From positions 480,001-544,000 of the forward strand of contig OZ242008.1 of assembly GCA_965204735.1 (NCBI GenBank): a stretch of DNA of 64,000 nt. Direction: 5' to 3'. Below are positions 1 through 64,000 of this stretch, in pieces. Position numbers and translations under genes: made by a program. The DNA comes from Longimicrobiales bacterium. GTDB lineage: Bacteria; Gemmatimonadota; Gemmatimonadetes; Longimicrobiales; Gaopeijiaceae. The first letter of the stretch is position 1. Each line of letters opens with the position of its first letter. Below the pieces are notes generated by a model that had not been told where the DNA came from, did not search any database, and worked only from the letters and a program-made list of their open reading frames with translations.

Positions 1-1
1 G

Positions 2-979
2 AGGCGGGGCAAGCTCTTCGGCATCGCCGGACTTCCCCGCCACGGCAAGACGACCCTGGCCGACCGCCTGCGGGAGCGCGCCGCCGATCGACCGGGGGCC
101 GACCTGCGCTACAACAAGACCGAGCGGGGCGACGTCAACATCTACTACCTGCCCGGCAGGCGGGACCACCACGTCCTGGTGGACATGGCGGGCGAGGACT
201 ACCAAGTGCTGGGGGACTACGAACGGGAGCTGCCCCAACTCATGGAGGCGTTCCTCTGGCCGGTCCTCCAGCGGCTGGACGGATTGGCGCTTCTCATGGC
301 GCTGCCCGTCGTCTGGTCGGGCTGGAACCGCGGCGACGATCCGCGCCGCCGGGCGCCCTCGTCCGACGAGCAAGAAGAGATGGCCGCGGCCGCGGAACGC
401 ATGGCGAACGCCCACAAGATGCTGCTGAAGTACGCGGTGGTGGCGCTGAAGTCGAAGGCGGCCCGCCCTCCCACCCGGGACCAGGTGGACGACGCCTTCA
501 AGCGGGCGCCCAAGTACGACCGACCGGTCGCAGTCGTGCTCTCCAAGGCCGACCTCTACACCGGCCGCGCGCGGGACCGCCTTCACACCCCCGACCTGCC
601 CCGGCTGGGCCACCGGACGCCCGTCGGGCTGCGGCCGGGCGTGTCGGAGCCCCTGCTGACGGCCGCCGCCCACTTCCCCGACTTCCTGGAGTTCCTGGAG
701 CGCCGAGTGCGGTGCTTCAAGTGGTCGTTCTGCCAGGCGCTGGAAGACCGAAGCCCCGAACCGGACCCCTTGGACGCGGCGGGCGACGCGGAACCGGGCA
801 CGAACACTCTGATCGGCGGCGACGGGGTGGTGGACTTCCTGGCCCGCCATCCGTGGCGGGCGCCCGGCCTGTCGTCGGCCATGGCGATCCGGCTGGACCG
901 GCGCATCAGGCGCGAAGCGTGGAGCCGACTCGGGCAAGAGCGGCGGTCGGCCCCGAATCCCGCCGGGCGCGAGGGCTGA
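2..979 (+). CDS. TRAFAC-like small GTPase domain protein (5'-partial)
   Basis: Frame 2 is open from the window edge. Motifs: G1 GLPRHGKTT (29-55), putative G2 Thr in NKTERG, G3 DMAGE, G4 SKAD. The ORF track start at 179 is internal. Confidence 0.75.
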   Translation, partial: RRGKLFGIAGLPRHGKTTLADRLRERAADRPGADLRYNKTERGDVNIYYLPGRRDHHVLVDMAGEDYQVLGDYERELPQLMEAFLWPVLQRLDGLALLMALPVVWSGWNRGDDPRRRAPSSDEQEEMAAAAERMANAHKMLLKYAVVALKSKAARPPTRDQVDDAFKRAPKYDRPVAVVLSKADLYTGRARDRLHTPDLPRLGHRTPVGLRPGVSEPLLTAAAHFPDFLEFLERRVRCFKWSFCQALEDRSPEPDPLDAAGDAEPGTNTLIGGDGVVDFLARHPWRAPGLSSAMAIRLDRRIRREAWSRLGQERRSAPNPAGREG

Positions 980-980
980 G

Positions 981-3008
981 GTGGGCTGGGCGACGGTCTT
1001 CGGCGTCGGCGCCCGCCGGGTGGCGCCGGACGGCCCGGCGCGGTGGGTTCTGCTCGGGACGTGCGTCGCCGTGGGCGCGGCCTGCGCTTGGATGGGCCGG
1101 TCGCTGCTCGGGTCGGCGCCGGCCGAGGACACGCTGGCCAGCGCGCACCGGTTCCTGGACCAGCCCCTGCGGCTGGGGCGAGCACTGGACGTGTCGTGGC
1201 GCTTCGCGGTGAGGGACGGCGGCGGGATGGCCGGGCGCGTGGACGACCTGCTCGCTCCGCCCCTGCCTCCCTTCCTGTGCTCGGCGAGGTGGCCCGGCGC
1301 GAGGGCCGACGAGGCCCGCGTGCTCGATCGGACGATCCGCCAAGCCCAGCAAGCCGCAGCGGCCGACAGTCGCGCCGGTCTCGCGAACGCGGTCGAGTCG
1401 CTCGAGAACCAAGTCGCAGCCGCGTCCGCCGCCGCCGAGCCCTTGGCTCTCTACGCCGTTGCGCGGGCAAGGGCCGCCGGCGGGGACTGGTCCGGCGCCG
1501 CCCGCGCGCTCGAGCTGGTCCCCCTCGTGCAGCGCGGAGGCGGGCCGCTGCCGGTGGTGCCTCGCTCCGCCGCCGCACAGGGCGTCGGGTCGGCGGGCGC
1601 GCCGCGCTCCCTGGCGGTTCTGGCCTTCCACGCGCGCTACCTGGCGGGCAGGGCGGCTCACGGCCGAGGCCGTCCGGAAGACGCGATCGGTCACTTCCGC
1701 CGCGCTCTCAACGCGGTCCGCTACGTCCTGGACGGCTCTCGCGGAGCCGGACCTGGAGGGCACTTCCGGCGAATCGAGATGCGGCCCGGGGTCCTCTCCT
1801 GCTCCGGCGCCGCGCAACCCGGCCTCACGTCGCTGGACGCCTACTCCGGGCTGGTGGCGGCCTACTTGGCGGCCCCGGAGTTCCGCGACCCGGAGGGCTT
1901 GGCCGGCGAAGTCGCCCGCCGTCGTCTGGAGATGGACCCGGGCGACCCGCTGGCGCCTCTGGTTCGGTACGCCCAGCAAGCGGCCGCCGACGCTCGGCCA
2001 GCCCAAGGCTCGATCCCCGAGAACGTCCTCTGGGCGGCGTCCAACTTGCAGCGGGTCTACCACTACAACCGACTGCGCCCGGACCCTCGGCTTGCCGCCG
2101 GCAGGGCCGTCCTGACTTGGCAGGTGCTCGACCGCCCGGAATGGACGCGGGCGCTGGAGCTGAACGCGCCGGCGCAGTGCGAGATGCTCGCCGGCGTGGC
2201 CGCCGGAGTGGGACGGGAGGGCGGGACCATCGGCGGTCCGGCGGGCTCGGCGGCAGCCGGCGACAGCGCCTGGGCGGCCGTGGCGGTCCACACCTTCGCC
2301 CGCCTGGAAGAGCGGTGTCCCGAGGGAGCGGACGAACCTGTGGCCGAATCGGTCCGAGAGCGATGGCTGGACAGATCGGGAGGGTTCATTCACGGGGGAG
2401 TGGTGGTCCGCTACGAGGCGCGGCGGCGAGAGCTGGAGGCCGGAGGGAGAGGCGTCGGGCTTTCGGGCGGAGCCGCGACGGGAGCGGGCGAGGTCCTGGA
2501 CGAGGCTCGAAGCCACGTTCGGACGTTCTGCCAGGGCGCGGTGCCGCCGGACCTGAGCGCAGGGATCGATCCCCGCGCGGCGTGCGAGTTCGTGTCGGCG
2601 TGGAGGCGGGCCGTCTTCCACGACGTGGCCGACCAGATGGTCCAGCAGGTGCGCGGCGGCGGCGTCCCCGCGGCCCGGGACGCGGCAGAGTACGTGCGGA
2701 CGGTGGAGGCCGCCGTCGCCCATGCGGGCCTTCGTCCGTCCGATGTGTACGGCGTCGAGGAAGTGGCCCCGCTGCTTCGGTCGCAGGGGGGCGTCCGCGC
2801 CTGGAGCGGAAGGCTGCGCCATGCCGCCCGGAACCGGCCCGCGACCGCCGTGGCGGCGCTGGCGTTGCTGGGCGTCGCCGGGGTCTCGCTGGCTGTGCTG
2901 GCCTTCGTGAGCTGGTGGCGGTTCTTCCTGCTGACGCGAACGGACTTCTACGCCGACGAGGCCGCCGAGCGGAGAGCCCGCGGGCACGCCCGGGAGCTGG
3001 GTCCGTGA
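981..3008 (+). CDS. Membrane-anchored helical-repeat (TPR-like) protein, 675 aa
   Basis: GTG 1 nt after the upstream stop. Hydrophobic segments at both termini. TPR-like helix pair HARYLAGRAAHGRGRPEDAIGHFRRAL. Confidence 0.65.
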   Translation: MGWATVFGVGARRVAPDGPARWVLLGTCVAVGAACAWMGRSLLGSAPAEDTLASAHRFLDQPLRLGRALDVSWRFAVRDGGGMAGRVDDLLAPPLPPFLCSARWPGARADEARVLDRTIRQAQQAAAADSRAGLANAVESLENQVAAASAAAEPLALYAVARARAAGGDWSGAARALELVPLVQRGGGPLPVVPRSAAAQGVGSAGAPRSLAVLAFHARYLAGRAAHGRGRPEDAIGHFRRALNAVRYVLDGSRGAGPGGHFRRIEMRPGVLSCSGAAQPGLTSLDAYSGLVAAYLAAPEFRDPEGLAGEVARRRLEMDPGDPLAPLVRYAQQAAADARPAQGSIPENVLWAASNLQRVYHYNRLRPDPRLAAGRAVLTWQVLDRPEWTRALELNAPAQCEMLAGVAAGVGREGGTIGGPAGSAAAGDSAWAAVAVHTFARLEERCPEGADEPVAESVRERWLDRSGGFIHGGVVVRYEARRRELEAGGRGVGLSGGAATGAGEVLDEARSHVRTFCQGAVPPDLSAGIDPRAACEFVSAWRRAVFHDVADQMVQQVRGGGVPAARDAAEYVRTVEAAVAHAGLRPSDVYGVEEVAPLLRSQGGVRAWSGRLRHAARNRPATAVAALALLGVAGVSLAVLAFVSWWRFFLLTRTDFYADEAAERRARGHARELGP

Positions 3009-6000
3009 CCGTCCTGGTTCTGGGGCTGGCGACGCTCCTCGGCGCGGGCTGGATGGCGCGCCGATCGACGCCCGGCCGCCGCTCGTGTCTTTGGGTCCTC
3101 GCCATCGGCGCCTTGACGGCGGGGCAGACGTGCTGGCAGCGCGACCGCTTGGCGTCGTACCAGGTGAGGCTGCTGGGCCAGCGCTTCCAGCCGGGGAGCG
3201 ATGGCTTGGTCGCCGAGGTGTCGGGCGACAGGGACCGGGCGGACTACTACCTGCCCGGCGCCGGGAACGATCCCGTGGCCGTCCTGCAGCTCGACTCGGC
3301 GGGCGGGGTCGCGGTGCGGGCGCCCGCGCCGACCTCGGCGGCAGCCGTCGCCGTGGTGACTACGCCTCGTCGCTGGAGGGGCGGAGATCGGGTCGTGCTG
3401 GGCTCCGTGCCCGTGGAGCCGGGAGATCGGATTTGGGTCGGCGGCGAGGGCGCGACCGAGGTGTTCACCTTCGCGCGGTCGAGGGTCTCCCTGCTCCAGA
3501 GGGCGAGGATCGGGGGGACGCGGGACCAGCTGGCGCTCGGAAGCGGCGACGCCGGGGACGCGGGGGGTCCAGCGGCGATCGTGCCCTACCCGGAAGGCGC
3601 CGGAGTCCTGGGGCTCCTGCCACGGCGCCCCGGCGTCTACCAACGCACCTATCCGCTGGCCGAGCTGGCGGCCGCAGGAGGATTCGACGGGCTGGGCGTG
3701 GCGGGCCTCCGCTCCTTTCTCTACTACCGCGAAGGCTCGGCTCGCTTGGCGGTCCTGGACGACCTGGTCGAGGTGCTCTCGCCCGACGGGACGGCCAAGA
3801 CGCCGGTCGAGAGCGCTTCCGCATGGCCGGGGAGCGGGCGAACGCCGGTGGTGACCGTGGCGGGCTTGCCGTACCGGGACTTCCCCGACCCGGGGCTCGC
3901 GGCCGGCGAGCGGTACGGGGCGAGGCCGCTCCGCAGCTTCCGCGCCCGAGTGGACGGAGAGTGGATCACGGTGCAGGGCGCGCGGGCGGAAGTGCACTCC
4001 GTCGAGACGGCCGGGCTGCCTCCCGCAACCCTCGCCCCCTCGGCCCTGGCGGGCGGGTCTGGAGGCGGTTCGATGCTTCACTTGGTCCGCCTGGCGGTCG
4101 GAGACGCGCCCGAAGGACCCGCGGGGCTGACCCTCGCATCCCCTGCCAACGTGTTCGCGGCGGCGGGAGAGGCGGTCCTGCGGCTTCCCCAAGCTCCGTC
4201 CGCCGGATGGTTCGAGCTCCTGTCCCCCTCGGGTCAAGCCCGCTGGGAGACCGGACGACCCTTCACCTTGAGCGACGGGGAGAAGGGGTTGCTGCTGCGG
4301 GTCGACGGGCTGGCCGCCTCCTGGTCGTTCCTGCTGCTGCTGACGCTGCTCTTCCTCTTGGCGGCGGCTCCGTTCGCGCTGGTCGAGACCACGGGCGTGG
4401 TGCGGGGCTTGGCCCTGGCCGCCCTGGGAATCGCCGCGCTCCGCGTGCTCCTCTCCCTCTCCGCCATGGCGCGCTACCCCTTCGTGGACGAAGGCCACCA
4501 GATCGGCCTCTGGCTGGTCCCGGCGCTGCCTTGGTTCGTGTGCGCTCTTGGACGCAAGCGCGGCGAGACGTGGGCTGCGGACGGGGCCGGGCTCGCCCCC
4601 GCCGCCCGCGCCCCCGCCATGGCGCCGCCCGGCGCGGGGCGTCGAGACGTTCGGCCTTCAGCCCCGTGGAGCGCGCGGGCCGACCTTGCCGCGGCAGCGC
4701 TCGGCGCGCCGCTGGTCTTCCTGGCGGCCGCCCTCTTCCCGACCACTCCCGCCAAGTCGCTTGTGCTCTCCGCCGCCGTCGTCTGCGCGGCGGTGGTCGC
4801 CCTGCTGCCCATGGAACGCACCTTGCTGGCCTTCGGGCGCAGCGCGGCCCGGCTGCGCCGCCTGGCCAAGGCGCTTCCCGCCCGGCTTCGGAAGACGGCC
4901 GCCAGCTGGCCGGGCGCGGTGGCGGGAGTGGCGATCGTGGCGGGCCGGGTCGTGCTGGACGCGGCGGGGTTCAGGGAGCAGATCGCCTTGGGCGGCACCC
5001 GAATCGGCCTTTCCGTGCTGCACACCCCGGTCGCCCTGATCGCCTTCGCCCTCCTGGCGTCGGCTCACCACCGGCGTGTCGCCCGTGCGGGACGTGGCCG
5101 GGTCGCCGGTGTGGGACGCGCTCGCGTCGCCCCGGCGGAAGACGGCCGCGCCACCCCCACGGAAGACGCCCGCGCCACCCCGACGGAAGACGCTCGCGTC
5201 GCCTCGGCGGAAGACGGCCGCGTCACGGAAGACGGTCTCGCCGCCCTGGCGGAAGACGCCCGCGCCACCCCCACGGAGCGCGCCGGTTGGGGCCGCACCG
5301 CCGGTCGCTCGCTGATCGACCTGTGCGCCTTCCTAGCCTTCGCCTATGTCGGCACAAGCGTGGCGGTCTCCGACTTCGGAGTCGCCTTCACCACCCTGCC
5401 GGGTCCCCTCGTCGTCCTTGCCCTGGTCGGTGCGTGGTGGGCAAGAGCGCGAGCCCAGGGCCGGGCCGACGGCGGCGGCAAGCGCACAGAGAGCATCCGC
5501 GCCGCCCCCGGCAGCTGGTGGCAGGCCAAGGGCGTCGACCGCAGGGCGGCTCTGCTGGCCGCGCTGCCGCTGATCTTGTTCGCGACGCTCCAGGCGGCCC
5601 CCGGCTTGCTCCGTCCCTTCTTGCCCGACACGGAGGGTCCCAGGTCCGGGCTGGAGGAGTGGAGCCGCAACGAGCTCCTGCTGCTGGAGCGGGGCGACCC
5701 CGACGCCCTGCGGCTCATCGGCGAGAGCCGGAGCGAGGCCCTGGCGGTGATGCGCGAGACGATGCGTTCCTACACCCGTGGCAACTGGTTGGGACAGGGG
5801 TTCCTGGAGGGCCGCGTGTCGTCGCAGATACGCACCACGGCGACCCGCGAGCACGTGGTCACCGGGTTGCTGGCCAGTCAGTGGGGAGCGCCTGGGACGC
5901 TCGGCCTTCTGGCCCTCCTGGCTGCGGTCCTTCGCCCGCTGGCGTCGGCGGCTCGTCCCTGGTCGAGCCGCGCCCACTTCGTCTCGGCGACGGCTCTTCT

Positions 6001-6220
6001 GACCTTCTCGACGGCCGGCGTCTACATGGTCTTCGCCAACTACGGCTGGGCCATGTTCACGGGCAAGAACGTCTACCTGCTGGGGCTCGACTCCCTGGGC
6101 GACACCCTTGAAGCCCTGGCCTTGCTGGGAGTGGCGGCGGCCGCGCTGGCCCGGCCGGAATCGGCGGACCGGAGTCCTCCCGGCGCCCCGCTTCTCCCAG
6201 CCCCCGGAGGCTCGGCATGA
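3005..6220 (+). CDS. Divergent SEDS (FtsW/RodA/SpoVE-like) protein with a large N-terminal soluble domain, ~1071 aa
   Basis: GTGA overlap with the upstream stop; many TM segments. SEDS-like motifs in order: SDFG, GNWLGQG, TREHV..SQWG, ANYG..FTGKN.YLLG. ATGA overlap with the PBP gene. Confidence 0.7.
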   Translation: MTVLVLGLATLLGAGWMARRSTPGRRSCLWVLAIGALTAGQTCWQRDRLASYQVRLLGQRFQPGSDGLVAEVSGDRDRADYYLPGAGNDPVAVLQLDSAGGVAVRAPAPTSAAAVAVVTTPRRWRGGDRVVLGSVPVEPGDRIWVGGEGATEVFTFARSRVSLLQRARIGGTRDQLALGSGDAGDAGGPAAIVPYPEGAGVLGLLPRRPGVYQRTYPLAELAAAGGFDGLGVAGLRSFLYYREGSARLAVLDDLVEVLSPDGTAKTPVESASAWPGSGRTPVVTVAGLPYRDFPDPGLAAGERYGARPLRSFRARVDGEWITVQGARAEVHSVETAGLPPATLAPSALAGGSGGGSMLHLVRLAVGDAPEGPAGLTLASPANVFAAAGEAVLRLPQAPSAGWFELLSPSGQARWETGRPFTLSDGEKGLLLRVDGLAASWSFLLLLTLLFLLAAAPFALVETTGVVRGLALAALGIAALRVLLSLSAMARYPFVDEGHQIGLWLVPALPWFVCALGRKRGETWAADGAGLAPAARAPAMAPPGAGRRDVRPSAPWSARADLAAAALGAPLVFLAAALFPTTPAKSLVLSAAVVCAAVVALLPMERTLLAFGRSAARLRRLAKALPARLRKTAASWPGAVAGVAIVAGRVVLDAAGFREQIALGGTRIGLSVLHTPVALIAFALLASAHHRRVARAGRGRVAGVGRARVAPAEDGRATPTEDARATPTEDARVASAEDGRVTEDGLAALAEDARATPTERAGWGRTAGRSLIDLCAFLAFAYVGTSVAVSDFGVAFTTLPGPLVVLALVGAWWARARAQGRADGGGKRTESIRAAPGSWWQAKGVDRRAALLAALPLILFATLQAAPGLLRPFLPDTEGPRSGLEEWSRNELLLLERGDPDALRLIGESRSEALAVMRETMRSYTRGNWLGQGFLEGRVSSQIRTTATREHVVTGLLASQWGAPGTLGLLALLAAVLRPLASAARPWSSRAHFVSATALLTFSTAGVYMVFANYGWAMFTGKNVYLLGLDSLGDTLEALALLGVAAAALARPESADRSPPGAPLLPAPGGSA
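5136..5277 (+). repeat. In-frame tandem repeat of mostly 24-bp units (EDxRATPT-like, 6 units)
   Basis: Anchor CGGAAGACG at 5136, 5160, 5184, 5208, 5226, 5250. Confidence 0.9.
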
Positions 6221-8814
6221 ACACACGAACCGCGACGGGGGTCGTCTCCGGCCTGTCCGTCTTGATCGTCGTCGCGTCCCTTCAGGAGGAGCCGGCCGGG
6301 TACTGGGCGCCGGAAGGCTTCGTGAGCCGGTCGGACGACATTGTGGCCAAGGGCGGGCTGGAGCTCATTTGCGGCGCGCGCGACTCAATCGTGGTCCGCT
6401 TGGAGCCGGACAGCCCCGACGAACGCTTCTTCCGGTCCAGCTACCTGCGGGCCGACGTGCGACGCTTCAACGCCGACCCTTCCGCCGCCCGCTCGCCGTT
6501 CCTGGTGGATGGTTGCCGCCTCTTGGGCGTGGACCCCTTCTACCATCGGGTCGACCTGCCCTACAACCGCGTTCCCCAGTGGACGGGACCCGTCCGCTTC
6601 GCCCAGGCCAGCCGAAGCGCCGCCTTCCGCGGCGGGCGGGACCAGCGCCTGCAGGTGGTCCATCCCCTGGAAAGCTTGGACGCAAGCACGAGCGAGCGGG
6701 TGGGGCTGGCTCGCCGACGGGCCTCTGCGCGCACCGAATTCCTTCGCTTCGAGGCGCCCCGCAGCCCGGAAGTGCTGGCGGAGGCGTACTTCGTGGGCGA
6801 CGAAGCGCCCGTGCTGGCGGACCGTCGGGACGTGGGCGCGCCCTCCATGCTGCGGCTGAACGGGTTCGCCGTGCCGCCGGGCCGGATCGCCCGGCTGGAG
6901 ACGGGGGACTGGGTCCAGCTGCAGCACCGGGAAGAAGTCTTCACCTACTTGGTGGACGGTTCGGACCGAGCCGGGCTGGTGTCGACGGCGTCGGCGGCGA
7001 ACGGGGGGACGCGACGGTACCTGGTCCCCCACCTGGCGCCTTTCGTGAGCGACTTGGCCCGGGCCCTGGAGGGCGGCCTCCACTCCACGCCCTCGGCCCG
7101 GGACGGCGGACCCGTCTCCCGCATGGAGGTACGCCTGGCCCTCGACCGGGAGCTGGAGACGACGACCCAGGCGCTGGTGGACGAGTGGTGCGAGCGGCAG
7201 CGCCTGCCCCGCCGTCCCCGAGCGGTTTCGGCGCTGGTCATGGACGCCTTTCGAGGAGACGTGCTGGCGATGCCCACCTGTCCCGGCGAGGCGGTCCTGG
7301 AAGACTACGGCCAGCTCTCGCGCCGCCTCCGGTCCCGCTACCTGCGCAACCAGAACCTGGTCCTGCACCCGGGCGGCTCGGCGCTGAAGCCGTTCTGGGC
7401 CGCCTCGATCGCCACGGCCTACCCCGGACTGCTGGACCTGGAGATTCCGGAGCACCCGCCCGGCGGCGTGGAGGACGTGTTCGGCTGCGCCTTGACCGTG
7501 CCCTACGGGTCCGGCGGACACGAGGGATGGGAAGGGTTGGAGGCGTTCCTGCGCACCTCGTGCAACCGCTACATGGTGGAGGCGGCCACGGCGGCGCTCC
7601 TGGCCGGCGCTGGGAGCCTGCCCGAGGGCTTGGCGCAAGGGTTGCCCGGACGGAACTCGCCCGGACGCGGCCCGCCCGGCCAGGGTTCGCCCGGACGCCT
7701 GCTCGCGGACGGCTCTCCCGCGCCCAGCGGCGCCAAGCGGGAAGTGCGCTTCTGCGACCAAGTGGTCGAAGTGGCGCTCGCCGACGGCCTGCCTTTCACC
7801 GGCGGTTCGTGCGAGGACCTTCGCCTTCTCGGCGAACGCTTCGCCCCCGGGCTTTCCTTCGAGCAGGTGACCGGCGCGGCCGTCTACCGCGATCGGGCGC
7901 CGGCCGCCGCTGCCGCCGGGGCCGAAGCCGCCAGCTTGGACGACGCCTACCGAGCGGGACGCTACCGGCTGGACCTCTGGCGCGGTCCCCTCGACGCCCT
8001 GCGGGTCGCCGGGGACACGGCGAACCCCGTGCACACGCGCCTGCGCTTCTCCGCCGTGTCGCCCCAGGTCACCAACTTGGCCCTCAACACCGTCGAGGAG
8101 CTGCGCCGGGACTGGGTGAACCTGCTCCTGGGCGGCGAGAACTCGCGCTGGAGCAACTTTCAGCTGGCCGAGGCCATGTCGCGCCTCATGACCGGCCGGG
8201 ACGTGCGGGGTCGGTTCGTCGTCTCTCCCACTGCGTGGGGAAGGGAGGCGGTCGGGTCCGCCGAGCCCCTGCCGGAAGACGCCCTGCACCCAGGCGCGCG
8301 CCGCCGGGTGCTCCACGCGATGGAACGGGTCGTTGGTCCCGGCGGCACCGCGGTCCGCCTTGCCCCGGCTGCGCGCCGTCTCGAGTCCGTGCTGCGCTCC
8401 GTGCCCGGCGCCGAGGACCACGACGTCTACGTCTTCGCCAAGACCGGAACGCCTGCCGTGTCCGTGCCCCTGCGAGACGGCCCCTTGACCCGGGAGGGGT
8501 CGGTGCTGGTCCTGGGCGTGCTCGTCGTGCCCCCGGAGGCGGGCCGCCGGGCCTCTCGCCGCCAGCCGGAGTGGATATCCGCGTGCCCGCTGGCGCCGGA
8601 CCTTCGGGCAGGCGTGCTGGGCGTGCCCCCTGTCGACTTCCTGGGCGACAGCTCTGGGCCGGGCGCCGCGCCGATGGGCTTCTCGGTCGCGTTCTTCCTG
8701 GACGACCTGGACCCTCGGGGCGGCGACGCGTCTGCGACGGAGCTGGCTGCCGACTTCCTGGAACCCTTGGCCAACTACGCCGCCCAGCGACTGGAACGGC
8801 AGCTTCGCAGGTAA
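6217..8814 (+). CDS. Penicillin-binding protein, transpeptidase domain (class B-like), 865 aa
   Basis: N-terminal TM. SxxK (SALK, 7378), SxN (SCN, 7558), KTG (KTGT, 8440). FHA-like strand motif LRLNG..LETGDWVQL before the catalytic domain. Confidence 0.85.
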   Translation: MNTRTATGVVSGLSVLIVVASLQEEPAGYWAPEGFVSRSDDIVAKGGLELICGARDSIVVRLEPDSPDERFFRSSYLRADVRRFNADPSAARSPFLVDGCRLLGVDPFYHRVDLPYNRVPQWTGPVRFAQASRSAAFRGGRDQRLQVVHPLESLDASTSERVGLARRRASARTEFLRFEAPRSPEVLAEAYFVGDEAPVLADRRDVGAPSMLRLNGFAVPPGRIARLETGDWVQLQHREEVFTYLVDGSDRAGLVSTASAANGGTRRYLVPHLAPFVSDLARALEGGLHSTPSARDGGPVSRMEVRLALDRELETTTQALVDEWCERQRLPRRPRAVSALVMDAFRGDVLAMPTCPGEAVLEDYGQLSRRLRSRYLRNQNLVLHPGGSALKPFWAASIATAYPGLLDLEIPEHPPGGVEDVFGCALTVPYGSGGHEGWEGLEAFLRTSCNRYMVEAATAALLAGAGSLPEGLAQGLPGRNSPGRGPPGQGSPGRLLADGSPAPSGAKREVRFCDQVVEVALADGLPFTGGSCEDLRLLGERFAPGLSFEQVTGAAVYRDRAPAAAAAGAEAASLDDAYRAGRYRLDLWRGPLDALRVAGDTANPVHTRLRFSAVSPQVTNLALNTVEELRRDWVNLLLGGENSRWSNFQLAEAMSRLMTGRDVRGRFVVSPTAWGREAVGSAEPLPEDALHPGARRRVLHAMERVVGPGGTAVRLAPAARRLESVLRSVPGAEDHDVYVFAKTGTPAVSVPLRDGPLTREGSVLVLGVLVVPPEAGRRASRRQPEWISACPLAPDLRAGVLGVPPVDFLGDSSGPGAAPMGFSVAFFLDDLDPRGGDASATELAADFLEPLANYAAQRLERQLRR

Positions 8815-8823
8815 GCGGTCCGG

Positions 8824-8911
8824 CGCCCATCTTGCCCCCGGGGCGCCCGACGTGGAACGCCGCCGGCGCTGCCGTGTCGTCCGTTTTCGGTCCGCCCATC
8901 TTGCCCCCGGG
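8824..8911. repeat. Intergenic direct repeat CGCCCATCTTGCCCCCGGG (2 copies)
   Basis: Copies at 8824 and 8893. The first overlaps a GGCGCCC...GGGCGCC inverted repeat. Confidence 0.7.
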
Positions 8912-9005
8912 CCTCTCGACGCTTCACCTTGTCGCCTGGAGCGCAAGCCGTTGCCCACGAGCGCAAGCACCGGCGCAAGCCAAGCGTCACTTCCCGGAGG
9001 ACCTC

Positions 9006-11051
9006 ATGCTCAACTTCCGCCCCGCCTTCCCCCTCGCCGCCGCCTCCGTCGCGGTCGCACTCGCCGCGTCCGTCTTCTCGTCGCCCGCCGCGGCCCAGGA
9101 CGAGCCCGACGGCGTTCTCAAGCTGGCGACCTACCTGGACTGGGAGTGGGTCGCGAACCCCCAGCTCTCCCCCGACGGCAGCCAAGTCCTCTACACGAAG
9201 TCGTGGGTGGACAAGATCAACGACCGTCGCGAGTCCTCGATCTACCTGATGAACGCCGACGGCACCCGGAAGCGCTTCCTGGTGGACGGCTCGTCGCCCA
9301 AGTGGTCTCCCTCCGGCGACCGGATCGCCTACACCGCTTCCGGCGAGCCCAGCGGCAGCCAGATCTTCGTGCGCTGGATGGACGACGAGGGCGCCGTCAC
9401 CCAAGTCACCCGCGTGACCAAGGGTCCCGGCAACGTCGAGTGGTCGCCCGACGGAACCCAGATTGCCTTCACCATGTCGGTGTCGTCGGACAACCCGTGG
9501 CCGATCTCGCTGCCCGGCCGGCCCGAGGGCGCCAAGTGGACCGAATCGCCCAAGGTCGTGGATCGCCTCCAGTACAGACGCGACCGGCGCGGGTACATAG
9601 ACGAGGGGTACACGCACCTCTTCGTCGTTCCGGCGGAAGGCGGGACCGCCCGGCAGCTCACCGACGGCGACTGGAACCACAACGGCGTCGCCTGGACCCC
9701 GGACGGCCGCGAGATCCTCTTCACCTCCTTGCGGGTGGAGGACGCGGAACACGAGTGGCGCCAGTCCGACATCTACTCGGTGACGGTGGCCACGGGCGAC
9801 ATTGCGCGGCTCACCGACCGCTCCGGTCCGGACGGCTCCCCCGTGCCTTCTCCCGACGGCCGGCTGATCGCCTACACCGGCAACGACCTCACCACCGACA
9901 CCTACATCACACGCAAGCTCTACGTGATGAACCGCGACGGCTCGGGCTCGCGCATGATCAGTCAGGGGTTCGACCGTCAGCCCAGCGGCCTGCTCTGGGC
10001 CGAGGACGGGAGCGGCTTGTACATGAACGTCAGGAACGAGGGGACGAGCAACGTCTGGTTCGCCTCGGTGGACGGCGGCGTCGAGCAGGTGACCGAGGGC
10101 AATCACATGCTGTCGGCGTCGTCGATCGAGGGCGACATGGCGGTGGGCACGCTCTCGGCCTACCACAAGCCCGGCGACGTGGTCGCGTTCTCGTTGCGCA
10201 GCCCGGGCGACATGACCCAGCTCACCGACGTGAACGCCGACGTGCTGGCGGGCGTCTCGCTGGGCGAAGTCGAGGAGGTGTGGTACAAGTCCGTCGAGGA
10301 CTACGACATCCAGGGTTGGATCATCAAGCCGCCGGACTTCGATCCGTCGCGCAAGTACCCCATGATCCTGGCGATCCACGGCGGACCCCACGGCATGTAC
10401 AACGTGGGCTTCAACTTCGGCTGGCAGAACCACGCCGCCAACGGCTACGTCGTGCTCTACACCAACCCCCGGGGCTCGTCGGGCTACGGCAGCGCCTTCG
10501 GCAACTCGATCAAGAACGCCTACCCCGGCAAGGACTTCGACGACCTGATGGCGGGCGTGGACTTGGTGATCGAGCAGGGCTACGTGGACGAGGACAACCT
10601 GTTTGTGTACGGGTGTTCCGGCGGGGGCGTGCTCACGTCGTGGGTGGTGGGCCACACGGACCGCTTCGCCGCCGCGTCGGCCAACTGTCCCGTCACCAAC
10701 TGGCTGTCGTTCGTGGGCACCACCGACGGCGCGAGCTGGTACCGCAACTTCGAGAAGTTCCCCTGGGACGACCCGTCGGAGCACCTGCGCCGCTCGCCCC
10801 TCATGTACGTGGGCAACGTGACCACGCCCACCATGCTCATGACGGGCGAAGGCGACCTGCGCACGCCCATGCCCCAGACCGAGGAGTACTACCAGGCGCT
10901 GCGGGTGCTCAAGGTCCCCACGGCCATGGTGCGCTTCAAGAACGAGTGGCACGGCACCAGCTCCACGCCGTCCAACTTCCTGCGGACCCAGATATACCTG
11001 CGCGAGTGGTTCCAGAAGCACGGCCGGGGAGGGTCGGTCACGGAGGAGTAG
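9006..11051 (+). CDS. S9 family peptidase (acylaminoacyl/dipeptidyl aminopeptidase-like) with signal peptide
   Basis: GGAGG RBS then ATG at 9006. WSPDG beta-propeller repeats, HGGPH, nucleophile GCSGGG, catalytic D (GEGDLR) and H (EWHG). Confidence 0.95.
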   Translation: MLNFRPAFPLAAASVAVALAASVFSSPAAAQDEPDGVLKLATYLDWEWVANPQLSPDGSQVLYTKSWVDKINDRRESSIYLMNADGTRKRFLVDGSSPKWSPSGDRIAYTASGEPSGSQIFVRWMDDEGAVTQVTRVTKGPGNVEWSPDGTQIAFTMSVSSDNPWPISLPGRPEGAKWTESPKVVDRLQYRRDRRGYIDEGYTHLFVVPAEGGTARQLTDGDWNHNGVAWTPDGREILFTSLRVEDAEHEWRQSDIYSVTVATGDIARLTDRSGPDGSPVPSPDGRLIAYTGNDLTTDTYITRKLYVMNRDGSGSRMISQGFDRQPSGLLWAEDGSGLYMNVRNEGTSNVWFASVDGGVEQVTEGNHMLSASSIEGDMAVGTLSAYHKPGDVVAFSLRSPGDMTQLTDVNADVLAGVSLGEVEEVWYKSVEDYDIQGWIIKPPDFDPSRKYPMILAIHGGPHGMYNVGFNFGWQNHAANGYVVLYTNPRGSSGYGSAFGNSIKNAYPGKDFDDLMAGVDLVIEQGYVDEDNLFVYGCSGGGVLTSWVVGHTDRFAAASANCPVTNWLSFVGTTDGASWYRNFEKFPWDDPSEHLRRSPLMYVGNVTTPTMLMTGEGDLRTPMPQTEEYYQALRVLKVPTAMVRFKNEWHGTSSTPSNFLRTQIYLREWFQKHGRGGSVTEE

Positions 11052-11182
11052 GGGGTGCTCCGTCGGGGAGGCGGCGTCGGCGGCTGAGGCGGACCGGCCA
11101 GCCGTCTACCCCGACGGGGCCGACGCCACCCCGTCCGCCGGTGTGCCACCGCTGGCGGAAGCGGACGCCCAGCCCCTTGGCA

Positions 11183-11240
11183 GATTTCTACCCCCTGAAA
11201 TGTCCGTCGCGGTGTCCCGGTTTTGACGCTCGAGCTGTCC
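11183..11240. promoter_or_regulatory. Triple-TGTCC element, copy 1 (left edge of island)
   Basis: GATTTC-N10-AATGTCC-N7-TGTCCC..TTTT..CGA..TGTCC; same layout at 23239 and 45339. Function is inferred. Confidence 0.6.
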
Positions 11241-11250
11241 GGGCTGTGGG

Positions 11251-13488
11251 CTACGCCGAACCGAAGAGGTCGGCGGCGTAGTCGTCCTTGTCCAGGAACT
11301 CGCTCCGACGTCCGTAGCTGAGCACCAGCAGCTCCTTCTTGGCGCGGGTGGCGGCCACGTACACCAGGGCGCGCTCGCCCGTTTCCGCCGACTCGCGGGC
11401 CGCGTCGTCGCCGGTCTCGCGGAGCGCTGCGGAGAGCGGCACCAAGCGACGGTTGACGCTGGCGATCAGCACGCGGTCGAACTCCAATCCCTTCACGCGG
11501 TGCATCGTCGCCAAGCGGACGCAATCGTCGTGTTCGTGGTCCGGGTTGGCGTGTTCCAAGACATGGACTTCCACGTCCCTGTCCCGTAGTCCGTCGGCCA
11601 GTGCGTCGCGCTCGCTCCGCGTCCTGGTGACGACGCACGCGCCGCGCAGCGGCTCGTCGCGCTGCGACATCTTGTCCAGGTACTGGGCGATCCAGTTCGC
11701 TTGCTCGCTCCGGCTGCCGAAGTGGCGCAAGCGCGGTTCGGGGCCGTGTGTGAGGGACTTGAAGTCGCGGTTGTCGTCCCGGCCGCCGTCCAGGTCGTCG
11801 ATCTCGCGGTCTTCCAGCAGTCCGACGGCCCAGGCGCGGGTCTCCTCGGTGGTGCGGTAGCCCAGCCGCAACTTGCGCGACCGGCCTCGGATGTTGATGC
11901 CGCACCGTCCCAGCACGACATTGCTCCGCCCGTAGATGCGCTGGTGCCCGTCGCCCACCACGAACAGGTCGTCCTTGCCCTCGGGGACGATGTTGCGGAT
12001 CAGCTTGAATGCGGGCGCGCCCAGGTCCTGGGCCTCGTCGACGATCACGGAGGCGTAGTCCGCGCCTGGAGTGTTCCGTTCGCGCTGGAGGAGCGCGGCC
12101 GCGTCGCGGTAGGCGTCGTCCACTTCCTTGATCCTGCGCTCCGCCAGCTGCGCCCGGTACTCCGCGAAGACGGGCCAAACCTTGGCCCTGGCGTTGCGGC
12201 CGAGCCGTGTGCCCCGGCCGGCGCGGAAGACGCGCAAGTACTCGTCTTCGGTCTCGATTCCGTGGGCCTGCACGACGTGCTGCCACTCCTCTGCGTAGAA
12301 GGCGTCGGCGTACTCCAAGGCGGGGTCCCGAAGGGTCATGGCGTGGTCCCACGCGGCCCGTGCGTGCTCGTCCCGGTCCTTGTCGTAGGCGATCTGGAAA
12401 TCGTACCCCTGGCGGCGCAGGAACCCGACGACCCACCGGTCCAGGTTGGTCACCTCGATCCGCTCCATCGCCTCGGGCGAGCAGATCGAGCGCAAGTTGT
12501 TCTCGATGTCGGCGGCCAAGTTGCGGGTGAAGGTGACAAAGAGAATGCGCCTGCGCGCACCGTCCGTTCGGGTCCCGCCGTTGTCGCTGTCGCAGTCCGG
12601 GTCCGCCATCTGCCGAGCCAGCCAGCGCGCCCGGTGCATGGCCACGACCGTCTTGCCGGTGCCTGCGCCGCCCAGCACGCGAACGGGACCGTTCCAGCGT
12701 CGCTCCACCAGCCTGCGTTGCGATGGATGCAAGAAGACTCGCCACCGCTCCAAAGGCGCGTTGAGCACTTGCTGGAGAGCCGCCTCGTCGTCCGCCACGA
12801 CGAATCGAGCACGCGATTCGTCCCGGCCCAAGGCCGTCTCGAAGTCGTCGGTGTCGACCGTTTTGCTGGGAGCCTCGCGTTCGAGGATCAGCTCCTCGTA
12901 GGAGTCGCCGGCCAGAAAGTAGAAGAGCGATTCGTAGGCGTCGTTCGGCAGGCGTTCCTGCATCGCTTCGAGGTCTGCGTCGTCGCGGACCGTTCGGACT
13001 TCCTCGAGCATTGCCTGCGGAACTCCCAAGCGCACAAGTTGGCGGTCCTTGAGCTGGTCGAAGGCGGACGGGTCCGACGGGGTCGCCGCCGCGCTGGGTG
13101 ATGCGGCCGAGCTCTGGCCGGAGTTGGCGGGCTGTGACGCGAAGACCTGCACGGTGCCGGTTTCGGGGTTGACGGCGCAATCCTTGCGCATGGCCCAGGC
13201 GTACGCGTCGTCGTGCTTGGCCGCCCAGAGAAGAAGGTGGAGCCCGCCCTGCCCGGTGTCGTAGACGATCGCGCGGTAGGCTTGGTCGAGCCGCACCGAG
13301 CGCATCTTCGGGCTCCGCGCATTGCGGATGCGTTCGTAATTCAGCCCGGGCGCCGTGGGGTTCTCCCTCAGCTTGTGAATAAGTCTGTCGACCCGTTGCT
13401 GCTGTGCTCTCGGCAACTTTGCGAAGGCGCCGAAGAAGCTGTCCGAGATTGCGAGCTTGTAGTGTCCCCTCGCGACGCGTCCCCTCAC
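11251..13488 (-). CDS. UvrD-like SF1 helicase with N-terminal RelE/ParE-like domain
   Basis: GTG at 13488 overlaps the upstream TGA. GGAGTGKT, VDEAQD, GDGHQRIY, HRVKGLEF, YVAATRA. N-terminus ISDSF...SVRLDQAYRAIV resembles RelE-fold nucleases. Confidence 0.88.
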   Translation of the reverse strand: MRGRVARGHYKLAISDSFFGAFAKLPRAQQQRVDRLIHKLRENPTAPGLNYERIRNARSPKMRSVRLDQAYRAIVYDTGQGGLHLLLWAAKHDDAYAWAMRKDCAVNPETGTVQVFASQPANSGQSSAASPSAAATPSDPSAFDQLKDRQLVRLGVPQAMLEEVRTVRDDADLEAMQERLPNDAYESLFYFLAGDSYEELILEREAPSKTVDTDDFETALGRDESRARFVVADDEAALQQVLNAPLERWRVFLHPSQRRLVERRWNGPVRVLGGAGTGKTVVAMHRARWLARQMADPDCDSDNGGTRTDGARRRILFVTFTRNLAADIENNLRSICSPEAMERIEVTNLDRWVVGFLRRQGYDFQIAYDKDRDEHARAAWDHAMTLRDPALEYADAFYAEEWQHVVQAHGIETEDEYLRVFRAGRGTRLGRNARAKVWPVFAEYRAQLAERRIKEVDDAYRDAAALLQRERNTPGADYASVIVDEAQDLGAPAFKLIRNIVPEGKDDLFVVGDGHQRIYGRSNVVLGRCGINIRGRSRKLRLGYRTTEETRAWAVGLLEDREIDDLDGGRDDNRDFKSLTHGPEPRLRHFGSRSEQANWIAQYLDKMSQRDEPLRGACVVTRTRSERDALADGLRDRDVEVHVLEHANPDHEHDDCVRLATMHRVKGLEFDRVLIASVNRRLVPLSAALRETGDDAARESAETGERALVYVAATRAKKELLVLSYGRRSEFLDKDDYAADLFGSA

Positions 13489-15182
13489 GACTCGTTCCCC
13501 GGCGGATTGAGCGTCTTTCCGATGACGTCCAGCTTCTGGATCACCTCTGGATGAATCTCCTCGGGCGTCATGGCGGCGGCCAGCAGGAAGAGATCGCGCT
13601 TGGGAGTCGGTGCGCCGACCTCCTCCAGCAACGGCACCAGAAACTCGTTGCTTGCCTTGACCCGCGACAGCGCCGGATGGTCGCCGAAGTAGTCGGTGCC
13701 GACGGGAATCTGTCTGTCGAAGGCGTTCCGCACAAGCTTCCGGTGCAGAGGAAGGCCGACGAAGCGCCCGACGCTCTCCGGCTGGAGCAGGTAGTTCTCG
13801 ATCTCGTAGCGTCGCCAGCGGAGCACCTTCATGCCGGCCCTGGTCGTCTCGGCGTCCGGCTTGTTCTTGTTGTCGCCGTCCAGAAGGCACGCCGCCCGGA
13901 TATGCGGAAACGCCGCCCGCAAAGCGAAGAAGTGGTTCTTGGCGTCCCTGATGCTGCTGCCCGCCAAGTGGTGGACGAAGGGGCGCGCAAGGAAGCGGCG
14001 GGAGGGATGCTCCAAGGTGTCCGCCCACTCCTTCAAGATGCGTTCGTCCGACTCGTTCTCGACGTAGAGGACGGCCCCGACCTCCTGTCCCAGCAGCAGA
14101 TCGGTGGTCGTCAGTCGCTTGAGGGCCTCGCGAAGCTGGTCGCTTTCGGTGGGCGTCGTCAGCGCGCGATACTGGTCGCCGTAGAAGCTGAGCACTCGTT
14201 CTGGAGCCGTGGCGTCCAGGACGACTTCGGAGTGAGTGGCCAGGACGACTTGCCCGCCGCGCTCGCGAGCCACCTTGCGGAGCAGGCCGTACACTTGTTT
14301 CTGCAGGACGATGTGCTGGTGCGCATCGGGTTCGTCGAGCAGGATCACCGACGCCGGGCGCGCATGGAGAAACGCCAGCAGAAGGACGACCTGGAGGGTG
14401 CCGCTGCCGGCGTTGGCCAAGTCCAGGGGGCGACCCGCTACCTTCGGCTCGTCGTATTCGCACAAGATGTAGGGCTGGGCCGGCGAGTAGACCGGCTTCC
14501 GGATGACGATCCCGAACAGGTCGCGGACGTGTCCGACCAGGGCGTCCCAATCGCCGTTCTCCTTTTGGGCCGCTTCCAGCAAGAGGTTGCGCAAGATGCC
14601 GCCGGCCTGCCCCTGTCCTACAAGCAGGTCCTGCATCCCTTTGTCCAAGCGGGGCTCGTCCCGCTGCACGCCGACCAGCGGCGGGACGTGCACGACCTCC
14701 AGGTCGGCGGCTTGATGCGGCGGAAAGTCGCGAATGCTCTCGCGGTCGAGCTTCTTTGCGCCCCGGGGCCGCACGTACACCATCTCCGGGTTCGCGTACT
14801 GGAACTCCAGGCCGCACTCCCAGGGGGCCTCCCCGCCCCCTTCCAGCACGATCTCGATCAGCCTGGGCGTGCCCGGCGGCCTTCCTTTCTTGGTTGTCCG
14901 CGTGACTCGGCGGTCGCGCCAAAGCAGGTTCATCTCCCGAAGCGGCGTCGCCGTCAGCTCGCCCCGCGTGATCGAGACGCCGGACCGCTTGACCGCGCTG
15001 CTGGCGCTGCCCGCCCCACGCCGGACGGCCCAGCGGTCCATGCCCATCTTCCATGTCGCAATCGCCTGAAGCAGGGTGGACTTCCCGGCGTTGTTGGGTC
15101 CCGCCAGCACCACCGAGTCGGCAAGCTCGAACGTCTGCTCTTCGAAGCGCTTGAAGTTGCGGACCGTGACGCGACGGATCAT
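13485..15182 (-). CDS. ABC-type ATPase fused to TOPRIM domain (OLD-like ATP-dependent nuclease)
   Basis: GPNNAGKS, signature-like AGSG, LLDEPDAH, H-loop ATHS. TOPRIM acidic motifs YVENESD and LLDGD, plus YEIENYL. RBS GAGAGG before ATG 15182. Confidence 0.82.
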   Translation of the reverse strand: MIRRVTVRNFKRFEEQTFELADSVVLAGPNNAGKSTLLQAIATWKMGMDRWAVRRGAGSASSAVKRSGVSITRGELTATPLREMNLLWRDRRVTRTTKKGRPPGTPRLIEIVLEGGGEAPWECGLEFQYANPEMVYVRPRGAKKLDRESIRDFPPHQAADLEVVHVPPLVGVQRDEPRLDKGMQDLLVGQGQAGGILRNLLLEAAQKENGDWDALVGHVRDLFGIVIRKPVYSPAQPYILCEYDEPKVAGRPLDLANAGSGTLQVVLLLAFLHARPASVILLDEPDAHQHIVLQKQVYGLLRKVARERGGQVVLATHSEVVLDATAPERVLSFYGDQYRALTTPTESDQLREALKRLTTTDLLLGQEVGAVLYVENESDERILKEWADTLEHPSRRFLARPFVHHLAGSSIRDAKNHFFALRAAFPHIRAACLLDGDNKNKPDAETTRAGMKVLRWRRYEIENYLLQPESVGRFVGLPLHRKLVRNAFDRQIPVGTDYFGDHPALSRVKASNEFLVPLLEEVGAPTPKRDLFLLAAAMTPEEIHPEVIQKLDVIGKTLNPPGNES

Positions 15183-15195
15183 CGTGGCGCGCCTC

Positions 15196-18100
15196 TCATC
15201 GATCATGGGGTCTCGGGGAGCCGGCGAGGGCTTGGGCAAGCGTGTCGACGAGGGCACCGGCCACTCCCTCCGGTTCCGCCGTCAAGACCTGCCAGCCCGA
15301 TCTCTCGTAGTGCATCCTGTGGTGTTCCTGGTCGGGGAGCAACACCGCGATCCGCCAGCCGGGCCAAGCCAGCTCCGCATGGGCCACGACCTTGCCGGCG
15401 TCGTCGGCCAGCTCGTGGCCGGGTTCGGGAGCGGGAAGGTCGCGTCCGGCAAGCTGGCGCAACAGCGGCCGAAGTTGGGGCGCGACGAAGCGGTGGGCGT
15501 CGTCCTGCGTGGTCTCGGTGTCCGGGCCGTGGTGCGGGTCGTCCTTCGCAAAGTCGCCATCTCGGCCATGAAGGACGTGCGTCGGCGCCAGCTCGGGGTA
15601 GAGGCCGCTGTAGACGCCTGTCCGAGTGGTCCACCAAGCCTGGGGCAGGAACTGGAGGATGTTGAAGAGGCGCAACACGCCGTTCCAGTCGCTACGGTAT
15701 TGCTTCGTCCTTGCGTTCTGGGCGTTGCTCCCGGCGGTGGCATCGGCGTTGGTCTCGGTTCCGGCATTGGCCTCCGCGTCCGCGTCGTCGAAGTGCACGG
15801 CCACGACAACGCCCGCTGGATCGGGGTCTTGGACGGCGGCAAGGGGCAGGGCTGCGAAGAGGGAAGCGGCCGACCGAGGCGCTGCGGGCGTCGCGGTGTT
15901 ACGGGCTGCCGCCGTGCTCGGGCCGTCGCCTGCTCCCGAGACCCACGGCCCGAAGCCGCCGACCACGACAGGCTGGGCAAGGTCGTCCATGGCCTCCCGC
16001 CCTTGGCCGGGCTGGGCAAGGTCGTCCACGGCCTCCAGCGCTTGGCTGGGCAAGGCGTCGCTTGCGGCGGCGTCGAAGCGGGCGCGCAACGTTGGAGTGG
16101 TCATCTGCTCCTGGTCGAAGACCCCGAGCAGCTCGACGAAGACGGCTCGGCGCCACTTCGCGGTATCGGGGTTGGCCAAGTAGTGCAGGAGCAGGTCGAA
16201 CGAGGGCGCGCCCAGCCGCGAGCGAAGCTCCCGCGTGTCCCACTGCGCGTCCCAGCGCTTGTCCAGGGCGGCTTGGACGGCGGTCTGGGTCGTGCCATGG
16301 TCCGCCAAGAAGTTCGGTGCGCGGGGCACGCCCCCGAAGGCGCCCTCCAAGTCGTCCCACGTCAGCGACCACACCAGGAACCCGGCCCGGGCCAAGCTCA
16401 TCCGCTTCGCCGAATCGTCGCCGGTCCGGTCCCGATGGTACTCGAAGCCGTCGAGGAAGACGGCGACGGCGGGCCCGCCCTGCGGCAGTCTGGTCCCCTC
16501 CGACGGCCCCGCGCGCTCCGACGGCCCGGCGCCCGGCCCCCGTTCCGGCCAGATCGCAAAGTCGGGCCTGCTGGGGACCGCCACGCCGTCTCCCATGTCA
16601 AAGTCCACCTGCGGCTCCACGAGATACTTGTTGCCGCCGACCGACAGGGCGTAGCCGGGCTTGCCCCGCACCTGCGCGCTGCCAACCTCGACCGTGGGCG
16701 CATCCGCCGGTGCAGAACCATCCGCCGCTCTGGCGCCGTCCGCCGACGGCTTTGCGGCCCGCTGTCGCAACGCCTCGACGAACCTGTCCTCCAGTTCGCT
16801 CTCGGTCAGGACGTTGGCGGCGACGCCGGTCAGCCCCTCCACGACCTCCAGCTCCGACCAGCGCTCCAGAGTGGCCGCCACCAGCCGTTCGGCCGCCTTG
16901 CGCGACGTGGTGGGCATGTCGCGGCTCCGGCGGTAGGCGAAGACGCAACGGTAGCAGCCGTCCTTCTCCGGGTCCCGGACGCAGGCGCACTCGCGCAACG
17001 CCGCCTGCGCAGCCTCGAAGATCGAGCGCAGCTTGTCGGGGTCGGTCATGCGGTCCTTCAGATAGCCGGTCCCCCCGGGCACGGTGTCGTACAACAGCAA
17101 GTACCTTCGCATTCGACCCGTCTCGGGAATCGGATACGGGCACTCCATCGTGCGCAGGTGTCCGATCTCGCCGCCGAACTTGCGCCGCAGTCCCAAGTCC
17201 AACGCGGCCACGAACGAGTGCATGTTGAGGTCCGGCGTCAGTCCGCCGACTCCGGGCACAAGCATCCGAATCGCCTCCGACTCGAACTCCCGATACAGGT
17301 AGATGCACTCGGCGGTCGCGTCGGCGCCCGAGCCGCCTCCTCGCCGTCGCACCAGCGGACAGGTTCGGGTGTGCACCGTCGCGTCGTTGTCTGCGGACGG
17401 CGGCTGCACCTTGCCGCATCGCCTGCATATGCGGAAGCCGCCCCGAGGAAGTTGCAGACCTGCCACCAGCGTCGGCTCGGTCTGGTCCGCGTGATGGCCG
17501 AAGTTCATCTCCCGGAAGGTCGCCGACGGGATGTACTCGAAGCCGAACGGGGTCCCGGCAGCAACAAAGGCTGTCCTGGCTGCGTCGGGATCGAAGTCGG
17601 CCACCAGGTGACGAGTGTAGAACCTCGGTTGCCGCTGGTCGTTTTCGTCGCCGATGCGGCTCTTCTTGTCTTGCGTCGTGGCGTGCACCATGCGCAGCGG
17701 AAGCATCTCCCTGCGCTGCCCCACGTCGCCCCACCGGGACTCGCCGCAACGAGGGCACAGCGTGCGGCCGTCCACCGAGTCCACGCGCTCGCAGTAGACG
17801 CAAGCCGGACAAAGCCGCCACTGCTCCAGCTTCGACGTCTCCAGGTCCACCCGGTCTATGTTCACCCGGCGCGCGCCGGCGTAGAAGCTGTTCTCCGGGG
17901 CAAGCTCGCTCAACGCGGCCGCCGCCGGCCGTTCGTACTCGAACACCTCGTGGTCGGACCGGAGGCCCGCCTTGCCGTCGCTTCCGTCGCCCCTGTCGAT
18001 CTTGCGCAAGATCACCGAGCGGAGCATGACGCCCTTCTCCGGGAAGGCGTAGTTGGGGACCAGCCCCTCGTCCGTGAGGAAGTTGTACGTCTCGCGGTCG

Positions 18101-21100
18101 TTGATCTTGCGCAAAACGCCTTGAAGCCCGCGCCGCTCGCCTTCGACCTCGTTGATCTCGGCCTTTGTGCTTTCGTCCTGCGGACCCCGCTTCAGCGCCC
18201 CGGCGCGCCTCTGCAACGCCTGAGCCTCGCGGCGAATCGACTTGCGCTCCCTGGCCACCTCGGCGAAGCGGTCCAGAAGGCGATGAACGAGCGGCCGGCG
18301 GTGAAGCCGGGAGCCGGCAACCGCTTCGGCGTCGGCGCCGGCTTCGGCCGTGTTCGAGTCGGGGACGTCGCCGAGCACGAACTTCGACAGCGCCTTCTTG
18401 TTGGCATCGCTCAAGTCCTTGTCGAACGCGGCCAAGAACGACGCGGCAAGCTCGCGGGCATGTTCGCCCACGAAGTCGAAGAACGGATACGGAAACCGAG
18501 ACAACCTCTTCCGCTCCACGTTGGCGAGCACCTCGCGCATCGTCTTGGGCACGGCGCGCTCGTCCACGCCCGAGGCTGCCCAGCTGTCCAGGCAGTACGC
18601 GATCATCTGCCTTTCCAGCACGGCGGTCGCGTTCAGGAAGACGCCGGGCGGCTCGACCTTGCCGGCCAGCATGTCCAAGGGCTGTTCGTAGTAGTAGAGG
18701 TCGTGGGGCCGTCCGGCGGCCAGGGACAAGTTGAAGGCGTTGCCGTCGCGTCGCCCCGCTCGACCCGTCCGCTGCACGTAGTTGGCGGGCTCCGGAGGGA
18801 CCGAGCAGAGCATGACCGTGGAGAGGTCGCCGATGTCGATCCCCAGCTCAAGCGTGGGCGTTGCCGACAAGACGTTGGGGCTCCAAGGTCGGTAGCCCTT
18901 CGTCGCGAACCGCTTCTCAAGGTGTTCGCGTTCTTTGCGCGGCAAGAGCGCCGTGTGCTCGGCGGCGACGATGCGGCGGACCTGCATGTCGCGGTAGAGG
19001 CGCCCGAACCAAGTGGGGCGAGCGACTTCGCGACGGTCGTACGCGCCTGGGGCTGGCAAGTCGAGGCTCGGCACGCCCTGCCACAGCTTCGCCTCCCGAC
19101 GGGGGACGACCAGCGGGCGGCCCGCGCCGCTTCGCACCTCGGCAACCTCCGTGGCGACGTAGAGGCGGTCGGGCGCCAAGCCCCATGCGTGTTGTCCCTT
19201 GCCGATCTCCGCCTTCTGCACAAGTCCCGCGGCGTCCATCGCCCGGAGCACGATCTCGAGCACGACATCGGAATCGTGGACTGCCAGGGCCAGGTCTGCG
19301 TGGTCCAGAACCTTCCGCGTCCACTTCTGATACCAGGACTTGCCCTTGCTGCCGGAGCCACGCAGTGCTTCCACGCCCGACTTGCCCGTGGCCTTGGTTC
19401 CGGGGAAGACGGGCACCGTGGAGCGGTCCGTTCCGAAGTCGGGCAAGGCGTTGTCGCTTCGCAGCACGAAGGGGTTGCCTCCGCTGGCCAAGTAGCCGGT
19501 CGTCAGATCGGTCAGGATCGCGCCCCGGTCCTTCATGCGCCGGACGATGCCGAGCACCAGCCAGCGGGCCGTTTCGCCGGGGGCAGTGCGCATGTCCTCG
19601 AGCTCTTCGCGAAGCCGAACCGTCGCTGTCTTGCAGGCTTTGTCCAGCGTGGCGCGGTCCACGCCCACGGCGGCAGTCCGCGTATTCTCCAGCGTTCGTC
19701 CGATGGCGGAGCGCTGGCCGAACTCGGCGAGGGTGTTCCACCGCATTCGCCGCTCCACAAGCGCCGGCAGCTTCGAGTTCCGGGGCAAGCGGCCGGTTTC
19801 CTCCAGCTTGCGAAAGTCGTTGAGCCATCGGCGGTCGGGAGCGATGAACTCGCCCACGAAGCGCGCCAAGTCCGGTGTGGTGTCGTCGTCGCCGCTTGCG
19901 TTCCGCCAGTGGTTGCGCCAGCGAGCGACGACCTGTTCGGACAGCTCCTTCAGCGACGAGCCGTCGTGCGCGGCGACGGTCTGGGCGATCGCCGCCCGCA
20001 TGTTGGCGCTCCACGTTCGGGCCGACACGAAGCCGGCGCGGTGAGCGGCGTCCTGCACATTGTCGGAGAACGCGATCACCTTCGGGTCGTCGTTGTGGCG
20101 CGACGACACCGTCTGGTTGAGCGCAACGGCGAGCAGGCTGGCGGCCCGGGCGCCCAAGACCACCATGGCGTCCCGAGCGTTGCAGTACGGACAGTCCTTG
20201 GAGAGCCTGGGCTTGGCACCTCTCGACGAAGCGCGCCGCTGCGTCACGACCACTGGCCTGTAGACCTTGACCAGCGCGTTGCCGGGGCAGGTGCAGATGT
20301 CGTTGGGCTTGCTGGAATCGGCGTGGGCGCTGGGGTCGGCGGGGTCGTCGGCCTCGTCGCGGTCGCCGGCATCGTTCGCCAAGACGCCGCACGTCCCGCA
20401 CAGCAGCGAGCGCACGGCTTTGCCGGGGTCCGTGCTCTCCGATGCACTTGTCGGGCCGTCGGCCCCAGCTCTTGGGAAGAGGAAGACCGCATCGACGTCG
20501 CCGCCGAAGAACGCGCCGTAGATGTCCTTCAATCCGTCCTTCACGCGGGGCGACAAGACCTTGGGTCTGGCGCCTCTCGTCGCGGGAAGCTTGGTGACCC
20601 ACCCCGTGACGCGGCACTCCCTGCATTGGACCAGCGGCAGGTGCACGAACAGCTCGTCGGCCTTCAGGTCGTCGGAGTGGCGCAGGCGGAACCGCGAGCC
20701 GTTCTTGTCGCCGACGTAGCTGTCGCCGACGTTGCTGTCGCCCACGCTGCACACCATGCGCCGCAGCTCGCGCACCCACAGGTGCACGCCGACGTGCAGG
20801 AAGGGCAGCGGCGCCTCGTTGCCGTCGTCGCTCGGGGCCGGCCGCCGACGGGACGCCGAGATCAACGCGCACAACCCGTTCAGCACGCCGAGGGCTTCCT
20901 TGTCGTTGGAGACGGGCAAGCTGCCCTGCAACCGCTTCGCCAGCTCGGGCAATGGCTGGGGACGACCGTCCAGCGCGCGCAGCAAGTTCACGAAGACGAC
21001 GTGCTGCCGCAGCCCTTCGCCCAGCGCCACCCGCCACTCCGCGGCCTTGAAGTCCCCCTCGATAGGCGTCCCCAGAAAGAGCTCGTGCTGTGCGCGAAGG

Positions 21101-22092
21101 TACGCCTCCGCCGTGGCGTAGCGGCGAGCGTCCACGACCTTGGCCAACTCCTGGGTGGGCAGCAGGTGGCGGCGGATCAGCGCGTCGCCCAGAAAGGCGT
21201 CGATCGTTTGGCGCGCTTCGCCGACGATCGATTCCGCGTCGAACTCCTGGTCGAAGATGCGCGACGCGTACTCCCGAGGGTCGCCGCCCAGCGTCGCCGA
21301 CGTGCCGGCGCACACCAGCTTCTCCGCCGGCGTGCCCAGCCGCATTCGCAGGCGACGGATCAGGCACGCCAAATCCGTGCCCTGGGCGCCGTCGAAGGTG
21401 TGGAGCTCGTCCACGACCAGGTACCGCAGCGTGTCGGGCTGGTTGTGGCGCCAGAGCCGCCGGTCTCGGGGCCGGATCATCAGGTAGTCCAGCATCTTGT
21501 AGTTGGTGAGCAGGATGTCCGGCGGGCGTTCGCGCATCGCCTTGCGATCCGTGATCACGGTGTCCGGTCCCATCCGGTTGCGGGGCGACCCCACGGCTTG
21601 TCCGATGAAAAGCCCGGCCGTCACCCGGCCCCGCAGCGACGGCGTGTCGTGGACGATCCGCGCGATGCGCCGCGCCTGGTCCGACGCCAAGGCGTTCATG
21701 GGGTAGACGACGACCGCCTTGACGCCCGGCTTGCCCGCCTGCCGACGACAGTGCTCCAGCACCGGGTACAGGAAGCACTCGGTCTTACCGGAACCCGTCC
21801 CTGTTGCGATCACCGTGGAGCGCCCCGCGTCCGGCGACAGCCGCTCCATCGCCGCGCGCTGGTGCTTGTATGGCGTGAAACCCAGCGGGATGTGCGGGAA
21901 CGGCTCGCCGCCCTCCGCAGCATGCTCGAAGGGAAGCGCGATCGACAGGTACGGCCCCTTGGCCAAGTTGTCCGGGTCGGCCAGAAAGTCGTCCACGACC
22001 CCGGAGAGCTCGGGGTTGGAGGGTCCGAATCCGGTTTTGAGGAAGTCGTGGAGGGCGACGAGGGCTTCGGACGCGACGACGGTGGGGATCAT
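15196..22092 (-). CDS. Large SF2 DEAD/DEAH helicase with DUF1998 (YprA/Hrq1-like) Zn site and C-terminal nuclease-like domain, 2298 aa
   Basis: TGTGSGKT, VDELH, SAT, TPTLELGIDIG, QRTGRAGR; several CxxC pairs; YDTVPGGTG and CAC..DGCYRC (DUF1998); RPDF..VFLDGFEYH endonuclease-like motif. Confidence 0.92.
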   Translation of the reverse strand: MIPTVVASEALVALHDFLKTGFGPSNPELSGVVDDFLADPDNLAKGPYLSIALPFEHAAEGGEPFPHIPLGFTPYKHQRAAMERLSPDAGRSTVIATGTGSGKTECFLYPVLEHCRRQAGKPGVKAVVVYPMNALASDQARRIARIVHDTPSLRGRVTAGLFIGQAVGSPRNRMGPDTVITDRKAMRERPPDILLTNYKMLDYLMIRPRDRRLWRHNQPDTLRYLVVDELHTFDGAQGTDLACLIRRLRMRLGTPAEKLVCAGTSATLGGDPREYASRIFDQEFDAESIVGEARQTIDAFLGDALIRRHLLPTQELAKVVDARRYATAEAYLRAQHELFLGTPIEGDFKAAEWRVALGEGLRQHVVFVNLLRALDGRPQPLPELAKRLQGSLPVSNDKEALGVLNGLCALISASRRRPAPSDDGNEAPLPFLHVGVHLWVRELRRMVCSVGDSNVGDSYVGDKNGSRFRLRHSDDLKADELFVHLPLVQCRECRVTGWVTKLPATRGARPKVLSPRVKDGLKDIYGAFFGGDVDAVFLFPRAGADGPTSASESTDPGKAVRSLLCGTCGVLANDAGDRDEADDPADPSAHADSSKPNDICTCPGNALVKVYRPVVVTQRRASSRGAKPRLSKDCPYCNARDAMVVLGARAASLLAVALNQTVSSRHNDDPKVIAFSDNVQDAAHRAGFVSARTWSANMRAAIAQTVAAHDGSSLKELSEQVVARWRNHWRNASGDDDTTPDLARFVGEFIAPDRRWLNDFRKLEETGRLPRNSKLPALVERRMRWNTLAEFGQRSAIGRTLENTRTAAVGVDRATLDKACKTATVRLREELEDMRTAPGETARWLVLGIVRRMKDRGAILTDLTTGYLASGGNPFVLRSDNALPDFGTDRSTVPVFPGTKATGKSGVEALRGSGSKGKSWYQKWTRKVLDHADLALAVHDSDVVLEIVLRAMDAAGLVQKAEIGKGQHAWGLAPDRLYVATEVAEVRSGAGRPLVVPRREAKLWQGVPSLDLPAPGAYDRREVARPTWFGRLYRDMQVRRIVAAEHTALLPRKEREHLEKRFATKGYRPWSPNVLSATPTLELGIDIGDLSTVMLCSVPPEPANYVQRTGRAGRRDGNAFNLSLAAGRPHDLYYYEQPLDMLAGKVEPPGVFLNATAVLERQMIAYCLDSWAASGVDERAVPKTMREVLANVERKRLSRFPYPFFDFVGEHARELAASFLAAFDKDLSDANKKALSKFVLGDVPDSNTAEAGADAEAVAGSRLHRRPLVHRLLDRFAEVARERKSIRREAQALQRRAGALKRGPQDESTKAEINEVEGERRGLQGVLRKINDRETYNFLTDEGLVPNYAFPEKGVMLRSVILRKIDRGDGSDGKAGLRSDHEVFEYERPAAAALSELAPENSFYAGARRVNIDRVDLETSKLEQWRLCPACVYCERVDSVDGRTLCPRCGESRWGDVGQRREMLPLRMVHATTQDKKSRIGDENDQRQPRFYTRHLVADFDPDAARTAFVAAGTPFGFEYIPSATFREMNFGHHADQTEPTLVAGLQLPRGGFRICRRCGKVQPPSADNDATVHTRTCPLVRRRGGGSGADATAECIYLYREFESEAIRMLVPGVGGLTPDLNMHSFVAALDLGLRRKFGGEIGHLRTMECPYPIPETGRMRRYLLLYDTVPGGTGYLKDRMTDPDKLRSIFEAAQAALRECACVRDPEKDGCYRCVFAYRRSRDMPTTSRKAAERLVAATLERWSELEVVEGLTGVAANVLTESELEDRFVEALRQRAAKPSADGARAADGSAPADAPTVEVGSAQVRGKPGYALSVGGNKYLVEPQVDFDMGDGVAVPSRPDFAIWPERGPGAGPSERAGPSEGTRLPQGGPAVAVFLDGFEYHRDRTGDDSAKRMSLARAGFLVWSLTWDDLEGAFGGVPRAPNFLADHGTTQTAVQAALDKRWDAQWDTRELRSRLGAPSFDLLLHYLANPDTAKWRRAVFVELLGVFDQEQMTTPTLRARFDAAASDALPSQALEAVDDLAQPGQGREAMDDLAQPVVVGGFGPWVSGAGDGPSTAAARNTATPAAPRSAASLFAALPLAAVQDPDPAGVVVAVHFDDADAEANAGTETNADATAGSNAQNARTKQYRSDWNGVLRLFNILQFLPQAWWTTRTGVYSGLYPELAPTHVLHGRDGDFAKDDPHHGPDTETTQDDAHRFVAPQLRPLLRQLAGRDLPAPEPGHELADDAGKVVAHAELAWPGWRIAVLLPDQEHHRMHYERSGWQVLTAEPEGVAGALVDTLAQALAGSPRPHDR

Positions 22093-22105
22093 GGAGCGAG
22101 CTGCT

Positions 22106-23062
22106 TCATAGCGGCGCTCTTTTCCCCAGCAAGCCTTGCTTCCATAGTGCGCCCAGCGAGTCTCCGTGCTTGATCAGGTCGCGGAGCAGCTGGGACTCGC
22201 CCGCAGCGTGGGCGACGGAAAAGCCCTCGTTCTTGACCAGCCAGTATACTTCGTCAAGCTCCACGCCATCGAGAAAATCCGGCGAGTACGTTGATATGAA
22301 GACCTGCCCTCCGTTCCTTGCGTACAAGCGAAACTCTTCCGACAGCTCGCGCAACCGATCGGGATACGGCTGGCTCTCGGGCCTTTCCATGACTAGCAAC
22401 GGATGCGGCTTCGAGTCGTGTTTCGCGAACCAGGCTTCAACGCCCGAGCGAGCCTCCAACATGGGAGAATCCGATATGCGCCAGTTGTCGATCACGCGTC
22501 GAAGCTGGGCGACCACTCGAAACTTCTCGAGCTGGCCAAGGGCGGCGATCGCAAGGACATTGGGGCTTGTGAGCGTGTACTCTTCCCACTCCTGCTGAAC
22601 ACCTGTGCGGTCCCACTCCGCCTCGTTCGTGATGGCCTTGCCGGAGCCGCGACGGAAGTCGACGAAGTGCCATGGCCTATCGTACTCGCCTCTTCGACAG
22701 CGAAGCACTTCCCGGTCTACGACGGTTCCCTCGGATTCGTCGAGGCCCACGGACAGCATGTACGTTGCCTGTCGCCCCGTGCGCTCTCCAAACTTGATCT
22801 CGATCTCGATAGGACCGTTCTGGCCACGGCTCACGAGATTACGGAAGCCTCCACGCCAGGAAACAGCAAACTCGACACCGTGATTGAGCGCGTCTTGAAG
22901 GAACGAAAACACGTCGAAGAGCGTGCTCTTCCCGGTCCCGTTCGCACCGATGACGACCACTAGCCTTGGCAGGCCGGAGAGGGTGACATCCTTGAACAAG
23001 CGGTAGTTCTTGATGTCGATCTGTTTGATTCGCACTTTGGTTGCCCCTGTGTCTTCTATCAT
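22106..23062 (-). CDS. AAA_21/ABC-type ATPase, internally shortened, degenerate Walker B
   Basis: GANGTGKS. Walker B region reads LVMERPESQ; no signature motif visible; H-loop STYS. Start may be GTG 23035. Possibly a pseudogene. Confidence 0.7.
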   Translation of the reverse strand: MIEDTGATKVRIKQIDIKNYRLFKDVTLSGLPRLVVVIGANGTGKSTLFDVFSFLQDALNHGVEFAVSWRGGFRNLVSRGQNGPIEIEIKFGERTGRQATYMLSVGLDESEGTVVDREVLRCRRGEYDRPWHFVDFRRGSGKAITNEAEWDRTGVQQEWEEYTLTSPNVLAIAALGQLEKFRVVAQLRRVIDNWRISDSPMLEARSGVEAWFAKHDSKPHPLLVMERPESQPYPDRLRELSEEFRLYARNGGQVFISTYSPDFLDGVELDEVYWLVKNEGFSVAHAAGESQLLRDLIKHGDSLGALWKQGLLGKRAPL

Positions 23063-23238
23063 CGAACGGATCGTTCTGCCGCGCGACCTTGTGTGACCTC
23101 GGAACGCCGTCTGAAGGTGGGCATGACGACGGGCGTAGCGCAACCATGGAAGGATGGACAGGCTTGGAGCCAAGTCCCCGGGCGGTCCCGTCTGGGCAAC
23201 CCACTCGCATGGTCGGCTCTGCCCAAAATCCGACATGA

Positions 23239-23295
23239 GATTTCGGGGCCATAGAATGTCCAAGCCGATGTCCCATTTTTAGGTCACGAGTGTCC
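23239..23295. promoter_or_regulatory. Triple-TGTCC element, copy 2
   Basis: GATTTC 23239, AATGTCC 23255, TGTCCC 23269, TGTCC 23291. Confidence 0.6.
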
Positions 23296-23482
23296 AGTGA
23301 CCTTCGGGACCTTGGGCGGCTCCGGTCCCTGGTCCGCCAGATCGGCCCGGAGTACCCTGTTGACCGCCCCGTTACGTTCCTTCCCCGATCTTCCGACCGG
23401 CGCATGGCACGCTGGCCTCCTGGGTGTGTCCAGCTCCGCCCGGACGGAGCACGCAGCCAACCAAGCGAAGAGGCGGACACCC

Positions 23483-25678
23483 GTGGCCATCGCTATCATC
23501 CGCGGCACCAGCGACAAGCCAGCCACCAGCGACCTGCTGTGCGCGACGGTCGACAATTGGGCGCACGCCTGTCCCGTTGCGTCCGGCAAACTGTATATCG
23601 GCTACCCGGTCATACCGACTCCTGGCGGCCCAAGGCGGATCGACGCCCTCCTGGCCTCCGAGACCTACGGGCTTGTCGCGATCGACCTTGTTCAAGACGA
23701 CTGCATAGCGGGCTACCAAGCGAGACAGGACGACTTTGCGAACGCCATCCAGTCCAAGCTCTGGACCCAAAGCAACCTGGTACGGAGGAGCAACGGGCGA
23801 CGGGAGCTCGTAGTCCCGGTGCATTCAGTCTCGTTTGCTCCTGCTGTCTCCAAGCCGCCCGATGACGGAGACTACCCCGTCGTCGACGAGAGCACGTTGG
23901 GCGGCTTTCTCGACGCCCTCGACGGATCGGCCTCCGAGCGGGACGCGTCGTCCCGTCTTCGTCGCCGAGATGCGTTTGCATCCGCCGTCTCGCTGCTGGA
24001 GTCCATGTCGGCTGTTCGCCAGTCTCGCGTGTCCAGGCCGCCGACTACGCCGCAGTCCCGCGGTGCGAAGTTGCGCGATCTCGAACGGAAGGTGGCGATC
24101 CTTGACCACCAGCAGGCCCGGGCCGCGATCGAGATGGCCGACGGCGTGCAGCGGCTGAGGGGTCTGGCGGGATCGGGAAAGACCGTCGTCCTGGCCTGGA
24201 AGGCCGCTTATCTCCACGCCATGCATCCGGATTGGCGCATCGCCGTAACCTTCTCCACGCGTTCCGTGAAGGAGTCCTTCCGCCACCTTGTCGCCAGGTT
24301 CCACGTCTCCCAGACGACCGAGATCCCGGACTGGGACAAGCTTCGGATCGCACATGCATGGGGCGGTCGCGGAGGTCCCGAGGACAGTGGCATCTACCGA
24401 GACTTCTGCGTCGCAAACGGCGCGACGTACCTGGACTTCGCTGCCGCGAGTTCTCTGGCCGGGCCGTCAAGGGCGTTCCATGCAGCCTGTCGTCAAGCCC
24501 TTGAAGAAGTGGAGACGCCGAAAGCGTCGTTCGACGCCATTCTCATCGACGAGGCTCACGACCTGCCGCCCGAGTTCCTTGCCATCTGCTACCGTTCTCT
24601 GACGACGGAGAAGCGCTTGGTCTATGCCTACGATGAACTACAGAACTTGGGTTCCGCCCCTGTGAAGGCCCCTTGCGACATCTTCGGCCCTGACGTCCGT
24701 TGGGACGAGGACGTAGCCGAAAGCGACATCGTATTGCCCAGATGCTATCGCAACTCTCGGCCGATCCTGACGACTGCTCACACCCTCGGTTTCGGCATTC
24801 ACCGGAAGGCCGGCGACGGAGAGAGCAGCGGTCTTGTCCAGATGTTCGATGATGTTCGAATGTGGCGGGGCGTCGGCTACGAGGCGCCTGATGGCGCGAT
24901 TCGCGAGGGCGCGCCGGTCGTGCTCCGTCGGACGGACGTGACAAGCCCACGGTTTCTTGAGGATCATTCTCCTGTCGATGATCTCGTGGTGTTCAAGGCG
25001 TTCTCCGATGCCAATGAACAAGACCAATGGCTCGTGGAGCAGATTTGCAAGAACTTGAACCAGGAGGAACTGCGTCCCGAGGACATCGTTGTAGTCAATC
25101 CCGATCCGGCGTCGACGCTCAGGATGACGGCTTCGATCAGGGCAGGACTGCTCGAGAAGGGCATCCATAATCACCTAGCAGGCATGAGCGCGAAGGCCGA
25201 CGAGTTTCGCCGGGACGGCTCCGTGACCTTCACTGGAATACACGGTGCCAAAGGCCACGAAGCCGGAATGTTGTATGTCGTCAATGCGGACGCCTGCTAT
25301 TCTGCACCTCATGGTCTAGCCCGCTTGCGGAACGTGCTTTTCTCTGCGATAACAAGAAGCAAGGCATGGGTGCGCGTCTGCGGCGTCGGCGAACCCATGG
25401 AAGAACTGGCCAAGGAACACGCCTCGCTGAAAGACGATGACTACAAGCTCCGGTTTCGGTATCCGACAAAGGAGGAATTGACGATGATGAAATCGCTCCA
25501 TCAAGATAATCGCGGTGACGAGACCACATTGATCGACCATCACAAGACCAATCTGCGGCGATTGATGGACGATATCGAGAACAAGCAAGTGTATGTCGAG
25601 GACATCGCGGAACTCAAGCCGGCGTTGTGGCAGCTGTTGACCGTTAGAGAAGGAACGCGGCGCCGTGGCGATCGCTGA
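23483..25678 (+). CDS. SF1 helicase-like protein of a helicase + DUF2290 defence pair
   Basis: GLAGSGKT, IDEAHD, YDELQ, CYRN, AKGHEA, AITRSK. N-terminal IDALL nuclease-like segment. Overlaps the downstream gene. Confidence 0.85.
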   Translation: MAIAIIRGTSDKPATSDLLCATVDNWAHACPVASGKLYIGYPVIPTPGGPRRIDALLASETYGLVAIDLVQDDCIAGYQARQDDFANAIQSKLWTQSNLVRRSNGRRELVVPVHSVSFAPAVSKPPDDGDYPVVDESTLGGFLDALDGSASERDASSRLRRRDAFASAVSLLESMSAVRQSRVSRPPTTPQSRGAKLRDLERKVAILDHQQARAAIEMADGVQRLRGLAGSGKTVVLAWKAAYLHAMHPDWRIAVTFSTRSVKESFRHLVARFHVSQTTEIPDWDKLRIAHAWGGRGGPEDSGIYRDFCVANGATYLDFAAASSLAGPSRAFHAACRQALEEVETPKASFDAILIDEAHDLPPEFLAICYRSLTTEKRLVYAYDELQNLGSAPVKAPCDIFGPDVRWDEDVAESDIVLPRCYRNSRPILTTAHTLGFGIHRKAGDGESSGLVQMFDDVRMWRGVGYEAPDGAIREGAPVVLRRTDVTSPRFLEDHSPVDDLVVFKAFSDANEQDQWLVEQICKNLNQEELRPEDIVVVNPDPASTLRMTASIRAGLLEKGIHNHLAGMSAKADEFRRDGSVTFTGIHGAKGHEAGMLYVVNADACYSAPHGLARLRNVLFSAITRSKAWVRVCGVGEPMEELAKEHASLKDDDYKLRFRYPTKEELTMMKSLHQDNRGDETTLIDHHKTNLRRLMDDIENKQVYVEDIAELKPALWQLLTVREGTRRRGDR

Positions 25679-26327
25679 GGCCATTGCCGCCGAGATTCGC
25701 GGCCTGACGGTGCATCTGCTCGATGCGGCCATCACTCGGGACTACCACTGGCCGACGACGCGCCGACATAGGTCAATGGCGACCGTTTCGTTCGACAATG
25801 ACCAATATGTCGCTGACGCGATGAAGCTCGGAGCATACACGCGCGTGTATGCGCACCTTGCGGGCGGGCGCGCGTACAACATCATGATGCTCGACGGCGC
25901 CATCGTGCAGTTCATGTATCGATTCGAACGACGTCGCTTGACAGGCCATCGGTTGGCCTACTTGCCAGCGGCCGATGCCCGCCAACTGCATGACGTGTTC
26001 GGCAAGTATGGCGATGGTCACCTGGCGGCCGTCCCAGATCGACGCGCCGTTCCCGTGCCACTACGGGTCGACTACGACGTCAGCGATGGGCGCCACCGCC
26101 CACGGACTCATCCGAAGTGCCATCTGACGCTGGGCGAGCATCGGAGCTGTCGGATACCAGTCTCATCGCCGCTGACGCCATGCCGGTTTATGGACTTCCT
26201 TCTGCGAAACTTCTACGACGACGGAGAGCGGGGTTACGCAAACCACCTGCCGAAGAGCAGGTGTCAGTTCCTCGCGTCGATTCATACCGAAGAGAGGCAG
26301 ATCGTGCACGTGGTTGTTCCGGGGTAG
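25665..26327 (+). CDS. DUF2290-like protein
   Basis: DGAIVQFMY, HRLAY, RVDYD, HPKCHLTLG..CRIPVSSPLTP..F..F.LRNFY; coupled to the SF1 helicase. Confidence 0.8.
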   Translation: MAIAEAIAAEIRGLTVHLLDAAITRDYHWPTTRRHRSMATVSFDNDQYVADAMKLGAYTRVYAHLAGGRAYNIMMLDGAIVQFMYRFERRRLTGHRLAYLPAADARQLHDVFGKYGDGHLAAVPDRRAVPVPLRVDYDVSDGRHRPRTHPKCHLTLGEHRSCRIPVSSPLTPCRFMDFLLRNFYDDGERGYANHLPKSRCQFLASIHTEERQIVHVVVPG

Positions 26328-26443
26328 CATGCCGCCCGGGCGCAGGTCGAGTCGGTGAAGGCGTACCGCGCCTTCGTGGCCGGCGTGGTCGCTCGCCGCA
26401 ACGCCCGCGGGAGCTTTTCTCCCGACCCGGCGATCCGCGGCTC

Positions 26444-26471
26444 TTGACTCACGGGTCCACGAGGGTAGCTT
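26444..26471 (+). promoter_or_regulatory. Putative sigma70 promoter
   Basis: TTGACT-16 nt-TAGCTT about 105 nt upstream of ATG 26578. Confidence 0.4.
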
Positions 26472-26577
26472 ACTTGATTGATCGCTTGGTGGGCCGCCGC
26501 CCTTCCCTGCAAGGCGCGTGCGTCCACGACTCGACGCCACCACGTACGGGGCCGATCCGCCCGGGAGTTGCGCAACG

Positions 26578-27678
26578 ATGTTCACGAGGCTGTGGGTGGA
26601 CAACTACAAGAGTCTGGTCAACTTCGAACTCCGCCTGCGCGAGATGTCACTTCTTCTGGGGCCGAACGGGTCAGGTAAGACGTCCGTTCTGGACATGGTG
26701 CGTGCGTTGCGGCAGCTTCTGTCGGGAAAGGTGCGCGTCACGGATCCCGGCGTGTTTCCGACGCGCACCTTGACCCGCTGGGACAGCCGCGACCTTCAGG
26801 TTGCCGAGGTGGAGGTGGCGCTGGCGGACGAAGTGCTGCGATACCACCTGGAGATTGAGCATGAGCGGGCGACCAAGCGAGCCCGAATCCGTCTGGAAGA
26901 GCTTGTCGATGCAAGCGGCGATGCGCTGTTCAGGTGCGACATGGGCACCGTGCAGCTGTACCACGACGACGGCTCCGCGGGTGCCGAGTACCATGTGGAC
27001 TGGACGGAGTCCGCACTGGCCCGCGTGGCTCCGAGATCCGACAATCGGCGGCTGACGGCCTTCCTCGAGTTCTTCGGGCGAGTTGTAGTGTGCGGCCTGA
27101 TCCCGCCTGCATACCGTGCCGAGTCCGTCCGAGAGTCCGAGCAGCTCTCGCCGGACGGCCGCGACTTCGCCGATTGGTATCGGCACGCGATTCAGGAACA
27201 TCCCGATCGCGTACAGCCGTTCGTCGCAGATCTTCAGAACGCGATCGGCGGCTTCAGGGGAATTCGCTTGGAGAAGGTCGGGCAGGAGGCTCGTTCCGTG
27301 ATGATCATGCAGGAGAACAACGGCACGCGCTACGACATGCGGCTCGACGAGGCTTCCGACGGCGAGCGGGCGCTTGCGACGCTTTACGCCTTGTTGCACC
27401 TGGGGCAGGGAAGCACGCTGCTGCTGGACGTACCCGACAACTATGTCGGTCTACCCGAGATTCAACCCTGGCTGCTCGCCCTTTCCGACGCGTGCGGAAG
27501 CTCTGTGCCGCAAGCCGTTCTTTGCTCGCATCACCCCGAAGCGATCGACTACCTGGGAATTCACAGCGGCATCTTTCTGCGTCGTGAGAGTTCGGGCGTG
27601 ACCACTGCGCACTACGGGCTGCGACCGGGGGCGGCGAAGCCCGGTTTTAAGTTGTCGGAGCTGGTCGCAAGAGGATGA
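26578..27678 (+). CDS. AAA_21/ABC-type ATPase (no downstream partner gene present)
   Basis: GPNGSGKT, signature ASDGE, Walker B LLLDVPDN (E to V), H-loop CSHH. Stop overlaps the istB ATG. Confidence 0.8.
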   Translation: MFTRLWVDNYKSLVNFELRLREMSLLLGPNGSGKTSVLDMVRALRQLLSGKVRVTDPGVFPTRTLTRWDSRDLQVAEVEVALADEVLRYHLEIEHERATKRARIRLEELVDASGDALFRCDMGTVQLYHDDGSAGAEYHVDWTESALARVAPRSDNRRLTAFLEFFGRVVVCGLIPPAYRAESVRESEQLSPDGRDFADWYRHAIQEHPDRVQPFVADLQNAIGGFRGIRLEKVGQEARSVMIMQENNGTRYDMRLDEASDGERALATLYALLHLGQGSTLLLDVPDNYVGLPEIQPWLLALSDACGSSVPQAVLCSHHPEAIDYLGIHSGIFLRRESSGVTTAHYGLRPGAAKPGFKLSELVARG

Positions 27679-28472
27679 GCCCCAAGCAGCCCTTCGTCGT
27701 GGACGACGCCGAGGTGGACCGGATGCTCAAGGAACTGGGCATGCCCACCATGAAGGACATGTGGCGGCCGTTCGCCGACCGGGCACAGCGCGAAGGATGG
27801 TCCCACGACCGGTACCTGGCCGAGCTGGCCGAGCAGGAACTGGCCGACCGGGCGCACCGACGCTTCGAGCGCCACCGCGCCGAGGCCAAGCTGCCCCCCG
27901 GCAAGACGCTCGACAACTTCGACTTCGGCCGCCTGCCTGGACTGTCCGAGCCGCTCGTCCGCGTCCTCGCCAAGGGAGGCGACTGGATCGACGACGGCCA
28001 CAACATCGTCGTCCTCGGCCCGCCCGGCGCCGGCAAGAGCCATCTCGCCGCCGGGATCGGCCTCGCCCTCGTCGAGCGCGGCTACCGCGTCCTCTACGCC
28101 CGAGCCACCGACTTGGTGCAGAAGCTCCAGGCAGCGCGCCGCGACCTGGCCCTCGAAGCGGCGATCCGGCGGCTCCACAAGTTCCACCTCGTCATCCTCG
28201 ACGACATCACTTACGTCGACAAGGACCGCAACGAGACCAGCGCGCTCTACGAGCTTATCGGCACGCGCTACGAGTACCGCTCGCTCATGGTCACCACCAA
28301 CCAGCCGTTCAGCGCCTGGGAGCGCATCTTCGCCGACAAGGCCATGACGATCGCCGCCGTCGACCGTCTCGTCCACCACGCCCACATCCTCACCCTCGAA
28401 GGCGAGAGCTACCGCCGACAAGCCGCCTTCGAACGCGGCGCCAACGCCGCAGGAGCCGACGACAAGAAGTAG
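27675..28472 (+). mobile_element. istB: IS21-family helper ATPase IstB (orphan, no istA)
   Basis: KTLDNFDF, GPPGAGKSHLA, ILDDITY, TTNQPFSAW, AAVDRLVHHA, GESYR. Confidence 0.93.
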
Positions 28473-28535
28473 CCGCCCGGCTGCTCGGCACATCGCCCGC
28501 GCCGACGCCGGACGACCTGAGCGAACGGGAACGGC

Positions 28536-31500
28536 TCATTCCAAGCCCTCCATGATGGCCCACACGTGCCGATAGCTGGAACCGCGATTCCCCAGGGCGG
28601 ATTGCCACGTGCCAGCGTCTGCTTCGCGTAGCTTCTGGCGCGTCAAGTGCAAAGGATCGGATGGCCGCACGTTGAGTTCGCGGGCGAGTGGAGTGGCCGC
28701 CGTTCGCGGCACGCCGAGAAGGCGCATGGCGATGGCCTCGTCGGAATTCACCCCGTAATAGACTCGGGCGGGGAGGTTGCGCAGCGTCCGCTGTTCATCC
28801 GGCGAGAGTTTGTCCAAATCGCGCATGGTGAGCGACTGGAGGGCGGCCAAGCCCCAAGATGCCGATTGTGCCAGCTTGCCGAAGACGGTTTGGCAACACC
28901 GCGTCATGGCCTTGGTCGCGTCCGTGCTGGCGTCGTCCCGACCACCGGAGCCGGAACCGGCCGCGAAGTGCGCGCGGGCCATCTCGGCCAGCGGCCGCTC
29001 GTGAACCCAGTCGCAGATGACCCGGGCCACGGCGTCCCGTCCGAGGGCCGCCTCCGCTGCGACTCTGCCCAGCGACCCGTTCAGCTCCGGGACCTTGAGC
29101 AGCAGTCCGACCATCCGCTCCAAGTCGTTCCGGCGTGCGCCGAACAGGTCCGGCGTCCAAACCGCGTCGTGCACTTCCGCCCGGCTCAGGCCAGCCAACG
29201 TTCGGGCCACGGACTCCCACGAGAACCCCGTCGCATCGACGAGGCCCAGCGGCTTCCCCTTGATCCGCTCCGAATACTGTTGGACTCCCGAAACCAGCTT
29301 GCCGGCCCAGCCCTCGTGGCTCGCGCGCAGGGCCCGGAAGCCGAGTGTTCCGCGAAGCACCTGCTCGATCTGCATCGCGAACCTGTCGTGATCGCCGACT
29401 TGTCGGTAGGTGTGGGCAAGGTACTGCAGGAAGGCCGACCACTCGGGCCGCCATGCAAGCCGTTCAAGGCGCAGGAGGTCGGTCTTGTCGTCGATGTCGT
29501 GAATCATGTCGATCAACGTCGAATTGAGTTCTCCGACTGATCGGCCGACGTATTCGCGAAGCTGTGCGACCTTCGCGTCGTCGCAACCCGCCAGCGCAAT
29601 GATTCCCAGGTCGTCCTGATCCACGCGACCCGCGCGTCCGCAAATGTTCCAGAAGTCCTCGGGCGGCATTTCGCGGCCGTACGGATACTGGTGATTCTGG
29701 AATACGACGCCCGACACTGGAAAGTTCACGCCTTGCGCAATGGTCGTGGTCGCCACCATCGCCCGGAGGTCGCCTTGCTCGGCCAACCATTCCACGATCG
29801 CCCGGGCATCCTCGGAGAGCCCCGAGTGGTGCACGCCGATTCCGCGTTCCAGCAACGACACCAAAGGAAAATCGGCGCCCATCTCGTCTTCCAGGAACCC
29901 GCACAGCTGGCGTATGCGGTTGCTCGTCGCCGCCGGGACATTCTCCGCCCGCTTCAAAGTCTCAGCGATCCCCCAGCAATGTGCCGGCCGGGACGCCAGG
30001 ACGATCACGGTGCCTCGGCGCTCCAGGAGATGGGCGGCGGCCGCAGCCAGCTTGCCGGGCGACCGGGAGACTGCGGACCAAGGCAATCCCAGCGGACGCC
30101 GCTTGCCGACATTGAGAGTGTCCGGGATTTCGATCGTCTTCGCAGTCGTGTGCAACGTCGTGAAGTCGATCGTGAAGTCCCCGCGAGCTTCGCCTCTACG
30201 GGGCTGCGCTATGGCAACTACGCGATCGTTGGGGACCCAGTCGACGCCGAAGTCAATGCTTGTCGCGCTGCCGGGCGCAAGCCACTGGGCGATCTTCTCC
30301 GCGTTGGGGACGAAGGGCGTGAGCAACAAGAACTGCGCGTACCTGCATTCCCTGTTGATGGTCGCCAGCAGCAGCTCGAGCCGAAAGCCGCGCTCGCTGG
30401 CGCCGATGCCGTGAGCTTCGTCCACCACAACCAGCGTCAGAGGCCGTCCCGTCTTCTCCTCCCACCCGCCTCGCAACATCAGGTCGAGCTTCTCGGGAGT
30501 CGAGACGAGGACTCGAAACTGGCGCGCCGCGTCGGCCTCCGACAGCATGTCGGACTCGACCCCGTCGACCTCCAGCGCGGGACTGACCTTCTCCACCACG
30601 ATGCCAAGGTCCGCGAAGTCGCGGCGCAACCTGCGGGCCAGCTGGCCGACCAAGGCTCTGGTGGGCGCCAGATACGCCACCCACCCGCGCTCGCGGTCGA
30701 ACTGGTTCAGGGCTTGCAGCATTCTGAACTGGGCAAGCAAGGTCTTCCCGCTCGACGTCGGCAGGTTCACGACGACTGCACGGTGTCCCGCGCTCAAGAG
30801 GCCTGCCTCGCGAAGGGCCCGACGCTGGGGCGGCAGGACCTCGAAGATCGGCCGCGGCCGGTCCCTGGAAGTCATTGTGGCGACGAACTCTTCGACCCGG
30901 CTGTTCACGGCGCGGGCGACCGACCAGATGGAGCTGTCCACCAGGGAGCGGGCGGTGCGGGCGAGCAAGCGCACCAAGGCTTCCTGCCGCACGAGTCCCC
31001 CGTGCGAGGCGGCGGCCACGGCCCGGTCGAACTGCGCATCGAGTTGTTCGCCCACGTCGTAGTGGCCGTCGGCGCTTCCCTGCGTCTGGTGCATTCCCAC
31101 GATCTCCGCGGCCTTCGCCACGTGATAGCACCAAATCAGGTTCCATGCCGGAGCGGCATCCTTGTTGGCGGCGGCGTCCTGCAGGAACCCCGGCTCCAGG
31201 TCGGTCTGGTCTCGACGCAAGGCGGCAACGTGCTCCTGCACCGCGTTGAGGTCGTCCCACCCGTGCTTGCGAAAGAGCAGCAGCCAGACATGCAGCACGG
31301 TCGCCCACACGCGGTTCCCCCAGTGGGCGGCATGTGGACGAAGCCCGGCCAGGTCCTCGTCGCGGAGGACTCGCTGCACGTCGGCGCCCCGGTCGCCGAG
31401 GATGCCCAGGCACCCCAGCCTGACGAGCGCTTCGGCTTTCTCCGTGGGCGACTCGGGAAGATCAAGCACCCGTGCTATCTGGAACGCCGAAGCCGCTGAG

Positions 31501-31712
31501 CGCCTCAGTCTGGGCAGGTCGTCGTCGCCGATGGCGTCAAGCACGTCGAGTTCCAGCGCGTTTGCCGCGAATCGAAGGCGGTCGTCGGCGTGCGTGGCCT
31601 CGGGCGGGGAGTCACGAAGGGCTGACCAAAGCCGCCGCCGAGCCGCCTCGGTGGCAGCCTCCTGGAGCCTGTCGGTTCCCAGGCTGTCGACGATCCAGGA
31701 ATGGTCGCTCAT
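28536..31712 (-). CDS. Ski2-like DEAH helicase, Hachiman HamB-like, ~1058 aa
   Basis: PTSSGKT, APTRAL, TPEKLD, DEAH, HHSGL, ATTTIAQGVNFP, GRAGR; helical N-terminal domain. ATG 31712 overlaps the upstream stop. Confidence 0.85.
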   Translation of the reverse strand: MSDHSWIVDSLGTDRLQEAATEAARRRLWSALRDSPPEATHADDRLRFAANALELDVLDAIGDDDLPRLRRSAASAFQIARVLDLPESPTEKAEALVRLGCLGILGDRGADVQRVLRDEDLAGLRPHAAHWGNRVWATVLHVWLLLFRKHGWDDLNAVQEHVAALRRDQTDLEPGFLQDAAANKDAAPAWNLIWCYHVAKAAEIVGMHQTQGSADGHYDVGEQLDAQFDRAVAAASHGGLVRQEALVRLLARTARSLVDSSIWSVARAVNSRVEEFVATMTSRDRPRPIFEVLPPQRRALREAGLLSAGHRAVVVNLPTSSGKTLLAQFRMLQALNQFDRERGWVAYLAPTRALVGQLARRLRRDFADLGIVVEKVSPALEVDGVESDMLSEADAARQFRVLVSTPEKLDLMLRGGWEEKTGRPLTLVVVDEAHGIGASERGFRLELLLATINRECRYAQFLLLTPFVPNAEKIAQWLAPGSATSIDFGVDWVPNDRVVAIAQPRRGEARGDFTIDFTTLHTTAKTIEIPDTLNVGKRRPLGLPWSAVSRSPGKLAAAAAHLLERRGTVIVLASRPAHCWGIAETLKRAENVPAATSNRIRQLCGFLEDEMGADFPLVSLLERGIGVHHSGLSEDARAIVEWLAEQGDLRAMVATTTIAQGVNFPVSGVVFQNHQYPYGREMPPEDFWNICGRAGRVDQDDLGIIALAGCDDAKVAQLREYVGRSVGELNSTLIDMIHDIDDKTDLLRLERLAWRPEWSAFLQYLAHTYRQVGDHDRFAMQIEQVLRGTLGFRALRASHEGWAGKLVSGVQQYSERIKGKPLGLVDATGFSWESVARTLAGLSRAEVHDAVWTPDLFGARRNDLERMVGLLLKVPELNGSLGRVAAEAALGRDAVARVICDWVHERPLAEMARAHFAAGSGSGGRDDASTDATKAMTRCCQTVFGKLAQSASWGLAALQSLTMRDLDKLSPDEQRTLRNLPARVYYGVNSDEAIAMRLLGVPRTAATPLARELNVRPSDPLHLTRQKLREADAGTWQSALGNRGSSYRHVWAIMEGLE

Positions 31713-31924
31713 GTCGGCTCTCCCACCAGCGCGGGCCAACGGTCGATCGGGGTCGGTAGGTACCATGCGACAAGATCGACGGAGCCCGGAGCCGCGGCCA
31801 GCCGGCGGGAGAGGGCTTCGGCGGGGTGGCGAAGGTCGCGTTCGTCCGGGGTGGTGTCTCGCAACAGGACTCCGGCCAGCATGAAGCTCTGGCCTCCAGA
31901 CTCCAGGTACCGACGAGCGGGCAC
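31709..31924 (-). pseudogene. 3' remnant of the helicase's upstream partner (HamA-like position)
   Basis: About 70 codons (LAGVLLRDTTPDERDL...WYLPTPIDRW) ending in an ATGA overlap with the helicase. The 5' part is replaced by IS fragments. Confidence 0.55.
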
Positions 31925-32666
31925 TCACCCGTGCGTGCCGATCACCACCGCCGCGATCCGTCCCCGTCGTCGTCGAACGGCGTCTCTCGGGCGAGCTGCG
32001 CTTCCGGCATCGCGGCTGCTACCTGACGCCCACGGCCTTGGGGGCAGTCCGGTCGGCGACGCCCAAGCCGGCGCCCGCGCCCGCGACGGCCAAGCCCAGG
32101 CCCAAGCCGCCGAAGCCGGGAAGGGATCACCCATGGCGCAAGCACTTCAGCGCCAGCGTGGCCCAGGCCATGGCCAAGCGGGAACACCGCGCCGCCCACT
32201 CCAACGGGACCGGTCCCGAGCGGTGCAGGACCTCGTCCTGAGCCCGCAGGCGGGGACGGCGGATCGCACTTCCCTTCCCGCAAAGGTCGGACGCGACCGC
32301 AGTGTCGGCATCCGTGCCTCCGAGGCTTGCCGGCGCTGCGCAGGTCGCTCGGCGCACCACGACCGTCCGAGCTGGCAAGCTCAGTGCGAACTGCGAGCCA
32401 TCGGGGCAGCAGTGTCCGGACCCGTCCGCGTTGGCCTCCACCCGGCCAGAGCTTGGCCACGGCGACGATCTCGACTCGCCCGGCCGCCACTGGCCTCGAA
32501 GCGCCCGGAACAGGGTGCCCGGCGCCGTCCAGCCCAGGCTTGCTGGAGCCGTGCGTCCTGCGCCCAACACCTGGCCCCCGGCTTCAGGAAGAACCCACCG
32601 TCCACACCATCAGGGGGGACATTTCTACTTTGGCCAACTACCGGACATTTCTACTTTGGCTTGACA
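31925..32666 (+). mobile_element. Right-end remnant of an IS1202/ISNCY-like element
   Basis: Transposase C-terminus VVVERRLSGELRF...KPGRDHPWR (stop 32241). Subterminal repeats GGACATTTCTACTTTGGC at 32617 and 32643. Terminus TTGACA at 32661-32666. Confidence 0.75.
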
Positions 32667-32758
32667 CTCCGTGCCATGAGATCCTTGCCGAAACCAACTC
32701 GCGACCGCAGTATAGTCCCGCCTCGCTCAACAGCCAACTCCAATCGGCGACATACCAC

Positions 32759-33340
32759 TAGAATCTATTTCAAAAACATGAAGTGGTTGCCGGGCACCTT
32801 GGAATTGGGTATCTTCAGGCATGATGCACGTGACGCTGAGCGACGAGCAGTGGGAGCGGATTCGCCACCACTTCCCGGAGGAGTCCAAGCCGAAGCGACG
32901 GCGGGGCGGCCTATTGTGCCGGCCCGGCGCGTCTTCGAGGCGGTGCTGTGGATTCTGCACACCGGCGCGCAGTGGAGCTTCCTTCCTCAGTGCTATCCGA
33001 ACTACAAGACCGTGCACCGGAGATTTCAGGCCTGGGTCCGGACAGGAGTGCTCGAAGATGTGCTCAAGGACTTGGCGGACGAAGCGAAGCAACGGGGTCT
33101 GTTCGACGGATCGAAGGCGTACGTCGACGCGTCGTTCGCGCGGGCGAAGGGTGGCGATGCGGGCGTGGGAAACACCAAGGCGGGCAAGGGCGTGAAGATC
33201 ATGGCGATCGTGGACCGTTGCGGGCTTCCGCTGTCGTTGAGCACGCATCCTGCGAATCCGCACGAGTCGACGCTCGTGCAGCTGTCGCTGGACTTGGCGT
33301 TCGCGGAGGACGAGCCTGCGAACCTGATCGGCGACAAGGC
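32759..33340 (+). mobile_element. IS5-family element remnant (frameshifted, 3'-truncated transposase)
   Basis: LSDEQW from 32821; frameshift near 32905; TGAQW..LP..Y..YKTVHRRF..W, YVDAS, IGDKA, then abrupt loss. Likely left end TAGAATCTATTTCAAAA. Confidence 0.85.
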
Positions 33341-33379
33341 GTGGCCCCGGGCGGGGTGTCACGAAGGACCGACCAAAGC
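33339..33379. repeat. 41-bp diverged direct copy of 31592-31632 (5' part of the HamB-like gene)
   Basis: 37/41 identical by manual alignment. Confidence 0.85.
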
Positions 33380-33441
33380 AAATTGAATGAGTTTTCGACG
33401 AATGAAGCTGTACGCTAACTCCCACCAAAACGGAGGCGGTA

Positions 33442-33915
33442 ATGTCTGAAGAAATCAAGATCGGCAAGGATGAACATTCAAACGAGCGTGACGAGCTGAA
33501 GCGCTTGTCTACGTACGGCGACCGTATGATGTCGTCCAGGGACCCTGGCCCGGGTATCATACAAGGTATTAATGCTTTGGTTCGGGCTGTTGCCAACGCC
33601 GCATTGTTCATCGGCGATCGTTTGGCCGTATCGAACGAACCAACCGATACCATATTCGAATACAATGTGGAAGACGACCTCGACGACACAAAATACGGAA
33701 TAGAAGGAATGCGAGAAACCATTGAAATCGTTGTGGCTGAAATACCGCTCGGCGAAACGATTCTGCTTACCAAGCTCCGTAACGACTTGTCCAAGCGTGC
33801 CGGCGAACCGTGTTATTTCGATACGGCTACGTTGGCGGCGAGTTTGTCCGCTTGGACGGATGCTGAAGTACAGCAGGACAATCGCGGACGTTGGACGGCA
33901 AAACGAACAATGTAG
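33442..33915 (+). CDS. Hypothetical protein, 157 aa
   Basis: GGAGG RBS, ATG start, visibly lower GC. No motif recognised. Confidence 0.6.
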   Translation: MSEEIKIGKDEHSNERDELKRLSTYGDRMMSSRDPGPGIIQGINALVRAVANAALFIGDRLAVSNEPTDTIFEYNVEDDLDDTKYGIEGMRETIEIVVAEIPLGETILLTKLRNDLSKRAGEPCYFDTATLAASLSAWTDAEVQQDNRGRWTAKRTM

Positions 33916-34132
33916 TGACGAGCAGCGACACGGAAAGGGGGCGGGAGGACTACTGTGGCATTTCGCGCGTCCGAGTTGAGACACCATTACTGTCGGAGGG
34001 GCCCGTCCCGTCCAGTGCCGGCGCACTGCTCCTGCGCCAGGCGGCGGAGGCGGGAAAGTTCTTCCGCCTGCTTCCCGGACCCGAACCGCGTCAAGCCCTC
34101 GGTGAGTGGAAGATTCGGCCCCGAATCCCCAG

Positions 34133-35296
34133 TCAGTCCAACGAAAAGAATCCTCTCTTCTCCGCCCATTCCCGACGCACTTCGTCGCCGGCCTGGAGGA
34201 GCAGAATGTCCAGCTCCTTGGCTCGCCTTCCTCCCCTGCCGTGGTGGCGAGACACTCCTTCGCTGGGGGCGGCCGATGGGCGAACGAAGAGGTCCCGACT
34301 GGGCCACACGCGGCGAAGCACGCCCTGACAGATCTCGGCCGTGAGCCGGCGCTGGTCGCTACGGACCAGAACGGGAGCCGATTCCTTGACGTGTCTTCGG
34401 GCGGCGGAGAAAACATCCCGCAACAGCCCTTCGTAGCTCTCTCGATTGCCGAACTTCGCGGCCTTCTTCCAGTTCTTGCGTAGTGGGTGACCCAGCATCC
34501 ACAACCTGATCCAGTGGTCGTTCCAGTAGTCGGTGACGCCAATGTACGGCGGGGAGGTCAGCAACAAGCCGGCTTCCATGTCGTCTTCGTCCCGAAGCAC
34601 TTTCCGAGCGTCTCCCAACTCCGCCCGCCCAGTGGCTTGCTTGGGGGTCCTGTACTCGTACCGACGTCGAATCTTGCTATCGAGCACGGCGACGGGATCA
34701 ACATCGGGGGGAGTCACAAGCCCACGACTGGTCCACCACTTGACGGCATAGGTCGGGGAACATGCAATCGTCGGCCAAAGATGATTCGAGAGCCCGGAGC
34801 CACGCTTGTCCTGCATGTGGAGCGTGACGAAGCCCATGAGCGTACGGTCAACGTCGTTCGTCTTCCAGTCCAGCTCGCGACGGGCGGCCCGAAGGAAAGC
34901 CCGGACCCCGGGAGACCACGCCATCCGTTCGAACCGACTCCGACCTCTGCGGTCGCCTGGACGACAAGCGCGGCCAATCTCGGCCAGTCGAACGAGCACA
35001 TGGTCCAACGCCCGTGCCGGCCTCAATTTGGCCTGCGTAAAGACCCATGCCAAAGGATTCACGTCGATGCCGACGCTGGGGCGTCCGAGCACCGTGGCTG
35101 TGTACGGACCGTTGCCCCGTCCACAAAACGGGTCCAAGACAAGCTCGCCAGCCCGAGTGACGCCCTTCACGATCTCGTGGGCAAACTTGGCCGGGAACAT
35201 GGCGTAGTATCGACCGAAGCCGTACCATCGGTACTCGGCGGTGTTGCGTGCCCAGGGAGACGCCCCCGACGAGCCCACCGATGATCCAGGCTTCAC
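34133..35296 (-). CDS. Amino-DNA methyltransferase (SPPY; probably N4-cytosine)
   Basis: YYAMFP; motif I DPFCGRG precedes motif IV TSPPY. GTGA overlap with nurA. Confidence 0.88.
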   Translation of the reverse strand: MKPGSSVGSSGASPWARNTAEYRWYGFGRYYAMFPAKFAHEIVKGVTRAGELVLDPFCGRGNGPYTATVLGRPSVGIDVNPLAWVFTQAKLRPARALDHVLVRLAEIGRACRPGDRRGRSRFERMAWSPGVRAFLRAARRELDWKTNDVDRTLMGFVTLHMQDKRGSGLSNHLWPTIACSPTYAVKWWTSRGLVTPPDVDPVAVLDSKIRRRYEYRTPKQATGRAELGDARKVLRDEDDMEAGLLLTSPPYIGVTDYWNDHWIRLWMLGHPLRKNWKKAAKFGNRESYEGLLRDVFSAARRHVKESAPVLVRSDQRRLTAEICQGVLRRVWPSRDLFVRPSAAPSEGVSRHHGRGGRRAKELDILLLQAGDEVRREWAEKRGFFSLD

Positions 35297-36606
35297 GGTG
35301 CCAGCGCGTGAATGAGATCGGTCCCGCGTCGCAACGGTATCGCTGCCCGGCTGTGCGCCCTCCGCAACGCCAGAAACTGGTGGTCTCCGACGCCCAGGGG
35401 TCCGGCGGTGGCCAGGGCGTCTGCGAGCACCTTCGGCGGTTCGGCTTCGGTGAGGGGTGGATCGGCCTCGGGCTGGGCGAGGTTCAAGACAAGCCGCCGG
35501 CCCGAGTCGGTCTTGAAGACAACCGGACGCCCGAAGTAGGTCAGCTCACCCCAGGGCTTCGAGCCTTCCTCCATGCGCCCGGCGATGATGTTCTCCCGAA
35601 TGTATTCATTGTCGGGCAACCAGACATGGTTGTTGGGAATCTGTCGGTCGGGTGCCGGGCCTCGGTCGAGCTCCTCCGCGTGCTCGACGAACGGGCCGCT
35701 CTTTACCCCCGACATGACAAGCACGTGACTTCCCGGGTGGTCCTGTTGCATTGCCCGTTGAACTTCCCTGAGTTGATTCCGGACCGCCCGTGCGAGGACC
35801 GCAATCGTCCCAAACGCGGCAAGCGGCCCGTCCATGACGAACGCTGTCTTGGCAATCGCCCTCCGTCCGGCCCGCGACCCTGCCAAGTAGCGCAACGTGT
35901 TCATGAGAGCAAGAATCTCCAGTGCGTCGCGCACCCTGTTGTGGCACTGGACGGCCGACGAGTTCTCCAAGAACTGAGTATGGATTCGAAGTCCGTCAGC
36001 CAGGTATATCGGTTCGCCGCAGGCAGTGCATCTTCCGATTCCACCGGCAGGCGGAACGTCAACGCCCGGCTGCTCGCAGCTCGGGTTCGGGCACTTGATG
36101 GTCCTCATGTCGGCCAAGAGCGAATCAAGCGTCTCGGCAAACGTCTCTCCACCAAAACTGGCAGCAGCCAGTTCGCCATTGACGATTTCCCTGAACCACG
36201 TTCTCGGGTCGGTACCGTCCTTCTTGGCCGCATTCCGTCCTGGAAGCAACAGTCCAAGGCAGTCCGGGTCCTCGGTTGCGCGAAGATCTCGAGGATTCGA
36301 GGCCCCGCTGTCGGGAAGGTGTTCCAGAGATGCCAGCTTCTCGGTATCGATCACCACCATGCCGAGGGACACGACGCCGGCTTCGGTACACGGCAGGGCT
36401 CCAGGAATCGGAGCATGAACGTTCGACCCGTCGATCGCCAAGATGTGGGTTCTCGAGGCGCCCGCTGGAGTTGGCTCGAATCTGGGCAGGGGCAACGGCT
36501 CGCCAGTGTGCCGAGCCACCATGTCGCTGCGGAAGTCCTCCAGCAGGCCGCTGTCAGCAATTGCCCGAATCACGTCGAGTCCGGCTCTTTCGTCGTGGTA
36601 CGGCAT
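35293..36606 (-). CDS. nurA: NurA-family nuclease with Zn-ribbon insertion
   Basis: ILAIDGS, FVMDGPL, GVKSG, C-terminal AH; CPNPSC...CTAC insertion; adjacent to HerA. Confidence 0.8.
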   Translation of the reverse strand: MPYHDERAGLDVIRAIADSGLLEDFRSDMVARHTGEPLPLPRFEPTPAGASRTHILAIDGSNVHAPIPGALPCTEAGVVSLGMVVIDTEKLASLEHLPDSGASNPRDLRATEDPDCLGLLLPGRNAAKKDGTDPRTWFREIVNGELAAASFGGETFAETLDSLLADMRTIKCPNPSCEQPGVDVPPAGGIGRCTACGEPIYLADGLRIHTQFLENSSAVQCHNRVRDALEILALMNTLRYLAGSRAGRRAIAKTAFVMDGPLAAFGTIAVLARAVRNQLREVQRAMQQDHPGSHVLVMSGVKSGPFVEHAEELDRGPAPDRQIPNNHVWLPDNEYIRENIIAGRMEEGSKPWGELTYFGRPVVFKTDSGRRLVLNLAQPEADPPLTEAEPPKVLADALATAGPLGVGDHQFLALRRAHSRAAIPLRRGTDLIHALAP

Positions 36607-36621
36607 CTTGATCGCGTCTGG

Positions 36622-38781
36622 CTATGACTTGGGGTCTGCCTGCGAGACATTAGCGGCACCGATCCAGAACTTGGCAAGCTGGATAGGCACTGTGTAGCCC
36701 TGCGACAGCGTGCGTATCCGCACGAAACCCGGCTCACTGACCTTGCCCATCTGGTCGAGAAAATCGGCAAAGTCCATGTATCCAGAAATGACCTTGCGCT
36801 CTTGCTCGGAGTTCAGGTAGGACAGAATCCAGTTGTCCGTCTCGCTGAGTATCTCCGGCATGATCGAACTCGGAGCCTGTGTTGCCAGAACCATGCCGAT
36901 ATTCATCTTGCTTCCCTCCTTCGCCGTCCTCGCCCACACGGTCTGGAGCGTGTCGGCCTTGTTCGCGCTCGGGAGCAAGTTGTGAGCTTCTTCTACGTAG
37001 ACGAGGATATGATCCTTCATCGCATCGCTGCCCTCTGCGTGAGAAGCCGATCGCGACGAGTCCCGAAACAAATCCTGTTGAGACCGAAATATCTTCCACA
37101 TGACTCGCTCGGCCGCGTTCCGATTCTGCTGCGGTTCTCCGCTCGACTGGTCGATGATCACGAGCTTGCCCTTTCGCAGATCGGCGACCACGTCGTCAAC
37201 AAAGTCAACGGATGAGTCCGCATCATGCTGCTCCTTTGCACGCTGGAAGGCTCTCGGTCCGTTGAGCGACTCGAATATTCGGATTACGCTACTGAGCCGG
37301 GAGTCAGCCCAGCTCTCTCCGCTACCGCCCTTGCGGCTCGTGTACTCTTGGTCGAAGGACTTGAAGGCACCACTCGTGTCCCGTATGAATCGATCCAACG
37401 CCGTAAAGATGATCCCGAGCTGGTGCCACGTAACCTGACCTTGCCCTCTATTGGTGGTGGCATTCTTGAGAATCCCGGCTGCGCTTCTATACTCAGGAGC
37501 ATGATTGGACTTGTCGTTTCTGTCCGAGCGCAAGGCGTCGATCAGGCCCTTTCCGAACAGATGAGCAACAGAAGGCTTCCACGATGGCGGCTCGAATCCA
37601 GCTTGGTACAAAGCGGTTTGGTAGGCGAGGATTGCCCTTGCGTACCGAATCCGCTGGCCTCGATTATCGTCCGATGTGATGTTGGGAGGCAAGGCTAGAT
37701 CAGCATCTCGAAACGCGCTGGTGTATCGTACGCTCTCGCCCTTCATGATGGCTTTGATGATCTCGCGTCCGGCTATCAGTTGATGCAGTGCTCTGTGAAC
37801 CTGGCCTTCATCCCATCTCGCGCTTGGGCTCGGGAGTTCGTCACCATAGAAGTTCATCTTCATTAGCTTTCTCGACTGGTCCCATTCGGGCCGGAACAGT
37901 CCATAGGTCGTAACTTCGGCGTCTCTGTCGAGTCCGGCCACTTCGTGAATTCGATGCAGCCCCTTTCCGTCTTGAGGGTTGTCCTGGGCGTATTCCCCGT
38001 TCAAGTCGAATATGAGCTGTCCAACCCTGTGCGTGGGATCACTTTCTCGAAGCCGATAGACCGATTCGGCGACGACCTTGAGGCCGTTCGACTTCCCGGA
38101 TCGGGACATGCCGAGATACACCGTCCTGCGCTTCAACATGTCGGTTGCGTTCAGGCGAAAGTCCGCCCTCACCGCCATATCCGACTCCGCCGCCGCAAAC
38201 CGAGTCTGGCCGATGGGACGCGAGGGTTGGTCAGAGAGAATGTCGTTGCTGCGGTGGCGGTGGTTGACGATCAGCTCGAGCGTAACGGCGTCGGGCTTCC
38301 AGGCCATGAGCTCATGGACGGAGTAGTAGTTGTCGATGTCCTCCGCATACCGATAGCTACCGTCATCACCGACGATGAATGTACCAAGCACGGTGCACTC
38401 CAGGGCATGGAGCGATATTTGATCCCGAACCCACTCGTCGAGCTCTCCAGCCCACGGGCTTCTGTTGCCAGACCGTTCAATCCCCTTCTGTCGTGTCTCG
38501 TCGCTGGCAGCCGAGGTGGGAAGGCGCGCTTCCCGCTGGACTCGCAAGAGTATGAAGCTTTCGTCTCCCGCTTCCTTGGCCGCAAGGAGGAACATACTTC
38601 TGGGAAGGCCGCCCGCCTTCTCTCGGTCGAAGTCGAATACGGCCACGATGGCCTTCGTGTACGAGATAGTGTAGACGCTGCCAACGCGGGTCGCTCGGTT
38701 TCGGAACGACGGTGGCGGAGTCGCTGGCCGGCCGGCAGTTTCCTTGAGTCTGTCGAGAATGTGGCCTTCTTGATCGTTCAT
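36622..38781 (-). CDS. herA: HerA/FtsK-like ATPase (DUF87)
   Basis: N-terminal beta-rich (HAS-barrel-like) region, GMSRSGKS, IFDLNGEY, VYVEEAH, KEGSK, LATQ. Confidence 0.85.
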   Translation of the reverse strand: MNDQEGHILDRLKETAGRPATPPPSFRNRATRVGSVYTISYTKAIVAVFDFDREKAGGLPRSMFLLAAKEAGDESFILLRVQREARLPTSAASDETRQKGIERSGNRSPWAGELDEWVRDQISLHALECTVLGTFIVGDDGSYRYAEDIDNYYSVHELMAWKPDAVTLELIVNHRHRSNDILSDQPSRPIGQTRFAAAESDMAVRADFRLNATDMLKRRTVYLGMSRSGKSNGLKVVAESVYRLRESDPTHRVGQLIFDLNGEYAQDNPQDGKGLHRIHEVAGLDRDAEVTTYGLFRPEWDQSRKLMKMNFYGDELPSPSARWDEGQVHRALHQLIAGREIIKAIMKGESVRYTSAFRDADLALPPNITSDDNRGQRIRYARAILAYQTALYQAGFEPPSWKPSVAHLFGKGLIDALRSDRNDKSNHAPEYRSAAGILKNATTNRGQGQVTWHQLGIIFTALDRFIRDTSGAFKSFDQEYTSRKGGSGESWADSRLSSVIRIFESLNGPRAFQRAKEQHDADSSVDFVDDVVADLRKGKLVIIDQSSGEPQQNRNAAERVMWKIFRSQQDLFRDSSRSASHAEGSDAMKDHILVYVEEAHNLLPSANKADTLQTVWARTAKEGSKMNIGMVLATQAPSSIMPEILSETDNWILSYLNSEQERKVISGYMDFADFLDQMGKVSEPGFVRIRTLSQGYTVPIQLAKFWIGAANVSQADPKS

Positions 38782-38851
38782 GTGGGTTGCCCGGCTGGTG
38801 TCGAGTGTCGTCGTCGATGCATGTCAAGCGCAGAGGAACGTAACGAGGTGG

Positions 38852-41800
38852 TCAAGCCCCGGACGTGGGGCTTGAGGAGGCGGACCGACCGAGACGCTGG
38901 TCGAACGTGGCCCACGCTCGCCGGTAATCGCCCTCCCGATCTGGTCGTGAGAACGGTGCGTGGTATTCGATGATACGTTCGATTGGGCCACCGGGCTGCG
39001 TGTCGTCGATGACGGCGCGGCTGACGACGCCTTCCTTGAGGTCGCGGATGTCATTCCAGCCCAAGGAAGTGCGGATCGGTTGTCTATCGGCGGGTGTGCG
39101 AATCTCGTAGCTACTACTATCGTTCTTGGCTGCTGTACGAGGAAGGCCGACGCCCGGGAGACCTTTCGACGGCGTGAAGACGATGCGGCCGTTGGCGTCG
39201 TACCAAGTATCGGTCTCGTATTGGCGCATGACCGGGAACTGGACGCGGTAGATGGTGAGGAGTTCTTCCAGCGTAAGGCCGAGAGCCATGGCGGAAAGGA
39301 TGTCGATCTCGACGAGGGCTTGGCGGCGGGCATAGTCGGTGCGGAGGGCGTTGCCGTAGCGCCAGTTGTGAGTGAGGGTTGAGAAGTCGTTCGGAAGGCG
39401 GGGATCGAAGGTGGTCCAGGAGTCGGCGAGAAAGAGGTCGGTGGCGGGAAGGCCGGAAGCCCCAGGGTTGGTCGGTGAAGGGATGAAGGAGCCGAAGGCG
39501 GCCTTCCACAGCTCGGCGTAATGTGTGGTGAGGCAGCAGAGACGAAGGACACGGATGCGGAGTGCGGCGCGGGCAGCCGGAACCGTATGCCCAGCGAGCA
39601 CGGGAAGACGGTGGAGCGACGTCGCGTTTACGTTACCGGCTCCGGTGGTCTTGACAAAAAAATCAAGCACTATTGTCATGGATAGCGCAAGGAAATCCAG
39701 CATGTCGCACAGGCTCTTGAATGCGCTGGCAACGCTGGCGTGCACGTGAGCCGGTCCTGAGGATATGATGGCCGTGATCAACGTTCTCTCTGCGGAGGAC
39801 CCGACCATCTGTCGGTTTACTATCCGGTAGTTATCCACCACTCGCGGGTGCGTCCCAGTCTCGTCCTTCCATGACACTCGCGGCGTCCGATCATCGTACT
39901 CGTCTAGAGCACATGCAGGCACGTAGTTGGTCCTCGGCAAGTAATCCTCCGGCAAAGTCGTAAGGTCCAGCACATCGTAATGACTGTTCAACGTGCATTT
40001 CTGGCGCGGTGTCTTGTTGAGCGGATTCCCGACGAAGAAGTGTGGCCCAGACAGCACCAGCTCGCTGGATGTTTTCGGGAATCGCGTCTCGCGACGAATC
40101 GTGCCATCACGCTGGGCCCCGGTCTCGTGCCAATGGAGAGTGAAGAAGACGTCGTCCCCCAAGTCCTCCAGCCGCCTCGGATGGGCTGCCAGCTTTGCCA
40201 GGGCACTGAGCAACGTCTTGGCGTGAAGCGCGGGAAGTCTGGCTTGATGGGACGGCGTTCCTTCCTCGTCGTAGAGCTTGGCGAAGTTGCCGAGGGCATC
40301 CAGGTCCACTTCAAGCACACGCTCGGCGTGCCCGGCCACATTCCACTTGCCCTTGTCATCCTTGATGCCGGGCACCGGGCCGTGGCCGTCGTGCTCCATG
40401 CAGGCGTCCACAGTCTGCGGCTGGAACAGATTCGCGATGTGCTGAAACGCTGGCTGTCGGGGCAGGCCTCCGTACACGTTGACGCTGAACTTAGTGTGGT
40501 GGTGGACTTCCGGGAACAGCCGCTTCTCGTTCTGGAACTGGAAGTGCGCCCGCAACCTGGGATACAACGCTTCGCGGAACGCACCACCCTTCGGATCGTC
40601 GTACACGCCGTCTGGATGCAGGAGCCCCGTCACGCCGCCGTCCTGCCGAGCCGCCATCCATGCCGACGGCAAGAAGCACTTGTACAGGTTCGTCTGCTGG
40701 CCCTTCAGCAACGGATAGTTCTGTACTCCGTTCAAGAAGGCCTGCGTCGCGTCGGCCTCCTCCATCTCGTCCAGCCACGCCCCCTGCAAACCCTCGTACC
40801 GATGGAACGCTGACCCTCGCAACTCGGTCACGTCCTTCGCCGACACCCTCCGCAACACCAGTGCCGGATTCTTCTCCCCGAGCACGCCCTTCTCCTGCCA
40901 CTCGACCTTCACCCACGGAGGATTCCCCAGCACCAAGTCGAACCCGCCCCGCTCGGCGAACAAGTCCGCGAACGCCAGCTCCCAGTGGTGGAACCGGTGC
41001 CGTTGCGCCAGCTCGTTCACGAACCGCAGCCGGGGGAACTCGGCGAAGAGCTTCTGAAGGTCCAGCATCCCGGTCTCGTTGGTGATCCGCCGGGCCATCT
41101 CTTCGGCGTGCTGGGCGTACTCGGCGCCGAAGAGGTCGTCGATCTCGTCGGGGCCGACGCCGGGCTGCTGAACGGCACCCGTCAGCACCAGGCTGATCTC
41201 GGACAGGAACTCGTCGCGGCGGGGCAGCTGCGCGGCCTCGCGGATCGGCCAGAACCACAGTGCGCACCAGTAGTCCATCACCAGCTTCAGGCGGCGATAA
41301 GGACTGGCAGTCCGCACGCCGTCGCCGTCACCGAAGATGCCTTGGGCGCGGATGCGGTCCTTCCACGTGTTGCTGGTGCGGCGCGGATGCGCGGAGGCGG
41401 GCTGGCCCCACACGGGCAGGGTGTCTTCGGTCTCCCTGTGGTCGCGGCCCAGCTGCTCGGCGTGCATCGCCCAGAGTTCGTCGACCTTGTCGGAGAGCAG
41501 CTCGAGCTTGGTCGTGTCCTCGGCGGAGAACGCCTTGAAGAAATCCAGTCGCCAAAGACGGATGCGCTCGAAGTTGGCCGCCTCCATCGCCTTCGCGGCC
41601 TTGTCCTTGTAGCCCACCATCCCGGGGTCCGGCAGCAGGAAGTGGTAGATGGTCCCGGGCGGACGGTGCGCCTCCGGCCCCGGCTCCACCCGCTCCGGCG
41701 CTTCGTTGAACCACAGGTCCGCCTTCTTCTGGCCTTTCGCCTTGCGCACCTTCTTCGCCGGATACACTTGCCGGCGCGCGCCCACCAGCGAGTTGCCGCA

Positions 41801-44002
41801 GGCCAGTTGATAGCCGAACCAGGGCACGTGTCCGTCCTCGTGGATGCAGTTGAGCCACAGCGACACTTCCGCCAGCTCGATGGCGACAGGGTTCAGGTCC
41901 ACGCCGTAGACGTTCCGGTCGGTGACGAAGTGGCGGACCCTCTGCAGCTCGTCGGCGTACTGGTCGTGAGGGATGCGCTTGCCCAGCTCGCGCTGCTTGC
42001 GGTCCAGGTACTTCTCGGAGAGCTGGTTGACGGCCTCGTTCAGGAACGCCGCCGAGCCCATGGCGGGCTCGCACACGGTCAGGCGCAGGATGTCGTCGGC
42101 GGGCATGTCGTCGGTGACGAGTTCGCGCAAAGAGTACTTGACCACGCAGCGGGTGAGCGACTCGGGCGTGTAGTAGCTGGCCGACTTCTGGCGGTCGCGG
42201 CCGGCCAGGCGGTAGACGAACGTGCCCTTGCGGTGGACGCGGAGCTTGAGGCGGCCGTCCTCGTCCCGGTCGTGGACGCGCTCGTCTTCCGAGTACTGTT
42301 CCAGGTCCTCGGCGCCGACGAAGAACGCGGCGTCCAAGTCGTCGTGCGCGGCCCCGGCCTTCTTGACCTCGTACAAGTCCTCTTCGGCGAAGAACCCCCG
42401 GTACGACAGCAGCGCCTCGTAGACCGCGCCCAGCTGGTTGATGCCCAACTGCGCGTAGGAGATGCGCCCCCTGCGCCGACGCTTGCCCGCGCCGCGTCCG
42501 CGACCCTTGCCGGCGCCGCCCTTGCCGCCTCGCCCTCTCGCCGCCCGCGTCAGCGACATCAGCCGGATCACCTTCTGCAGCACTTCGTTGCGCAACTTCA
42601 CCTTGTCGATCAGCGGCGTCGATCCCTCGCGGAAGAGCCGGCTGTCCAGCGGCCGCACGCGGAAGCCGAAGCGCAACGCGGGCTCGGAGCCGTTGGAGCG
42701 CCCTTCCATGCCCGGCAGCAGGTCCTCGCTGCCGCCCCAGTTGCTGCCGTCGAATCCGTCGCGCACCAGCCGGAACAGCCGCTCCACGCTGTGGTGGATG
42801 TAGTGGCCGTCGCGGGACTCGGGCGTGTCGAGCCGCACCATCTCCAGGTCGCGCAGGTGCTCCAGGCTGTATCCCTTGCGGTAGGCGTCGGAGGCCACGG
42901 GCGCGTATCCGAGCTCCGGGCGCGCCTCGATGTAGAAGAGGAAGAGCAGGCGGTACATGTAGCGCAGGCACTCCAGGCCCAGCTGGCCCGCCAAGGCGTC
43001 GTCGTCCAAGCCGAAGAGCTTGTCGTGGCGCACCTCGCGCATGTACCGGACGACCTCGTTGCCGACCAGCTCGATCGACTCGCGGAGCGCGTACTTCAAG
43101 TCCTCGGAGACGGCGAAGGCGTGCTTGTGGCTGTTCTCGTCCAAGTGGTCCAGCAGGCCATGGCTTTGCCCGTCCGGGGGCAACAGGCTGTCGCGGTGGA
43201 GCAGGACGGCGGCCGCCTTGAGGGTGGGGTCGTCGCGACGGCCCAGGATCTCCGCGAAGTCGAAGCGAAGCAGGCGGTTGTGCGTCCACTTGCTTCGTTC
43301 AAGCAGTAGCGCTTGGCCGAACGACAGCAGGAGGAGCCAGCGGGGCGGGTGCTCCTGACCGAACACGCGGCGCGTCGCCACGTCCTCCCAGCGCTCGTCC
43401 CGCAGCGTCGCCGACGGAGGCGCCTCCCCGTGGAACTGGGCGGGATGGGGCCTGACGGACAGCGGGTCGTCGCCCTCCGCGCCGGCGTCGTAAGCCTCCA
43501 GGACCAGCAGCTGGGGCGCGCCCGCGCTGCTTCGGCCGGCCGCGCACAGCACGGGGAGTTCGACGCCGTCGTCGAGCGGCAGGTTGGCCGGGCGCCAGTC
43601 GGCTTCGTACCCCAGCGCGTCGAGGAAGCGGCGGAACCACTGGCGCTGGGCGGCGATCTGGTCGGCGTGGACTTGATGGGCGGCCTGCCGAACGCTCGCC
43701 CGCCGAGCCGCCCGTCGCTCGAAGGCGTCGCGAAACCGAGCGTAGTCGGTCGCCAAGGCGCGGAGGGCCGCGTGAGGCGTGCGGTGCGGCACGGCGGCTT
43801 GGCCGTCCGGGTCGGCTGCGTCGGAGTCCGCCGCGATGGAGGAAGTCCTGTCGCCTGAAGTCACGTCCCCCGTCGCGTCGTCCTGCCAGCGCTTGATCGT
43901 TTCCTTGATGTCGCCGGTGAATATCTCCGACAGGTAGTGGTGGCTGTAGAACTCGTTCTCGTTGTGGATTCCGGCGAAGGTGGCGGCGGCTTCGAGCGCC
44001 AT
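38852..44002 (-). CDS. Large N6-adenine DNA methyltransferase (Eco57I/type IIG/DrmMI-like), 1716 aa
   Basis: QLGAVYEALL, SYYTP, motif I CEPAMGSAAFL, YGVDLNP, motif IV GNPPW; C-terminal TRD-like region. Confidence 0.92.
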   Translation of the reverse strand: MALEAAATFAGIHNENEFYSHHYLSEIFTGDIKETIKRWQDDATGDVTSGDRTSSIAADSDAADPDGQAAVPHRTPHAALRALATDYARFRDAFERRAARRASVRQAAHQVHADQIAAQRQWFRRFLDALGYEADWRPANLPLDDGVELPVLCAAGRSSAGAPQLLVLEAYDAGAEGDDPLSVRPHPAQFHGEAPPSATLRDERWEDVATRRVFGQEHPPRWLLLLSFGQALLLERSKWTHNRLLRFDFAEILGRRDDPTLKAAAVLLHRDSLLPPDGQSHGLLDHLDENSHKHAFAVSEDLKYALRESIELVGNEVVRYMREVRHDKLFGLDDDALAGQLGLECLRYMYRLLFLFYIEARPELGYAPVASDAYRKGYSLEHLRDLEMVRLDTPESRDGHYIHHSVERLFRLVRDGFDGSNWGGSEDLLPGMEGRSNGSEPALRFGFRVRPLDSRLFREGSTPLIDKVKLRNEVLQKVIRLMSLTRAARGRGGKGGAGKGRGRGAGKRRRRGRISYAQLGINQLGAVYEALLSYRGFFAEEDLYEVKKAGAAHDDLDAAFFVGAEDLEQYSEDERVHDRDEDGRLKLRVHRKGTFVYRLAGRDRQKSASYYTPESLTRCVVKYSLRELVTDDMPADDILRLTVCEPAMGSAAFLNEAVNQLSEKYLDRKQRELGKRIPHDQYADELQRVRHFVTDRNVYGVDLNPVAIELAEVSLWLNCIHEDGHVPWFGYQLACGNSLVGARRQVYPAKKVRKAKGQKKADLWFNEAPERVEPGPEAHRPPGTIYHFLLPDPGMVGYKDKAAKAMEAANFERIRLWRLDFFKAFSAEDTTKLELLSDKVDELWAMHAEQLGRDHRETEDTLPVWGQPASAHPRRTSNTWKDRIRAQGIFGDGDGVRTASPYRRLKLVMDYWCALWFWPIREAAQLPRRDEFLSEISLVLTGAVQQPGVGPDEIDDLFGAEYAQHAEEMARRITNETGMLDLQKLFAEFPRLRFVNELAQRHRFHHWELAFADLFAERGGFDLVLGNPPWVKVEWQEKGVLGEKNPALVLRRVSAKDVTELRGSAFHRYEGLQGAWLDEMEEADATQAFLNGVQNYPLLKGQQTNLYKCFLPSAWMAARQDGGVTGLLHPDGVYDDPKGGAFREALYPRLRAHFQFQNEKRLFPEVHHHTKFSVNVYGGLPRQPAFQHIANLFQPQTVDACMEHDGHGPVPGIKDDKGKWNVAGHAERVLEVDLDALGNFAKLYDEEGTPSHQARLPALHAKTLLSALAKLAAHPRRLEDLGDDVFFTLHWHETGAQRDGTIRRETRFPKTSSELVLSGPHFFVGNPLNKTPRQKCTLNSHYDVLDLTTLPEDYLPRTNYVPACALDEYDDRTPRVSWKDETGTHPRVVDNYRIVNRQMVGSSAERTLITAIISSGPAHVHASVASAFKSLCDMLDFLALSMTIVLDFFVKTTGAGNVNATSLHRLPVLAGHTVPAARAALRIRVLRLCCLTTHYAELWKAAFGSFIPSPTNPGASGLPATDLFLADSWTTFDPRLPNDFSTLTHNWRYGNALRTDYARRQALVEIDILSAMALGLTLEELLTIYRVQFPVMRQYETDTWYDANGRIVFTPSKGLPGVGLPRTAAKNDSSSYEIRTPADRQPIRTSLGWNDIRDLKEGVVSRAVIDDTQPGGPIERIIEYHAPFSRPDREGDYRRAWATFDQRLGRSASSSPTSGA

Positions 44003-44005
44003 TGA

Positions 44006-45325
44006 TCAGTCCCTCCAGGCCCGGAACGCCTTCATCTGCTCCATGCGCGCCCGGTAGCCCGCCGGCCCCCGCTCGATCAGGCCCGCGCCGACCAGCCAGT
44101 TGAGGTCGCGAGTCAGCGTCTTGCCGGTCCTGTCGGCGTACATGTGCGCCACCTGCGACGTGAGCGCCGGCACGTCCCGCTTCCGGACCGGCTTGTCCAG
44201 CGCAGACAACGCCAGCACGACCTCCCTTCGGCGGCGAGCCGCCAGCGTCTGCTTGCCTTGCCGAAACGTCTGGAACACGAAGTGCTCCCACGCCAGCTCC
44301 ATCTGCACCTGTTCGATGTACCGGCACTGGTCGGCGAGCCCGTCCACGAACCCCCGGACCGCGTACTCCACGAACCCGAACGCATCGCCGTGCTCGTCGT
44401 CGCGACCGTGGCCGCCCACCCGGCTGGACCGGTCCAGTTCTCGGTAGTAGCGGTTGCGTGTGAGGTTGAAGTGGTTGCTCATCAGGTGCGCCGACGGGAA
44501 CGGAACCCCGGCCCGCGCCAGCAGCATGAACTCGACGAGCCGCGCCGTCCGCCCGTTGCCGTCCCCGTACGGGTGAATCCACGCAATGTACAGATGGGCC
44601 AGCGTCGCCTTCAGGATGCCCTCCGCCATGCGCCGGCGCCGGGCGTCCTGGAAGACCCGACGAGGGGTGCCAACCGCCGGGTCGGCCGCGTCGGTCGGAG
44701 CTCCGGCGTGCCCCCTCTGGGACGGCCCCTCTTGGGACACGCCCCCTTCGGCCGCCCCCGTCCTGGGACCCGGCACGTCGTCCTCGTCCAACCACCGGCA
44801 AAGTCGGTCCAGCAGGTAGTCGCAGTCCTCTCTCGGCGCGGCCCGATACCGGCCGACCCCGACCTGGAAGGCGGGCACCTCTCCCGGAACGACTCCTTCC
44901 CCCAGCACCTCTTCCAGCCCGCCGAGCACGGCCCGGTTGGCGTCGGCGATCCACTTTCGTGTAAGCCGCGGCGCGGTTCCGGCCATAATCCGGTCCCGAA
45001 TGTCCCTGCAGGCGTCCAAGATGTTGACCACTTCCTGTCCCAAGTAGCCCTGCGACGGCGGCAGGTCGAGGGTACCGTCCAGTGCCTGGCCCACCTGTTC
45101 CTCGGTCAGCGTGTTGTTCTCGATGGCGGTCGTCGCCCTGGCGCCCTTGACGAGGTACGTCGCGTAGAGCCCCCGGGCGGCACGCGGCGGCAAGACGGTG
45201 CCCGAAACCTGCTCGCAGAGTGCCACGGCCTGCCCCAGCAGCGCCCAGAGCCGGGGCGCCGCCCGGTCGAGGTTGATCGAGAAGCTGATCCAGGGGTGGC
45301 TGGTCTGGTAGGCGCGTGGGGTCAT
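44006..45325 (-). CDS. Fic family protein with C-terminal HTH
   Basis: Fic motif HPYGDGNGRTAR, ATTAIENN, C-terminal KTLTRDLNWLVGAGLI winged-helix pattern. Stop lies 3 nt before the MTase ATG. Confidence 0.9.
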   Translation of the reverse strand: MTPRAYQTSHPWISFSINLDRAAPRLWALLGQAVALCEQVSGTVLPPRAARGLYATYLVKGARATTAIENNTLTEEQVGQALDGTLDLPPSQGYLGQEVVNILDACRDIRDRIMAGTAPRLTRKWIADANRAVLGGLEEVLGEGVVPGEVPAFQVGVGRYRAAPREDCDYLLDRLCRWLDEDDVPGPRTGAAEGGVSQEGPSQRGHAGAPTDAADPAVGTPRRVFQDARRRRMAEGILKATLAHLYIAWIHPYGDGNGRTARLVEFMLLARAGVPFPSAHLMSNHFNLTRNRYYRELDRSSRVGGHGRDDEHGDAFGFVEYAVRGFVDGLADQCRYIEQVQMELAWEHFVFQTFRQGKQTLAARRRREVVLALSALDKPVRKRDVPALTSQVAHMYADRTGKTLTRDLNWLVGAGLIERGPAGYRARMEQMKAFRAWRD

Positions 45326-45338
45326 GGGAGGAAGCGTC

Positions 45339-45395
45339 GATTTCGCATGGTCAGAATGTCCGTGCGACTGTCCCGTTTCGCAAGTCTCGATGTCC
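45339..45395. promoter_or_regulatory. Triple-TGTCC element, copy 3 (just upstream of the Fic ATG)
   Basis: GATTTC 45339, AATGTCC 45355, TGTCCC 45369, TGTCC 45391. Confidence 0.65.
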
Positions 45396-45528
45396 AGCGT
45401 GGTGCCCGGACGCCGACGGCCGAGATTACCCGGCACCTTCCAACGCGGGGCTTGACGCGACGGTTCCTGTCGCAGACGGTCAGACCCTTGGATGCGGACT
45501 TCGACGCCACCATCTCCGGGAGGGACAC

Positions 45529-45765
45529 ATGTCAGCGGCTGGACGATCTATCGATAGCGAGCGTGACGCCTTCTTGCGCCATGTCTGTGGTCTGCTGATC
45601 GCCAGTATGCCGCATGAAGGCCTGGAAGAAGTCTTCGCACATCTCTTGGAAGCTCACGACTTTCACACGGAGAACCGGGTTGCCGGCGCCCGAGCGTCAG
45701 GAAACCGTCGTGACTACGGTGGTCGTATCTGGACGCGTCAGCCGCCCGACACTGGTGCTGGATAG
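45529..45765 (+). CDS. Small hypothetical protein, possibly frameshifted
   Basis: GGAGG RBS and ATG at 45529. The protein-like tail appears to continue in another frame (LPAPE..VSRPTLVLD). Confidence 0.35.
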   Translation: MSAAGRSIDSERDAFLRHVCGLLIASMPHEGLEEVFAHLLEAHDFHTENRVAGARASGNRRDYGGRIWTRQPPDTGAG

Positions 45766-46049
45766 CGAACCTCCGCACGGTCCAAGACCTCCTGCCTGAA
45801 GTACGGGCTCAGATCTTCGGGCGTCCTCAGATCAACCTGGCGTCCACCAAAGATGCGGGCCAAGCCGAACTCCAGCTCGGCGATGCCCAGCAAACCGGGG
45901 ACGCGATGGGGTTCGAATTCGACCAGCAAGTCGATATCGCTGCTCGGCCCGAAGTCGTCCTCGAGGGCCGAGCCGAACACCGCGAGCTTCTTGATCCCAT
46001 TCCCTTGGCAAAACGCCGCCAGGGCCGTTTCGGACACGGAGATGTTCAT
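45738..46049 (-). CDS. Minimal nucleotidyltransferase (MNT antitoxin-like), no adjacent HEPN gene
   Basis: VFGSA..DDF...SDIDLLVEF and RQVDL; 103 aa. Confidence 0.88.
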   Translation of the reverse strand: MNISVSETALAAFCQGNGIKKLAVFGSALEDDFGPSSDIDLLVEFEPHRVPGLLGIAELEFGLARIFGGRQVDLRTPEDLSPYFRQEVLDRAEVRYPAPVSGG

Positions 46050-46138
46050 CCGCCCACCATCACGCAGACGACCTTGATGTACGGCTGGCGCTCCAGCGTC
46101 ATCGTGTCCTCGACCCACTCCAGATAGTCATCGAAGAT
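46050..46138 (-). repeat. 89-bp direct copy of the SNF2 gene 3' end (47782-47870)
   Basis: 86/89 identical. Its reading frame ends at a TGA overlapping the MNT ATG. Confidence 0.95.
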
Positions 46139-46153
46139 CCCGCTTGCGTAGGA

Positions 46154-46195
46154 GGACTATCGGGCGCGCATGGAGCAGATGAAGGCGTTCGGGGC
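46154..46195 (+). repeat. 42-bp inverted copy of the Fic gene 3' end (44019-44060)
   Basis: 39/42 identical, with a 30-bp perfect core (46161-46190) encoding RARMEQMKAF. Confidence 0.92.
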
Positions 46196-46224
46196 ACGGT
46201 TTCCGGCCAGAATCCTGTCTTCGA

Positions 46225-47190
46225 CTACGACGCCGGGAGCTGAGGCGGCTCAACCAAGTTGTGCATGGGAATTGCTTGGTGCTTGATGAAAGCTCGGCCC
46301 ATGTGATTCTCTACAATCTTGACCGCCGGCGTAGCTGCAAACGTGTGAGTTGTGGCATGAAACACGGACAACCCCAAGTCTTGCAACGTCTCGTCGTTCT
46401 CCAAAGGCACTACCACAAGTCCTTTCTTTTCTAGCTGGGATCGTGACAGATGTCTGCTATGGCTCCCGAACCCCTTGTGATCGGCAAGCCACTCCGCAAT
46501 CGATTCAGCTCTTTGGGACGAATCGTTCTCTTCTCTAAACATGTAGGTCTGAAGCCATGTTTTGACCAGTTCTTTGGACATTGCCAACGCTGCTTCGCAT
46601 CGCACCAGAAGATCTGGACCATACTGGCTCAGCATGGGCAGCCAAGCTGCCAGGCGGCTTGAGTCCTCGCACTCACGCCGAGCCTGACCAAACTGGTCGA
46701 GAATTGCCTGGGCGGGTGCCAGGCGTTTCCCCAACTGGGTCTCCAACAAGATCTGTGGATCGGTTGGTCCCAAGAAGGAATGCTTGCCCAATACGATCTC
46801 GTCCGCCGCGCACGCGATCATTGTAGCTGCCGACATGGCAAGCTGAGGTACGATGACCCGAATATGGCTAAACCGTGAACGCAAGTATGAAACCACAGCC
46901 TCGGCGGCTTCGGGTGATCCTCCGGGACTATGCAGCACTAGATCAAGATCAGTTCCGTCCAAGCCATACACGACTTCCATAAGAGCTTGTATGTCTTCGT
47001 CGACTATCGACACAAGACCCGGTGTCACATCTTGTTTCTGGAGCCACGCGGATGCGTACAGAATAACGTTGCGCTCGGAATGCTTGTGCAACTGTGCGAG
47101 ATATCTCCTGCGGATTACGTCAAAAGCCCGAGGTTCCCCTTGTGGAGTTGCCTCAGCTAGTTCCTTAAGTATGTCGCTCCAGATTGGCAT
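46225..47190 (-). CDS. SDH-family ClpP-fold (S49-like) serine protease
   Basis: LDLVLHSPGGS, AMSAATMIAC, LGPTDPQ, SHSRH; visibly lower GC. Confidence 0.88.
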   Translation of the reverse strand: MPIWSDILKELAEATPQGEPRAFDVIRRRYLAQLHKHSERNVILYASAWLQKQDVTPGLVSIVDEDIQALMEVVYGLDGTDLDLVLHSPGGSPEAAEAVVSYLRSRFSHIRVIVPQLAMSAATMIACAADEIVLGKHSFLGPTDPQILLETQLGKRLAPAQAILDQFGQARRECEDSSRLAAWLPMLSQYGPDLLVRCEAALAMSKELVKTWLQTYMFREENDSSQRAESIAEWLADHKGFGSHSRHLSRSQLEKKGLVVVPLENDETLQDLGLSVFHATTHTFAATPAVKIVENHMGRAFIKHQAIPMHNLVEPPQLPAS

Positions 47191-47227
47191 GAAGGCTCCT
47201 TCCGATCCAGCGTTGATACTGAAGCAG

Positions 47228-47449
47228 TCAACGATGGAAGAATGCGGTGTGATTTGTGGTGGTCGTGACGACCTGATTCCGCGAAATCGCTCGATGTGGC
47301 TCGAGGCTCCGATCAGCTTGTTTCCAAGCTCCGTAGACCTTCATGAGCTCTCGAATGCCGGGTCGTGCGGATACCTCGCGGATCAGGGATTCGCAGTCCT
47401 GCTGACGCTGGGACTGGCGACTAGGCGGGACTTTCTTCCGGTGGGCCAT
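47228..47449 (-). CDS. Small basic protein upstream of the SDH protease
   Basis: GGAG RBS, ATG 47449, 73 aa, co-oriented 37 nt before the protease. Confidence 0.5.
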   Translation of the reverse strand: MAHRKKVPPSRQSQRQQDCESLIREVSARPGIRELMKVYGAWKQADRSLEPHRAISRNQVVTTTTNHTAFFHR

Positions 47450-47774
47450 TAGCACTCCATTGCTCTTGGGAAGCAGGCTGGCTAGCCAACGCTAACGACG
47501 CGGGCATCGCCAGACAAGGTGGGCTCCCCTTCCCGAACCGCGACAGCCGGAGGACCGGCACCGTCCGGCGTGCGTCCCGGCGGTGCTGGACCTGGTCCGA
47601 ACTGGTCTCCGCGACTGGATTCGGCAGGTCCTGCGGCACCCTCCGTACGGCCCGCAGTCAGCTTGGTACCGTTCAATCGCTCACCCGAAGCTTCGGAGGC
47701 CGTGCCGGGTGGTGGGCGACCGACAGAAGATCGGCGGGCTTGCCGGAGTCGTGCGGTACGTGCCTTCCCGGTCC

Positions 47775-50700
47775 TCAGTGCCCGCCCACCATCACGCAGA
47801 CGACCTTGATGTACGGCTGGCTCTCAAGCGTCATCGTGTCCTCGACCCACTCCAGATAGTCGTCGAAGATATCCTCAATCTCCCGCTCGCCAGCGGAGCG
47901 CTGGTGGGCCTTGAACGCCTCGGTCCTCTGCGACCGCTCCAGCTTGAGGGCGAGCTGCTTGATGCGACGCGCCTTGAGTCCTTCCAGCGCTGCCAGCTCC
48001 CGGTTGAGCTGCTCGTCCATTCGGTCCTCGAACGCCTGCCGCCGCCCGTCGAGCCATTCCTTCGCCCGCTGGACGGCGCCCGGCAACAGCTTCTGCAGCG
48101 CATCCAAGTCGGGCTGAATGTTCCTGTTCGGCACCGCCTGCTCCTTCAAGCCCGTCCGGTCCAGCAGCGCTTGGAAGGTCTCGATCCCGGCTTGCTTCCC
48201 GCCCTGGAACGTCACGGCGACCCATTCGTGCACAAGAGGATGGCTCTTGCGGTTCGGCACCATCCCGGACAGCACGAACACGGCCTCGTCGTCGGCCAAC
48301 TGCGGCACCCCGGTCACGACCGGCGCCTGGTGTCGGCCGAAGGCGGCCAGCATTCGGTCGTTCAGCCAGCCGACCACCGGGTTCAGCCGCCAGAGGTAGT
48401 GGAGCTTCGGCCATGCATGCTCGTCGCGGCGGCTCTCGACGATGGCCTCGCCGATGCGCTCGCGATCCGTCGTCAGGCGAAAGCGTCCGTCCTGGGGGAC
48501 CACCTCCCGAGGGAACGGATCGAAGCGGTGGAGCAAGTCGTCCGGGGCGTCGAGCGTCAGCGAACCCGAGTCGGCGTCCACATCGAAGCGCAGTGCGGGG
48601 TTCCGTCTCCGCAGGCGGTGAAGCGCCTGCTCGCAATAGGCCAAGTCGTCGGCGAACAGCGACAGCGGCGGGGCAGGCGGTCCGCGCTCCGGGGCCGGTT
48701 CCCGGGAGTCGGTCGCCGGTCCTTGCTCGCCCGGTCCTTGTCGGCTGCCGCCCGCGGTCCCCAGGAACAGCGCCAGCAAGTCTTCCGCCTTGTTCGACTT
48801 GGGCTGATGGCGGGCGTCGAAGTCGTCGGCCTCTTCCCCCTCCGCCATTGCCTTGGCCGTGATCTCCTCTTCGGCGGAGACGTCGTGGACGTTCATGAAC
48901 GTTGCCGGGTCGCCGATGTTCTTGTACGCCTGCTCGTCCTTTGCTTGCAGGATTTCGAGGATGCGCGTGTCGCCGCGGATCCTCTGGTTCGTGCTCTCCG
49001 CGACCAAGTAGACGATCTGCGGTCGGCGCTTCTGGCCGTAGCGGTCCACGCGCCCGTTGCGTTGCTGAAAGACCATCAGCGACCACGGCATGTCGAAGTG
49101 AATCAGGCGGTGGCAGTGGTAGTGCAGGTTGATGCCCTCGGAAGCGACGTCCGAGCAGAGCAACAGCCGGACGGGACGCTTTGCGTTGCCGAAGTCCTCG
49201 ACCACGCGCTGCTGATCCACGTCGTTCATGGTCCCGTGCAGAATGGCCACTTGGGCGCTGGCGAGCCCAAGGTCTTCCGCAAGATGCTTGCGCAGCCAAC
49301 GCAGCGTCTCGATCCGCTCGGTGAACACGACCAGCCGGTCCTCCGCCGCTCCCCGGCCGCTGGCCTTCCACCTGAACGGCCGTCCGCCCCGAATCGCGTC
49401 CAGCAAAGCCTGGTACTTGGCGTAGTCGCGCGGCCCGATGACGGCCAGTGCGTCCCGCAGCGCGCGCAAGGAGGTCATCTCGGCGCCAACTTCGGCAGCC
49501 GCCGCAGCTGCGGGCGCAGCGCCGGTCCCGTCAGCCGTCCTTTGGTTCAGCTCCCTTTCGCGCCGCCGAATGCGGTTGTCCACCGTAGCCAAGCACGCGG
49601 CCGGACTGGAGAAGAGTGCCTTCTCGAGCGTGACCGAGAAGAGGTCGCGACGTTCCTGGCCGCCGGCGTTCGCTCCCGGGTCGGTTGCCTCTGCTTCCGA
49701 ACCTGCCAGGGCTCCGCCGCTTGCCACCGCTTCCGAGCTCGCCAAGGCTCCGCCGCTTGCCACCGCCCCCGAGCCCGTCAAAGCCCAGCCGCTTGCCTGC
49801 GCCCGCAAGCCCGCCGAAGCCCGCGCCCTGCCCGCCCTCGCCACCTTCACCGCCAAGAGCGCTTCGTAGGCCCGTTCCTCCTTTGCGGAGGCGGGGAACC
49901 GGCTGCGATGCACTTCGCGGTCCCGAAAGGCGTCCCGCACGTCTGCGCGAATGTCCTTCTTGAAGCGCCGAATCACCAGTCCCTTGTCGCGAAAGTCCTC
50001 GCGCCGATAGTCCTCCGGGTCGGTGATGGCGGTGGCGTCGAGCATGTTCACGAGGCTGGCGAAGCTGCGCGCCTTCCCGTCGTGCGGCGTCGCCGTCAGC
50101 ATGATCAGGGTGTCGGAGCGTCGCGCCAGCAAGCGGGCCAGCCGGCTCCGAAGCGACCCGGTTCCGCGGTCGGCCACGTTGTGCGCTTCGTCGATGACGA
50201 TCACGTCCCAGTACGCCTGCTCCAAGTACGTCCGGTACTCCCTGTCCTGCTTGAGGGTGTCGATGGAGATGATCGACTTGTCGTAGTAGTGGAACGGGTT
50301 GTGGCTGGTGGGAATCCGCCGCCGCACGCGCTGAATGCCGACCGAATCAAGCCGCGTGAGCGGGATCGTGAACCGGTTCCAGAACTCCTTTTGGAACTGC
50401 GTCAGCATGCTCTTCAACGCCAGCACCAGAATCCGCCGACCCCGGCCGCGCGCAATCAGTTCGCTGACCAGGACTCCCGCCTCCAGCGTCTTCCCCAGCC
50501 CCACCGCGTCCGCGATGAGGATGCGTTGCCGGGGCTGCCGCAACGCTTGGCGGGCCGGTGCCAGCTGGTACGCCACCGAGTCCATGGCGCCGAGATGCCC
50601 CGCGCGAATGCGTTTGTCGCTCGGCGCCGCTTGACGCAGCAGGCTCTCGATGTACAAGCGGCTGTCGGCGAACTGCGGCGACTCGTCGCGCACCAGCCGC

Positions 50701-50918
50701 GTCCCCGCCGGGTCCAGCACCTCGATCTGCGGCTCCAGCCGCGTCAGGAAGACGGCCTCGCGCTCCCGGACGAGCTCGGAGACGCCGTCGCAGACCAGCT
50801 GCGAGCCGCCGTCCGGCGTCGAGTCCACCCGCCGCACGACCCACTCGGCGTCCCGGACGACGACGCGAGCGCCGGGAGCGAGGGTTGGGGACCGGATCGT
50901 CAGCGGGACTGGCTCCAT
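47775..50918 (-). CDS. SNF2-family helicase (DrmD/HepA-like), ~1047 aa
   Basis: ADAVGLGKT, IDEAH, LTATPHDG, SEGINL, QRNGRVDRYGQ; C-terminal coiled coil. Confidence 0.93.
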   Translation of the reverse strand: MEPVPLTIRSPTLAPGARVVVRDAEWVVRRVDSTPDGGSQLVCDGVSELVREREAVFLTRLEPQIEVLDPAGTRLVRDESPQFADSRLYIESLLRQAAPSDKRIRAGHLGAMDSVAYQLAPARQALRQPRQRILIADAVGLGKTLEAGVLVSELIARGRGRRILVLALKSMLTQFQKEFWNRFTIPLTRLDSVGIQRVRRRIPTSHNPFHYYDKSIISIDTLKQDREYRTYLEQAYWDVIVIDEAHNVADRGTGSLRSRLARLLARRSDTLIMLTATPHDGKARSFASLVNMLDATAITDPEDYRREDFRDKGLVIRRFKKDIRADVRDAFRDREVHRSRFPASAKEERAYEALLAVKVARAGRARASAGLRAQASGWALTGSGAVASGGALASSEAVASGGALAGSEAEATDPGANAGGQERRDLFSVTLEKALFSSPAACLATVDNRIRRRERELNQRTADGTGAAPAAAAAAEVGAEMTSLRALRDALAVIGPRDYAKYQALLDAIRGGRPFRWKASGRGAAEDRLVVFTERIETLRWLRKHLAEDLGLASAQVAILHGTMNDVDQQRVVEDFGNAKRPVRLLLCSDVASEGINLHYHCHRLIHFDMPWSLMVFQQRNGRVDRYGQKRRPQIVYLVAESTNQRIRGDTRILEILQAKDEQAYKNIGDPATFMNVHDVSAEEEITAKAMAEGEEADDFDARHQPKSNKAEDLLALFLGTAGGSRQGPGEQGPATDSREPAPERGPPAPPLSLFADDLAYCEQALHRLRRRNPALRFDVDADSGSLTLDAPDDLLHRFDPFPREVVPQDGRFRLTTDRERIGEAIVESRRDEHAWPKLHYLWRLNPVVGWLNDRMLAAFGRHQAPVVTGVPQLADDEAVFVLSGMVPNRKSHPLVHEWVAVTFQGGKQAGIETFQALLDRTGLKEQAVPNRNIQPDLDALQKLLPGAVQRAKEWLDGRRQAFEDRMDEQLNRELAALEGLKARRIKQLALKLERSQRTEAFKAHQRSAGEREIEDIFDDYLEWVEDTMTLESQPYIKVVCVMVGGH
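49705..49797 (-). repeat. In-frame 36-bp tandem repeat (ASGGALAxSxAV-like, ~3 units) in the SNF2 gene
   Basis: Units start at 49705, 49741, 49777. Confidence 0.8.
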
Positions 50919-51334
50919 CGGCAGGTCGCTCTCGGCCGTCTTGCCCTGCCGTGTCCGAAGGTGGGTGCTCGCTGAAGTCCGTCGCGAGCCGCCGCGTGCG
51001 AAGTCGCCGAACCGTAGCGACGAACGCGCCGGCCAGCAAGAACGGGGATGGTGCCTCGGCTTCCTGGCCCGCCGGCACTGGAGGCGACTTCGGCGTGCCC
51101 GTCGGCTTGACCGCTTCCTGCGAGAGCCTCGGCAGTCGCGGGCCGGCGTTCGGAGGTGTCCCACTTGCGGGCCGTGCCGTTGATCACGATACTTGAGCAG
51201 GATGGTTCTACTACGGCCTGCGTCCGAAGGGAAGCTCCGAATGAGTCCACACCGTACTCTATGCCCACGTCCGCGGGAGGCGCGGCGCTCCGGGACATCC
51301 CCGAAGCAGACGATCGACAGCTGGAGACGGCGCG

Positions 51335-52399
51335 ATGTTCACTGAACTGTATATTCGCAATTTCCGTCTGTTCGAGGACCTGACGATCAAGGACTTGAGG
51401 CGAATCAATCTGTTCGTCGGGAAGAACAACTCCGGGAAGTCTGCAGCGGTAGAGGCAGTTGTGCTGGTGGCGGTGCCCCATGGGCCGTTTCAGTTGATCG
51501 GCACGAGAGGCGTAGAGGTGCCCAATGACAAGTACGCGTTCGACAGCTACCTTCGGTACTTCTTCCGCAATTTAGATGCTAGTGAGGAGATGGAGATAAC
51601 GGCAAAGCAATCGGAATTCGGAATCCGGAAGTGCACGGCCGTTGTTGTACAAGCTCCTGATGCTTCAGTCCTGGCGGACCGGCCGCCCACGGAATCGATT
51701 GGCAAGCTGCCATCGCAAGCAGCTCTCAAGGTACGTCTGGACGAGGAGCGTGACCGCTATCTCCAGTACCAGGCGTTCCTGGACAACGAGCGCGAGCGCT
51801 TGGCACTGGCCGAACAGGAGGAATCCATGCCGCCGCCTCGTTCGTTATCGGTGGAATACGTGCCCCCGAACCTGGATCTGGGTGAGCCTGTCATTGATCG
51901 CTTGAGCAAGCTAAGGAAAGAGAAACGCACCCATTTCATTCTTGATATCTTGCGTCAGATCGAACCTCGGTTGGCAGGTGTCCCTGAAATACTGATGGAC
52001 CACGGGAAACCGAACTTGTTCTGCGACATCGGCATCGGCAAGCTGTTGCCGCTGGGCTTGATGGGACAAGGATTGGTGCGTGTCCTGAGGTTGGCGGTGA
52101 TGATGGAGTCAACTAGTAAAGGGCACATCGCGGTGATCGACGAAATCGAAAACGGCCTCCATCACGAATCGCTGTTCGACGTCTGGCGAGCGCTGGGCGA
52201 GGCCGCGCATAGGTACGACAAACAAGTATTTGCCACAACCCACAGCTACGAGTGTCTTCGTGCTGCTAACGACGCCATTGACAGAAACGACTTGGCCATA
52301 CATCGCCTGGAGGTTGACGACGACAGGACGACTCGTTGCGTGACGCTTGATCCCGAGGCAATCGAAGGGGCGATCGCAAACGGATTCGAGATACGTTGA
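51335..52399 (+). CDS. AAA_15/AAA_21 ABC-type ATPase
   Basis: GKNNSGKS, MGQG, VIDEIENGLH, ATTHSYE, C-terminal FEIR. Confidence 0.88.
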   Translation: MFTELYIRNFRLFEDLTIKDLRRINLFVGKNNSGKSAAVEAVVLVAVPHGPFQLIGTRGVEVPNDKYAFDSYLRYFFRNLDASEEMEITAKQSEFGIRKCTAVVVQAPDASVLADRPPTESIGKLPSQAALKVRLDEERDRYLQYQAFLDNERERLALAEQEESMPPPRSLSVEYVPPNLDLGEPVIDRLSKLRKEKRTHFILDILRQIEPRLAGVPEILMDHGKPNLFCDIGIGKLLPLGLMGQGLVRVLRLAVMMESTSKGHIAVIDEIENGLHHESLFDVWRALGEAAHRYDKQVFATTHSYECLRAANDAIDRNDLAIHRLEVDDDRTTRCVTLDPEAIEGAIANGFEIR

Positions 52400-53094
52400 G
52401 CGACCGTGGTGACCACGGAAGATCGTGTGGCCAGAGCGGACTTCCACGACCGGAGCCCCTGAGTACGAAGAAGCTCTTGCTTGTGGAAGGAAAAACCGAC
52501 AAGAGTCTCTTTGACGGGTTCATTGCGAAGCTCGCCACAGACGGCGCGAAGCTTGCCACAGACTGCATCGTTGTTGAGAGCTATGAAGGGAGGTCCAACT
52601 TGAACGTGTATCTGAGTGGTCTGGTACGTCGAACCGGGTTCGACAATGTGGAGAGCCTTGGCATCATCCGTGATGCCAACAGTTCTGCCGACAGTGCTTT
52701 CCAGAGCGTTCAGGGGTGTCTCAAGAATTCTGACCTGCCTGTGCCTCCGTCCTTGGCGGATCGCCGTGCCGCGGGGGCGAACCCAGCGGATGATCGGAAG
52801 CGGCTCACGGTCAGCGTGTTCATCCTGCCCGACAACAAGAGCCAGGGCGAACTTGAGACTTTGCTGTACCGAACGCTGAGCCGCGACATTGTCAAATGCA
52901 TTGACGACTTTGTGAAGTGCGCGAAGGCTGCTACCGGGGTGTCGCCCTTGAAGCCCTACAAGGCGCGTGTAGCCGCGTACGTAGCGGTTCAGAAGAAGGC
53001 GCCCCACTCCCTTGCCGTATCGGCTCGGCGAGGTGTTTGGGCCTTCGATCACGACGAGCTCAGCAGCGTAGGAGAGTTCCTTCAGGAACTATGA
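52396..53094 (+). CDS. DUF3226-like (TOPRIM-type) partner protein
   Basis: LLVEGKTD, GIIRDAN, ILPDN..QGELETL; TTGA overlap with the ATPase; 21-bp tandem duplication at 52525-52563. Confidence 0.75.
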   Translation: MSDRGDHGRSCGQSGLPRPEPLSTKKLLLVEGKTDKSLFDGFIAKLATDGAKLATDCIVVESYEGRSNLNVYLSGLVRRTGFDNVESLGIIRDANSSADSAFQSVQGCLKNSDLPVPPSLADRRAAGANPADDRKRLTVSVFILPDNKSQGELETLLYRTLSRDIVKCIDDFVKCAKAATGVSPLKPYKARVAAYVAVQKKAPHSLAVSARRGVWAFDHDELSSVGEFLQEL

Positions 53095-53732
53095 CGGGCG
53101 AAAACGGCATCGTCCGCCGCAGATACTCGTCGAAGATCGGAACCGTAAAGGCCGTGTCGCCGTGGGCCGGGCTGTAGATCATGCCGCTCCTTCCTCCCAA
53201 CGGCCCGATGTCGGCAAAGGAAAACAAGCGCTCGGCATAGGACCGGACCTCGCCCGCTCGAGCGACGATCTGCGGCAGTCCAGCGCCCACGAGAGCCACC
53301 GGCAGCTGCATCTGGGCGATCCGGTGAAAGGCGGTGATCAACGCGCCGAACTCGGATCGCTCCAAGTACTGGAGCTCGTCCACGAACAAGGCCAACGCCG
53401 TCTTGTTCTCTTGCGCCGCTTCCCCGGCTGCCCGCAGGAGGTCCAAGAGGTCGTGCTCCAAGTTGCCGCTGTCGGCGACCCCTGGTTCGGTGCCCAGGTC
53501 CATGCCGAACTCCAAGTCCTGGTACTTGACCTTCATTGCCGACGCGAAGCCGCCCAGCGCGCGAAGCGCCCGCTTGGCCAGGTCGCCGGCCGCTGCCCGA
53601 CGACTCATCTTGACGAGCTGCACGGATTCGATCCAAGCCGATGGCGGCGTGCTCCAGCAACTGGTCGCGGCCGGCCAACTCGGGCGGTGGCGTTCCGGCG
53701 CCGGGGGCGTAGGGGTTCTTTCTCGGGTCCAT
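53060..53732 (-). pseudogene. AAA ATPase-wHTH pseudogene with two apparent internal deletions
   Basis: NPYAPGAG..P.LAGR start, then a frame change near 53620 with no Walker A. Walker B LFVDELQ is kept. Sequence jumps from DIGPL directly to the terminal GMIYSPAHG..AFTVP.F motif. Confidence 0.8.
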
Positions 53733-53839
53733 GGTTTTAGTGAAGTTACACCAGTTTATCAGAATTCGCTAACATGGGGTAAGATCGCTCAAAATCGCCT
53801 GTCGCGCACTGCTGTCCGGGACTCGGTCGGCTGCCCGCC

Positions 53840-55081
53840 CTACGGCCCCTCCTCCACCGTGTGCCCCAGCCCGCGCAGCTTCTCTACGATCCGGGCCGCG
53901 TGCGCCCGACCCCGAGTCTCGGCGCGGATCTCGATGCTGACTTCGCCCACCGACACGTCGCCGAACGCTCGCACGTGGTGGATGTCCAGCACGTTGGCGC
54001 CCTCGCCGGCCACCACCGCCGTCAGCTGGTTCAGCGACCCGGGCCGGTCGCGCACGAGGACCCGAAGGCGCGCCAGCCGTCCGTCGTCCCGCAGCCCCCG
54101 GTCGATGATCCGCGCGATCATGTTCACGTCGATGTTGCCGCCCGACAGCACGCACACGACGGTCTCGTCGGGCGACAAGGCGATCTTCCCCTCCAGCAGC
54201 GCCGCCACCGGCGTGGCGCCCGCCCCCTCCACCACCGCCTTCTCGCGCTCCAGCAGGAAGAACACGGCGTCGGCGATCTCGCGCTCGCTGACGAGCACCA
54301 CGTCGTCCACCAGCGACTCCAGGAACGGGTACGCCAGCTCGCCGATCTGCTTCACCGCGATCCCGTCGGCCAGCGTGTCGGCGCTCTCCACGCCGACGGG
54401 CGCCCCGGCCCCGAGCGACTCGACGGCGCCCGGCGACGCGGCCGCCTCCACGCCCACGACCCGCACGCCGGGCCGCAACGCCTTGGCCGCGACGGCAATC
54501 CCCGAGATCATCCCGCCGCCGCCCACAGGGACCACGATGGTCGACACGTCCGGCGCCTGCTCGACGATCTCGAGCCCAATCGTCCCCTGGCCCGCCATCA
54601 CGGCCAGATCGTCGAAGGCGTGGACGCCGACCGCCCCCTCGCGAGCGACGATCCGCTCCGCCGCCTCCATCCCGTCCGACAGCGTCCGGCCGGTTTGCAA
54701 GACCCGGGCTCCGTGGCGCTTGGTGTTCGCGACCTTGATCAGCGGCGCCGTCTCGGGCATCACGATCGTGCACGGCACGTCCAGTCGGGCAGCGTGGTAC
54801 GCCAGCGCCTGGGCGTGGTTGCCGGCGCTCGCCGCCACGACTCCGCGCCGTCGCGCCTCGTCGCCCGTCACGAGGAGCTTGTTGAGCGAGCCCCGGTCCT
54901 TGAACGACCCGGTGCGCTGCCGAAACTCCGCCTTCAAGCGCACCCGGCGGACGTCCGTTCGCCGCTCCAACGCAAAGGACCGGCGACAGCTGGTCGCCAC
55001 GACCCCGTCTCCGATCCTCTGCCGGGCCGCCTGAACGTCGGAGAGCGAAAGGGTCGGCGGCGCCCTTCGCGGATCCGTCAT
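53840..55081 (-). CDS. ilvA: Threonine ammonia-lyase (PLP) with C-terminal ACT domain
   Basis: TGSFKDRG, ASAGNHAQ, PVGGGG, LSGGNID, DRPG ACT motif. Confidence 0.95.
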   Translation of the reverse strand: MTDPRRAPPTLSLSDVQAARQRIGDGVVATSCRRSFALERRTDVRRVRLKAEFRQRTGSFKDRGSLNKLLVTGDEARRRGVVAASAGNHAQALAYHAARLDVPCTIVMPETAPLIKVANTKRHGARVLQTGRTLSDGMEAAERIVAREGAVGVHAFDDLAVMAGQGTIGLEIVEQAPDVSTIVVPVGGGGMISGIAVAAKALRPGVRVVGVEAAASPGAVESLGAGAPVGVESADTLADGIAVKQIGELAYPFLESLVDDVVLVSEREIADAVFFLLEREKAVVEGAGATPVAALLEGKIALSPDETVVCVLSGGNIDVNMIARIIDRGLRDDGRLARLRVLVRDRPGSLNQLTAVVAGEGANVLDIHHVRAFGDVSVGEVSIEIRAETRGRAHAARIVEKLRGLGHTVEEGP

Positions 55082-55097
55082 GCGTCCTCCGCCCAGG

Positions 55098-55508
55098 CTA
55101 CTCCCGGCGACGCCGGTGGACCGCCACCCTGAGCAGCGGCTCGACCCACCAGTGGAAGTGGAAGCGGTTGTCCAGCTCCCCGACCACGACCTCCCGTCGC
55201 TCCCGGGTCTTGGGCCAGTCGTCCCGTCCGTTCTCCACTACCAGCGCCTCGCCCTCCGCCAGTGCCGAGAGCTTGTCGCGCAACGCCTTCTCCAGGCGTC
55301 GCAGCAGCGCCCGCTCCGTCTCCCGATGGACCTCGCCGTCTGCTTCGGCGCCGATCTCGGCCCCGTCGATCCGCTTCCACTGGCTCTCGAAGTCGGCGGC
55401 GGAAACCGAGTACCGTCGATCCCTCCGGAACCCGATTTCGGTGATCGCCGTGGGGTTGAAGTTGGGTTGGACGCTGTGGTACGCGGTGCCGTATCGTCGC
55501 AGGATCAT
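55098..55508 (-). CDS. Hypothetical protein, 136 aa
   Basis: Host-like codon bias; co-oriented between the DEAD-box gene and ilvA. Confidence 0.7.
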   Translation of the reverse strand: MILRRYGTAYHSVQPNFNPTAITEIGFRRDRRYSVSAADFESQWKRIDGAEIGAEADGEVHRETERALLRRLEKALRDKLSALAEGEALVVENGRDDWPKTRERREVVVGELDNRFHFHWWVEPLLRVAVHRRRRE

Positions 55509-55590
55509 TTCGTCGTTCGCCTTGTTCGCGGGTGGGGCGGATTCAGGGCTGGCAAGCGCTCGCCGGGGCCGGCAGCGCTCCGCCGGCGCC

Positions 55591-56844
55591 TCAGTCGTGG
55601 CTCAGGAGCGCCGCCAGCTCTTCCGGGTCGAGCGCCTCGCCGGCCTTGGTGCCCATGCCCCGCCCGGAACGGGAGCGCGGCGCGACGGCTTCGGGCCTCT
55701 CCTGCACGACGCCTCCCGCAAAGTCGAAGTCGGGGTGGTGGACCTTCTCCAGTCTCCGTTCCAGCTGGTACTCCAGCGTCCGAAACGCCCCCAGGTCGGA
55801 CGCCGTGACGAAGGTGACGGCCACCCCCGTGGCGCCCGCCCTTCCCGTGCGCCCGATCCTGTGGACGTAGTCCGCCGGGTCCATGGGCACGTCGTAGTTG
55901 ACCACGTGGGAGATGCCCTCGATGTCCAGCCCCCGTTGGGCGATGTCGGTGGCGACCAGGACCCGCACCTTGCCTTCCGTGAAGCGCTCCAGGGCGCGGC
56001 CCCGCTCCCGCATCTGCCGGTCGCCGTGGATCACGTCGCACGACACGCGGGCCTTGTCCAGTCGCGACGTGAGGGCGTCGGCCCCGGCCTTGGTGCGGCT
56101 GAAGACCAGCACCTGCTCCCAACCGGGCTGCTCCAAGAGGTGGACCAGCAGGGCGGGCTTCTTCTCGGGCCGCACCGAATACGCGATCTCCGAAATGCCC
56201 TGCGCCATGGTGCCCGACGGCGTGACTTCGATCCAGGCCGGGTCCTTCGTCATGCGCAGAGCGAGGTCGTGGACGCCGTTGGGCATGGTGGCCGAGAAGA
56301 GCAGCGTCTGGGGCCGGGCGCCCAGCCCCCGGGCGACTTCCTCGATCTGGGGGCGGAAGCCCATGTCCAGCATTCGGTCGGCTTCGTCCAGGATGAGGAT
56401 GCGGACGCCCTTGAGCTTGGCCTTCCCCCGCTTCTTCAGGTCGATCAGCCGGCCCGGTGTCGCCACGACGATCTCGTCGCCCCTGGCCAGCGCGTCCAGC
56501 TGCGGCTGGTAGCCGACCCCGCCGCAGATCACGGCGGCCCGCAAGCTGGTCCCCCGCGCGAAGGCCACCGTGTCTTCCTGCACTTGGTGGGCCAACTCCC
56601 GCGTGGGGCAGAGCGCCAGCGCCTGCAACCCCTCGCCTGCGCGCACCATGTCCAGCGCAGGGAGCATGAACGCTCCGGTCTTCCCGGTGCCGGTCCGGGC
56701 AATGCCCACCAAGTCCCGTCGCTCCAGCACCAGGGGGATCGCCTGCCGCTGAACAGGGGTCGGCTCGCTCCAGCCCAGGGCGTCGACGGCGGCCAGCCGC
56801 AGCTCGGAAAGCCCGAGGGCGGAAAACATGTTGGAATCGGTCAT
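55591..56844 (-). CDS. DEAD-box RNA helicase (RhlE/CshA-like)
   Basis: Q motif PTPVQ, TGTGKT, PTRELA, TPGR, DEAD, SAT, HRIGRTGR. Confidence 0.95.
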   Translation of the reverse strand: MTDSNMFSALGLSELRLAAVDALGWSEPTPVQRQAIPLVLERRDLVGIARTGTGKTGAFMLPALDMVRAGEGLQALALCPTRELAHQVQEDTVAFARGTSLRAAVICGGVGYQPQLDALARGDEIVVATPGRLIDLKKRGKAKLKGVRILILDEADRMLDMGFRPQIEEVARGLGARPQTLLFSATMPNGVHDLALRMTKDPAWIEVTPSGTMAQGISEIAYSVRPEKKPALLVHLLEQPGWEQVLVFSRTKAGADALTSRLDKARVSCDVIHGDRQMRERGRALERFTEGKVRVLVATDIAQRGLDIEGISHVVNYDVPMDPADYVHRIGRTGRAGATGVAVTFVTASDLGAFRTLEYQLERRLEKVHHPDFDFAGGVVQERPEAVAPRSRSGRGMGTKAGEALDPEELAALLSHD

Positions 56845-57047
56845 TTCCAAACGTAACGGAGGAGGTGGCGGGGCTGAACCAGGGGCGTGGGGCGAGGCTC
56901 CGCCCGGAGCCGACGGAGCGAAGCCGCCGACCCGGAGGCAGAGGCTCGGGGACCGCAGCGCGCCACTGGCCGCGGGCTGGTAGCACGATCCGAATCGTCC
57001 TATTACCTTGCCGGTCGCCCTTCGACGACCCCCGACCGCAACTGCCG

Positions 57048-57689
57048 ATGCATCTGCCCGCCCCTGGCCACGTGCCGGTTCTGCCCGGCTTGGAGCAAGT
57101 ACGATTGGCTCTGTTTTCCTCCGTCGGCCTCGCCGAAGCCGACGCCGAGTTCTTTGGCGAGCTTGTCGATGGTTCCGGCTCACTGCACAGCTCGGCGACC
57201 GAAGGCGCGCCACCCGGTACGGGCTTCGCAAGTTATCGGGGTTGGGCGGGTGTTCATCTTCACGGCAAGTCCGTGGTCGACGAACCGTGGGTCCACTACC
57301 GTCTGGAGTTGTCGAGCGAATTGCTCGACCAAGGCGTCGACGAGGAGTGGCCGACAGTGTGGCCGCAGATGGCCGAGGTTCTTGCAGAACACAGCGCGGT
57401 TTTGCGTTTCACATGTCGCACTAGGCGGGAAAAGGTATCTTCGATTGTGCAGCCGCTGCCGTTGCCCGACATAGAAGGATTCAGTCACATGAGCGGGTGC
57501 CGGTTTGCAAAAACGGAGGGAGACAGGCCCGATGGCGACGAGCTCTATTCGCTCTTGATCGACCACAGCGAGGACAAGGTCCTGATAAGTGGACGACTGG
57601 CAGCAGCAGTTGCATTGAGCGACTCGCTATTCGAAGAGCCGTGGAAGTTCATGAGGTCGATCATGGACCCTGTGCTGGAGTTCCAATGA
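57048..57689 (+). CDS. Hypothetical protein (first gene of the HEPN islet)
   Basis: Lower-GC ORF with ATGA overlap to the next gene; start uncertain. Confidence 0.55.
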   Translation: MHLPAPGHVPVLPGLEQVRLALFSSVGLAEADAEFFGELVDGSGSLHSSATEGAPPGTGFASYRGWAGVHLHGKSVVDEPWVHYRLELSSELLDQGVDEEWPTVWPQMAEVLAEHSAVLRFTCRTRREKVSSIVQPLPLPDIEGFSHMSGCRFAKTEGDRPDGDELYSLLIDHSEDKVLISGRLAAAVALSDSLFEEPWKFMRSIMDPVLEFQ

Positions 57690-58285
57690 TGCGCGACAGT
57701 GTGACGAGGGCATGCGAGTGGGAGGACCCCTGGGACCCTACAGTGGACTACGACGTCATGTGGGATGTTGCAGAGCGCGACGCGCACGTGGCCGATCGCG
57801 CACTCCCGCCGATGGGCTCCGCCCGGGCGGCGACCTTGGCTGTGGGACAGCACAGACTCGGCATGGCAGTCGCGCGGTGGATCGGGTGGCGGTCCGATTC
57901 GCCGTCGATTGCAGAGAACCGACGACTTGCCGACGAAATCGAGCGGCTCGGAGAGGAGCTCGACACGTTGCGGCGCCAAGCTCTGGGGTTGGGGCTTTCC
58001 CAGCCGCTGAGCGATGCGCGCCGGCAGGCGGTCGCAGCCTGCATCTCCGACGCGGTCGGGGATCACTTTGGCGACAGGATGCGAAGGCTGACTTGGTCTG
58101 TCGACACGGACCCCGCGAGTACGGCGACGCACGAACTCTCGGTCCATGTCGACCGATCTGGCTTGACCCCGGAGCAGTTTGCGGCAGGCGTGCAGTCGCT
58201 TCACCTCGCGCTTGTCCGCCACCTTGCGAACGACGAGTTGCATTCGGTCAGCATGGTAGTGGAACCCATGTCCGTTCAAGCCTAG
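57686..58285 (+). CDS. Hypothetical protein with coiled coil and alpha/beta C-terminal domain
   Basis: GGAG RBS; ATGA coupling; ends 15 nt before the HEPN gene. Confidence 0.6.
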   Translation: MMRDSVTRACEWEDPWDPTVDYDVMWDVAERDAHVADRALPPMGSARAATLAVGQHRLGMAVARWIGWRSDSPSIAENRRLADEIERLGEELDTLRRQALGLGLSQPLSDARRQAVAACISDAVGDHFGDRMRRLTWSVDTDPASTATHELSVHVDRSGLTPEQFAAGVQSLHLALVRHLANDELHSVSMVVEPMSVQA

Positions 58286-58300
58286 CACGACCGGGACGCT

Positions 58301-58720
58301 GTGGATCCATTGAGGTTTCTGGACGTGGCGCGGCACCTCGCCGGCGTTCCGAAGGCGGTGCCGAAGGAGGCTTCGTGCCGGAGTTCCGTGGGGCGAGCCT
58401 ACTACTCTGCCTTCGGGCATCTTCGCGACGTGCTGGAGTCGGCTGGGTTCTTGCTTCCGAAGACAGGTGAAGCACATGGAAGGCTCGTCGTCCTACTGAG
58501 AAGTTCGTCCCATGAGCGAGTCAGGTCGGCGGCCGGAGGGTTGCAAGATCTCAGAAGGCAGAGAAACTCCGCAGACTACGACGTGGGGGGCTCGCGCACA
58601 CCAAGCGAGCCGTTCGACCCGTTTCGCGCCGGGCTTGCCGTGTGCTTGGCCGCCGACATCATAGGCGTGATCGACGCCCATGCTGCTCGTGACCCCAGCT
58701 TGGGAATACCAAGGCAGTAG
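58301..58720 (+). CDS. HEPN-domain protein
   Basis: RSSVGRAYYSAF, conserved H, and LRRQRNSADYD. Confidence 0.85.
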   Translation: MDPLRFLDVARHLAGVPKAVPKEASCRSSVGRAYYSAFGHLRDVLESAGFLLPKTGEAHGRLVVLLRSSSHERVRSAAGGLQDLRRQRNSADYDVGGSRTPSEPFDPFRAGLAVCLAADIIGVIDAHAARDPSLGIPRQ

Positions 58721-58724
58721 CCCC

Positions 58725-59240
58725 ATGACCCGTCCACATTCGCACGAACCCACCTCCGCTCCGTCCGAACCCACGACCGTTCTCTTCGTCTGCTTGGGCA
58801 ACATATGCCGCTCGCCGCTGGCGGAAGGAGTGTTCGCCAGCATGGCCGAAGCCCGAGGAGTGGCCGACCGGTTCCGCGTCGATTCGGCTGGGACTGCCGG
58901 CTATCACGTGGGCGAGACGGCCGATCGTCGGTCGATCGCCGTGGCGGCCGCCCACGGGGTTCGGCTGACCGGAAGGGCCAGGCAGGTCTCCCGACGCGAC
59001 GTGAGGGAGCCGGGCGTGGTGGTGGCGATGGATCGGAGCAACCAGCGGTCGCTGGAGCGGTTGAAGGGAAGGCGCGGAGACGCCGAGATCGTCCTGATGC
59101 GCGACTACGACCCGGAGGTGGACTCTCCCGACGTGCCCGACCCCTACTACGGCGGACCCGACGGCTTCGAGGAGGTCTACCGCATCGTGGAGCGCTCCTG
59201 CAGGGAGCTGCTGGACGAGTTGGCCGCCCGCGACGGCTGA
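58725..59240 (+). CDS. Low molecular weight protein-tyrosine phosphatase
   Basis: CLGNICRS, DSAGT, DPYYG. Confidence 0.95.
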   Translation: MTRPHSHEPTSAPSEPTTVLFVCLGNICRSPLAEGVFASMAEARGVADRFRVDSAGTAGYHVGETADRRSIAVAAAHGVRLTGRARQVSRRDVREPGVVVAMDRSNQRSLERLKGRRGDAEIVLMRDYDPEVDSPDVPDPYYGGPDGFEEVYRIVERSCRELLDELAARDG

Positions 59241-59292
59241 TCAGGCCGGCAAAGCCGTTTCGAAAGACCGCGCCGACGCTGCCCACGACGCC

Positions 59293-60228
59293 ATGGACCG
59301 ATCCCTTGCCGCCAAGGCCCAGATCCGAGCCGTTGCCGCCGCGGCGTGCCGGGCTGCGGTCGCGCCCGACGCGAAGGTTCTGGACGTGCGCCCCGTCGGC
59401 GGCGGCTGCATCAATCAGTGCGCGGACGTGCGCACGACGGCAGGGCGGTACTTCCTCAAGGCGAACCCGAGGGCCGATCACGCCTTCTTCGAGGCGGAGG
59501 CCGACGGGCTGGCGGCGCTCTCCCGCTCGGGCGTGGCGAGAACGCCGTCGGTCGTGGGACGAAGCGGCAGGGACGGTCCTGCCGACGGGGCGCCTTGGCT
59601 GCTGCTGGAGTGGATCGAGGAAGGGAGCCGGGGCCGGGCCGACTGGGGTCGGCTGGGACGCGAGCTGGCGGCTCTTCACCGCCGCGGCGCCGCCGGGACG
59701 GAGTGGGGGTGGCACGCCGACAACGTGATCGGGTCGTTGCCCCAGCCCAACGGTCCCGCCGGGTCGTGGCCGCACTTCTGGTCCCGGCGCCGCGTCCTGC
59801 CCCTGGCCCGGGAGCTTCTCGCCGCCGACGCCCTCTCGCCCGACCACTTCCAGGCGATGGAGGAAGCCGCCCGCCGCCTCGACGACCTGATCGGCTCGGC
59901 CGCCGAAGCCGACGGCCCCTCCCTCCTCCACGGCGACCTCTGGTCCGGCAACGTGATCTTCGACCGGCGCGGCGCACCGGTCCTGGTGGACCCGGCGGCG
60001 TACGTCGGACACCGCGAAGTGGACCTTGCCATGACGCGGCTCTTCGGCGGCTTCCCGCCCGCCTTCTACCGCGCGTACGACGAGGCGTGGCCGCCCCTGC
60101 CGGGCCGCGACTCCCGGCTGCCCGCCTACCAGCTCTACCCGCTGCTGGTCCACGCCCGCCTCTTCGGCGGCGGCTACGTGTCGGCGGCGGTGCGCGCCGC
60201 AGAAGCCGTCGCGGCGGGTGCGGGCTGA
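59293..60228 (+). CDS. Fructosamine kinase family protein
   Basis: GGGCIN, FEAEADGL, LLHGDLWSGN, DPA, HREVDLAM, FGG. Confidence 0.93.
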   Translation: MDRSLAAKAQIRAVAAAACRAAVAPDAKVLDVRPVGGGCINQCADVRTTAGRYFLKANPRADHAFFEAEADGLAALSRSGVARTPSVVGRSGRDGPADGAPWLLLEWIEEGSRGRADWGRLGRELAALHRRGAAGTEWGWHADNVIGSLPQPNGPAGSWPHFWSRRRVLPLARELLAADALSPDHFQAMEEAARRLDDLIGSAAEADGPSLLHGDLWSGNVIFDRRGAPVLVDPAAYVGHREVDLAMTRLFGGFPPAFYRAYDEAWPPLPGRDSRLPAYQLYPLLVHARLFGGGYVSAAVRAAEAVAAGAG

Positions 60229-60265
60229 CAGCCGTCGAGGGGCGCCAGCGACCCGGCTGCCCGCG

Positions 60266-60946
60266 CTACCGCCTCACCGCCGCCGCCAGCCCGTCGCCCA
60301 CCGGCAGGATCGTCGCATCGTAGCGCGGGTCCGCGGCCAAGCGCTGGTTGAAGTCGTGGATCAGCGCGGCCCGCTCGTCGCCGCTGCTCTCGGGCGCCAG
60401 CACAAGCCCCTTCCAGAAGGCGTTGTCGGCCATGAGCAGCCCGCCGGGCCGCAGCAGCCGCGCCGCTTCTTCCAAGTAGGCCGCGTAGCGCTCCTTGTCG
60501 GCGTCCAGGAAGACGGCGTCGACGGAGCCGCCGGGACCGATCTCCGCCAACGTCTCGCCCGCGTCGCCCGCCCGCACCTCCACGCGCCCGGCAAGCCCGG
60601 CCGCTTCGACCGAGCGGCGCGCTTGCTCCGCCCGCGCGGGGTCGATCTCCAGCGTCGTCAGCCGCCCGTCGGGGGGCAGTGCGCGGCCGATCCACACGGC
60701 CGAGTACCCGGCAAGCGTTCCCACCTCCACCACGCGCTTCGCCCCGGCCGCTCGCAGCAGAAGCTGGACGGCCCTCGCCGTGGCCGGGGGGAGCTGGATG
60801 CGGGGCAGCCCCGCCGCGTCGGCCCGCCCGCGAATCTCACGCAAGCAGTCGTCCTCCCTTGCGAAGAGCTTCCGGACGTACGCGTCCAGCCCGTCGTGGT
60901 CCAGCGCGGAGGGCGACGGCGCCGCTGCCCCCGTCCCCTCAGCCAC
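60266..60946 (-). CDS. O-methyltransferase (Methyltransf_3/CCoAOMT-like)
   Basis: EVGTLAGYS, FLDADK, ADN, PVGDG. Confidence 0.93.
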   Translation of the reverse strand: MAEGTGAAAPSPSALDHDGLDAYVRKLFAREDDCLREIRGRADAAGLPRIQLPPATARAVQLLLRAAGAKRVVEVGTLAGYSAVWIGRALPPDGRLTTLEIDPARAEQARRSVEAAGLAGRVEVRAGDAGETLAEIGPGGSVDAVFLDADKERYAAYLEEAARLLRPGGLLMADNAFWKGLVLAPESSGDERAALIHDFNQRLAADPRYDATILPVGDGLAAAVRR

Positions 60947-62129
60947 CCAGGACCTTCGCCATGCGCCGCACGCCCTCCTCGATCTCCTCGTCCGACGAAG
61001 CGGTGCTCATGCGCGCGTACCGCTCGTCGCCGAACGCCACGCCGGGCACGATCGCCACGCCGGCCTCCTCGAGGATGCGCGTGCACACGTCGCTGGACGT
61101 CCTGACCTGGTCGTCGAAGACGCCGTCCACGCGGAAGTAGAGGTAGAAGGCGCCCTGGGGCATGACGTAGGGGCACCCCGGAAGCAGCTCGTCGAAGAGG
61201 CGCGCCACCAAGTCCCGCCGCCGCCGAAACGCCTCCAGCATGACCGCCTTGTCGGCCGCCCCGGCGTCGCCTCTGGCGAGCCCCTCGAGCGCCGCCACCT
61301 GCGACGGCGTGGCCGCGTTCAGCGACACGTGGCTCTGGAACGCCGACATCTTGCCTGCCAGCGCGGCGCTCGTGTAGGAAAAGCCGACGCGCCAGCCGGT
61401 CATCGCGAACGCCTTGGACATGCCGTTGGTCACCACCAAGTCGCCGACGGTCTCCGGGTCCAAGTCCAGCGCGCCGGGCGCCCGGTCGCCCTCGTCGCCG
61501 TAGTAGATCTCGCGGTAGATCTCGTCGCAGACGAGCGTCACGCCCCGCGACTTCGCCCACGCCGCCACCGCCGCCAGCGCGTCCTTGGAGTAGACGGCGC
61601 CCGTCGGGTTCGACGGCGTGGACAGGATCAAGCCCTTCGACGCGGGCGTGGCCACGGCGTCCAGGTCCTCCGGCGTCAGCAGGAAGTCCCGCTCCTCGGC
61701 GCCCCACGCCAGGACGGGCTCGGCCCGGGCCAGGGTTGCCATCTCCGGGTAGGAGGTCCAGTAGGGCGCCCCGATCAGCACCTCGTCGCCGGGTCCGAAG
61801 AGGCAGAAGCAGGCGTTGAAGAGGGACTGCTTGGCGCCGGCGGAGACGACGACCCGCCCAGGGTCCGCCGGGTACGCGGTGCCTTCGGTCATGTACGCGG
61901 CGGCGGCTTTCCGAAGCTGGGGCGTGCCGCCGGTGGGAGTGTAGCGTGTCTGGCCCTGGCGGATGCCTTCGACTGCTGCGTCGCAGATGCCCACCGGCGT
62001 AGGGAAGTCGGGCTCGCCGGCACTGAGGTTGACGATGTCCCGCCCTTCCGCGGTCAGCTTCTTGGCCAGCGTGCTGACGGCGATGGTGGCCGACGGCTGC
62101 AGCTTGGCGATGTTTTGGGAATAGCTCAT
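60939..62129 (-). CDS. PLP-dependent class I aminotransferase (aspartate aminotransferase-like)
   Basis: GEPDF, GAKQ, PSNPTG, DEIY, SKAFAMTGWRVG. Confidence 0.95.
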   Translation of the reverse strand: MSYSQNIAKLQPSATIAVSTLAKKLTAEGRDIVNLSAGEPDFPTPVGICDAAVEGIRQGQTRYTPTGGTPQLRKAAAAYMTEGTAYPADPGRVVVSAGAKQSLFNACFCLFGPGDEVLIGAPYWTSYPEMATLARAEPVLAWGAEERDFLLTPEDLDAVATPASKGLILSTPSNPTGAVYSKDALAAVAAWAKSRGVTLVCDEIYREIYYGDEGDRAPGALDLDPETVGDLVVTNGMSKAFAMTGWRVGFSYTSAALAGKMSAFQSHVSLNAATPSQVAALEGLARGDAGAADKAVMLEAFRRRRDLVARLFDELLPGCPYVMPQGAFYLYFRVDGVFDDQVRTSSDVCTRILEEAGVAIVPGVAFGDERYARMSTASSDEEIEEGVRRMAKVLGG

Positions 62130-62287
62130 TCGTGCGTATCCTCTTTGACGGGAGAGCGCGTGCGCCTGCCCCCGCCGCGACGACGAGGACCGTCGGAGAT
62201 TGCCTCCGATCGGCGGCGTTCGCAACCGGGGCGCCAAGCCAATGCGCCGCTCCCGTCGGAAGTCCTTGCTTGCAAGCTGGAGTCCCG

Positions 62288-62899
62288 TTGCTCTCCCAAG
62301 ACCCCATCTTCTTCTACGACTTCGTGGACCCGGCGTCGTACCTGGTCGGCCGCGTCTTGGACGACCTGGGGGCCGCGGAGGACGTGGAGTGGCGCGGGTT
62401 CGAAGTGCGCCCGCCGCCCCAGCCGATGATCGACCCCTGCGAGGGTCGATGGGCGGCCTACCAGGCGCGCATGATCGAACGCGCGGCGTCGATGGGCGTT
62501 TCCATGGCCGCGCCGGAGTTCGTGCCCTGGACCCGCAAGGCCCACGAGCTGGTCGAGCTTGCCGGCGAGAAGGGGAGTCGAGACGTCGTGCGACGGGCGC
62601 TCTTCCGCGCCCACTTCGTCGACCGGATCGACATCGGGCGCGTAGACTTGCTGGCCGGCGTGGCGGTCGAGGCGGGACTGGACGGCGGCGAAGCGCTGGC
62701 CGCGCTGGGCGTGGACCGACTGGCGGACGCGGTGGCGGCGTCGCGCGCCGCGGCCGAAGCGCGGGACGTGGCCGGGGTGCCCGTGCTGCTCTCCGGCGCC
62801 TGTCGGCTGGAAGGGCTGCGGTCCCGTAGCGAAGTTGCACGATGGCTGGAGGGCGTCGCGCCGGCGCGGAAACCGACCGGACCACAACCACGGACGTAG
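62288..62899 (+). CDS. DsbA/FrnE-like thioredoxin-fold protein lacking CxxC
   Basis: YDFVDPASY, WRGFE, TRKAH, GVP; TTG start after GGAG. Confidence 0.75.
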   Translation: MLSQDPIFFYDFVDPASYLVGRVLDDLGAAEDVEWRGFEVRPPPQPMIDPCEGRWAAYQARMIERAASMGVSMAAPEFVPWTRKAHELVELAGEKGSRDVVRRALFRAHFVDRIDIGRVDLLAGVAVEAGLDGGEALAALGVDRLADAVAASRAAAEARDVAGVPVLLSGACRLEGLRSRSEVARWLEGVAPARKPTGPQPRT

Positions 62900-62919
62900 A
62901 CAGGAGCAGGCCCACCCAA

Positions 62920-63222
62920 ATGGCAGGATACCAGCGAAAGACCGCCTTCGGACCCGACGAGGTGCTGGAGATGGCGGACACGCACCTTCCCGAGTTCATC
63001 GGCCTCAAGAAGTCGCGCCAGTCCTCCCACGGGGCGACCTACACGGGCGAAGAGGGGACCGTGGTGCTGTCGGTGCACCGCCACGGCCCGTACACGGAGG
63101 TCGTCGCCGAGACCGACCGGTTGCGGACTTCCCGGATCGACTACGAGATGCAGCGCTTCCTCAACGCGCTGCCGTACGAGCCCGGCGACGCCGGCGGACC
63201 AGGGTCCGGCGACCCTGTCTAG
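62920..63222 (+). CDS. Hypothetical protein, 100 aa
   Basis: AGGAG RBS; host-like codon bias. Confidence 0.75.
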   Translation: MAGYQRKTAFGPDEVLEMADTHLPEFIGLKKSRQSSHGATYTGEEGTVVLSVHRHGPYTEVVAETDRLRTSRIDYEMQRFLNALPYEPGDAGGPGSGDPV

Positions 63223-63253
63223 GGACCTCCCGGAGCCGGGCCGGCGCCTCCCG

Positions 63254-64000
63254 GTGGCAGGCGCCGAGACGTCGTTCGACGACCTTCCCCTTGGCCCCGA
63301 GACGGTCGCGGCCCTTGCCGCGGAGGGGATCGAGAGGCCGACCGCCTTCCAAGCGGCGGCGATCCCGGTGATCGCCCGCGGCCACGACCTGATCGGGCGC
63401 GCCGGACCGGGCAGCGGAGCGATGGTGGCCTACGGCGCGGCCCTGGTGGACCGGCTCGAGGGCGGCGCCGGCGCCCCCGCGTGCGTGGTGCTCTGCAGCG
63501 GCTCGAGGCAGGCCACCGAACTGGCCCGATCCTTCGCGCGCATCTGCGAAGGCGCCGGTCACCGGGTCGCGGCCCTGGCGGAGAGCTGGCGGCGGCCCGA
63601 GACGGCCGACTTCCTCTTCGTCCCGGCCGAGCGCTTCAAGGCCCTCTACGACGGCTCGGTGGAGACCGGGGGAGTCGAGGCGGTCGTCTTCCACGACGGG
63701 GACGGCGTGGTCGCGGCGGTGCCGGCCGACCGCCTCGAAGTCTTCCTCGCGAGCCTTCCCAAGGAGTGTCAGCGCGTCTTCTGCGGCTTGCCCTTCGGCC
63801 GGGAGCTGACTTCGCTGGCGCGCCGCTTTGCCCGACGCGCGGCCACGGTGCCCTCTGCGCGGGCCGCGCCGCCCGCGCCCTCGGACCGGGAGCTGCACTT
63901 GGCGGTGCTGGAGGGAAGCCGGGCGGAATCGGCGCTGGCGGTCGCGGTCCGCCTGCTGGAGGACGACTCCGCGCGGCACGTGCTGGTGTTCGCCGAATCG
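63254..64000 (+). CDS. DEAD-box helicase-like protein with degenerate motifs (3'-partial)
   Basis: Not in the ORF track because it runs off the window. FDDLPL..ERPTAFQ Q motif; Walker A reads GPGSGAM; motif II reads FHDGD. Confidence 0.7.
   Translation, partial: MAGAETSFDDLPLGPETVAALAAEGIERPTAFQAAAIPVIARGHDLIGRAGPGSGAMVAYGAALVDRLEGGAGAPACVVLCSGSRQATELARSFARICEGAGHRVAALAESWRRPETADFLFVPAERFKALYDGSVETGGVEAVVFHDGDGVVAAVPADRLEVFLASLPKECQRVFCGLPFGRELTSLARRFARRAATVPSARAAPPAPSDRELHLAVLEGSRAESALAVAVRLLEDDSARHVLVFAES

Follow-up and report, generated by a model that had tools for sequence, protein, structure and literature searches.

Organization of the operon

The locus is an operon of seven genes, g1 to g7, three of which lie upstream of the edge of the window, meaning the whole stretch of 64,000 nucleotides of contig C1 that was analysed (Table 1). 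A previous reading of the sequence only had described a four-gene operon; the coordinates it gave (2-979, 981-3008, 3005-6220 and 6217-8814) were correct, but the gene count was not. It had also described the junctions accurately, as a 1-nt gap followed by GTGA and ATGA overlaps; the gap reads TGA-G-GTG. The upstream genes g1 to g3 are each joined by a 4-base overlap, and stop and start codons overlap or abut across all seven genes. The operon is not a chance arrangement, because the dN/dS values of the seven genes are 0.21-0.55 in comparison with L003, the nearest fetched locus, gene order is kept across Gemmatimonadota loci, and contigs from three public runs of two studies cover 30/30 bins, with two listed indels of 3 and 24 bases.

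As stated in that reading, no mre, mur or fts genes flank the operon. Canonical pairs are found elsewhere in the genome, for FtsI/FtsW at C1:1.391-1.399 Mb and for PBP2/RodA at C1:2.581-2.584 Mb, and housekeeping pairs are likewise present in 5/5 other hosts checked.

Table 1. Genes of the operon and features within them (positions without prefix are those of the window).
Feature	Position	Strand	Description
g1	C1:476357-476908	+	183 aa, one membrane helix, small conserved C-terminal domain
g2	C1:476905-477525	+	206 aa, N-terminal part helical, one likely membrane helix, tail of low complexity
g3	C1:477522-479615	+	697 aa, GAP1-like protein, no predicted membrane helix
g4	C1:479612-480979; window 1..979 (5'-open ORF 2-979)	+	455 aa, DO-GTPase-type P-loop GTPase
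g4 G1 GLPRHGKT	29-52	+	motif
g4 G2 Thr170		+	motif
g4 G3 DMAGE	182-196	+	motif
g4 G4 SKAD	542-553	+	motif
g5	981..3008	+	675 aa, helical TPR-like protein
g6	3005..6220	+	1071 aa, divergent SEDS-fold protein
g6 beta-rich region, residues 48-438	3146..4318	+	FHA-like fold
g6 Glu949	5849..5851	+	aligned with catalytic Asp of FtsW/RodA
g7	6217..8814	+	865 aa, divergent class B-type penicillin-binding protein
g7 SxxK	7378-7389	+	motif
g7 SxN	7558-7566	+	motif
g7 KTG	8440-8448	+	motif

The GTPase, its GAP1-like neighbour and the membrane proteins

The first gene of the window had been taken for a small GTPase with G1, G3 and G4 motifs; the motifs are there, and g4 begins 389 bases upstream of the window edge, its product being 455 aa long with a low-complexity N-terminus. 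Its motif residues are invariant in 12 orthologues (a wider family alignment was also made), and G1, G4 and the conserved Glu after Walker B (DxxGE), a feature of membership in DO-GTPase/GAP1 systems, are all present. The DO-GTPase1 and DO-GTPase2 profiles did not match g4 itself; among GTPases of related loci, DO-GTPase1 scored above the cut-off in L051 and DO-GTPase2 in L135, and scores for those of L046, L049, L055, L134 and L136 were below it.

The gene adjacent to g4 supplies, with moderate strength, the GAP1 gene with a GAP1-N domain: the best ESM Atlas match of g3 is a GAP1-N2 cluster (0.92, 174 shared features), and its counterparts gave sub-cut-off Pfam matches to GAP1-M (E 0.011, L013) and to GAP1-N2 (E 4e-4, L055 and L057). 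Binding of g3 to g4 is weakly supported by complex prediction with residues 12-420 and 112-440, respectively, which scored 0.54 versus 0.00 for the best control, with a partner pLDDT of at least 78 and agreement between runs in at least 0% of contacts. The mark used is reached by 116/157 solved complexes and 2/215 mismatches, and at values of 0.60 or lower by only 18 of the 157 together with both mismatches. The GAP1-N2-like upstream gene and the DO-GTPase1/2 matches at related loci thus bear out the suggestion of the sequence-only reading that g4 is of a kind found in conflict systems, and the module appears to be a DO-GTPase/GAP1 system carrying a predicted wall synthase. It is a variant and not a standard member, because no Pfam match to an FNIII-repeat (N2 type) or GASH (N1 type) component was found in the seven proteins or the scanned neighbours.

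Three further proteins are predicted to be associated with the membrane. The prediction that g5 is a doubly anchored helical protein held, as hydropathy indicates two membrane helices, weak at the N-terminus and strong at the C-terminus; it matches TPR_2 (E 0.003), as its counterparts at L055 and L134 also match TPR, and all its ESM Atlas matches are under 0.9. The large domain of g5 is likely periplasmic, given its conserved cysteines. The membrane helix of g2 has a hydropathy of 1.45, compared with 1.45-2.35 in relatives (alignment of 9 orthologues). A g1-type gene also heads L135 and L136, and the C-terminal domain of g1 looks LysM-like in the alignment, by eye only. Profile comparison left unproven both this reading and that of a peptidoglycan-binding domain in g2 relatives: neither g1 (LysM, hhalign 18.5, shuffled maximum 20.6) nor the C-terminal domain of g2 relatives (PG_binding_1, hhalign 15.2 versus shuffled 11.8, probability 1.3%) had a Pfam or PDB match. 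In L017 and L136, a GAP1-like protein carries, within the same polypeptide, a membrane helix and an outer domain. Homology of the outer domain of g2 to those of the Acidobacteriota GAP1 fusions was unsupported, and the likeness is an analogy of architecture only.

A divergent SEDS-PBP pair

Neither g6 nor g7 gave a useful Pfam or NCBIfam match, and searches of PDB sequences were null or weak. The identification of g6 as SEDS-like was nonetheless confirmed by its AlphaFold model (pLDDT 78, pTM 0.81), whose top three VIA-align matches were RodA (8tj3_B, Z 17.4, and 6pl5_A, Z 16.3) and FtsW (8bh1_A, Z 16.0), the best of them with an rmsd of 3.9 over 299 aligned residues; WaaL reached Z 8.6. Foldseek with whole g6 retrieved no match at E 0.001, the RodA/FtsW chains having probabilities of 0.77-0.97. 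The protein is indeed about 2.5 times the normal length, and the excess consists mostly of a beta-rich region of about 390 aa with FHA-like folds, plus extra helices. Structure matches of this region (4g2s_A, Z 7.7; 4a4y_A, 6.7; 3kt9_A, 6.7; 3poa_A, 6.5) are leads only, because all Z values are under 8; from the topology of the model and the charge bias, we infer that it faces the periplasm.

In a sequence alignment that has an insertion of one residue downstream of the position, Glu949 of g6 aligns with the catalytic Asp of RodA (D262) and FtsW (D297). This column is acidic in 43/43 family rows (Glu in 26, Asp in 17), and is Asp in 11/11 canonical rows. Invariant in the 43 rows are D790, G792, G930, G932, G961, N1012, G1020, N1022 and D1033, including the equivalents of D159 (D790) and G371 (G1020). 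Other positions are replaced: Gln659 aligns with the Trp of FtsW (W138) and RodA (W102), Leu892 with RodA R210 (Arg in 23/34 family rows), Thr944 with P257 and GLDS with SYGG, and the QPxE loop is absent. Residues replaced in the g6 clade are reported as essential in FtsW/RodA in the portions available to us of PMC8765783 and PMC10449877, and the loss of several of them means that polymerase activity is not assured.

Two further residues deserve mention. R480 is invariant in 23/23 rows, and may stand in for RodA R48. His950 was considered as a WaaL-type catalytic His and rejected, because in the wider family it is Asp/Glu949 that aligns with the SEDS Asp, His occurs in only 19/43 rows, and WaaL reaches Z 8.6.

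All three catalytic motifs attributed to g7 were found (S388xxK391, S448CN450 and K742TG). The protein consists of an N-terminal anchor, a beta-rich insert (about residues 126-247) and a transpeptidase domain, without a GT51 domain; its model (pLDDT 83) matches PBP3 in Foldseek (E 1.7e-10) and class B PBPs in VIA-align (Z up to 29.5). Among 151 family sequences, counting rows with a residue at the position, the Ser and Lys of SxxK are conserved in 136/136 and 135/136, the Ser and Asn of SxN in 137/137 and 133/137, and the Lys of KTG in 144/147. In comparison with L003, the dN/dS of g7 is 0.21.

The low identity of g7 to solved PBPs and lactamases (9-20%) is what a back-up synthase for beta-lactam or other cell-wall stress might show, with the GTPase module as a stress switch; g7 also has a SEDS partner of its own, and the housekeeping pairs of the genome are intact. 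We consider this improbable, because the loci that were read showed no lactamase and no known regulator of resistance, and low-affinity PBPs do not stand out in the structure ranking.

The replaced SEDS residues, in turn, would fit a flow of signal inwards, in which the pair would bind lipid II, stem peptides or beta-lactams as a sensor or modifier, the SEDS protein would bind substrate without polymerising it, and GTPase/GAP1 would be the output. The large FHA-like and TPR regions on the outside suit sensing, and the accessible text of Kaur 2020 (PMC7159879) reads GAP1-N2 wall-binding domains as interacting with the wall or ligands. However, the catalytic column is always acidic, the three PBP motifs are intact, and stand-alone pairs without GTPase (see below) would have no output; we thus regard an inward signal as unlikely, albeit the strongest alternative. 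It is far less credible that the enzymes are inactive decoys, that is, dominant-negative effectors of the kind that Kaur 2020 proposes for borrowed conflict-system modules. Effectors are described there as typically in an inactive form (PMC7159879, in the part available), and dead FtsW alleles are reported to be dominant-negative, but the near-invariant PBP motifs, the invariant acidic SEDS position and the low dN/dS of g7 all argue against decoys.

Linkage, proposed role and relation to known systems

Neither g6 nor g7 clusters with RodA/FtsW or PBP2/FtsI, and both form clades of their own (SH-aLRT 100) in both trees; these are quick trees, in which long branches meet and the start of the PBP domain was mis-anchored for L137 and L051. 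The subgroups are the same in the SEDS tree as in the PBP tree. In 35/36 family loci the SEDS gene immediately precedes the PBP gene or is fused to it, the remaining locus starting at a contig end, and fusions occur in L017, L046, L051, L140, P0187, P0211 and P0224, the last above the PF01098 cut-off. Matches of any kind were found in 15/401 Gemmatimonadota genomes, and at E < 1e-40 in 10/301 of Acidobacteriota; the spread is patchy within genera and families, the flanks vary, and the family comprises up to 725 clusters at 50% identity. The metagenome scan retrieved 79 loci, mostly short matches resembling ordinary PBPs, and four full-length ones (L054-L057) were analysed. L141-L143, which we take to be kinase-linked modules of the actinobacterial rodA-pbpA type, were set aside before counting.

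The GTPase linkage recurs: a GTPase is in the same cluster in 24/32 informative loci, which come from each of the three main PBP branches, with two GTPases in 6 of the 24; 12 of the 24 belong to one clade and are not independent. The other 8/32 contain the enzyme pair without a recognisable GTPase, and a search of 10 genomes with the GTPase profile gave no match at E 1e-6 (8 hold these loci; several assemblies are fragmented, and the search had no positive control), which suggests that in some cases the synthase does without the switch. That each module is found without the other, in family loci and in systems described by Kaur 2020 (PMC7159879, in the part available), might mean that they are merely co-inherited neighbours with separate functions. 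We deem this very improbable, because stop and start codons overlap or abut through the seven genes and the linkage persists although gene order differs, the GTPases being upstream of the pair in L002, L046, L051 and L135 and downstream in L017 and L049.

The analysis shows that the seven genes are coupled, that the models have these folds, that active-site motifs are conserved, that the pair stands apart from the housekeeping pairs and that the linkage recurs. Our best reading, with a probability of about 0.45, predicts a GTP-gated accessory peptidoglycan synthase for local wall repair. In it, g4 would cycle GTP with g3 as partner, g6 and g7 would form a complex (natural fusions exist), g6 would polymerise lipid II with Glu949 as base, and g7 would acylate and cross-link stem peptides; the GTP-bound switch would turn on this spare synthase locally, patching or thickening the wall. 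The weakest steps are that the switch might reach the synthase via the membrane proteins g2 and g5, that periplasmic contact surfaces might be provided by the g5 TPR domain and by the FHA-like regions in g6 and g7, with g1 as wall anchor, and that an invader or damage to the envelope might be the trigger, as has been proposed for DO-GTPase systems. The earlier proposal of a third wall-building module is thus only partly supported: none of the three outcomes that it had named as refuting was observed, since the clades are separate from the housekeeping ones, g6 has the SEDS fold and the GTPase link recurs, while 8/32 pairs lack a recognisable GTPase, the SEDS site has lost residues, and the gating and purpose of the module are what we infer.

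The wall built by such a synthase might alternatively be a special one (bud, junction, stalk or resting stage), with the GTPase marking a site in development or shape-making instead of responding to damage. Extra SEDS-bPBP pairs do serve special walls, such as SpoVE-SpoVD (PMC12516126, in the part available), GAP1-N2 systems are enriched in multicellular bacteria according to the accessible text of PMC7159879, and the PBP tree, rooted on class A PBPs, places the family next to kinase/phosphatase/FHA-linked fusions (SH-aLRT 96). The patchy spread and changing flanks are more in keeping with an accessory element than with a core step of development, and leave this explanation a small chance.

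Evidence of a defence context was sought with PADLOC 2.0, which matched 0/7 operon proteins at E 0.001. A helicase/ATPase island lies downstream of the operon in the window and in L003, and 8/48 downstream genes matched PADLOC at 1e-10 (48 of 52 genes called in 13 loci, leaving out four L003 genes that match the window's own flank); because several of these are generic enzymes and there was no background control, no conclusion is drawn on a defence-island link. It is a possible, rather doubtful extension of our best reading that the family is a hidden and widespread third family of peptidoglycan synthases, with a remodelled Asp/Glu site, acting as the output of a GTPase switch and building a local wall patch on demand, which would seal off damage or enclose an invader; this would be a conflict-system effector that builds and does not destroy.

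Known SEDS-bPBP synthases either are directed by FtsZ or MreB machines or have kinases as neighbours. Such arrangements are also described in the available part of a SEDS-bPBP survey (PMC12516126). If our best reading is true, a pair wired to DO-GTPase/GAP1 would add a new mode of control over wall synthesis, local wall building would be switched on separately from the normal growth and division machines, and predicted GTPase systems would gain a directly assayable effector. The natural Asp-to-Glu and loop substitutions of the g6 family could serve directly to test the mechanism proposed for SEDS proteins. The family is large, and Pfam fails to detect most of it, so that it is missed when wall synthases are counted per genome.

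We found no description in the literature of a SEDS-PBP pair combined with a GTPase/GAP1 module. GAP1-N2 type DO-GTPase/GAP1 systems, in the accessible text of PMC7159879, share with the operon a TRAFAC-type GTPase with Glu after Walker B, an adjacent GAP1-like gene, membrane components and patchy spread, and the relatives L134-L136 have paired GTPases and N-terminal zinc ribbons. In contrast, here GAP1 is upstream of a single GTPase without zinc ribbon, no FNIII/GASH was seen, and the variable part is a SEDS-PBP pair; transpeptidase, penicillin, FtsW, SEDS and RodA are unmentioned in the main text of Kaur 2020, although its supplementary locus tables may include such pairs. The non-canonical and chimeric SEDS-bPBP proteins of PMC12516126, in the part available, are alike in their large SEDS with outward beta-rich regions, SEDS-TPase fusions and intact housekeeping pairs alongside, but were found by InterPro domains, which the g6/g7 family mostly fails; GTPase, FHA and Gemmatimonad are absent from the main text of this survey.

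RodA-PBP2 and FtsW-FtsI share with g6-g7 both folds, adjacent or fused genes, the PBP motifs, DxG, GxG and an acidic catalytic position, and differ in clade, in Pfam detection, in having catalytic Asp where g6 has Glu, and in their mre/fts/mur context; likewise, RodA/FtsW keep the W, QPxE, R210, P257 and SYGG replaced in g6, and lack its FHA-like beta residues. Finally, kinase/phosphatase/FHA-linked SEDS-PBP modules, the nearest outside branch in the PBP tree, are also accessory synthases wired to signalling. Kinase-linked modules, however, keep near-canonical TD and SYG motifs, strong Pfam matches and kinase-like neighbours, whereas the g6/g7 family sits with a GTPase/GAP1 module.

The seven-gene operon and its proposed accessory synthase

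The four open reading frames recognised in the sequence-only reading, with their junctions and named motifs, are all present in the sequence, and the proposed four-gene unit proved to be part of a larger operon of seven genes (g1-g7, 12.5 kb in total). The GTPase gene, g4, is not whole within the window: in the genome it begins 389 bases earlier (full product 455 aa) and is preceded, with 4-base overlaps, by three further genes, for a small membrane protein (g1), a protein with one likely membrane helix (g2) and a GAP1-like protein (g3); a TPR-like protein (g5), a divergent SEDS-fold protein (g6) and a divergent class B-type PBP (g7) complete the operon. All seven genes are under purifying selection (dN/dS 0.21-0.55, with the related locus L003 as reference); three public runs, belonging to two studies, have contigs that cover the stretch, with two indels listed among them, of 3 and 24 bases.

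The canonical FtsW, FtsI, RodA and PBP2 are all encoded at other loci of the same genome, as the sequence-only reading had asked to be checked, and occur in 5/5 other hosts checked. In quick trees, whose deep order is unsure because long branches meet, g6 and g7 fall in clades separate from these housekeeping enzymes (SH-aLRT 100), with matching subgroups in the SEDS and PBP trees. In 35/36 loci of the family of divergent pairs related to g6 and g7, the SEDS gene either lies directly upstream of the PBP gene or forms a fusion with it.

Features located in the window and at related loci
Feature	Location	Strand	Observation
g6	window 3005-6220		SEDS-like protein
g6 loop	window about 5130-5280		short imperfect repeats (EDGRATPTEDARATP...); one extra 24-base unit in other strains
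g2	L002 (the window's own operon locus):6905-7525		C-terminal domain of ~125 aa (DG...PC...C motif) missing in this genome, L003 and L004; carried by six other orthologues
Flank protein after operon	window about 8997-11051	+	beta-propeller repeats, GxSxGG motif; S9 peptidase-like by eye; common to window and L003 only, among 13 loci
Helicase/ATPase trio	window 11251-22092	-	consecutive genes for a UvrD-type helicase, an OLD/AriA-like ATPase and a DruE-like helicase of 2298 aa, bordering lower-GC region (22-52 kb); same trio after operon in L003
Pair and five coupled genes	L053:5496-18744		SEDS-PBP pair, then genes including weak SpoIIE-like and weak MotA/ExbB-like proteins; no recognised GTPase
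Split PBP gene	L010:10001-12499		three frames; assembly error or broken copy

Predicted folds and active sites of the candidate synthase pair

The SEDS-like nature of g6 was borne out by its model: of 48,161 chains, the three that it matched best were RodA, RodA and FtsW (Z 17.4, 16.3 and 16.0, residues 458-1056), with WaaL far below (Z 8.6). Residues 48-438, which helix order and charge bias place putatively outside the membrane, match FHA-fold domains at Z 6.5-7.7, a lead only. Nine g6 positions are invariant across 43 family rows, in which the catalytic column holds Asp in 17 and Glu in 26, vs Asp in 11/11 canonical SEDS rows. Counter-evidence comes from residues that are reported as needed, W138, Q147, Y379, G380 and G381 in FtsW (PMC8765783) and W102, R210 and P257 in RodA (PMC10449877): g6 has different residues aligned at all these positions. 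To judge from the alignment, its active site is remodelled, yet conserved after its own pattern, and we predict that g6 probably has polymerase activity.

No Pfam family matches g7; Foldseek (E 1.7e-10) and VIA-align (Z 29.5 over 393 residues) both match its model (pLDDT 83) to class B PBPs. A g7 profile found 725 clusters (50% identity) at E up to 0.001 and 519 at up to 1e-10, and ordinary PBPs may sit in the weak tail; among 48 scanned relatives, taken from the best 150 of the 725 clusters, 30 match PF00905 at E 0.01 or better. In 151 sequences, counting rows with a residue, the PBP motifs are nearly invariant (SxxK Ser 136/136, Lys 135/136; SxN Ser 137/137, Asn 133/137; KTG Lys 144/147), which argues for g7 being a functional serine acyl-enzyme. 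Its beta-rich insert, about residues 126-247, looks FHA-like; in a relative, P0211, a Pfam FHA match immediately precedes the transpeptidase domain.

Linkage of the putative GTPase switch and spread of the family

The GTPase retains G1, the G2 threonine, DxxGE and SKxD, and g4 itself has no Pfam match; GTPases of related loci match DO-GTPase1 or 2, two (L051 and L135) exceeding the cut-off. Likewise, g3 resembles GAP1-N2, and its counterparts have weak Pfam support. A predicted g3-g4 complex is weakly supported at 0.54 (0.00 for the best control; between-run agreement on contacts of at least 0%; pLDDT of 78 or more for the partner), on a mark reached by 116/157 solved complexes and 2/215 mismatches, where scores of 0.60 or under account for just 18 of the 157 and for both mismatches.

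After setting three kinase-linked loci aside from 39, we scored 36 family loci, four of which end too near for a call; the cluster includes a GTPase in 24 and lacks a recognisable one in 8. Twelve of the 24 form a single clade, and since the profiles derive from part of these loci their scores are circular, while GTPase calls also use motifs and Pfam. A GAP1-like gene was scored in 22/24, a TPR gene lies between GTPase and SEDS genes in 20/24, and 6/24 have two GTPases. Two Acidobacteriota loci (L135, L136) carry a fuller form, with g1, a zinc-ribbon GTPase, two GAP1-like genes, a second GTPase, TPR, SEDS and PBP, of which the window operon looks like a reduced version. In the PBP tree, loci without a GTPase are nested among linked ones, which fits an old linkage with losses; the linkage may also have been gained repeatedly.

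The family is patchy, matching 15/401 Gemmatimonadota genomes, five closely (this one included); eight of ten weak matches were inspected, and all eight were family members. In Acidobacteriota, 10/301 genomes match below E 1e-40. The kinase-linked loci (L141-L143, Acidobacteriota), the closest outside branch, cluster FHA, phosphatase-like and kinase-like genes with a SEDS-PBP fusion bearing near-canonical motifs. In three other Acidobacteriota loci (L137-L139), a stand-alone pair precedes genes for a conserved membrane protein of ~697 aa and for a protein of ~410 aa. One locus labelled Wenzhouxiangella sp. (L015) bears a Gemmatimonadota-type operon, by transfer or mis-binning.

Proposed role and comparison with known systems

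We propose, with a probability of about 0.45, a spare synthase switched on or placed by GTP-bound g4-g3: the complex would activate or position it at a damage site, the signal would pass through g2 and g5, and the synthase would lay a local patch of wall. The predicted folds, the motifs, the accessory status and the linkage are established, and the inferred parts of this model are that the proteins form complexes, that they are catalytically active, how the signal would cross the membrane and what would trigger it. The TPR protein g5 may be an activator, by analogy to Lpo/CpoB-type proteins. The main rival readings, each unlikely, are that the pair is a sensor signalling inwards and that it is a developmental synthase. 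Nothing directly supports a role in defence: none of the operon proteins matches in PADLOC, and the downstream island is common to the window and L003 only.

In the literature searched, mostly outside subscription journals, we did not find a union of SEDS-PBP with GTPase/GAP1, nor does one appear in the accessible parts of two further DO-GTPase papers. Beta-rich SEDS proteins and SEDS-bPBP fusions are reported, a GTPase link is not, in the accessible part of PMC12516126; SEDS or PBP go unmentioned in the main text and two supplements of PMC7159879. A GTPase and a GAP1-like gene are the core of the GTPase-centric systems described in PMC7159879; the FNIII or GASH component of those systems was not found in this operon. 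The SEDS-PBP pair and the GTPase/GAP1 module each belong to known kinds; the operon is real and conserved, and it is the joining of the two that appears to be new.
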